From Delftia acidovorans NBRC 14950 (GTDB taxonomy: Bacteria; Pseudomonadota; Gammaproteobacteria; Burkholderiales; Burkholderiaceae_C): 32,000 nt of DNA. Location: NCBI RefSeq assembly GCF_001598795.1, contig NZ_BCZP01000010.1, positions 180,001 to 212,000 on the forward strand, written 5' to 3'. Under the pieces are notes generated by a model. The model was not told the DNA's origin. It worked only from the letters and a program-made list of their open reading frames with translations, and made no database searches. A program made the position numbers and the translations under genes. Positions 1 through 32,000 of the stretch are shown here, one piece after another (positions within the stretch are counted from its first letter, which is position 1; each line of letters starts with the position of its first letter).

Positions 1-979
1 CCAGGTCGCTGAACCAGGTGGCCCGGCCCACGGAGGTCCACAGGCCTTCGTCCTCGAAGTCCTCGGGCCGCATGGCCGTGAGGATCTGCGGTGCCTCGGT
101 CTGGCCATAGGTGGTGGCCAGCACGGGGCCGAAGAAGGCGCGCACCTGGCGGATTTTCTCGGGCGGCATGGCGGCGCCGCCGTAGATGAGGCGGCGCAGG
201 CCGGGGAAGTCCGCACGGCTGGCGTCCGGCAGCGCCATCAGCATGTAGATCAGGGTGGGCGGCATGAAGCACACGGTGCCGCCGCGCAGGGCAAAGGCGC
301 TGCGCACGGCCCCGGCACCCACGCCGTCCAGCAGCACATGGCAGCCGCCCTGCGCCAGGATGGGCAGCAGATAGGTGGACGTGCCATGCGTGATGGGCGC
401 GGCCATGACGTAGCGGTCATGCTCATCGAACCCCCAGGCCTGGATCTGGTTGGCAATGCCGGCCATCCAGGCGCGGCAGGGCTGCATCACGCCCTTGGGC
501 AGGCCCGTGGTGCCGCCCGTGAACTTGATGGCCTGGATGGCATCGGCGGGCAGGTCGGGCACCACGGGAACGGCGCCACTGTGCGCCTGCTCCAGCGCCG
601 CCGTGCCCTCGCCCAGCACCAGGTGGATGCCCGGCGCCCCCTGCACCAGTGCAGCGCCGCCGGCATCGCACAGCACGATGGAAGGCTCGGTGGCATCGAT
701 GATGCGGCGCACCTCGGACTGCGTGCTCTTGGGATTGAGCGGCACCCAGACCTTGCCGCTGGCCATCACCGCCAGCAGGGCGGCGATATGGTCTGCGCTG
801 TTGCCCGCGCAGATGCCCACGCGGCTTTGCACGGCGGGCTCCAGCGCCTGCAGGCCGGCCGCCAGCGCGGCCACCTTGCGGGCCAGCGCGTCATAGCGGA
901 TGCAGCCGCCCGGCGCGTCGATGGCGATGCGCTGCGGCCAGCGCTCGGCCGCGCGCCAGAAAAAATCAATGGGTTGCAT
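1..979 (-). CDS. AMP-dependent synthetase/ligase (acyl-CoA synthetase-like adenylate-forming enzyme). N-terminal ~326 codons only; the 3' end lies beyond the left window edge.
   Basis: Absent from the ORF track because it is open at the window edge. My reverse-complement translation from the ATG at 979-977 reads MQPIDFFWRAAERWPQRIAIDAP...IKFTGGTTGLPKGVMQP...TTYGQTEAPQ... with no stop down to position 1. TGGTTGLPKGV and YGQTE are the classical AMP-binding core motifs. AAGGAG lies 9 nt upstream of the ATG. Confidence 0.8.
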   Translation of the reverse strand, partial: MQPIDFFWRAAERWPQRIAIDAPGGCIRYDALARKVAALAAGLQALEPAVQSRVGICAGNSADHIAALLAVMASGKVWVPLNPKSTQSEVRRIIDATEPSIVLCDAGGAALVQGAPGIHLVLGEGTAALEQAHSGAVPVVPDLPADAIQAIKFTGGTTGLPKGVMQPCRAWMAGIANQIQAWGFDEHDRYVMAAPITHGTSTYLLPILAQGGCHVLLDGVGAGAVRSAFALRGGTVCFMPPTLIYMLMALPDASRADFPGLRRLIYGGAAMPPEKIRQVRAFFGPVLATTYGQTEAPQILTAMRPEDFEDEGLWTSVGRATWFSDL

Positions 980-1035
980 GGGGGTCGTCTCCTTGTGGGG
1001 CGGTTGTGTCGAGCTTTTGCCGAACGTGTGTCGAA

Positions 1036-2046
1036 CTACTGGGCGGTGGCGCCCGAGGCCTTGACCACCTCGCGCCAGCGCTTGATCTCCGACGCCGCAA
1101 AGCTGCGCATCTGCGCCGGGGTGCCGGGTTCGGGCGTGGCGGCCATCTCGCCCAGGCGCTGGCGCAGCTCGGGTGCGGCCAGGGCGGTGTTCAGGGCATG
1201 GTTCAGGCGCTCGATCACGGCGGGCGGCGTGCCCGCAGGGGCAGCCAGGCCGAACCACGACTGCACATCGAAGCCCGCATAGCCCGACTCCGCCAGCGTG
1301 GGCACATCGGGCAGCAGCGCCGAGCGCCGGGCGCTGGTGATGGCGATCGCGCGCAGCTTGCCGGCCTGCACATGGGGCAGGGCCGAGGGCGCGTTGTCGA
1401 ACATGGAATCCACCTGCCCGCCCAGCAGGTCGGTGATGGCCGGTGCGCTGCCCCGGTAGGGCACGTGCAGCATGCGCAGGCCCGACAGCTGCCGGAACAT
1501 CTCGCCCGACAGGTGGATCGACGAGCCGCTGCCCGACGAGGCGAAGCTGATGCCCTGCGCACTCTGCCGGGCGTGGCGCACATAGTCGGCCACGTTCTGT
1601 ATGGGCAGGCGCGGGTTGACCACGAGGATGTTGGGAATCTTGGCGATCAGGCCGATGGGCTCGAAGTCCTTGACCGGGTCATAGCCGAGCCGGGGGTAGA
1701 GCGAGGCATTGATGGTGTTGGCAATGGTGTAGACATACAGCGTGTAGCCGTCCGCAGGCGCCCGCGCCACGGCTTCGGCGCCCACATTGCTGTTGGCGCC
1801 CGTGCGGTTGTCCACCACCACGCTCTGGCCCAGCTGCTCGCCCATCCGGGCGGCCACCAGACGTGCGATCACATCGGTGGCGCCGCCGGCCGCATAGCCC
1901 ACCACCAGCCGCACGGGCCGGGCCGGCCAGGCCGCCGGCTGCGCCAACGCGGCGGTCGCGGCGGCCATGCCGGCCAGTGCGCAGGTGAAGGAACAGGCCA
2001 GCAGGCGCCGGCGCGCCCACGGATTGAAACGGGCAGGGGTTGTCAT
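1036..2046 (-). CDS. Bug-family (TctC-like) tripartite tricarboxylate transporter periplasmic substrate-binding protein
   Basis: 336-aa ORF with a signal peptide (LLACSFTCALAGMAAATAALAQ). Hallmark Bug blocks: RPVRLVVGYAAGGATDVIARL, VVVDNRTGAN, ADGYTL, VPYRGSAPAITDLLGGQVD. Same strand as, and 56 nt upstream of, the ligase gene. Confidence 0.9.
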   Translation of the reverse strand: MTTPARFNPWARRRLLACSFTCALAGMAAATAALAQPAAWPARPVRLVVGYAAGGATDVIARLVAARMGEQLGQSVVVDNRTGANSNVGAEAVARAPADGYTLYVYTIANTINASLYPRLGYDPVKDFEPIGLIAKIPNILVVNPRLPIQNVADYVRHARQSAQGISFASSGSGSSIHLSGEMFRQLSGLRMLHVPYRGSAPAITDLLGGQVDSMFDNAPSALPHVQAGKLRAIAITSARRSALLPDVPTLAESGYAGFDVQSWFGLAAPAGTPPAVIERLNHALNTALAAPELRQRLGEMAATPEPGTPAQMRSFAASEIKRWREVVKASGATAQ

Positions 2047-2106
2047 GTCTTGTCTCCAGGTGATCGTTCTGATGTCCGCTTATGTCTGCCTGTGTGGGCT
2101 TTCGAC

Positions 2107-2139
2107 GGCCTGCGGCACACTGCGCGCTGCACGCAGGCC
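2107..2139. promoter_or_regulatory. Inverted repeat GGCCTGCG-N17-CGCAGGCC in the divergent Bug/IclR intergenic region; candidate operator
   Basis: Perfect 8-bp arms read directly (2107-2114 and 2132-2139), lying between two divergently transcribed start codons (2046 and 2180). The binding protein is not established. Confidence 0.25.
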
Positions 2140-2179
2140 CTTTTCTGCCCTGCCTGCAATCACCGGGAAATTCTTTTCC

Positions 2180-2986
2180 ATGCCTTCGCGCAGCACCAAT
2201 CCAAACGTCCGGCCAGCGGACATTCCAGTCTCCGCCGACGATGCCGGCAGCCGCACGCTGCGCCGTGGCCTGCAGGTGCTGGACGCCGTGCTGGCTGCAG
2301 GCCGCGAAGGCCTGCGCGTCGCTGACCTGTGCCGCGCCACCGGGCTGGAGCGCGCCACGGTGTACCGCCTGCTGTCTACCCTGGTGGACAGCGGCTATGT
2401 GGCGCACAGGGGGCGCTTCGGCTATGCGGCCGGCCACCGGCTGGCGGCCACGGCCGCCAGCGCGGGCCAGCCCAACATGGCCGTGCGGCTGCAGCCCGTG
2501 CTGGAGCGCGTGAGCGCGGGCTGCGCGGACGCGGCGTTTGCCATCGTGCGCGAAGGCGCGGCATCGCACTGCATCGCCCGCCATGTGGGCACGCATCCGG
2601 TGCAGATCCTGGTGATCCAGGTGGGCACGCGCCAGCCGCTGGGCGTGGGAGCTGCGGGCCTGGCCCTGCTGGCCGCCCTGCCCGATGCCGAGGTGCAGGC
2701 CGCGATGGCGGCCAACGCGCCCGTGCTGGAGCAGTACGGCGGCATGACGCCCGAGCGCATGGCCCTGCTGGTGAAGGCCACGCGCCAGCGCGGCTGGTCC
2801 GTCATCGGCAACCACGCCACGCGCGGCGTGCTGGCCGTGGGCATGGCGGTGCGCAATGCCGAAGGCGAGCCCGTGGCCGCCGTCAGCGTGGCCTCCACGC
2901 TGGAGCGCATGCCCGGCGAGCGCCAGAAGCTGATTGCGCGCTCGATAGGCGAGGCCCTGGCGGCCCTGCTGCCGCGCGGCATCTGA
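2180..2986 (+). CDS. IclR-family transcriptional regulator
   Basis: Internal ATG at 2180 of ORF 1967-2986; the upstream part overlaps the Bug gene start. N-terminal wHTH pattern: LRRGLQVLDAVLAAGREGLRVADLCRATGLERATVYRLLSTLVDSGYV. IclR-type effector domain follows (GVGAAGLALLAALP...AVSVAS). Confidence 0.85.
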   Translation: MPSRSTNPNVRPADIPVSADDAGSRTLRRGLQVLDAVLAAGREGLRVADLCRATGLERATVYRLLSTLVDSGYVAHRGRFGYAAGHRLAATAASAGQPNMAVRLQPVLERVSAGCADAAFAIVREGAASHCIARHVGTHPVQILVIQVGTRQPLGVGAAGLALLAALPDAEVQAAMAANAPVLEQYGGMTPERMALLVKATRQRGWSVIGNHATRGVLAVGMAVRNAEGEPVAAVSVASTLERMPGERQKLIARSIGEALAALLPRGI

Positions 2987-3042
2987 GGCCAAGCCCCGGT
3001 CTGCACCGACAATCGGCGCTGCACACCACGAGCGCCGCCCCC

Positions 3043-4005
3043 ATGGAACTGAGACAACTCCGCTACTTCGTCCGCATCGTCGAACTGGGCTCCATGAGCC
3101 GCGCCGCCCTGGACCTGGACATGGTCCAGTCCGCGCTGAGCCAGCAGGTCAGCCGCCTGGAAAGCGAGCTGTCCACCCGGCTGCTGCAGCGCACGCCGCG
3201 CGGCGTGGTGCCCACCGAGGCGGGCGTGGCCTTCTTCCGCGAGGCCCAGCTCACGCTGCGCCATGCCGAGCAGGCCGTGCGCAGCGCGCAGCAGGCGCGG
3301 CTGTCGGGCTCGGTCAGCGTGGGCCTGGCGCCCACCACCTCGGCCATGCTGGGCCTGCCCATGATGCAGGCCATGCGCGCGCGCTACCCCGATGTGCGCC
3401 TGCACATGGTGGAAGGCATGTCCGGCCACCTGACCGACATGCTCAATGCGCGCGCGCTGGACATGGCCGTGCTGTTCGACGCCCGCCTGCACGGCGGTCA
3501 GGCCCGCGCAGGCGGGCGGCGCTGGCAGGTGCACCCGCTGATCGAGGAAGAGCTGTTCCTGATCCGCGCACGCGGCCACCACCCCGAGCCGCTGCCGCCG
3601 CAGATGGCGCTGGCCGACCTGGCCGGCGAATCGCTGATCCTGCCCACGGGTCTGCACGGCCTGCGCAGCACGCTGGACACGGCCTTCTCGCAGGCGCGCT
3701 TCACGCCGCATCTGGTGCTGGAGGTGGACTCGCTGTCCATGGTCATGGCGGCCGTGGATGCAGGCCTGGGCAGCACGGTGCAGCCCTGGGCCTCCATGGG
3801 CCGCTATGCCGATGCCGCGCAGCGCTTCGAGTGGTCGCGTATCACGGACAAAGATGCCCTGCGCACCAACTTGCTGTGCAGCCTGTCCGAGGATGAGCTG
3901 TCGCCCGCCGCCCTGGCCGCGCGCGTGGTGCTGATCGACTGCGTGCGCCAGCTGCTGCGCGGCGGTGCCTGGGCTGGCACGGCCCTCATCCATCACGAAG
4001 ACTGA
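3043..4005 (+). CDS. tcuR: LysR-family transcriptional regulator; TcuR-like by context (immediately upstream of tcuAB)
   Basis: ATG at 3043 within ORF 2329-4005. N-terminus [43 protein letters not shown] is a canonical LysR HTH. The symbol rests only on synteny with tcuA/tcuB, as in Salmonella tcuRABC. Confidence 0.7.
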
Positions 4006-4016
4006 TACCCCCATGC

Positions 4017-4036
4017 CGGCGGGCCCCTGCCCGCCG
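4017..4036 (+). terminator. GC-rich hairpin CGGCGGGC-CCCT-GCCCGCCG just after the LysR stop codon; weak or partial terminator, or a REP-like element
   Basis: Perfect 8-bp stem with a 4-nt loop read directly, 12 nt after the stop at 4005. No clear T-tract follows, hence the low confidence. Confidence 0.3.
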
Positions 4037-4052
4037 CGCGGCGTTCTCCCTA

Positions 4053-4079
4053 CATTCGCACTCCCCACGATGGCGAATG
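4053..4079. promoter_or_regulatory. Dyad CATTCGC-N13-GCGAATG abutting the tcuA Shine-Dalgarno; candidate TcuR/LysR site or 5'-UTR hairpin
   Basis: 7-bp perfect arms at 4053-4059 and 4073-4079. AAGGAG at 4081-4086 and the tcuA ATG at 4093 follow immediately. Confidence 0.3.
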
Positions 4080-4092
4080 CAAGGAGAACTCC

Positions 4093-5517
4093 ATGGACCC
4101 CGATGTCCTGGTCATAGGCGGCGGCAATGCCGCCCTGTGCGCGGCCCTGATGGCGCGCGAGGCAGGCCGCAGCGTGCTGCTGCTGGAGGCGGCGCCGCGC
4201 GACTGGCGCGGCGGCAATTCCGGCCACACGCGCAACCTGCGCTGCATGCACGACGCGCCCCAGGACGTGCTGGTCGAGGCCTACCCCGAAGAGGAGTTCT
4301 GGCAGGACCTGCTCAAGGTCACGGGCGGCATCACCAACGAGCACCTGGCGCGCATGGTGATCCGCGCCTCCTCCACCTGCCGCGACTGGATGCGCCGCCA
4401 CGGCGTGCACTTTCAGCCGCCGCTGTCGGGCGCCCTGCATGTGGCGCGCACCAATGCCTTCTTCATGGGCGGCGGCAAGGCCCTGGTCAATGCCTACTAC
4501 CGCAGCGCCGAACGGCTGGGCGTGCAGGTGCGCTACGCGTCGCCCGTGGACCGGCTGGAGATCGAGGACGGCGAGTTCAAGGCCGCCTGGGTGGGCGAGC
4601 AGCGCATCACCGCAAAGACCTGCGTGCTGGCGGCGGGCGGCTTCGAGTCCAACCGCGAGTGGCTGCGCGAGGCCTGGGGGCAGAACGCACGCGGCGAATG
4701 GCCGTCCGACAACTTCCTGATCCGCGGCACGGCCTTCAACCGCGGCGTGCTGCTGCGCCACCTGCTCGAAGACCATGGCGCCGACCGCATCGGCGACCCC
4801 ACCCAGGCCCACATGGTGGCCATCGATGCGCGCGCGCCGCTGTACGACGGCGGCATCTGCACGCGCATCGACTGCGTCTCGCTGGGCGTGGTGGTCAACC
4901 GCGAGGCCGAGCGCTTCTACGACGAGGGCGAGGACTTCTGGCCCAAGCGCTATGCCATCTGGGGCCGCCTGGTGGCCCAGCAGCCGGGCCAGACCGCCTG
5001 GTCCGTCATCGACGCCAAGGCCATTGGCCGCTTCATGCCGCCGGTCTTCCCGGGCGTGCGCGCCGACTCCCTGCCCGAGCTGGCACGCAAGCTGGGCCTG
5101 GACGAGGAACGCTTCATGCAGACCCTGGATGCCTACAACGGCGCCTGCCGCGTCGGCCACTTCGACCACACGGCGCTGGACGACTGCCACACCGAGGGCC
5201 TGGCGCCCGCCAAGACCCACTGGGCCCGCCCCATCGACACGGCGCCCTTCTACGGCTACCAGCTGCGCCCCGGCGTGACCTTCACCTACCTGGGTCTGGA
5301 GACCGACGACACGGCGGCCGTGCGCTTTGCCGGCCGGCCCAGCACCAGCCTGTTCGTGGCCGGCGAAATGATGGCCGGCAACGTGCTGGGCAAGGGCTAT
5401 ACGGCCGGCGTGGGCATGTCCATCGGCACGGCCTTCGGCCGCATCGCGGGCCGCAACGCAGCCCTGGCCGCCGCGGGCCACCCCGCCGTGCGCGGCGCAG
5501 TGACAGAGAAGGCTTGA
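4093..5517 (+). CDS. tcuA: FAD-dependent tricarballylate dehydrogenase
   Basis: 474 aa. N-terminal [22 protein letters not shown] dinucleotide fold. [22 protein letters not shown]...[17 protein letters not shown] are blocks I recognise from TcuA. AAGGAG lies 6 nt upstream of the ATG. Followed directly by tcuB. Confidence 0.85.
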
Positions 5518-5522
5518 CCGAG

Positions 5523-6725
5523 ATGCAGACCCTGAACGCCCTGGCCCAAGAAGCCCAGGACCTGGCCGCCGGCCGGGTCATTCCCATCCTGCCGGTTTCC
5601 ACCGAAACGGCCGCCGAAGGCGAGGTGGCGCGCGCCCTGCAGATCTGCAACGCCTGCCGCTACTGCGAAGGCTTTTGCGCGGTCTTCCCGGCCATGACGC
5701 GGCGCCTGGAGTTCGGCAAGGCCGATGTGCACTACCTGGCCAACCTGTGCCACAACTGCGGCGCCTGCCTGCATGCCTGCCAGTACGCGCCGCCGCACGA
5801 GTTCGCCATCAACATCCCCAAGGCCATGGCCGAGGTGCGCGGCCAGACCTATGCCGACTACGCCTGGCCGCCCGCCCTGGGGCGCCTGTACCAGAGGAAC
5901 GGGCTCACGCTGTCGCTGGCCCTGGCCGCAGGCCTGTCCCTGTTCCTGGTGCTGGCCGTGGCCCTGCAGGGCGGCCTGGGCCGGCTGTGGGGCGCCGACC
6001 TGGGCGCCAACTTCTACAACCTGTTCCCGCACAACCTGCTGGTGGGCATCTTCGCGCCCGTGTTCCTGTTCGTGGTGCTGGCACTGGCCATGGGCGTGCG
6101 CCGCTTCTGGAAGGACGTCAAGCCCGCCACCGGCGGCGTGGACGTGGGCACGCCGGCGGCGGCCGAGGCCGCGCACGACGTGCTGCGCCTCAAATACCTG
6201 GACGGCGGCCACGGCGAGGGCTGCCACAACGACGACGATGCCTACACCCTGAGCCGCAGGCGCTTTCACCACCTGACCTTCTACGGATTCATGCTGTGCT
6301 TTGCGGCCACGGCGCTGGCCACGGTCTACCACTACGTGTTCGGCTGGGCCGCGCCCTACGAATTCCCCAGCCTGCCCAAGCTGCTGGGCGCCGTGGGCGG
6401 CACCAGCCTCATGCTGGGCACCGCAGGCCTGTGGCGCCTGAACCGCAGGCGCCACCCGCTGCATGGCGACGCGCGCCAGAAACCCATGGACCTGGGCTTC
6501 ATCGCCCTGCTGTTCCTGGTCGCCGCCAGCGGCATGGCGCTGTGGCTGGGCCGCGGCACGCCGGCCCTGGCCCTGCTGCTGTGCCTGCATCTGGGCGCGG
6601 TGATCGCCCTGTTCGCCACCCTGCCCTACGGCAAGTTCGCGCACGGCGTGTTCCGCACGGCATCCCTGCTGCGCCACAACACCGAAAAGCGCCAGCCCAG
6701 CCCCATCGGGCTGGGCGCCGACTAG
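5523..6725 (+). CDS. tcuB: Tricarballylate utilization 4Fe-4S membrane protein
   Basis: ATG at 5523 inside track ORF 4077-6725. Two Cys clusters, [11 protein letters not shown] and [11 protein letters not shown], followed by several hydrophobic helices ([36 protein letters not shown], etc.). This is the architecture expected for TcuB. Confidence 0.85.
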
Positions 6726-6767
6726 CCGCATCCGCCCCGATTCCCAGCCAATGACGGAGACAACCCC

Positions 6768-7748
6768 ATGATGAACAAGCGCAACTTCCTGCACGCCAGC
6801 GCCCTGGCCGCCTCCCTGCTCGCACTGGCCGCCAGTGCGCAGGCCCAGGACTTTCCTCCCAAGAAGCCCGTGTCCCTGGTCGTGGGCTTCGCCGCCGGCG
6901 GCGCCGCAGATGCGGCCGCGCGCCTGATCGCCAAGAAGCTGGGCGAGAACATCGGCCAGAGCGTGGTGGTGGAGAACAAGGGCGGCGCGGGCGGCAACAT
7001 CGCCCACCAGCAGGTGGCCAACGCGGCGGCCGACGGCTCGGTGCTGCTGTTCGGCTCGGTGGGGCCGCTGACCATTGCGCCGCACCTGATGAAGCTGCCC
7101 TACGACCCCTTCAAGGACCTGGCGCCCATCTCGGGCGGCGTGAACTTTCCCAACGTGCTGGTGGTGCACAAGGGCGCGGGCGTGAAGACCCTGGCCGAGT
7201 TCGTGGCCAAGGCCAAGAAGAACCCGGGCACGGTGGACTACGCCTCGACGGGCGCGGGCTCGGCCTCCCACCTGGCAGGCGAGCTGTTCAACCAGCGCGC
7301 GGGCATCGACATGGTGCACGTGCCCTACAAGGGCGGCGCGCCCGCGCTGCAGGACCTGCTGGGCGAGCGCGTGACCAGCTACTTCGCCGCGCCGCCCACG
7401 GCCCTGCCCCACATCGAGGCCGGCAAGCTGATCCCGCTGGCCACCACGGGCCTCACGCGCCCGGCGTACATGCCCGACATCCCTACGGTGGCCGAAGCCG
7501 GCTATCCCGGCTTCGAGGCGCTGAACTGGTATGCCTTCGTGGCACCGGGCAAGACGCCCAAGCCGATGCTGGACCGCTGGAACACCGAGATCGTCAAGGT
7601 ACTCAATGACCCTGGCGTCAAGGAGGCGCTGAACAAGCACGGCCTCACCCCCCAGCCCACCACGCGAGCCGAGTTCGCGGCCTTCATGAAGAAGGAATAC
7701 GAGCAGTGGGGCAGGCTGGTGAAGGAGCGAAAGCTCTCGGCGGAGTGA
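6768..7748 (+). CDS. Bug-family (TctC-like) periplasmic substrate-binding protein, co-oriented with tcuAB
   Basis: 326 aa with signal peptide (ASALAASLLALAASAQAQ). Bug blocks PVSLVVGFAAGGAADAAARL, VVVENKGGAGGN, ADGSVLL, VPYKGGAPALQDLLGERV. GGAG lies 8 nt upstream of the ATG. Confidence 0.9.
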   Translation: MMNKRNFLHASALAASLLALAASAQAQDFPPKKPVSLVVGFAAGGAADAAARLIAKKLGENIGQSVVVENKGGAGGNIAHQQVANAAADGSVLLFGSVGPLTIAPHLMKLPYDPFKDLAPISGGVNFPNVLVVHKGAGVKTLAEFVAKAKKNPGTVDYASTGAGSASHLAGELFNQRAGIDMVHVPYKGGAPALQDLLGERVTSYFAAPPTALPHIEAGKLIPLATTGLTRPAYMPDIPTVAEAGYPGFEALNWYAFVAPGKTPKPMLDRWNTEIVKVLNDPGVKEALNKHGLTPQPTTRAEFAAFMKKEYEQWGRLVKERKLSAE

Positions 7749-7763
7749 GCGGCTTGCGCCCGT

Positions 7764-8267
7764 TCAGAGCTTGATCGGCTTGCGTGCCACGGGCGCTGCA
7801 AATCCCGCGCACAGGCGGTTCCAGACATTGATGCTGCCGATGGCATAGGTCAGCTCCACCATCTCGCGCTCGCTGAAATGCGGGCGCAGCGCCTCGAAGT
7901 CCTGCTGCTCGGGATGGGCCTGGCTCAGGCGCGTGCAGCGCTCGGCCCAGTTCAGGGCGGCGCGCTCGCGCCCGTCGTAGAAATCCACCTCGGGCCAAGT
8001 GACGATGCTGTTGATGCGCTGCAGGTCCTCGCCTCGGGACAGCAGTTCGCGCGTGTGCATGTCCACGCAGAAGGCGCAGCCGTTGATCTGCGAGACGCGC
8101 AGGAACACCAGCTCCAGCAGCTGGATGCCCAGGCTGGACTCGTGCAGCAGCGCGTTGATGCCGGCCTGGGCCTTGTACAGCTCGGGGGCGACGGCCTGGA
8201 AGTTCAGGCGCGGCGTGGGGGCGGCAAGAGGACGGGCGCCGGTGGCAGCGGAAGATGAAGCGGTCAT
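7764..8267 (-). CDS. Carboxymuconolactone decarboxylase / AhpD-like (alkylhydroperoxidase-fold) family protein
   Basis: ATG at 8267, with AGGAG 8 nt upstream; the track start at 8276 is a GTG lying inside that SD. Contains the AhpD-type CxxC-H motif (NGCAFCVDMH) and the family-typical WPEV...ERAAL...AE block. Confidence 0.8.
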   Translation of the reverse strand: MTASSSAATGARPLAAPTPRLNFQAVAPELYKAQAGINALLHESSLGIQLLELVFLRVSQINGCAFCVDMHTRELLSRGEDLQRINSIVTWPEVDFYDGRERAALNWAERCTRLSQAHPEQQDFEALRPHFSEREMVELTYAIGSINVWNRLCAGFAAPVARKPIKL

Positions 8268-8414
8268 GGAAAACACTCCTTGAGGGATGTAGCAGCCGGC
8301 CGGAATGGCTGGCCCATACCTTCAAGACGCGCGGGGCGTGCGCGTTGTGACAGCGTGGGCAAAAATTTTTTCGCAGCCCCGGCCCCCATCCCCCATTCCC
8401 GCCCCGGCTGGCGC

Positions 8415-9401
8415 TCAATCCGCCACGATGCGCCGCTCCGTGGCGATCTTGCGGTACAGGGCGTTCTCGGCCGCGATCTCGCGCGCGAACTCCTCGGGGC
8501 GGTTGCCGATCACGCGCGAGCCCGTGTCCTCGATCTGGCGGCGCACCTCGGGGCTGGCCAGTGCGCGCTGGGCGGCCGCATGCAGGCGCGCCACGATCTC
8601 GGGCGACAGCCCCTTGGGGCCGTAGATGCCATAGAAGGCGCTGCGGTTGACAGGCTCCAGCCCCAGCTCCTTGAAGGTGGGCACCTGGGGCAGCTGGGCC
8701 AGGCGCTCGGGCGCGGCCACCGCCAGCGCGGTGAGCCGGCCCGCCTTGATGAAGGGCAGGGCCGAGGGCAGGTTGTCGAAGACGATGGGCACCTGGCCCG
8801 CCACCGCATCGTTGAGCGCGGGGCCCGATCCCCGGTAGGGCACATGCGTGAGCGACAGCCCCGAGCGGCTGGACATCAGCTCCATCAGCATGTGGCCTAT
8901 GGAGCCCGTGCCCGCCGTGCCGTAGGCATGCTTGCCGGGGTTCTTCTTCACCTCGTCCACGAAGGCCGTAAAGCTCTGCGCCTTGAAGCCCGGATGCACG
9001 GCCAGCACATTGGGCGTGGCCGCAATGTTGGTGATGGGCGTGAAATCGGTGAGCGGGTTGTAGGGCAGGCGCGGGTTGATGGCCGGATTGGTGGCCGTGG
9101 TGGACACGGTGGCCACGCCCAGCGTGTAGCCGTCGGGCTGGGCGCGCGCGGCCTCGTGCGCGCCGATGGCGCCTCCGCCGCCGCCCTTGTTGTCCACCAC
9201 CAGCGGCTGGCCCAGGGCCTCTGCCATGCGCGGCGCGATCGCGCGCGCCACGATGTCGGTGGTGCCGCCGGCCGCAAACGGCACGATCAGGCGCACCGGG
9301 CGCGTGGGATAGGCGCCGGCATCGGCCGCCATGGCGCCCGGTGCGGCACCAGCGGCCAGCAGCAGGGCGCACAGGCTGCGGCGTGAAGTGAAGTGGTTCA
9401 T
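8415..9401 (-). CDS. Bug-family (TctC-like) periplasmic substrate-binding protein
   Basis: 328 aa with signal peptide (LCALLLAAGAAPGAMAAD). Blocks RPVRLIVPFAAGGTTDIVARA, VVDNKGGGGG, PDGYTL, VPYRGSGPALNDAVAGQV. AGGAG upstream. Lies 51 nt downstream of the dehydrogenase gene on the same strand. Confidence 0.9.
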   Translation of the reverse strand: MNHFTSRRSLCALLLAAGAAPGAMAADAGAYPTRPVRLIVPFAAGGTTDIVARAIAPRMAEALGQPLVVDNKGGGGGAIGAHEAARAQPDGYTLGVATVSTTATNPAINPRLPYNPLTDFTPITNIAATPNVLAVHPGFKAQSFTAFVDEVKKNPGKHAYGTAGTGSIGHMLMELMSSRSGLSLTHVPYRGSGPALNDAVAGQVPIVFDNLPSALPFIKAGRLTALAVAAPERLAQLPQVPTFKELGLEPVNRSAFYGIYGPKGLSPEIVARLHAAAQRALASPEVRRQIEDTGSRVIGNRPEEFAREIAAENALYRKIATERRIVAD

Positions 9402-9452
9402 GGGATGTCTCCTGGGAATGGCTGTGTTTTGAACGGACGGTGGAGGTTTCTG

Positions 9453-10682
9453 TCAGGCCGATGCGCGGCGCACGATGTGCGAGCGGTCCAGCGCGCCGCA
9501 GGAGGAGGCGCCCAGCATGGCCAGGTTGCGGTCCACCTCGTCGCGCAGCAGGCCGATGGCGTGCAGCACGCCGGCCTCGCCGCCCACGGCGGCGGCGTAG
9601 TTGAAGGGCCGACCCACCAGCACCATGCGCGCGCCCAGCGCCACGGCCTTGAGCACATCGGAGCCGCGCCTGAAGCCCCCGTCGATCAGCACGGGATAGT
9701 CCGGCCCCAGGGCCGCCACCACGTCCTCAAGAATGCGCATGGCCGACACCGCGCCGTCAAGCTGCCGCCCGCCATGGTTGGACAGCACGATGCCGTCGGC
9801 CCCCACGCGCCGGGCCTGCAGCGCATCCTCCACGCTGAGCACGCCCTTGATGACCAGCGGCCCCTTCCAGCGGCGGCGGATGGCCTCGATGTGGCGCCAG
9901 CTCAGGTGGTCGCGTGCCGAAAAATCGCGCATCACGCTGGACGACATGATGGGCGCGCCGCGCGTGGCAAAGGAGTTCTCGAAATGCGGCATGCCGTGGC
10001 GCAGCAGCGTGCGCAGGAACGTGCCCGCCACCCAGCCCGGGCGCACCATGCCGTCCCAGGCCAGGCGCAGGCTGGGCTTGAGCGGCGTGGAAAAGCCGGT
10101 GCGGATGTTGTTCTCTCGGTTGGCGGAGATCGGTATGTCCACCGTCACCACCAGGGTGCGAAAGCCTGCGCGCTCCACGCGGTCGATCAGCGCGTCGATG
10201 CGGGCCTGGTCCCCGGGGATATAGGCCTGGAACCAGGTGGCCGGGCTCTCGCGCGCCACCTCCTCCATGGGAATCAGCGAAGTGCCGCTCATCACCGAAA
10301 CAATGCCCGCGCGCTGGGCCGCGCGGGCCAGCACCAGGTCGCCCCGGTAGGTGGACAGCGCATTGATGCCCATGGGCGCAATGCCGAAGGGGCTGGCATA
10401 GCGCTCGCCGAACAGCTCCACGGCCTGCGAGCGCTGCGACACATCGGCCAGCACGCGCGTGGTCAGGCCCCATTCGCCGAACACCTCGCGGTTGTCGCGC
10501 AGCGAGGCGTTGTCCTCGGCCGCCCCGGCGATGTAGCCGAAGATGGGCCGGGGCAGCCTGCGACGCGCGGCCTCCTCGAAATCATGCAGCGACAGCATGC
10601 GGCGCAGCACGGCCGGGGCGCGCGGCGCCGGCAGGGCGGATGCCGAAGGCGTGGAGGCAGAGGAGGAAGCGATGGCGGCCAT
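9453..10682 (-). CDS. FMN-dependent alpha-hydroxy-acid dehydrogenase/oxidase (LldD / mandelate dehydrogenase / glycolate oxidase family)
   Basis: ATG at 10682 (M19 of track ORF 9453-10736), with GAGG upstream. Family hallmarks: LHDFEEAARRRLPRPIFGYIAGAAEDNASLRDNREVF, PLVIKGVLSVEDA, GIVLSNHGGRQLD. Confidence 0.85.
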   Translation of the reverse strand: MAAIASSSASTPSASALPAPRAPAVLRRMLSLHDFEEAARRRLPRPIFGYIAGAAEDNASLRDNREVFGEWGLTTRVLADVSQRSQAVELFGERYASPFGIAPMGINALSTYRGDLVLARAAQRAGIVSVMSGTSLIPMEEVARESPATWFQAYIPGDQARIDALIDRVERAGFRTLVVTVDIPISANRENNIRTGFSTPLKPSLRLAWDGMVRPGWVAGTFLRTLLRHGMPHFENSFATRGAPIMSSSVMRDFSARDHLSWRHIEAIRRRWKGPLVIKGVLSVEDALQARRVGADGIVLSNHGGRQLDGAVSAMRILEDVVAALGPDYPVLIDGGFRRGSDVLKAVALGARMVLVGRPFNYAAAVGGEAGVLHAIGLLRDEVDRNLAMLGASSCGALDRSHIVRRASA

Positions 10683-10741
10683 GGTGCGGACCTCGGAATG
10701 TTCAGGAGCCGGCGCCACTGTAGGCCGCCCATCCATTGAAT

Positions 10742-10771
10742 GAAAGTGGATTATTTAGAATTCACTTGTTC
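10742..10771. promoter_or_regulatory. AT-rich imperfect dyad GAAAGTG-N14-CACTTGTTC in the divergent dehydrogenase/LysR intergenic region; candidate LysR box
   Basis: Read directly. It sits in the only AT-rich stretch (about 10733-10790) between start codons 10682 (-) and 10794 (+). The arms are imperfect, with one inserted base. Confidence 0.25.
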
Positions 10772-10793
10772 GCTTTTTGCCAATGAAAAACCC

Positions 10794-11711
10794 ATGTCCA
10801 CACCCTCGGTCAAGCAGCTCGAAGCCTTCTGGTGGGCCGCCACCTGCAGCAACTTCGCCACGGCAGCGCAGCGCGTGCACCTGTCCGTGTCCTCGCTGTC
10901 CAAGCGCATCACGGAACTGGAGTCCGCGCTGGGCCAGCCGCTGTTCGACCGCAGCGGCCACCGCGCCGTGCTCACCGATGCCGGCCAGCGCCTGCTGCCC
11001 GCCGCGCTGGAGGTGCTCAACGCCATGGCTGCGCTGGGCCAGGCCCTGGACACGCGCGAGGCGCTGGCCGGGCATTGCCGCTTCGGCGTGGGCGACCTGT
11101 CGGCGCTGACCTGGCTGCCGGCCTTCGTGGCCGCCGCGCGCCAGGCCCATCCGCAACTGGTGCTGGAGCCCCATGTGGACGTGGGCGGCGTGCTGGAGCA
11201 GCGCCTGGACGACGGCGAGCTGGACTTTGCCGTCATCGCGGGCCGCTCCTCGCGCAGCAGCCTGCTGTCCCGCCCCGTGGGCGCCGCGCGCTTTGCCTGG
11301 GCCGTGGCCCCCGGCCTGGCAGGCGCGGGCCGCCTGGGCGCCACGGCCCTGCTGCAGCGCCATGCGCTGGTCACCCTGCCCCCGCAAGCCGGCACCACGC
11401 GCCTGCTGGACGACTGGCTGCTCGCCCAGGGCGCCAGCGTGCGCGAGCGCATCCTGTGCAACAGCTGGGGCGCCGTGGCCGGCATGCTGCGCGCCGGCCT
11501 GGGCGTGGGCTTCCTGCCCACCGGCTGGATCGCCGCCCTGGGCCTGCGCGCCGTCGGGGGTGCCCACCCCAAGGCTGCCCTCGCGCCTCTGCACTACGCC
11601 TTCCAATGGCGACGCGGCGACGCCCGCGCCCTGATCCCGGCCATGCAGCAACTGGCGCAGGCGCAGGTGGATTTCACGGTGATGCCGGGGTTGGTGGGTG
11701 CAGGGCGATGA
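10794..11711 (+). CDS. LysR-family transcriptional regulator, divergent from the dehydrogenase-Bug operon
   Basis: ATG at 10794 (M19 of track ORF 10740-11711). N-terminal HTH: VKQLEAFWWAATCSNFATAAQRVHLSVSSLSKRITELESALGQPLFDR. Confidence 0.85.
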   Translation: MSTPSVKQLEAFWWAATCSNFATAAQRVHLSVSSLSKRITELESALGQPLFDRSGHRAVLTDAGQRLLPAALEVLNAMAALGQALDTREALAGHCRFGVGDLSALTWLPAFVAAARQAHPQLVLEPHVDVGGVLEQRLDDGELDFAVIAGRSSRSSLLSRPVGAARFAWAVAPGLAGAGRLGATALLQRHALVTLPPQAGTTRLLDDWLLAQGASVRERILCNSWGAVAGMLRAGLGVGFLPTGWIAALGLRAVGGAHPKAALAPLHYAFQWRRGDARALIPAMQQLAQAQVDFTVMPGLVGAGR

Positions 11712-11829
11712 AGGCAAGGCAGCGGACTATCCGCATGCCTGCGGTATGACCTGGGATCAAGAATCGAAGCGACCGGTAGTCCGCACGGTCAATCCCCACT
11801 TCACTGGCAAAGTTCTGCACACTCGCCCG

Positions 11830-12093
11830 ATGCCTGAAAGCTCCCTCAACCAGATCCTTGCCGACAACTTGGCTCTCCACATGGAGAAAAAGGGCTTGAA
11901 GCAAATGGCGCTGGCCAAAAAATGCGGAGTGGGCCAGACAACGATCAGCCTGTATCTGAGCCCGGATCGGCGCAAGCCGGGCAAGGATGGCAAGGCCGGC
12001 TCCGCCAAGCTCACCGAAGTGGAGATGCTGGCAAGGGCCCTGGAAGTGGAGCCATGGGAATTGCTGCGGCCAGCCCGCAGCGGCAATCCGTGA
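11830..12093 (+). CDS. Small XRE/Cro-C1-type helix-turn-helix protein (87 aa); orphan
   Basis: HTH pattern LKQMALAKKCGVGQTTISLYL and the C-terminal LARALEVEPWELL typical of XRE-family proteins. Lies in a visibly lower-GC stretch. No convincing SD. In-frame alternative starts at ATG 11746 and GTG 11698, so the start is uncertain. Confidence 0.55.
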   Translation: MPESSLNQILADNLALHMEKKGLKQMALAKKCGVGQTTISLYLSPDRRKPGKDGKAGSAKLTEVEMLARALEVEPWELLRPARSGNP

Positions 12094-12185
12094 GCGCAAC
12101 AGGCAAAGCAGCGGCGTGATCCACGTCAGCCACATTGCGCAGCAAGACGCTGCTGGCGCGCACTGAGCCAGCCGAGGTTTCGCGC

Positions 12186-13220
12186 CTATGGCGTGGGATG
12201 CACGCCCTCCCCCCACTCCACCAACTGCGGCCGCACCTGCACCACCTGCCCCGCGCGCAGGCCTTCGCCATCGATGGCGCGGAAGGCCTCGGCCATCAGG
12301 CCTTCGACGTTCTGGCGCACCATGTGCACCGGAAAGCGCAGGCATTCGGCATAGGGGTCCCAGTCATAGCTGCCAAAGCTGCATTGCACCAGTTCCGCAT
12401 CGGGCAGTGCGCGCAGGAAGCGGATGGCGCCCTGCAGCGTGATGCCCGATGAGAACAGCAGGGCGCGCGGCAGGCCGCCCAGGCGCTGGTAGAGCGCGGC
12501 CATGGCAAGGCGGGCCGCTTCGGGGTCGTAGCCGCAGCAAATGATGTGCTCGTCCGCCACCGGCGTGTGGGGCGCCAGGGCTTCGCGAAAACCGGCCAGG
12601 CGCTGCTCGGTGGCGTACTCCTTGCGGACGCCGCCCAGAAAGCAGACGGCGTCCTGCGGCGCACCTGCCGGGGGCCTGGAGCGCGCCAGCAGCAGGCGTG
12701 TGAGTTCGGCCGCACCCCAGCGGTTGTCGCTGGTGACGGAGGGCGCCTTTTTCCCGGGAAGATCCACGTTGACATGGCGCACGCCGGCCTGGCGGCATTC
12801 GGCGCTGATGGCGTCGGGCCGGGTGGCGCCCGTGACGATGAGGTGCTCCACACGAAAGGCGATCAGCGAGCGCACGGTCTCCACCTCCAGCGCGCCGTCG
12901 CGCAGCGTGCTGACCACCAGCGGGCACAGGCCGCGCTCATGGGCCATGCGCTCGAAGGCCTGGGACAGCGCGCCGAAGAATCGGTCCTCATGCGTGGGAA
13001 TCACCATGCCGATCAGCCCCGAGCGCTGGCGGCGCAGGCCGCTGGCCTGGCGGTTCACGGCAAAGCTGTGTTCCTGGGCGAGCTGCTGCACGCGGCGCGC
13101 GGTCTCCTCGCTGATGCGCCGCGACTGCCAGCTGCCGTTGAGGATGGCGCTGACCGTCGAGGCCGAGGTGCCGGCCAGTTCGGCCAGGTCGTAGATGGTG
13201 GATGTTCGGGGGCGGTTCAC
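12186..13220 (-). CDS. LacI-family transcriptional regulator (start uncertain)
   Basis: HTH TIYDLAELAGTSASTVSAILNG followed by a periplasmic-binding-protein-like sugar-sensing domain. There is no ATG just upstream of the HTH. A GTG at 13220 gives a typical 344 aa. The track ORF extends to TTG 13337 / ATG 13331, which would add about 37 unusual residues. Confidence 0.8.
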   Translation of the reverse strand: MNRPRTSTIYDLAELAGTSASTVSAILNGSWQSRRISEETARRVQQLAQEHSFAVNRQASGLRRQRSGLIGMVIPTHEDRFFGALSQAFERMAHERGLCPLVVSTLRDGALEVETVRSLIAFRVEHLIVTGATRPDAISAECRQAGVRHVNVDLPGKKAPSVTSDNRWGAAELTRLLLARSRPPAGAPQDAVCFLGGVRKEYATEQRLAGFREALAPHTPVADEHIICCGYDPEAARLAMAALYQRLGGLPRALLFSSGITLQGAIRFLRALPDAELVQCSFGSYDWDPYAECLRFPVHMVRQNVEGLMAEAFRAIDGEGLRAGQVVQVRPQLVEWGEGVHPTP

Positions 13221-13330
13221 GGTGCTCTGCAGGGGTTGGGACGGGAGCGCTCGGCGGCCATCGTAGCCGCTGCGGCAGCGATTCGGGCGGACCGGCACCG
13301 GCACGCAGCAGCGGCCCGGGAAATCCCGCA

Positions 13331-13359
13331 TCGGCAATGGAAGTCCATCTGTCTATAGT
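13331..13359 (+). promoter_or_regulatory. Candidate sigma70 promoter of the sugar operon (-35 TCGGCA, 17-nt spacer, -10 TATAGT)
   Basis: TATAGT at 13354-13359 matches 5/6 of the consensus; TCGGCA at 13331-13336 matches 4/6. The operator palindrome starts at the last base of the -10 element. Confidence 0.35.
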
Positions 13360-13380
13360 TTGCGCAATCGATTGTGCAAA
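13359..13380. promoter_or_regulatory. LacI-family operator: 22-bp palindrome TTTGCGCAATCGATTGTGCAAA
   Basis: 10 of 11 positions are self-complementary, centred on a CG. It matches the LacI/GalR-type TG-AA-CG-TT-CA architecture. It sits 17 nt upstream of the binding-protein ATG and between the divergent LacI gene and the ABC operon. Confidence 0.6.
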
Positions 13381-13397
13381 ACAGAGGGAGGAGCGCC

Positions 13398-14387
13398 ATG
13401 TTCCATGGATTCAGCCGGTTCTCGAGAGCACTGCTGGCCTGCACCCTGGCGGTGCTGGCGGGCGCGGCCAGTGCCGAGGATGTGTCGGTGGTGGCCAAGG
13501 TCGGGGGCATTCCGTGGTTCAACGCCATGGAGACCGGCATCCGCAAGGCAGGCCGCGAGCTGGGCATCTCCAGCGGCATGGTCGGCCCCACCGAGGCCGA
13601 TGCGGCCCAGCAGGTGCGCGCGGTCGAGGACCTGATCGCGCGCCGCAGCAAGGTCATCGCCGTGGTGCCCAATGACGCCAGGGCGCTGGAGCCCGTGTTC
13701 CGGCGTGCGCGCAGCGCAGGCATCAAGGTGCTCACGCACGAGTCGCCCGACCAGAAGGGCGCCGACTGGAACATCGAGCTGAGCAGCGTCGCGGGCTTTG
13801 GCGAGCGCCACATGGACAGCCTGGCCAAGGCCATGGGTGGCGAAGGCAAGTACGTGGTCTTCGTGGGCTCGCTGACCGTACCGCTGCACAACGCCTGGGC
13901 CGATGCGGCCATCGCCCACCAGAAAAAGCAGTGGCCGAAGATGCAGCTGGTGTCCGAGCGCTTTGGCGTGGCCGAGAGCCTGGACGACTCCTACCGCAGC
14001 GCCCAGGACCTGATGCGCGCGCACCCCGACCTCAAGGGCTTTCTGGCCTTCGGCAGCCAGGGCCCCATTGGCGCGGGCCGCGCGGTGGCCGATGCGCGCA
14101 AAGCCGAGCGCGTTGCCGTGGTGGGCTCGTTCTCGCCGGGCCAGGGCGCAAAGCTGGTGCGCGACGGCGTGATCCGCGAGGGCTTCATCTGGAACCCCGC
14201 GCTGGCCGGCGAGGTGATCGTGCATGTGGGCAAGATGCTGATCGACGGCCGCGAGCCCACGGACGGCATGGAGATACCGGGCCTGGGCAAGGTCCAGGTG
14301 GACCGCGAGCGCCGCAACATCCAGGGCCAGAGGCTGGAGCCGATCAACCGGCAGACCATAGACCGGCTGGTCAGCCTGGGCCTGTGA
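13398..14387 (+). CDS. Sugar ABC transporter periplasmic substrate-binding protein (PBP type I, RhaS/LsrB-like subgroup)
   Basis: ATG at 13398 with GGGAGGAG upstream. Signal peptide LLACTLAVLAGAASAED. Blocks VPNDARALEPVFRRARSAGIKVLTHES and GFIWNP resemble rhamnose/AI-2-type binding proteins. Confidence 0.85.
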   Translation: MFHGFSRFSRALLACTLAVLAGAASAEDVSVVAKVGGIPWFNAMETGIRKAGRELGISSGMVGPTEADAAQQVRAVEDLIARRSKVIAVVPNDARALEPVFRRARSAGIKVLTHESPDQKGADWNIELSSVAGFGERHMDSLAKAMGGEGKYVVFVGSLTVPLHNAWADAAIAHQKKQWPKMQLVSERFGVAESLDDSYRSAQDLMRAHPDLKGFLAFGSQGPIGAGRAVADARKAERVAVVGSFSPGQGAKLVRDGVIREGFIWNPALAGEVIVHVGKMLIDGREPTDGMEIPGLGKVQVDRERRNIQGQRLEPINRQTIDRLVSLGL

Positions 14388-14400
14388 GCCGCGCGCTGCC

Positions 14401-15900
14401 ATGGATGCCACCACAACGGCGCTGGTCCGCATGCAGGCGGTCACCGTGCGCTTTGGCGACGCCACGGCGCTGCATGCGCTGGACTGGGACGTGATGCCCG
14501 GCGAGGTGCACTGCCTGATGGGCAGCAACGGCAGCGGCAAGAGCACGGCGATCAAGGTGCTCAGCGGCGTGCACGCGCTGCAGCCGGGCGCGCGCATCGA
14601 CATCGGCGGACAGCCCGTGCAGCGGCTGGACCCGGCGCTGGCCAAGTCCCTGGGCATTCAGGTGATCTACCAGGACCTGTCGCTGTTTCCCAACCTGAGC
14701 GTGGCCGAGAACATTGCCTTTGACCAGGCCATGGGCCGCTGGTGGGCGCCCGTGCGCCGCAGGCGCCAGCGCGCGGCGGCCCGGGCCGTGATGCAGCGCC
14801 TGGGCATTGCGCTGCCGCTGGATGTGCGGGTGGGCGACCTGCCCATTGCGGGCCGCCAGCTCGTGGCCATCTGCCGGGGCATGGCGGCCCGGGCCAGGCT
14901 GCTGTTCATGGATGAGCCCACGGCCTCGCTCACGCGCGCCGAGGTCGATGCGCTGCTGGCCGTGGTGCGCCGGCTCCAGGCCGATGGCATGGCCATCGTC
15001 TTCGTGAGCCACAAGCTGGATGAGGTCATGGAGATCGCCGACCGCGTCACCGTGCTGCGCGACGGGCGCAAGCTGGGCACCTGGCCCGCCGCGCAACTGT
15101 CGGGCAGGCAACTGGCCACGCTGATGACCGGGCAGGAAGTGGATGAACGACTGCATGCGCGTGACATGTCCGCCGCGCCCGCGCTGCTGGAAGTGCGCGG
15201 CCTGGGCCGCGACGGCGACTACGAGGACGTGAGCTTCGACGTGCGCGAGGGCGAGATCCTGGGCCTGACCGGGCTGCTGGGCGCGGGCCGCACCGAGCTG
15301 GCCCTGGGCCTGTTCGGCATGCGCAGGCCCGATCGCGGCAGCATCCGCCTGGGCGGCCGCACGTTGGTGCTGCGCAGCAACCGCGACGCCATGGCGGCGG
15401 GCATTGCCTATGTGCCCGAGGACCGCCAGTCCATCGGCCTGAACCTGCGCCAGTCCGTGCAGGACAACCTGGTGCTGGCCATGCTGCCGCGCCTGTCCGG
15501 CCCGCTGGGCTGGCTGCCTGCCAGCCGCCGCGCCGCCACCGCAGCCCAGTGGCGCGACCGCCTGCACATGCGCCTGCCCGCGCTGGACGCACCCGTGCAC
15601 CAGCTGTCCGGCGGCAATGCCCAGCGCGTGGTGCTGGCCCGCTGGCTGGCGACCGCGCCGCGCGTGCTGATCCTCGACTCGCCCACCGTGGGCGTGGACA
15701 TCGGCAATCGGCAGGGCATCTTCGAGATCGTGCACGGGCTCGCCGCACAGGGCATGGCGGTGATCGTCATCTCGGACGAGGTGGCCGAGGTCCATGCCCA
15801 CTGCGACCGCGTGCTGCACATGCGCGGCGGGCGCATGGCCGGCGAGTTCGTGCCGGGGGTGCATTCCGAAAGCCAGATCGAGGAGGCCGTCCATGCCTGA
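14401..15900 (+). CDS. Sugar ABC transporter ATP-binding protein with duplicated ATPase domains (CUT2 / RbsA-like)
   Basis: 499 aa. Walker A GSNGSGKST in the first domain and GLLGAGRTEL in the second. Signature LSGGNAQRV and Walker B LILDSPTVGVD. Confidence 0.9.
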   Translation: MDATTTALVRMQAVTVRFGDATALHALDWDVMPGEVHCLMGSNGSGKSTAIKVLSGVHALQPGARIDIGGQPVQRLDPALAKSLGIQVIYQDLSLFPNLSVAENIAFDQAMGRWWAPVRRRRQRAAARAVMQRLGIALPLDVRVGDLPIAGRQLVAICRGMAARARLLFMDEPTASLTRAEVDALLAVVRRLQADGMAIVFVSHKLDEVMEIADRVTVLRDGRKLGTWPAAQLSGRQLATLMTGQEVDERLHARDMSAAPALLEVRGLGRDGDYEDVSFDVREGEILGLTGLLGAGRTELALGLFGMRRPDRGSIRLGGRTLVLRSNRDAMAAGIAYVPEDRQSIGLNLRQSVQDNLVLAMLPRLSGPLGWLPASRRAATAAQWRDRLHMRLPALDAPVHQLSGGNAQRVVLARWLATAPRVLILDSPTVGVDIGNRQGIFEIVHGLAAQGMAVIVISDEVAEVHAHCDRVLHMRGGRMAGEFVPGVHSESQIEEAVHA

Positions 15901-16927
15901 ACACGCACACGCGCTGCTGCAACACCCCGTGGCCCGGCTGGGCCTGGCCATTGCCGCCATGGCCCTGCTGTTCGGCGCCCTGGCGCCGGGCTTCTGGACG
16001 CTGGGCAACTGGATGGACGTGGCCGAGGGCGCATCGGTCACCGCCATCATGGCCGTGGGCCTGCTGGTGGTGCTGGTCGCGGGCGGCATCGACATCTCGT
16101 TTGCCGCCACGGCCACGGTGGCGCAGTACCTTGCGGCCCTCGCGGCCACACGCCTGGGCTGGGCACCGGCGGCCAGCATCGCGCTGGGCCTGGCCACGGG
16201 ACTGGCGCTGGGCGCATTCAACGCCCTGCTTATCCACCGCCTGCGCGCCACCTCCATCATCATCACCATCTCCACGCTGAACCTGTACTTCGCGCTGCTG
16301 ATGCATGGCACGGGCGGCCGGTCCATCTACGACCTGCCGTCGTGGTGGAGCGATTCAGTGGTGCTGGCCCGCTTCGCGGGCACCGACGGCACAGACCCCG
16401 TGCGCCTGACCCTGCCCATCGCCGTGGCCGCTGCGGCCGCCCTGCTGACCGCACTGCTGCTGGGCCGCAGCGCGCTGGGGCGGCGCCTGTACGCCTTCGG
16501 CGGCAACCCCGAGGCCGCGCACCGCATGGGCATCGGGCTGGGCGCCATCCAGGGCGTGGCCTATGGCTGGCTCGGCATGATGGCGGCCATCGCAGGCCTG
16601 GTGCAGGCGCACCGCGTGGGCGAGTCGGTGCCCAACGCGCTGGTCGGCACGGAGCTGTTCGTGCTCGCGGCCGCCGTGCTGGGCGGCGCTAGCCTGTTCG
16701 GCGGCACGGGCAGCGTGGGCGGCGTGCTGATGGGCGTGCTGCTGCTGGCCGTGCTGCGCAACGGGCTGAACCTGCTGGGCGTGTCGCCGTATTTCTTCCA
16801 GGTGCTGCTGGGCGCCGTGGTGCTGGCCTGCGCCGCCGCAACGGGACTGCGGCGCACGCAGCGACGCAACCAGCAGCGCAGCGCTGACGCCACTCCTGCA
16901 GCGCCTTTGGCGAGGGCCGCGCCATGA
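15893..16927 (+). CDS. Sugar ABC transporter permease (RbsC-like), first of two
   Basis: ATG at 15893, overlapping the ATPase stop by 8 nt; AGGAGG at 15881-15886. Polytopic hydrophobic protein with GGIDISFAA and the GG-SLFGGTGSVGG C-terminal block typical of CUT2 permeases. Confidence 0.85.
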   Translation: MPEHAHALLQHPVARLGLAIAAMALLFGALAPGFWTLGNWMDVAEGASVTAIMAVGLLVVLVAGGIDISFAATATVAQYLAALAATRLGWAPAASIALGLATGLALGAFNALLIHRLRATSIIITISTLNLYFALLMHGTGGRSIYDLPSWWSDSVVLARFAGTDGTDPVRLTLPIAVAAAAALLTALLLGRSALGRRLYAFGGNPEAAHRMGIGLGAIQGVAYGWLGMMAAIAGLVQAHRVGESVPNALVGTELFVLAAAVLGGASLFGGTGSVGGVLMGVLLLAVLRNGLNLLGVSPYFFQVLLGAVVLACAAATGLRRTQRRNQQRSADATPAAPLARAAP

Positions 16928-17961
16928 ACCGCAGCACTGGCGCGCCGCTGGGCCTGATCGCGCTGCTGGCGCTGCTGTGCGCCGTGTTCACGCTGCTGCT
17001 GCCCGGCAGCTTCGCCACCCTGGGCACGCTGCAATCGGTGCTGCTGCAGATCCCGGAACTGGGCCTGCTGGCACTGGCGCAGATGTTGCCGCTGGTCAGC
17101 GGCGGCATCAACCTGGCCGTGGTCGCCAGCGCCAACATGGCGGGTCTGGCCATGGCCTGGGTGCTGGTGGGAGGCCTGTCGGCGCTGGGCCTGGACCTGT
17201 CGGGCCATGAGGGCCTGCTCATCGCCGCAGCACTGGCCGTGGGCGCCCTCGCCAGCCTGCTGGTGGGGCTGGCCAGCGGCTGGCTGGTGGCGCGCGTCCA
17301 TGCCCATCCCATCCTTGTCACCCTGGGCACCATGTCGCTGATCAACGGCCTGTGCGTCTGGCTCACGCGCGGCAAGCCCATTGCAGGCTTTCCCGAGGCC
17401 TTCCAGGCCCTGGGCTCCGCCCAGTGGCTGGGCCTGCCGCTGCCGTTCTGGATCTTCGCCGCCGTGTGCCTGCTGGTGGGCCTGTACCTGGGCAGCACAC
17501 GCCACGGGCTGGCCATCCGCATGGTCGGCTCCAATGCCGAGGCCACGCGCCATGCGGGCATCGATACGCGCCGCGTGCTGATCGGCGTCTACACCCTGTC
17601 CACGCTGCTGTGCTGGATTGCGGCCGTGCTGATGATGGCGCGCTTCAACTCGGCCAGCGCGGGCTATGCCCAGTCCTACCTGCTGGTCACGGTGCTTGCG
17701 GCCATCCTGGGCGGCACCGATCCCATGGGCGGCTTCGGCCGGGTGTCGGGGCTGTTCGTCGCCCTGCTCATCCTGCAGGTGCTGTCCAGCGGGGTGAACC
17801 TGCTGGGCGCCAATGCCCAGCTAACGCAGGCCCTGTGGGGCGCCACCATGATCGCCGCCGTGGCCGCGCGCCACCTGCTGGCGCGCTGGCGGGGCCGTGC
17901 CCGGGCACCCGCCGAACCCTCCCCTTCACGCTCTCGCAGAGTCCACCCGGAGCCCCTATGA
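16924..17961 (+). CDS. Sugar ABC transporter permease (RbsC-like), second of two
   Basis: ATGA start/stop overlap with the previous gene. Motifs SGGINLAVVA and GGTDPMGGFGRVSG. Multiple TM helices. Confidence 0.85.
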   Translation: MNRSTGAPLGLIALLALLCAVFTLLLPGSFATLGTLQSVLLQIPELGLLALAQMLPLVSGGINLAVVASANMAGLAMAWVLVGGLSALGLDLSGHEGLLIAAALAVGALASLLVGLASGWLVARVHAHPILVTLGTMSLINGLCVWLTRGKPIAGFPEAFQALGSAQWLGLPLPFWIFAAVCLLVGLYLGSTRHGLAIRMVGSNAEATRHAGIDTRRVLIGVYTLSTLLCWIAAVLMMARFNSASAGYAQSYLLVTVLAAILGGTDPMGGFGRVSGLFVALLILQVLSSGVNLLGANAQLTQALWGATMIAAVAARHLLARWRGRARAPAEPSPSRSRRVHPEPL

Positions 17962-18827
17962 ACCCCCTCGGCATCCACGCCCTTGTCTGGGCCGGCGACC
18001 TGTCGCCGGCCTCCACCCGCCATGTGATCGAGCGGACGCGCCAGGCCGGTTACGACCTGGTCGAGCTGTCCCTGCACGGCCCCCGGCTCATGGACCTGGC
18101 GCTCACGCGTGATCTGCTGCAGGAGCATGGCCTGGGCGTAGGCTGCTCGCGCGGGCTGACCTTCGAGGCCGATGTCTCCAGCGAAGACCCCACCGTGGTC
18201 GCGCGCGGCCTGGCGCTGCTGCAAGAGGGCGTGGACATCACGGCGCGCCTGGGCGGGCGCTATTTCGGCGGCATCCTCTACGGCGCCATGGCGAAATACG
18301 GCCACCCGTGCACACCACAGGGCCGGCGCAACGCGATCGAGGCCGTGCGGCGCATTGCCGACTTCGCGGGCGAGCGCGGCGTCACGCTGGGCCTGGAGGT
18401 GGTCAACCGCTACGAAAGCAACCTGCTCAACACGGCCGAGCAGGCGCTGGAATTCATCGACGAAGTCGGCAAGCCCAATGTCTGCGTGCACCTGGACACC
18501 TACCACATGAACATCGAGGAAGCCGACCTGGCCGCGCCCGTGCTGGCCTGCGGCCAGCGGCTGGGCTACGTGCACATCGGCGAGAACCACCGCGGCTACC
18601 TGGGCGCGGGCCACATCGACTTCGCGCAGTTCTTCGGTGCGCTCGCGCAGATCGGCTACCAGGGCACCGTCACCTTCGAGAGTTTCTCGTCGGCCATCGT
18701 CAACGAGCAGTTGTCGAACGCGCTGGCCATCTGGCGCCCGATGTGGGAAGACGGCATGGACCTGGCCCTGCACGCACGCGGCTTCATGGCAGACGGGCTG
18801 GCCAGCGCGCAGCAGGCACGCGCATGA
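17958..18827 (+). CDS. Ketose 3-epimerase family protein (D-psicose/D-tagatose 3-epimerase-like TIM barrel)
   Basis: ATGA overlap with the permease. LGLEVVNRYESNLLNTAEQALEFIDEVGKPNVCVHLDTYHMNIEE...YVHIGENHR...TVTFESF aligns by eye with my recollection of Agrobacterium D-psicose 3-epimerase (IEVLNRFENHVLNTA...MLDTFHMNIEE...HFHTGECNR...IMEPF). All four metal ligands (Glu, Asp, His, Glu) are in place. Confidence 0.8.
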   Translation: MNPLGIHALVWAGDLSPASTRHVIERTRQAGYDLVELSLHGPRLMDLALTRDLLQEHGLGVGCSRGLTFEADVSSEDPTVVARGLALLQEGVDITARLGGRYFGGILYGAMAKYGHPCTPQGRRNAIEAVRRIADFAGERGVTLGLEVVNRYESNLLNTAEQALEFIDEVGKPNVCVHLDTYHMNIEEADLAAPVLACGQRLGYVHIGENHRGYLGAGHIDFAQFFGALAQIGYQGTVTFESFSSAIVNEQLSNALAIWRPMWEDGMDLALHARGFMADGLASAQQARA

Positions 18828-19465
18828 CGGCCATCCTGCCGCCCGAAGCCCTGGCGCGTGCGTTTGCGCTGGCGCGCCCCGGCCCCCGACGCCTGCTGGG
18901 CCTGACGGGCCCGCCCGGCGCAGGCAAGAGCACGGCCTGCGCCGCCCTGCTGCAGGCGCTGGGCCCGCTGACGGCGGCCGTGCCCATGGACGGCTTCCAC
19001 CTGGCGCAGTCCGCGCTGGAGCGCCTGGGCCGTGCACAGCGCAAGGGCGCGCCCGACACCTTCGACTCGGCCGGCTACGTGGCCCTGCTGCGCCGCCTGC
19101 GCGCGCCCGTGGCCGGTGAAACGGTCTACGCCCCCGAATTCCGGCGCGCCATCGAGGAGCCCATTGCAGGCGCCATCGCCATCGCGCCCGGCGTGCCCCT
19201 GGTCATCACCGAAGGCAATTACCTGCTGATGGATGAACAGGATGCGCCGGGCACGCACTGGCATGCCGTGCACACGCTGCTGGACGAGGTCTGGTACGTG
19301 GACATGGACGACCGCCTTCGCATCGAACGCCTGACCCGCCGCCACGAACTCCACGGCCGCAGCCCCCAGGCCGCACGCGACTGGGTGGCGCAGGTGGACG
19401 AGCCCAATGCGCGCCGCATTGCGGCAACGCGGGGGCGGGCGGATTGGGTGTTGCGCTGGGGGTGA
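18824..19465 (+). CDS. P-loop nucleoside/sugar kinase family protein (FrcK-like, uridine kinase/PRK fold)
   Basis: ATGA overlap with the epimerase. P-loop GLTGPPGAGKST, then MDGFH and ITEGNYLL blocks as in FrcK-type kinases linked to fructose ABC transporters in rhizobia. Substrate unknown. Confidence 0.7.
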   Translation: MTAILPPEALARAFALARPGPRRLLGLTGPPGAGKSTACAALLQALGPLTAAVPMDGFHLAQSALERLGRAQRKGAPDTFDSAGYVALLRRLRAPVAGETVYAPEFRRAIEEPIAGAIAIAPGVPLVITEGNYLLMDEQDAPGTHWHAVHTLLDEVWYVDMDDRLRIERLTRRHELHGRSPQAARDWVAQVDEPNARRIAATRGRADWVLRWG

Positions 19466-19487
19466 GGCTGCCGGACACAGCCCCCGC

Positions 19488-21089
19488 TCAGAACGCCACC
19501 ACGCCCCCATCCTTGCGCGGGTCCGATCCGCCGATGTAGTGGTCGCCGTCGCGCAGCACCAGTTGTGCGCCGCCGAAGGCGAAGACGCCATGGCCTTCCT
19601 CGATCGTGACTTCGTGGCCGCGTGCGCGCAGGGCGGCGACGACCTCGGCGTCGAAGGCCGGCTCCACGGCCACGCCCTTGCCGCCCGTCACGCGCCAGCG
19701 CGGTGCGTCGGCGGCGGCCTGGGGGTTCTGGCCGTAGCGCAGCACGCGCAGGGCCATCTGCAGGTGGCCCTGGCTCTGCATGGGGCCGCCCATCACGCCG
19801 AAGGCCATCTGGGGCGTGCCGTCGGCGTTCATCGCAAAGGCCGGGATGATGGTGTGCGAGGGGCGCTTGCGCGGCGCGACCTCGTTGGCATGGCCGGCTT
19901 GCGTGGTGAAGCCGTGGCCGCGGTTTTGCAGGCTGATGCCGGTGCCCGGCACGACCACGCCCGAGCCGAAGCCCATGTAGTTGGACTGGATGAACGAGAC
20001 CATCATGCCGCTGGCATCGGCCGACGCCAGGTAGACCGTGCCGCCGGGGCGCGGGGCGCCGTAGGTGGGCGCGCTGGCGCGCTCGCGGTCAATGAGCGCC
20101 GCGCGTTCGCGCAGGTAGCCGGCGTCCAGCAGATGGGCGGATTCGACGCGCATGTGGTCGCCGTCGGCGTTGTATTCGTGCAGGTCGGCCAGGGCCAGCT
20201 TCATGGCCTCGACCTGCAGGTGCACGGACTCCACGCCGTCCAGCGGCTCGGCGCCCACGCCCAGTGCGTCCAGCATGCCCAGCGCCATCAGCGCGGCAAT
20301 GCCCTGGCCGTTGGGCGGGATCTCGTGGATCACCGAGTCGCCAAAGGTCTGCGACACCGTGCCGACCCAGTCGGCCTGGTGGGCGGCCAGGTCGGCCTCG
20401 GTCATGGCGCCGCCGCAGGCCTTGGCGTGCTCGGCCATCGAGCGCGCCAGTGCGCCACGGTAGAAGGATTCGCCCTTGGTGGCGGCGATCTCCTCCAGCG
20501 TGCGCGCATGGGCTTCGCTGCGGAAGACCTCGCCCGCCTTCGGGGCCTTGCCATCGGGCAGGAAGCATTCGGCAAAACCGGGCTGGTCGCCGAGCTTGGC
20601 TCCGCCCAGCGCCCACAGCGTGGCGATGGTGGGCGAGACCGCAAAGCCGTCGCGCGCATAGCGGATGGCGGGCTGGGCCAGTTGCTCGAACGGCAGCTTG
20701 CCGAAGCGGCGCGACAGCTCCACCCAGGCCGAGACGGCGCCGGGCACGGTGACGGCGTTCCAGCCCTTCTCGGGGATGCCGCCCAGCGCGGCGAAGTACT
20801 CGGGCGTCCAGGCTTCGGGCGAGCGGCCCGAGGCATTGAGGCCGTGCAATTCCTTGCCATCCCACAGGATGCAGAAGGCATCGCTGCCCAGGCCGCAGCC
20901 CGTGGGCTCGACCACGGTCAGCGCCATGGCCGTGGCAATGGCCGCATCCACGGCATTGCCGCCGGCCAGCAGCATGGCCAGGCCGGCCTGCGCGGCCAGC
21001 GGCTGCGAGGTGGAGACCATGTTGCGGCCCAGCACCGAAGAGCGGTGCGAGGCGTAGGGAAGTGTCCAGTCCTTGATGGTGCTTGTCAT
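19488..21089 (-). CDS. Gamma-glutamyltransferase family protein, no signal peptide (cytoplasmic YwrD/acylase-like subgroup)
   Basis: 533 aa. Motifs GGNAVDAAIA, the autoprocessing-site-like PGGTVYLASAD, FGSGVVVPGTGI and GVMGGPMQSQG. No N-terminal signal sequence is visible. Confidence 0.85.
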   Translation of the reverse strand: MTSTIKDWTLPYASHRSSVLGRNMVSTSQPLAAQAGLAMLLAGGNAVDAAIATAMALTVVEPTGCGLGSDAFCILWDGKELHGLNASGRSPEAWTPEYFAALGGIPEKGWNAVTVPGAVSAWVELSRRFGKLPFEQLAQPAIRYARDGFAVSPTIATLWALGGAKLGDQPGFAECFLPDGKAPKAGEVFRSEAHARTLEEIAATKGESFYRGALARSMAEHAKACGGAMTEADLAAHQADWVGTVSQTFGDSVIHEIPPNGQGIAALMALGMLDALGVGAEPLDGVESVHLQVEAMKLALADLHEYNADGDHMRVESAHLLDAGYLRERAALIDRERASAPTYGAPRPGGTVYLASADASGMMVSFIQSNYMGFGSGVVVPGTGISLQNRGHGFTTQAGHANEVAPRKRPSHTIIPAFAMNADGTPQMAFGVMGGPMQSQGHLQMALRVLRYGQNPQAAADAPRWRVTGGKGVAVEPAFDAEVVAALRARGHEVTIEEGHGVFAFGGAQLVLRDGDHYIGGSDPRKDGGVVAF

Positions 21090-21107
21090 GTCTCGATGGG
21101 GAAAAGG

Positions 21108-22115
21108 TTAGTCAAGAGTGATTTTGTTTTCTTTGATGACCTGCGCCCAGCGGACGCTGTCGGCCTGCACCATGGCAGCGAACTGCGCGGGCGTGCGGGG
21201 CGATGCGGCCTCCACGCCCTGCTTGGCCAGGCTGGCCACCACCTCGGGATTCTGGATGGCCTTGTTGAAGGCCTGATTGATCCGCGCCACCAGCTCGGGC
21301 TTCATGCCGGCCGGACCATAGACGCCGAACCAGGTGACCGAAGAATAGCCAGGCAGGCCGGACTCGGCCACCGTGGGCAGGTCGGGCGCCAGCGCGCTGC
21401 GCTTGTCGCCGGTCACGGCCAGTGCGCGCAGGCGGCCGCTGGCCACATGGGGCATGCCGGTGGGAATGGAGTCGAACAGCAGGTGCACCTGGCCAGCGGC
21501 CAGGTCGGTGATGGACTGGGCCGTGCCCTTGTAGGGCACATGGGTCAGCTGCAGGCCCGCGCGTGCCGCGAAGGCCGCCGCGTTCAGGTGGACGATGGTG
21601 CCGTTGCCGCTGCTGGCGTAGTTGAGGGCGCCCGGATGGGCCTTGGCATAGGTGATCAGCTCCTGCACATTGCGCACGGGCAGCGAGGGCGTGACCAGCA
21701 GGATGCTGGCCGCGCCGCCGATCTCGGCAATGGGCGTGAAATCCTTGTCGGCCTTGTAGGCCAGACGGGTCATCAGATGCGGCGAGATGGCATGCGTGCT
21801 GCTGGTGGTGAACAGCAGCGTGTAGCCGTCCGGCGAGGCCTTGGCGGCCTCGCCCGTGCCGATGGTGCCGCCCGCGCCGGGGCGGTTGTCGATGACCAGC
21901 TGCTGGCCCAGGTCCTGGGACATGCGCTGCGCCACCACGCGCGCCACGAGGTCGGTGGCGCCGCTGGCCGGAAAGGGCACGACCAGGCGCACCGGGTGCG
22001 AGGGCCAGGACGCCTGGCCCTGTGCCACGGCGGGCAGGGCGATGGCGCCAGCCAGGGCACAGGCTGCAGCCACGATGGCGCGGCGTGGAAGTAAAACGCT
22101 GGGCAATGCCTTCAT
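21108..22115 (-). CDS. Bug-family (TctC-like) periplasmic substrate-binding protein, first gene of an operon with the GGT-like gene
   Basis: ATG at 22115 with AGGAG upstream; the longer track ORF to 23267 is antisense to the LysR gene. Signal peptide AACALAGAIALPAVAQG. Blocks HPVRLVVPFPASGATDLVARV, VIDNRPGAGG, PDGYTLL, VPYKGTAQSITDLAAGQV. 18-nt gap to the GGT start. Confidence 0.9.
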   Translation of the reverse strand: MKALPSVLLPRRAIVAAACALAGAIALPAVAQGQASWPSHPVRLVVPFPASGATDLVARVVAQRMSQDLGQQLVIDNRPGAGGTIGTGEAAKASPDGYTLLFTTSSTHAISPHLMTRLAYKADKDFTPIAEIGGAASILLVTPSLPVRNVQELITYAKAHPGALNYASSGNGTIVHLNAAAFAARAGLQLTHVPYKGTAQSITDLAAGQVHLLFDSIPTGMPHVASGRLRALAVTGDKRSALAPDLPTVAESGLPGYSSVTWFGVYGPAGMKPELVARINQAFNKAIQNPEVVASLAKQGVEAASPRTPAQFAAMVQADSVRWAQVIKENKITLD

Positions 22116-22200
22116 GGGCACACTCCTGGACAGGGGTTGGACGGCTGCAGCCGCTGCTCCCCAGCAACGCCGCAACAGGCCATCGTAGAACCCTCGCCCC

Positions 22201-22249
22201 TTTGCCGCCATCAGCAAATTTGCAAACCTGCGTTGCCTCTGCGGCAAAT
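22201..22249. promoter_or_regulatory. Cluster of GCAAAT/ATTTGC half-sites plus TTTGCCGC-N32-GCGGCAAA inverted repeat; candidate LysR operator region
   Basis: Perfect 10-bp palindrome GCAAATTTGC at 22214-22223. A further GCAAAT at 22244-22249. 8-bp arms at 22201-22208 and 22241-22248. All lie between divergent starts 22115 (-) and 22269 (+). Confidence 0.3.
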
Positions 22250-22268
22250 TGATGACAATCGGGGCGAC

Positions 22269-23189
22269 ATGCCCGACGCCCGCCACCTTCTTTTGCAGGA
22301 CACCGCGCTGCGCTACTTCCACGAAGTGGCGCAATGCGGATCGCTGACCGAGGCCTCGGCGCGGCTGCATGTGGCGGCCTCGGCCATCAGCCGCCAGATC
22401 GCGGCGCTGGAGGGGCTGCTGGGCACGCCGCTGTTCGAACGCCACCCGCGCGGCATGGTGCTCAATGCGGCCGGGGAGATCCTGGCCGACCATGTGCGCC
22501 GCGCCGGCCTGGATGCCGAGCGCGCGCTGGGCGAGATCGAGGCCCTGCAGGGGCTGCGCAGCGGCCGCGTGCGCATCGCAAGCTCCGACGCCTTTGCCAA
22601 CGAGTTCCTGCCGCGCCTGTGCGCAGCGTTCCAGCGCGCGCATGCCGGCATCGTCTTCGAGGTGATGGTGCTGCCCACGCCTGCCGTGCCAGAGGCCGTG
22701 CGCAGCGGCACGGCCGACATCGGCCTGTGCTTCAGCCGCGCGCCTGAAAAAGGCATTGCCGTGGCCTGCCGCGTGGCGGCGCCGCTGGTGGCCCTGGTCG
22801 CACCCGGCCATGCCTTGGCCCAGGCGCGCCGCCTGTCGCTGGCCCAGTTGGTACGCCACCCCCTGGCACTCACACCGGCCGATACTGCCGTGCGCCAGCT
22901 GCTGGACGCGGCCTGCAGCCGCCAGGGCCTGATGCTGATGCCGGTGATGGAGAGCAATCACGGCAAGACCCTGCTGAACTTTGCAGCCCAGGGCGCCGCC
23001 GTGGCCGTGGCCAGCGAGATCGCCGCGCGCCACATGGTGGCCACAGGCGCACTGGTGGCCGTGGCGCTCAGCGACCGGGGCATGGACCTGCGCGACATCG
23101 AGGTGCAGACCCTGGCCGGCCGCACGCTGCCGCATGCGGCGCAGTCCTTCCTGGAAATGCTGCAGCTGCGGTTGCCCGGTCCCTGGTAA
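22269..23189 (+). CDS. LysR-family transcriptional regulator, divergent from the Bug-GGT operon
   Basis: ATG at 22269 (M45 of track ORF 22137-23189). HTH: LRYFHEVAQCGSLTEASARLHVAASAISRQIAALEGLLGTPLFER. Confidence 0.85.
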   Translation: MPDARHLLLQDTALRYFHEVAQCGSLTEASARLHVAASAISRQIAALEGLLGTPLFERHPRGMVLNAAGEILADHVRRAGLDAERALGEIEALQGLRSGRVRIASSDAFANEFLPRLCAAFQRAHAGIVFEVMVLPTPAVPEAVRSGTADIGLCFSRAPEKGIAVACRVAAPLVALVAPGHALAQARRLSLAQLVRHPLALTPADTAVRQLLDAACSRQGLMLMPVMESNHGKTLLNFAAQGAAVAVASEIAARHMVATGALVAVALSDRGMDLRDIEVQTLAGRTLPHAAQSFLEMLQLRLPGPW

Positions 23190-23625
23190 CCGGAGGGCAT
23201 CGCGGGCAGCGCCCGCCAGACACCACGGAAACAGGGCAGGCCAGAAAAGAGACCACAGTCCGAACATGGGCGGAGGGGCAAAACTCGGAAAGCTCCGGTT
23301 TTTACTGCCCTGCAGACCCGTGATTCATCCATCGCCCTGATCGGTCCACCGAAGACGGGAGCGGATCGGGCATGAATCGGATAGGACTACTCTGATTCTG
23401 ACTCAGCCGATTCGGATTCTCCTGCGCGACCGGACAGCCAGCCGCCGGCGCCGTTCCTATCATTCGCATCTCTGTCGCCGGGCTTCCTTTACGGAACCCC
23501 TTGACTCCCGCTCCTGAATGAATACACGGACAACCCGGCCATCGCCGGACCTGCAAACAAGAGGCAAGGCATGTACACGAACCAGACCGGAGGGCGCAAG
23601 CGGCAATTGCAGCGGGAGGCACAGC

Positions 23626-24294
23626 ATGGATGAGCGAACCGAACTGACCTTCATGCTGCATGGCCTGTCGGACCGCGACGCCAAGCTGTTCCGCTCCTAT
23701 GTGCTGATGGTGAATCACCGCACACGGCACCGCTGGACGTGGCGCGAATCCCAGGCGGACATGACGGTGGCGCATGGCGAACTGGCCGAAGCGCCTGCCG
23801 CCCCGCCCGCGTTGACGCTGCGCGTGGGCGGGCAGCCCAAGGGGGCCTTTCCTGCGGGCGGTCATCTGAGCATGCCCCTGCGCGCCGATGCGCTGGAGGA
23901 ATGCCTCAACACCATGGGCGCACGCATCCTGTCGGTGCACGGCAAACCGGCCAGCGCCAAGGCACACGCCAGCGGCCTGCACACGCAGCATCAGCTGATG
24001 CTGCTGCAGCTGCGGCGCTGGCCGTCGCCGCAACTGCTGACGAGATCCCACCATATCCGCCTGGCCACCTTGCTGACAGGCCAGCCCACGACGATGCAGA
24101 CCCTGTGCCAGCGCTCGGGCCTGCCGCCCGAGATCTGTGCCGGTTTTCTGAACGAGCTGGACGCCGCCGGCCTGCTGCGCTGGGCCTCGGCCCGCCCGCC
24201 CGCCGCACCGCCCCCCGGCAACCCTGCGCCGGACAGGGGCGTGCTCGAACGCATACGCCTTCGCCTGGCCCGGTTTGCAGGAGCGCGCCCATGA
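23626..24294 (+). CDS. Hypothetical protein (222 aa) with a C-terminal winged-helix-like segment; first gene of the GTPase/Roadblock cluster (CvnC/DUF742-like only by loose resemblance)
   Basis: ATG at 23626 with GGGAGG 6 nt upstream. Its stop overlaps the GTPase start (ATGA). C-terminal IRLATLLTGQPTTMQTLCQRSGLPPEICAGFLNELDAAGLL reads like a wHTH. I recognise no other motif. Confidence 0.6.
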   Translation: MDERTELTFMLHGLSDRDAKLFRSYVLMVNHRTRHRWTWRESQADMTVAHGELAEAPAAPPALTLRVGGQPKGAFPAGGHLSMPLRADALEECLNTMGARILSVHGKPASAKAHASGLHTQHQLMLLQLRRWPSPQLLTRSHHIRLATLLTGQPTTMQTLCQRSGLPPEICAGFLNELDAAGLLRWASARPPAAPPPGNPAPDRGVLERIRLRLARFAGARP

Positions 24295-24839
24295 GCGAAC
24301 TCAAGATCCTGATTTCCGGCCCTCCAGGCGCAGGCAAGACCACGGCCATCCGCTGCGTCAGCGAGATCGCCCCCGTGAGCACCGACGTGCGCAACACCGA
24401 TGACACCCTGGACAAGGCGCTGACGACGGCCGGCATGGACTATGGCGAGCTGACCCTGGACAACGGCGAGAAGCTGTACCTCTACGGCACGCCCGGGCAG
24501 GAGCGCTTTGACTTCATGTGGCGCATCCTCTCGCGCGGCGCGCTGGGCGTGATCTTGCTGATCGACAACAGCCGCTCCGATCCGCTGGCCGACCTGGATA
24601 TCTATGTCCAGGGCCTGTCCGATGCCTTGCGCAGCACGGCATGCGTGGTGGCGGTATGCCGCATGCAGGAGTACACAGCGCCTGATCTGGACAGCTTTGC
24701 CGTGCACCTGCAATCGCGCGGCCTGCTGTGCCCCGTGGTGCCGGCCGATGTGCGCAACCCCCAGCAGGTGGTGGCCCTGATCGAGCTGTTGCTGCTGCAG
24801 ATTGAAGCCCTTGCCCAGGAGAAGTCCCATGAAGAATGA
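24291..24839 (+). CDS. Small P-loop GTPase of the prokaryotic Ras-like CvnD/MglA group (COG2229-type ATP/GTP-binding protein)
   Basis: 182 aa. G1 ISGPPGAGKTT. G3/switch II LYLYGTPGQERFDFMW followed by GALGVILLIDNSR, closely resembling the conservon CvnD consensus as I recall it. No canonical NKxD. Confidence 0.8.
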   Translation: MSELKILISGPPGAGKTTAIRCVSEIAPVSTDVRNTDDTLDKALTTAGMDYGELTLDNGEKLYLYGTPGQERFDFMWRILSRGALGVILLIDNSRSDPLADLDIYVQGLSDALRSTACVVAVCRMQEYTAPDLDSFAVHLQSRGLLCPVVPADVRNPQQVVALIELLLLQIEALAQEKSHEE

Positions 24840-25212
24840 CGCTGCCTTGAAGGCTGCAGCCCAGGCGGCGGTGCAGTCGCTGATGAGCAGGTTGCACGGC
24901 GTGCGTGGCTGCGTGGTCAGCACCGAGGACGGCTTCGAGGTGGCCGCCCGTGCGCAAGGCCAGGGCAGCACGGCGCGGCTGTCTGCAATGGCCAGCTCGA
25001 TGGCGGCGCTGGGCATGATCGCCGGCGAGGAGAACCAGCTCGGGCATTGCGCCAACGTGGTGGTCGAGGCGGCCGAGGGCTTCATCGTCATGCTGCAGGC
25101 ACAGCGCCCGGGCCTGACGCTGGTCATCAGCGTGGTGGCCTCGCGCGAGGCCGTTCTGGGCCAGGTTCTCTATGTCTCGCGCGAGGCCGTGCGGACGCTG
25201 GAACAAGCGTGA
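24829..25212 (+). CDS. Roadblock/LC7 (MglB/CvnB-like) domain protein, copy 1
   Basis: ATG at 24829 with AGGAG at 24818-24822; overlaps the GTPase 3' end by 11 nt. Pattern LMSRLHGVRGCVVSTEDGFEVAA...RLSAMASSMAALGMIAGEE..LG...VVVEAAEGFIVM...LTLVISVVAS...LGQVLY is typical of Roadblock/LC7. Confidence 0.75.
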   Translation: MKNDAALKAAAQAAVQSLMSRLHGVRGCVVSTEDGFEVAARAQGQGSTARLSAMASSMAALGMIAGEENQLGHCANVVVEAAEGFIVMLQAQRPGLTLVISVVASREAVLGQVLYVSREAVRTLEQA

Positions 25213-25307
25213 TGGCAAAGGCAGGCAAGGGCTGCTCATATGCATCCGGCAAGAAGGCACCGCGAAGGTGCAGAACATTTTCGCAACACAAGGGAGTTAG
25301 GAAAACA

Positions 25308-25667
25308 ATGGCCAATATCAAGCAAACCATGGATGAACTGATGCGCTGCGACGGCGCCATGTGCGCTGCACTGGTGGACTACAACAGCGGCATGATCCTG
25401 GGGCAGGACGGATCGGGCGTGGACCTGGAGCTGGCTGCCGCCGGCAACACCGAACTGGTGCGCGCCAAACTCAAAACCATGCGCTCGCTGGGCCTGGAAG
25501 ACACCATCGAGGACATCCTCATCACGCTGAGCAAGCAGTACCACATCCTGCGCCCCTCCACCCACCACGAGGGACTGTTCCTCTACCTGGTGCTCGACAA
25601 GGCCAAGGCCAATCTCGCGCTGGCGCGGCGCAAGGTGCAGGACGTGGAAGGCGTGCTGGTGGTCTGA
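25308..25667 (+). CDS. Roadblock/LC7-like domain protein, copy 2 (divergent paralogue)
   Basis: ATG at 25308, preceded by GGGAG/AGGA. Pattern DGAMCAALVDYNSGMILGQDG...DLELAAAGNTELVRAKLKTMRSLGLEDTIEDILITL...LFLYLVLDKAKANLALARRKV. An in-frame ATG at 25212 (TGATG overlap with copy 1) is an alternative start, but the extra 32 codons are rich in rare codons. Confidence 0.7.
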   Translation: MANIKQTMDELMRCDGAMCAALVDYNSGMILGQDGSGVDLELAAAGNTELVRAKLKTMRSLGLEDTIEDILITLSKQYHILRPSTHHEGLFLYLVLDKAKANLALARRKVQDVEGVLVV

Positions 25668-25670
25668 AGC

Positions 25671-25698
25671 AGGCGGCCTGCAGCGCGTAGCGCCGCCT
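25671..25698. terminator. Hairpin AGGCGGC-N14-GCCGCCT between convergent genes (Roadblock copy 2 and Crp/Fnr); possible bidirectional terminator
   Basis: 7-bp perfect arms read directly, 4 nt after the stop at 25667. Only a short TT follows, so the call is weak. Confidence 0.3.
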
Positions 25699-25726
25699 TG
25701 ATGGACCCTCTCACAACCGGGCCTTC

Positions 25727-26440
25727 TCAGAACCGCTCGGCGCACAGCGCCTGCCACTGCAGGATCTCGATCTCGCCGCGCTGCACCCGGATGAGGCCGC
25801 GCGCCTGCAGGCCCTGCAGCAGCACGTTGGTGGTCTGGCGCGAGATCGACAGCATGCGCGCCAGCTGCTCCTGCGTGATATCGAGGCGCGGCCGGGCCGG
25901 CACATCGTCCAGCCGCTCGCCGTAGCCGCGCGCCATGGCCACCAGGCGGCGCGCCAGGCGCTGGGGTGCGGGCAGCAGGGCCAGATCCTCCAGCGCCGCA
26001 AAGGCCGCGCGCATGCGCCCCGACATCAGCACGCCCAGGTCATGCCAGTGCGCGGGGTGCTGCTGCAGCCAGTCCAGCAGCGGCTGGCGCGGCACCTGCA
26101 ACACCACGCTGGGCTCCATGGCGTGGGCATCGTGGGTGCGCGGCGAACCGTCGAACAGCGCGATCTCGCCAAACCAGGTGGCCGGGCCCATGCGCGTGAG
26201 CAGGGCCTCGCGCGCATGCTCGCTCTGGCCACCCACACCGGAGAAACCGATGCTGCCACGGACCACGGCGAACAGCCCACCCTCCAGCGCATCGCCGCGC
26301 AGGAACAGGGCCTCGCCCGTCTCCAGGCTGCGCGGCTGGGCCAGCGCCAGCAGCAAATCGGCAAACTGCGGCGCCAGTGCGCTGAACCAGCGGCCGGCGC
26401 GCAGCGTGGGCAGGTAGGAAAAGGCGAGGGAAGCTTGCAT
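25727..26440 (-). CDS. Crp/Fnr-family transcriptional regulator (cNMP-binding domain + C-terminal HTH)
   Basis: ATG at 26440 (M32 of track ORF 25727-26533). cNMP-like beta-roll: LFLRGDALEGGLFAVVRGSI...GPATWFGEIALFDGSPRTHDAHA. HTH: ITQEQLARMLSISRQTTNVLLQGLQARGLI. Confidence 0.85.
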   Translation of the reverse strand: MQASLAFSYLPTLRAGRWFSALAPQFADLLLALAQPRSLETGEALFLRGDALEGGLFAVVRGSIGFSGVGGQSEHAREALLTRMGPATWFGEIALFDGSPRTHDAHAMEPSVVLQVPRQPLLDWLQQHPAHWHDLGVLMSGRMRAAFAALEDLALLPAPQRLARRLVAMARGYGERLDDVPARPRLDITQEQLARMLSISRQTTNVLLQGLQARGLIRVQRGEIEILQWQALCAERF

Positions 26441-26527
26441 GGAAAGGGATGTCGGGTGGCTGACAGACACAGCCGGCGGGCCTGCGTATTTTCGCCGCTG
26501 ACATCGAACATGCCAGGAGACCTTCCC

Positions 26528-28561
26528 ATGCAAGCCTCACACCCCCTGCCCCGCGCGCTGGCGCGCCCTTCCCGCCTGCTGGCCAGCCTGGCCACAGCCG
26601 CTTTGCTGAGCGCCTGCGCCCAAAGCACCCTGCCCGTCTCCGACATGGCCAGGCCCCAGCCGGCCAGCGCCGCCACGCGCGCGGCCCAGCAGGCGGCCTT
26701 GGCACAGCAGCCGCTGGACGATGCGCAGGCCATGGAGGACGCCCGGCGCGGCCTGATCGCACCGGCCGACACCCTGGTCGTGCGCAATGCCCAGGGCCGT
26801 CCCATCTGGAGCATGCAGTCCTATGCCTTCCTGGAGCAGGACCAGGCGCCCGACACCGTGCACCCCGCGCTGTGGCGCCAGGCCCAGCGCAACCGCGTCA
26901 GCGGCCTGTTCCAGGTGACCGACAGGCTCTACCAGGTACGCGGCCTGGACCTGTCGAACATGAGCATCATCGAGGGCGAGACCGGCCTGATCGTGGTCGA
27001 TCCGCTGATGTACACCGAGACCGCCCAGGCCGCCATGGACCTGTACTTCCAGCACCGCCCGCGCAAGCCCGTGGTGGCCGTCATCTACTCGCACAGCCAT
27101 GTGGACCATTTCGGCGGCGTGCGCGGCGTGGTGCGCCAGGAAGAGGTGGATGCAGGCCGCGTGCAGGTCATCGCGCCGGCTGGCTTCATGGCCGAGGCCG
27201 TGGGCGAGAACGTGATCGCCGGCCACGCCATGGGCCGGCGCGCGCTCTACCAGTTCGGCATGCTGCTGCCGCGCAATGCCAGGGGACAGGTGGACGCAGG
27301 GCTGGGCAAGGCGGGTGCGCCCGGCACCATGGGGCTGATCGCGCCCACGCGCGTGATCGACAAGCCGCGCGAGACCCTGCGCATCGACGGCGTGGACATC
27401 GAGTTCGCGCTCACGCCCGGGGCCGAGGCGCCGGCCGAGATGATCATGTACTACCCCCAGCTCAAGGTGCTGAACATGGCCGAGATCGCCGTGCACACAC
27501 AGCACAACCTGCTGCCGCTGCGCGGCGCCCAGGTGCGCGATGCGCTGGGCTGGTCGCGCCACCTGAACGACGCCCTGCACACCTATGGCGGCAAGGCCGA
27601 GATCCTGATTGCCCAGCACCACTGGCCGGTCTGGGGCCAGCCCCGGCTGCAGCACCTGCTGGCCGGCCAGCGCGACACCTACAAATACCTGCACGACCAG
27701 ACCGTGCGCCTCATGAACCACGGCTACGTGGGCTCGGAGATCGCCGAGATGCTGAAGATGCCCGAATCCCTGGCCCGCGACGGCGCAACGCATGCCTTCT
27801 ACGGCCACCTGCGCCACAACATCCGCGCCATCTACCAGCACTACCTGGGTTACTACGAAGGCAATCCGGCGCAATTGGAGGCGCTGCCGCCCGTGCCCGC
27901 CGCACGCAAGACCGTGGAATACATGGGGGGCGCCGACGCCGTGCTGCGCCGTGCGCAGGCCGACTACGAACGCGGCGAATACCGCTGGGTGGCGCAGATC
28001 GCCTCGCAGCTGGTCTTTGCCGACCCGGCCAACCAGGCCGCGCGCCGCCTGGCCGCCAATGCCTATGAACAGCTGGGCTACCAGATGGAGTCGGCCACGG
28101 CCCGCAACGCCTTCCTGCAGGGCGCGGCGGAACTGCGCCAGGGCGTGCCCCAGCTGCCCAGGCCCGGCAGCACCGCACGCGACCTGGTGCGCAGCCTGCC
28201 GCTGGAGATGTTCTTCGACTACCTGGGCGTGCGGCTGGACGCCGGCAAGGCCGCAGGCCAGCGCATCGTGCTCAACTGGACCTTCACCGACACCGGCGAG
28301 CAGCGCAGCCTGAACCTGGAGAACAGCGCCCTCACCCAGAGCCCGGGCCTTGCGCCCGCCGCCCATGCCAGCCTGCGCCTGACGCGCGCCACGCTGGACG
28401 CCATTGCAGGCCAGGAGACCACGATGGCCGAGGCCATCAAGAGCGGCCAGCTGCGCATCGAGGGCGACGCCTCCAAGGTAGCGGCGCTCATGTCCATGCT
28501 GGACCGCTTCGACAGCGTGTTCCCCATGGTGGAGCCACGCCCCGAACGAGCCGCTCAGTAA
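26528..28561 (+). CDS. Alkyl/aryl-sulfatase of the metallo-beta-lactamase fold (SdsA1/BDS1-like); predicted lipoprotein
   Basis: ATG at 26528 inside track ORF 26042-28561. Lipobox LLSAC. MBL motif YSHSHVDHFGG. The WRQAQ...GLFQV...LYQVRG N-terminal block and the C-terminal SCP2-like tail (LRIEGDASKVAALMSMLD) are typical of alkyl sulfatases. Confidence 0.85.
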   Translation: MQASHPLPRALARPSRLLASLATAALLSACAQSTLPVSDMARPQPASAATRAAQQAALAQQPLDDAQAMEDARRGLIAPADTLVVRNAQGRPIWSMQSYAFLEQDQAPDTVHPALWRQAQRNRVSGLFQVTDRLYQVRGLDLSNMSIIEGETGLIVVDPLMYTETAQAAMDLYFQHRPRKPVVAVIYSHSHVDHFGGVRGVVRQEEVDAGRVQVIAPAGFMAEAVGENVIAGHAMGRRALYQFGMLLPRNARGQVDAGLGKAGAPGTMGLIAPTRVIDKPRETLRIDGVDIEFALTPGAEAPAEMIMYYPQLKVLNMAEIAVHTQHNLLPLRGAQVRDALGWSRHLNDALHTYGGKAEILIAQHHWPVWGQPRLQHLLAGQRDTYKYLHDQTVRLMNHGYVGSEIAEMLKMPESLARDGATHAFYGHLRHNIRAIYQHYLGYYEGNPAQLEALPPVPAARKTVEYMGGADAVLRRAQADYERGEYRWVAQIASQLVFADPANQAARRLAANAYEQLGYQMESATARNAFLQGAAELRQGVPQLPRPGSTARDLVRSLPLEMFFDYLGVRLDAGKAAGQRIVLNWTFTDTGEQRSLNLENSALTQSPGLAPAAHASLRLTRATLDAIAGQETTMAEAIKSGQLRIEGDASKVAALMSMLDRFDSVFPMVEPRPERAAQ

Positions 28562-29286
28562 CCGTGCTGGGCGCGGAAGTCGCGCGCCTTGCCGAAGTGC
28601 CCGTTGCCGATGAAGGGCACGGGCGGGCGCAGCGCCGACAGAGGCGAGGGATGGTTGCTGGTCAGCACCAGATGGCCCCGGTCGGCCGGAATGAAGGCGC
28701 GCTTGGACTGCGCATGGCTGCCCCAGAGCATGAAGACCACGGGGCGCGCGCCCTGGGCGATGTGTCGGATCACCGCATCGGTCAGCAGCTCCCAGCCCTT
28801 GCCCGAGTGGCTGGCCGCCTGGCCTTCCTCCACCGTGAGACAGGTGTTGAGCAGCAGCACGCCGTTCTTCGCCCACTTGACCAGGCTGCCGCCCGGGTTG
28901 GGAAACGGCGGGAAGGGCACGCCCAGGTCACGCTGCATCTCCTTGAAGATGTTCTGCAGCGAGGGCGGCATGCGCACGCCCGGCGCCACCGAGAACGACA
29001 GGCCTTCGGCCTGCCCCCGGCCGTGGTAAGGGTCCTGCCCCAGGATGACCACGCGCACTTCCTCGGGCGGGGTCAGCTCCAGCGCGCGCAGCGGCTGGGG
29101 CGGGAAGATCACCGCGCCAGCTTCCAGGCGCTGGTGCAGAAAGGTCAGCAGCTGCTGGCCCGTGGCACCCGCGAAGAAGTCCTCGACCAAGGGCTGCCAG
29201 TCGGGCGCAACGGGCCAGTCGGAGGGATCGGCGGATTGGAGTTGGTCGGCTTGCGCCGGGGCGATTGCGTCGTCTTGAAGGGCCAT
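28555..29286 (-). CDS. ung: Uracil-DNA glycosylase (family 1)
   Basis: ATG at 29286 within track ORF 28555-29520. Catalytic motifs ILGQDPYHG and LTSNHPSPLSA, plus LLLNTCLTV. 243 aa. Confidence 0.9.
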   Translation of the reverse strand: MALQDDAIAPAQADQLQSADPSDWPVAPDWQPLVEDFFAGATGQQLLTFLHQRLEAGAVIFPPQPLRALELTPPEEVRVVILGQDPYHGRGQAEGLSFSVAPGVRMPPSLQNIFKEMQRDLGVPFPPFPNPGGSLVKWAKNGVLLLNTCLTVEEGQAASHSGKGWELLTDAVIRHIAQGARPVVFMLWGSHAQSKRAFIPADRGHLVLTSNHPSPLSALRPPVPFIGNGHFGKARDFRAQHGY

Positions 29287-29339
29287 GGCGGATGGGGCAC
29301 CAGCGCACGCATGGCGCGCGATGGTGGTTCCTCGAAGGT

Positions 29340-29377
29340 ACGAAAGAAACGGGAATGCACCGGCGCGCGGCCGGTGC
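29340..29377 (-). terminator. Rho-independent terminator downstream of the IPTL-CTERM-like gene
   Basis: Stem GCACCGGC / GCCGGTGC (29357-29364 and 29370-29377) with a 5-nt loop. On the minus strand it is followed by ATTCCCGTTTCTTTCG. A second 8-bp hairpin, GTCGCACA-N11-TGTGCGAC at 29402-29428, lies just before it. Confidence 0.5.
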
Positions 29378-29443
29378 ATTGATGTCCTGAGGATACCCGC
29401 AGTCGCACAGCCGCCCGGCGTGTGCGACATGCACGTCAGCGCA

Positions 29444-30937
29444 TCAGCGCGTCCGGCGGCGCCGGCGCATTGCCGCCATGGCCAGCAGCACCGAGGCCGA
29501 TGTGGCCGCCAGACCCGCAAGGTTCCACACGGGAATGGCTGCAGCAGACGTCGCCGCCATCACCATGATGCCGCCCGGATCGACCACCACGCCATTGGCC
29601 TGCAGGTCATCGTCGCCCAGGCCACCGTCCTGGACTTCCAGGGTGTAGGTATTGGCCGAGATCACCTTGAAGCCGTCGTTGAAGGCATACCAGTGCGGTG
29701 CCGGGTTGGCCGCCGTGGGACCGTATTTCCAGTACTGGGCACCCGCGGGCAGGGCCTGCGGCATGGTGACGCTGAGCTTCAGCGTCGCGCCTGAGTTGCA
29801 GCCCGACGAGCGCAGGTTCAGCACGCCCAGCGGATAGGCCGCTGCACCCTGGGGCGGCGCCGTGGGCAGGCTTTGCGCACGCACCAGCGATGCCGATTGC
29901 AGGCTGCAGCCGCTGGCCGGATTGCTGACGGTCAGCGTCGCGCTGCCGCCTTGCAGGGTCGAGATGGTGGTGGCGCCAGCGACAGGGGCGTTGACCGTCA
30001 GGGGCTGCGAGGCTGGCCCCGCGCCGCTGCTGGACTGTGCCGCCACGCTGCAGTTGTAGGCCACGCCGGGCGTCAGGCCGTTGACCGCCACCGTCGGAGT
30101 GCTGGACGTGCCCGTCAGCACCGCGCCGCCGCCTTGCGGGACGCATTGCGCCACATAGCCCGTGACCGTCTGGCCGGGGATGGAGGCGACCGGATCGAAG
30201 GTCAGCTGCATGGCCGTGCCCTGCGCGAAAAAGCCCGTATCGGCAGGTGGCTGAAGTGCGCCCGGAACGCTGCCGGACCAGACACTCATCGCATCCACGC
30301 CGAAGAACAGGCTTTGCCGGTTGTCCACCTCGGCAATGCGCAGCCGCACGGTCTGGCCCGCGTAGGCCGACAGGTCGAACTGCAGCGACTGGTAGCCGCT
30401 GCCGCTGGCCGAAGGGCCGGGCACCGTGGCCGGCGGCCACTGGAAGACATTGGCCAGCACACCGGCGCCCAGGCTGTCGGGCGCGGCTGCAGGGTTCATG
30501 ACGTCGATGCGCACCTGCTGGTTGGGCGCAGCCACCGTGTAGTCAAGCGTGGCCGGCGCCGCAGCGACCTTGGCCGCATTCTGGACATGGACGCGGGCGC
30601 TCAGCGTGGCCGGGCTGCCCGCCGGAATGGCGACGTCCTGGTAGAGCACATGGCTGCCGGGGCCGGGCTGGTCGCTCATGAGGGCAAACGCCCCGTCGGG
30701 AGGTGCAGGCACGGCCACGGGCGTGATGGCGCCCCTGGTGCCTTGCTGGGCGGCGAAGCCGCCCTTGGAGCCGGCCTGGGACACGGATTGCCAGCCCGTG
30801 AAAACCAGGGAACCCGGACCGGAGTTCTGCTCGAAACTGCCGTTGGCCAGCAGTTCGGCGGCTTGCGCCGGGCCCAGGGCCGCAAACACCGCAAGCCCCA
30901 GACAGGACTTGCGGGCAACGCCTTTTACGCTGTGCAT
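29444..30937 (-). CDS. Secreted surface protein with Fn3-like middle domain, choice-of-anchor-like domain and IPTL-CTERM-like C-terminal sorting tail
   Basis: 497 aa with signal peptide LGLAVFAALGPAQAAE. Fn3-like VTGYVAQC...VNGLTPGVAYNCSVAAQSSSGAGPAS. DGGLGDDDLQANGVVVDPGG block. Tail AAIPVWNLAGLAATSASVLLAMAAMRRRRRTR (motif, then TM helix, then Arg cluster). Confidence 0.75.
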   Translation of the reverse strand: MHSVKGVARKSCLGLAVFAALGPAQAAELLANGSFEQNSGPGSLVFTGWQSVSQAGSKGGFAAQQGTRGAITPVAVPAPPDGAFALMSDQPGPGSHVLYQDVAIPAGSPATLSARVHVQNAAKVAAAPATLDYTVAAPNQQVRIDVMNPAAAPDSLGAGVLANVFQWPPATVPGPSASGSGYQSLQFDLSAYAGQTVRLRIAEVDNRQSLFFGVDAMSVWSGSVPGALQPPADTGFFAQGTAMQLTFDPVASIPGQTVTGYVAQCVPQGGGAVLTGTSSTPTVAVNGLTPGVAYNCSVAAQSSSGAGPASQPLTVNAPVAGATTISTLQGGSATLTVSNPASGCSLQSASLVRAQSLPTAPPQGAAAYPLGVLNLRSSGCNSGATLKLSVTMPQALPAGAQYWKYGPTAANPAPHWYAFNDGFKVISANTYTLEVQDGGLGDDDLQANGVVVDPGGIMVMAATSAAAIPVWNLAGLAATSASVLLAMAAMRRRRRTR

Positions 30938-30955
30938 GATGCTGCCTTGCGCCGA

Positions 30956-31699
30956 TCAGCGTTCGTAGACGGTGTCGGTGGGCGCGCTGTCCTGGGTGTT
31001 GCCCATGACCCGGTTGTTGTTGAACGAGGTGATCTTCCCGCCAGCCACAGCGTTGAACGCCTTGTCATTGCCGAACACCGTGGTGTTGGACAGGTAGACC
31101 TGGGCGGCCGTGCTCTGGACACTGATGGCGGCGCGTTCCGGCTCGCCCTGTGCTGGCACTACATTGCCCAGCAATTGCGAGCGTTGCACCAGAACAGACA
31201 CAGAAGTAGCGCCCGTATCGACCTTCACCGCCGCCTGCGTGAAGCCCTGGATCCTGACGTTGTCCAGCACCACTTTGCCTGCCTGGACGATTCTGACGCC
31301 GAACGTTCCTGTGCCGTTGCCGACGATGTCCAGATCCCGCAGCACCACGGTGTCAGAAACACCCGCGTTGATGGTGATGCCCGCGGTACCGGAGACCAGC
31401 ACGCCGGCAAGCACGCCTGTGCCGTCCACCTGCATGGACTTGGTGATAGTGAGTCCACCGACGCCCGCAGGATCCAGCACGTTGATCTCGCCATTGGCGG
31501 CCGTCTTGGAGATGGCCCCCGCAAACGTCTTGCAGGGAGCCGTGCGGCTGCAGGGGTTGACGTCATCGCCCACGCCCGAGACCCAGGTGCGCGTGGCCTG
31601 TGCCCAGGCGCCGGAGGATGCCAGCGTGGCCGATGCGCAAACGATGAGGGCAGCCCAGCCGCGGCTGGACAGGAAAGGGGCACGGGGAATGAACGACAT
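30956..31699 (-). CDS. Secreted right-handed parallel beta-helix repeat protein
   Basis: ATG at 31699 (M26 of track ORF 30956-31774), with GGAG 8 nt upstream. Signal peptide ALIVCASATLASSGAWAQ. N-terminal cap TWVSGVGDDVNPCSRTAPCKTFAGAIS. Repetitive G/V/N-rich approximately 22-aa turns (ITINAGVSDTVVLRDLDIVGNG..., VRIVQAGKVVLDNVRIQGF...). 18 nt upstream of the IPTL-tail gene. Confidence 0.7.
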   Translation of the reverse strand: MSFIPRAPFLSSRGWAALIVCASATLASSGAWAQATRTWVSGVGDDVNPCSRTAPCKTFAGAISKTAANGEINVLDPAGVGGLTITKSMQVDGTGVLAGVLVSGTAGITINAGVSDTVVLRDLDIVGNGTGTFGVRIVQAGKVVLDNVRIQGFTQAAVKVDTGATSVSVLVQRSQLLGNVVPAQGEPERAAISVQSTAAQVYLSNTTVFGNDKAFNAVAGGKITSFNNNRVMGNTQDSAPTDTVYER

Positions 31700-31766
31700 C
31701 GGAATCTCCGTAGGCGATGGGCTGCGGCCATGTTGCCGGATCGGCATTTCATGCGCATTGTCAATA

Positions 31767-31795
31767 ATTATCATGCGAACGAAAAACTTTCAGAA
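31767..31795 (-). promoter_or_regulatory. Candidate promoter of the beta-helix/IPTL pair (-35 TTCTGA, 17 nt, -10 GATAAT) in an AT-rich spacer
   Basis: On the minus strand, GATAAT (31772-31767) matches 5/6 of the consensus and TTCTGA (31795-31790) matches 3/6. The stretch 31740-31815 is the most AT-rich part of the window. A TTGACA at 31764-31759 has no usable -10 partner. Confidence 0.3.
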
Positions 31796-31806
31796 ACACT
31801 ATTTGC

Positions 31807-31842
31807 ACAAAAAAAAGCCCGCACGCATGGCTGCGGCGGGCT
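31807..31842 (-). terminator. Rho-independent terminator of trpC
   Basis: The minus strand reads AGCCCGC-N13-GCGGGCT followed by TTTTTTTTGTG. Stem arms at 31836-31842 and 31816-31822; A-run 31808-31816 on the plus strand. It lies 43 nt downstream of the trpC stop. Confidence 0.6.
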
Positions 31843-31884
31843 GCTTCGGTGGCGCTCCACCGAGGGACCGATCCGGTCTCGGCT

Positions 31885-32000
31885 TCAGGCAAACAGCTTG
31901 GCCAGCGCCTCTCCCGGCTCCTTGGCGCGCATGAAGGCCTCGCCCACCAGGAAGCTGTGGATGCCGGCATCGCGCATGGCCTTGACGTCCTCGCGGCTGC
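31885..32000 (-). CDS. trpC: Indole-3-glycerol phosphate synthase, C-terminal 37 codons only; the rest lies beyond the right window edge
   Basis: Absent from the ORF track (edge-open). My translation of the minus strand gives ...[37 protein letters not shown]. The [16 protein letters not shown] ending is the conserved TrpC C-terminus. Stop at 31887-31885. Confidence 0.75.

Follow-up and report, generated by a model that had tools for sequence, protein, structure and literature searches.

The window analysed here, a 32,000-nucleotide stretch of Delftia acidovorans NBRC 14950 DNA, carries a real and widely conserved unit of four genes: one for a small GTPase of the Ras type, two for regulators of the Roadblock type, and one for a partner protein with a winged helix. 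The four genes are probably best read as one operon-like G-protein cassette of the MglA family, Group 3, that would work as a GTPase switch. The initial annotation had put the locus forward as an undescribed system. However, its architecture had been defined by Wuichet and Søgaard-Andersen in 2015 as that of the Group 3 MglA systems of beta/gamma-Proteobacteria (Genome Biol Evol, PMC4316618), and 182-aa Delftia entries appear in its Table S2. The cassette is thus a system of a kind already catalogued.

Organization of the locus

The ORFs and overlaps given for the cassette in the initial annotation are present in the sequence. The genes, referred to as g1 to g4, and the two non-coding features associated with them are as follows:

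23379-23467, + strand, conserved upstream blocks, candidate promoter/operator, within the 436-nt region 5' of g1
23626-24294, + strand, g1, 222 aa, "DUF" partner protein of Group 3 MglA systems
24291-24839, + strand, g2, 182 aa, small Ras-superfamily GTPase (putative), MglA family Group 3, CvnD-like
24829-25212, + strand, g3, 127 aa, canonical Roadblock/LC7 protein (MglB/CvnB-type)
25213-25307, + strand, g3-g4 spacer, with a hairpin GCACC-GCGAA-GGTGC at 25257-25271 and the g4 ribosome-binding site
25308-25667, + strand, g4, 119 aa, divergent protein of predicted Roadblock/MglB fold, Pfam-invisible

As read from the sequence, g1 and g2 share a 4-nt ATGA overlap, and g2 and g3 overlap by 11 nt. 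These junctions agree with the translational coupling that had been suggested for all four genes, but the suggestion does not extend to g4, which is not coupled to g3 because a 95-nt spacer separates the two genes and g4 has its own GGAG-type ribosome-binding site. The start of g1 was placed at 23626 and not at the upstream ATG at 23518, because the N-termini of orthologs begin with MDER..LTF. Domain matches and coordinates also agree with the neighbours named previously: a LysR gene (HTH_1 and LysR_substrate) ends at 23189, 436 nt 5' of g1, and a convergent Crp/Fnr gene (cNMP_binding and HTH_Crp_2) ends at 25727.

In the region between the LysR gene and g1, the block at 23379-23422 reads GGATAGGACT..TCTGATTC..GATTC..GATTC and the block at 23454-23467 reads TTCCTATCATTCGC. 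Both blocks are kept in three Delftia species, the DNA around them diverges, and they may represent a candidate promoter or operator. The promoter scan of the region upstream of g1 gave no match to the sigma-70 consensus, and the sole terminator-like site in the terminator scan lies after the LysR gene. In all loci compared, g4 and the Roadblock gene before it lie 55-257 nt apart (mostly 60-130). Local stem-loops are present in most of these spacers, but whole-spacer folding z-scores were not significant (median -0.5), and the idea of a conserved RNA fold there was rejected. Scans with Rfam and for tRNAs and tandem repeats showed nothing relevant, with no tRNA or repeats near the cassette.

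g2 is a CvnD-type P-loop NTPase by sequence

Sequence comparisons place g2 among the CvnD-type P-loop NTPases of the Ras superfamily. It is 44% identical (E 1e-29) to a CvnD from a Streptomyces conservon, which bears out its earlier description as a CvnD/MglA-like GTPase, and the P-loop GPPGAGKT and switch-II block LYLYGTPGQERFDFMW on which that description relied were both found. The closest solved structures by sequence are Rab/Sec4. The G1 (GPPGAGKT), G2 (T45/T46, a TT pair within L-T-T), and G3 (GTPGQ, G66-T-P-G-Q70) motifs are intact, including the catalytic Gln, and GPPGAGKT, T45-T46, and GTPGQ are invariant across 24 g2 homologs. The G5 motif is DVR (A-D-V-R). G4 is degenerate, reading VCRMQ where the family consensus is VGRxE, and the Lys of [NT]KxD is lost. 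This set of motifs matches the description of Group 2-5 MglAs in PMC4316618.

The guanine specificity of g2 is putative because its G4 motif lacks NKxD. If that specificity were lost, g2 would be an ATPase or a general NTPase, and the module would not be a true G-protein switch; the deviant G4 points in this direction, as does the sole Pfam match above threshold, PF03029 (1.5e-13), a "conserved hypothetical ATP binding protein", next to weak Ras/Roc matches. Nevertheless, this G4 deviation is also found, alongside a DAR-type G5, in Group 2, whose member CvnD9 is reported to be a GTPase (PMC4316618), and G1 to G3 are intact. We therefore consider a non-GTPase function of g2 very unlikely.

g3 and g4 as Roadblock proteins

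The Roadblock assignment of g3 comes from its sequence matches: Robl_LC7 in Pfam (8e-7), the Roadblock protein 9jue_D (9e-7) and CvnB5 (3leq, 1e-3) among PDB sequences, and a conservon CvnB with 31% identity (E 3e-5). The DG pair that is typical of MglBs coupled to Groups 2-5 (PMC4316618) is D34-G35 in g3 and is kept in 100% of 79 family members. In place of DG, g4 has S27-G28 together with an invariant D24.

Matches to g4 were absent in Pfam and in the PDB sequence search, and none rose above threshold in NCBIfam. Its AF2 model is confident (pLDDT 91.6), with the topology alpha-beta-beta-alpha-beta-beta-beta-alpha, and the best Foldseek matches of the model are MglB (6izw_C, 3t12, 1j3w), the Roadblock protein 3kye, and LAMTOR2 of MP1-p14/Ragulator (TM ~0.8, E ~1e-6). 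Iterated profiles of g3 and g4 both pick out the same ORFs. Based on the confident prediction and the profile cross-hits, g4 is predicted to adopt the Roadblock/MglB fold. The homology of g3 and g4 is traced only through these cross-hits and the predicted fold, because direct BLASTP between the two proteins was not significant (E 0.13). The Roadblock/LC7 pattern had been attributed to both genes; it was found in g3 with the Robl_LC7 match, whereas in g4 neither Pfam nor the PDB sequence search detects it and the fold is predicted.

The g4 protein is 97-99% identical within Delftia and 75-80% identical to Variovorax sequences. The median identity to non-Delftia orthologs is 71% for g4, compared with 54% for g2, 40% for g3, and 32% for g1. 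By these values, g4 is the best conserved of the four proteins, and it appears to be the hidden second Roadblock of the cassette.

g1, the winged-helix partner

The g1 protein evolves fast and has a winged helix resembling CvnC/DUF742. Its family comprises 1275 clusters at 50% identity, and its layout runs from an N-terminal alpha/beta domain (~1-105) through a variable linker to an RWP motif and winged helix (~125-188), followed by a Pro/Ala linker and a basic C-terminal helix (~204-218). Ortholog alignments show conserved N- and C-terminal regions flanking the variable linker; W37, W132, and P133 are invariant, and C171, F174, and L178 are nearly invariant. The AF2 model has a mean pLDDT of 56, with ~80 in the winged-helix region and low values elsewhere; beta-alpha-beta-beta elements appear in the N-terminus at a pLDDT of ~50, a quality too low for assessing the fold of that domain. 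Foldseek with this model gave weak winged-helix matches, Pfam gave only sub-threshold winged-helix matches, and NCBIfam likewise gave nothing above threshold.

The DUF742 test in Pfam (PF05331) that had been proposed for g1 did not reach the model threshold. In profile-profile comparison, the C-terminal half of g1 aligned with DUF742 over the winged helix with an hhalign probability of 79-89% (E 2e-6 to 1.5e-5), the negative controls scoring 0.4% and 0.06%, and weak DUF742 matches were found in 8 of 140 family members (best E 4e-3). This alignment, along with the weak Pfam and Foldseek matches and the AF2 model of that region, upholds the winged-helix-like character first assigned to g1. The link to DUF742 is moderate, and the similarity may be at the level of the fold only, because both families weakly match the same generic winged-helix families.

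A different role for g1 follows from a hypothesis of Wuichet and Søgaard-Andersen (PMC4316618), in which the partner protein is a DNA-binding transcription factor with a pseudo-receiver and a winged helix; its DNA binding would be gated by the GTPase and Roadblock proteins, making the module a G-protein-controlled switch of gene expression. In the same paper, Phyre2 is reported to assign a receiver-like fold to the N-terminus and a winged helix-turn-helix to the C-terminus, with a confidence of at least 90%. The weak g1 matches include the DNA-binding winged helices of ArsR/SmtB, MarR, IclR, and TrmB, and Streptomyces conservon mutants show altered transcription (PMC13343842). However, none of the 140 family members matched Response_reg, and no Asp is invariant in the g1 alignment; hhalign against a receiver profile was uninformative, because the profile held only 3 sequences, taken from ORFs of the fetched loci. 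The helix at the recognition-helix position (164-181) combines the conserved hydrophobic residues C171, F174, and L178 with acidic or neutral ones, and its mean net charge of ~-1 across the 140 members is atypical of a DNA-reading helix. The best specific profile match of g1 is to DUF742/CvnC, and for the CvnC counterpart in the Mfp system, GEF activity is reported rather than DNA binding. We regard the transcription-factor role as possible but less likely than a CvnC-like function within the G-protein cassette.

Conservation, kinase context, and origin of the cassette

The four-gene unit occurs far beyond chance and is co-conserved in variable genomic contexts. Among the 81 assessable cases, g1 lies directly 5' of g2 in 71, a Roadblock gene lies downstream of g2 in 73, and two or more Roadblocks are present in 38. 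Dozens of species with differing flanks show this order of genes, which bears out the four-gene unit under the co-occurrence check proposed with the initial annotation. The 80 related loci come from Comamonadaceae, Oxalobacteraceae, Zoogloeaceae, Neisseriaceae, Pseudomonas, Rhodanobacteraceae, Methylococcaceae, Thiotrichaceae, and others, and exceptions outside the beta/gamma-Proteobacteria are rare (one Nitrospira and one Akkermansiaceae).

The reported lack of a CvnA-like kinase was also substantiated: no histidine kinase (HATPase_c/HisKA) was found among the tested ORFs of the 32-kb window, and no kinase is a conserved neighbour in 34 related loci. The 122 flanking ORFs of these 34 loci match 136 different Pfam families, with HATPase_c in only 4. 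A kinase or another partner may still be encoded in a part of the genome beyond the 32-kb window.

A higher use of A/T-containing codons, and with it lateral acquisition, had been suspected for the cassette, which might then be a recently transferred mobile or defence-type island. Its total GC of 0.62-0.66 over g2-g4, compared with ~0.70 in the flanks, and its differing context between genera would fit such an origin. However, the codon impression proved weak: GC3 of g1-g4 (0.83-0.87) falls within the range of ORFs picked across the window (0.79-0.97, mostly ~0.90), and the lower total GC of g2 and g4 reflects amino-acid composition, because the drop sits at second codon positions (GC2). Synteny of the locus extends to two further Delftia species, and cassette similarity declines with taxonomic distance. 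PADLOC gave no match below E 1e-3, with one weak match to mad8 in the P-loop region (E 0.0014); the phage search of the cassette gave no matches; and the plasmid search gave no close copy, all matches being below 60% identity and most being Streptomyces conservons. The scans described above placed no tRNA or repeats nearby. Lateral transfer and a defence or phage origin were rejected on GC3, synteny, PADLOC, and phage searches, and we consider recent transfer highly improbable.

Relation to known systems

The cassette and the Group 3 systems of PMC4316618 share their taxa (beta/gamma-Proteobacteria) and the hallmarks of the GTPase, namely GTPGQ, TT in G2, a deviant G4, and a DAR-like G5 with a conserved Arg. 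The adjacent upstream partner of Group 3, with conserved ends, a variable linker, and a winged-helix-like C-terminus, corresponds to g1, and the one or two MglB genes downstream correspond to g3 (Robl_LC7, DG) and g4 (predicted Roadblock fold). In contrast, the Delftia entries of Table S2 (Daci_0776 and DelCs14_5759) comprise DUF and MglA only, with no adjacent MglB, and Variovorax Varpa_3016 is listed with only one MglB. The second Roadblock, g4, becomes visible only by fold prediction, unlike the record in that table. The gene in the window is matched to Daci_0776 by genus, length, and synteny rather than by sequence comparison. The likeness of the g1 C-terminal half to DUF742/CvnC is absent from the passages of PMC4316618 consulted. 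The refinements made here are modest: the recognition of g4 as a second Roadblock that had been hidden and as the component under the strongest constraint, the CvnC-like C-terminal half of g1, and the lack of a conserved kinase neighbour.

Compared with the conservons (CvnA-D; Mfp of mycobacteria), the cassette is best explained as a beta/gamma-proteobacterial sister of the actinobacterial CvnB/C/D set that lacks the CvnA kinase. The likeness lies in the identities of g2 to CvnD and g3 to CvnB, the CvnB5 match of g3 in PDB, and the alignment of g1 with DUF742; in both systems, the gene for a winged-helix protein (DUF742 in conservons) is directly 5' of the GTPase gene and overlaps it. All genuine conservons compared have a CvnA kinase, whereas none was found in the cassette, the tested window ORFs, or the conserved neighbours. 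The order is C-like, D, B, B' here and A-B-C-D in conservons, which have one Roadblock gene in place of two divergent ones. In addition, g1 has an extra N-terminal domain of ~105 aa and stays below the DUF742 Pfam threshold, and the hosts are Pseudomonadota here and Actinomycetota for conservons.

The Group 1 systems of Myxococcus and Thermus (MglA/MglB with RomR/RomX and MglC/RomY) likewise combine a small GTPase with regulators of the Roadblock fold. The model of g4 can be superposed on MglB of MglA-MglB complexes (TM ~0.8, rmsd 1.6-2.0 Å), and a receiver-type accessory protein, RomR in Myxococcus, may have a counterpart in the g1 N-terminus. By the criteria of PMC4316618, however, g2 differs from Group 1 in having TT in place of the intrinsic Arg finger, GTPGQ in place of TVPGQ, and no NKxD. 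Its similarity to the MglA sequence used for comparison is low (28% identity over 101 aa). The genes for its partners lie next to it, some of them overlapping, whereas those of Myxococcus are dispersed (PMC4316618).

These differences bear on the idea, compatible with the cassette being a GTPase switch, that the module controls cell polarity or surface behaviour dependent on type IV pili, as Myxococcus MglA/MglB does. Snodgrassella, a genus with a Group 3 mgl locus, showed altered host colonization and altered spreading of its colonies on 0.5% agar when an orphan mglB carried a G78R change (PMC11112851), and PilY1-domain proteins lie beside the cassette in 2 of 34 loci. However, the Snodgrassella result comes from a single missense allele in a distant subclade with a differing second gene, the flanks are overwhelmingly unconnected with motility, and g2 has neither the Group 1 hallmarks nor close similarity to MglA. 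We consider such an output unlikely. In the literature searched, only PMC4316618 and PMC11112851 dealt with Group 3; no Group 3 biochemistry was found, and the Snodgrassella allele is the sole experimental hint.

The eukaryotic Ragulator/LAMTOR-Rag and EGO complexes resemble the cassette in that Roadblock heterodimers serve as platforms for small GTPases, and the g4 model matches LAMTOR2. This likeness is at the fold level only (16-18% identity); g2 lacks a Rag-type C-terminal Roadblock domain, and the cassette lacks a membrane-anchor subunit.

Proposed mechanism and its meaning

The cassette is most likely a GTPase switch in which g3 and g4 would together serve as a heterodimeric GAP, with g1 in the part of an exchange factor or effector resembling CvnC. 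In this mechanism, g2 would alternate between GTP- and GDP-bound states, and g3 and g4 would form a Roadblock heterodimer on the switch regions of one g2 and boost hydrolysis. This step is modelled on MglB2:MglA1 and on the CvnB homolog MfpD, a GAP for MfpB; the CvnC homolog MfpC is likely a GEF (summarised in PMC13343842). Of the two, g3 keeps the DG pair typical of MglBs coupled to Groups 2-5, and g4 is the more constrained partner. The ATGA overlap would fix the output ratio of g1 to g2, and g1 would use its basic C-terminal helix and its winged helix resembling that of CvnC to act on g2, as a nucleotide-exchange factor (cf. MfpC) or an immediate effector. Its N-terminal domain, with no invariant Asp and no receiver match, would be the likeliest domain for signal input or localization, replacing the missing kinase.

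A bolder proposal, which we hold to be doubtful, is that the cassette is a self-contained, kinase-independent unit in which g1 fuses a non-phosphorylatable pseudo-receiver to a CvnC-type exchange factor and g4 links the switch to some conserved core machinery of the cell that lies beyond the cassette. If this were true, Group 3 would represent a new proteobacterial wiring of a Ras-like switch that operates without two-component phosphorylation.

In bacteria, Ras-like G-protein modules are a rare and little-understood class; the only ones studied are Myxococcus MglA/MglB and, less thoroughly, the conservons of Actinobacteria. Group 3 systems occur widely among beta/gamma-Proteobacteria (Neisseria, Pseudomonas, Variovorax, and Delftia among them), and the inputs and outputs of this kinase-less version, once shown, would fill the Group 3 gap. 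Because the CvnB/C/D core appears to be common to both, work on Group 3 would also help to explain the conservons.

Organization and setting of the cassette

The module of four genes that the initial annotation had recognized as a kinase-less, conservon-like system is real, conserved and was correctly dissected. All four open reading frames were present in the window sequence where they had been placed:

g1, 23626-24294, + strand, 222 aa, winged-helix partner
g2, 24291-24839, + strand, 182 aa, small GTPase
g3, 24829-25212, + strand, 127 aa, Roadblock protein
g4, 25308-25667, + strand, 119 aa, predicted divergent Roadblock protein

The g1 start at 23626 is favoured over an ATG upstream at 23518 by the ortholog N-termini (MDER..LTF). 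The ATGA start/stop overlap of g1 and g2 and the 11-nt overlap of g2 and g3 are both in the window sequence. Translational coupling had been proposed for all four genes; only g1-g2-g3 remain candidates, because g4 lies beyond a 95-nt spacer and is preceded by a GGAG-type ribosome-binding site of its own. Across the related loci L001-L042 gathered from other genomes, a spacer of 55-257 nt was always present between g4 and the preceding Roadblock gene, usually with a local GC-rich stem-loop (25257-25271 in the window) that is followed by a T-run in some loci (L014, L029, L033, L042); the whole-spacer folding z-scores in L001-L042 were not significant.

As annotated, a LysR gene ends 436 nt upstream, and a convergent cNMP-binding/HTH_Crp_2 gene follows g4. 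Upstream of g1, two blocks are kept in three Delftia species while the adjoining DNA diverges: GGATAGGACT..TCTGATTC..GATTC..GATTC at 23379-23422 and TTCCTATCATTCGC at 23454-23467. These blocks are candidates for an operator or promoter; a sigma-70 consensus was not detected upstream of g1.

The suggestion of lateral acquisition did not hold. Total GC falls to 0.62-0.66 over g2-g4, a dip located in GC2 and hence attributable to amino-acid composition; the GC3 of the cassette (0.83-0.87) lies within the 0.79-0.97 of ORFs sampled along the window. Within Delftia the locus keeps its synteny, and identity falls with taxonomic distance. PADLOC gave nothing below E 1e-3 (one weak match of the g2 P-loop region to mad8, E 0.0014), the phage search gave zero matches, and the plasmid search found no close copy. 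On these grounds, recent acquisition of the cassette was set aside as unsupported.

Elsewhere in the window, the minus-strand region 29444-31774 deviates more in composition than the cassette does, with lower GC (~0.63 at 30.8-31.8 kb), a 497-aa ORF with fn3 and another ORF with a weak Beta_helix match under the Pfam cut-off (E 3.8e-5). Four TctC/Bug-family periplasmic receptor genes occur in the 32 kb (1036-2046, 6768-7748, 8415-9401 and 21108-22100), interspersed with IclR, LysR and LacI regulator genes; many such receptors among such regulators are typical of Comamonadaceae. The high-GC3 ORFs 5675-6754 (+) and 450-896 (+) gave zero Pfam matches at the thresholds used.

Conservation as a unit and the absence of a kinase neighbour

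Delftia tsuruhatensis and D. acidovorans have the four-gene cassette in synteny with the window; it also occurs in Variovorax and a JGI assembly, where the flanks are unrelated. Scanning species-representative genomes yielded at least 596 related stretches, and the 80 loci retained from these contain 86 GTPase genes, 81 of them assessable on each side. The co-occurrence of the genes was borne out by the counts below, the g4-type gene being present in 31 of the 81. The gap between g1 and g2 is mostly -4 to +26 nt in the related loci.

Composition of the cassette in related loci
g1 homolog directly upstream of the GTPase gene: 71/81
Roadblock gene downstream of the GTPase gene: 73/81
Two or more Roadblock genes: 38/81
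g4-type gene (119 aa): 31/81

Some genomes have two paralogous cassettes (e.g., V. boronicumulans, L009 and L018), and the Competibacter locus L032 has two in tandem. In a distant subclade from Neisseriaceae, Methylococcaceae and Halothiobacillus (L047, L052, L056, L057, L065, L083), the GTPase gene is followed by a gene for a conserved 212-219-aa protein (~6540-7200) and then by a 120-aa g3-type Roadblock gene. The C-terminal half of the 212-219-aa protein looks Roadblock-like by eye and is barely detected by the g3 and g4 profiles (E 0.0035 to ~2).

The absence of a kinase was upheld for the window ORFs tested, none of which matched HATPase_c or HisKA. In the flanks of 34 g4-type loci, 122 ORFs matched 136 different Pfam families, and the commonest were PAS (6), Response_reg (5) and HATPase_c (4); neither a kinase nor any other neighbour is therefore conserved. 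In D. tsuruhatensis (L001, 1955-3122), HATPase_c_2 (RsbW-like) and DUF4325 genes lie between PRK-like and gamma-glutamyltranspeptidase genes; the window offers no space for these two genes at ~18300-19490, marking an indel ~5 kb upstream of the cassette. The HATPase_c_2 gene does not encode a CvnA-type kinase.

The GTPase g2

The GTPase matched PF03029 (1.5e-13), with weak matches to Ras, Roc and MMR_HSR1, and its closest solved structures are Rab/Sec4 GTPases. Identity was 44% to CvnD of a Streptomyces plasmid conservon (E 1e-29) and only 28% to a provisional M. xanthus MglA sequence, over 101 aa. All 24 g2 homologs compared share the P-loop, T45/T46 and GTPGQ; in place of NKxD, their G4 reads VGRxE, or VCRMQ in Delftia, and their G5 reads DVR. 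Switch I contains an invariant K42-x-x-T45-T46 (residues 42-46, window ~24414-24428), and conservon CvnD sequences have K-x-T-T-T. The g2 motif is reminiscent of RxxT, the arginine-finger motif in G-alpha proteins.

The Roadblock pair g3 and g4

The initial annotation had assigned both downstream genes to the Roadblock family. Judged by its matches, g3 is a clear Roadblock protein: it matched Robl_LC7 (8e-7) in Pfam and both 9jue_D and CvnB5 in the PDB, shares 31% identity with a conservon CvnB, and its D34-G35 is conserved in 100% of 79 relatives. The same assignment of g4 was not recovered by sequence search, with zero matches in Pfam, NCBIfam or the PDB and no significant BLASTP similarity to g3. 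The AlphaFold2 model of g4 (30 homologs as input; pLDDT 91.6) has an alpha-beta-beta-alpha-beta-beta-beta-alpha topology, and its top Foldseek matches were MglB (in MglA-MglB complexes), the Streptomyces Roadblock protein 3kye and LAMTOR2 (in MP1-p14/Ragulator entries), with TM ~0.8, rmsd 1.6-2.6 Å and E ~1e-6. Iterated g3 and g4 profiles also matched the same ORFs in related loci. Because the predicted fold matches MglB and the profiles cross-match, g4 is predicted to be a divergent Roadblock/MglB paralogue.

Against non-Delftia orthologs, g4 has a median identity of 71%, compared with 54% (g2), 40% (g3) and 32% (g1); g4 is 97-99% identical within Delftia. By this measure the Pfam-invisible Roadblock protein is the most constrained part of the cassette, above the GTPase that it presumably regulates, which suggests a constrained partner beyond the cassette. 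Some cassettes (L014, L019, L020, L025, L031, L032) have three successive Roadblock genes, in which a g4-like gene (121-135 aa) stands between g3 and g4 (119 aa).

g1 and its likeness to CvnC

g1 is fast-evolving; a word-index search gave only 10 matches and a profile search 1275 clusters at 50% identity. From the N-terminus, it has an alpha/beta region (~105 aa) and a variable linker, then a W-P motif that precedes a winged helix, and lastly a Pro/Ala linker leading to a C-terminal helix of basic character (GLLxRIRxRLG; mean net charge +3.2). Its winged-helix character, already noted in the initial annotation, was supported by a model of pLDDT ~80 in that region, weak Foldseek matches to ArsR/MarR/RPC39 winged helices, a weak SmtB match, and below-threshold matches of winged-helix Pfam families to many of 140 family members. 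Among these 140, W132-P133 is invariant, and C171 (third helix of the winged-helix domain), F174, L178 and the I-R-x-R-L of the C-terminal helix (residues 210-214) are near-invariant; these sites span window ~24019-24267. Response_reg matched 0/140, and the N-terminal domain has no invariant acidic residue across the family.

For comparison with actinobacterial conservons, eight loci from Streptomyces, Nocardia, Nonomuraea and Rhodococcus were taken from a plasmid collection. The order is kinase, Roadblock, DUF742, GTPase in 5/5 annotated Streptomyces conservons, and the DUF742 gene (cvnC) directly precedes the GTPase gene, with an overlap or end to end, in the position that g1 has relative to g2. 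When the g1 family was compared profile to profile (hhalign) with a set of six DUF742 proteins, all verified, the probabilities were 79-89% (E 2e-6 to 1.5e-5); the controls gave 0.4% for the g1 N-terminal half against DUF742 and 0.06% for the C-terminal half against the receiver. The alignment spans the winged helix and, in one run, the C-terminal helix, and the same weak generic winged-helix matches (MarR_2, DprA_WH, IclR, TrmB, HTH_20) were obtained with DUF742 proteins and g1. The C-terminal half of g1 is thus probably homologous to CvnC. At the recognition-helix position, the helix with the conserved C171, F174 and L178 has mostly acidic or neutral exposed residues (mean charge ~-1), which argues for protein binding over DNA reading.

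Relation to described systems and proposed mechanism

The cassette had been put forward as an undescribed system; its architecture is already catalogued as that of Group 3 MglA systems. In the classification of Wuichet and Søgaard-Andersen (2015, PMC4316618), MglA-family GTPases form five groups, of which Group 2 is the CvnD of conservons and Group 3 is 'almost exclusively' beta/gamma-proteobacterial. The Group 3 protein of unassigned function has conserved N- and C-terminal regions joined by a variable linker, with a receiver-like N-terminus and a winged-helix C-terminus according to Phyre2. GTPGQ and TT are common to Groups 2-5, the deviant G4 and a DAR G5 to Groups 2 and 3, and a DG pair to the MglBs coupled to Groups 2-5 (PMC4316618). 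Of these features, the receiver-like fold is a candidate one in g1 (Response_reg matched 0/140); g1-g4 have the others.

Table S2 of that paper lists Daci_0776 of Delftia acidovorans SPH-1 ('<MglA<DUF', 182 aa) and DelCs14_5759 of Delftia Cs1-4 ('DUF>MglA>', 182 aa), which are almost certainly orthologs of g2 on the strength of their genus and length and of the synteny seen in the related locus L006. The table has no MglB at either Delftia entry and a single one at a Variovorax 172-aa entry, so Roadblock genes were under-detected there. The only experimental hint on Group 3 in the literature searched is from Snodgrassella, where a G78R allele of an orphan mglB alters colony spreading and host colonisation (PMC11112851); the Snodgrassella subclade differs from the g1-g4 cassette in its second gene, which encodes the 212-219-aa protein.

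In the mechanism that we propose, g2 would be the nucleotide switch, and g3 and g4 would pair into a heterodimeric Roadblock platform with GAP activity towards a single g2 molecule, by analogy with the asymmetric MglB dimer and with the CvnB homolog MfpD, a reported GAP (PMC13343842). The CvnC homolog MfpC is reported to be a likely GEF (PMC13343842). g1 would be tied stoichiometrically to g2 through the ATGA overlap and would contact it via the CvnC-like winged helix and the basic C-terminal helix, serving either as its exchange factor or as its effector. Input or localisation would come from the non-phosphorylatable N-terminal domain of g1, replacing the kinase. The output may be transcription, the suggestion of Wuichet and Søgaard-Andersen; another candidate is surface motility, at which the Snodgrassella allele hints, and some further output is conceivable.

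In summary, g1-g4 belong to an already catalogued, functionally uncharacterised family, and this locus adds refinements only: a hidden second Roadblock protein, a domain that is probably CvnC-like and the lack of a neighbouring kinase gene.
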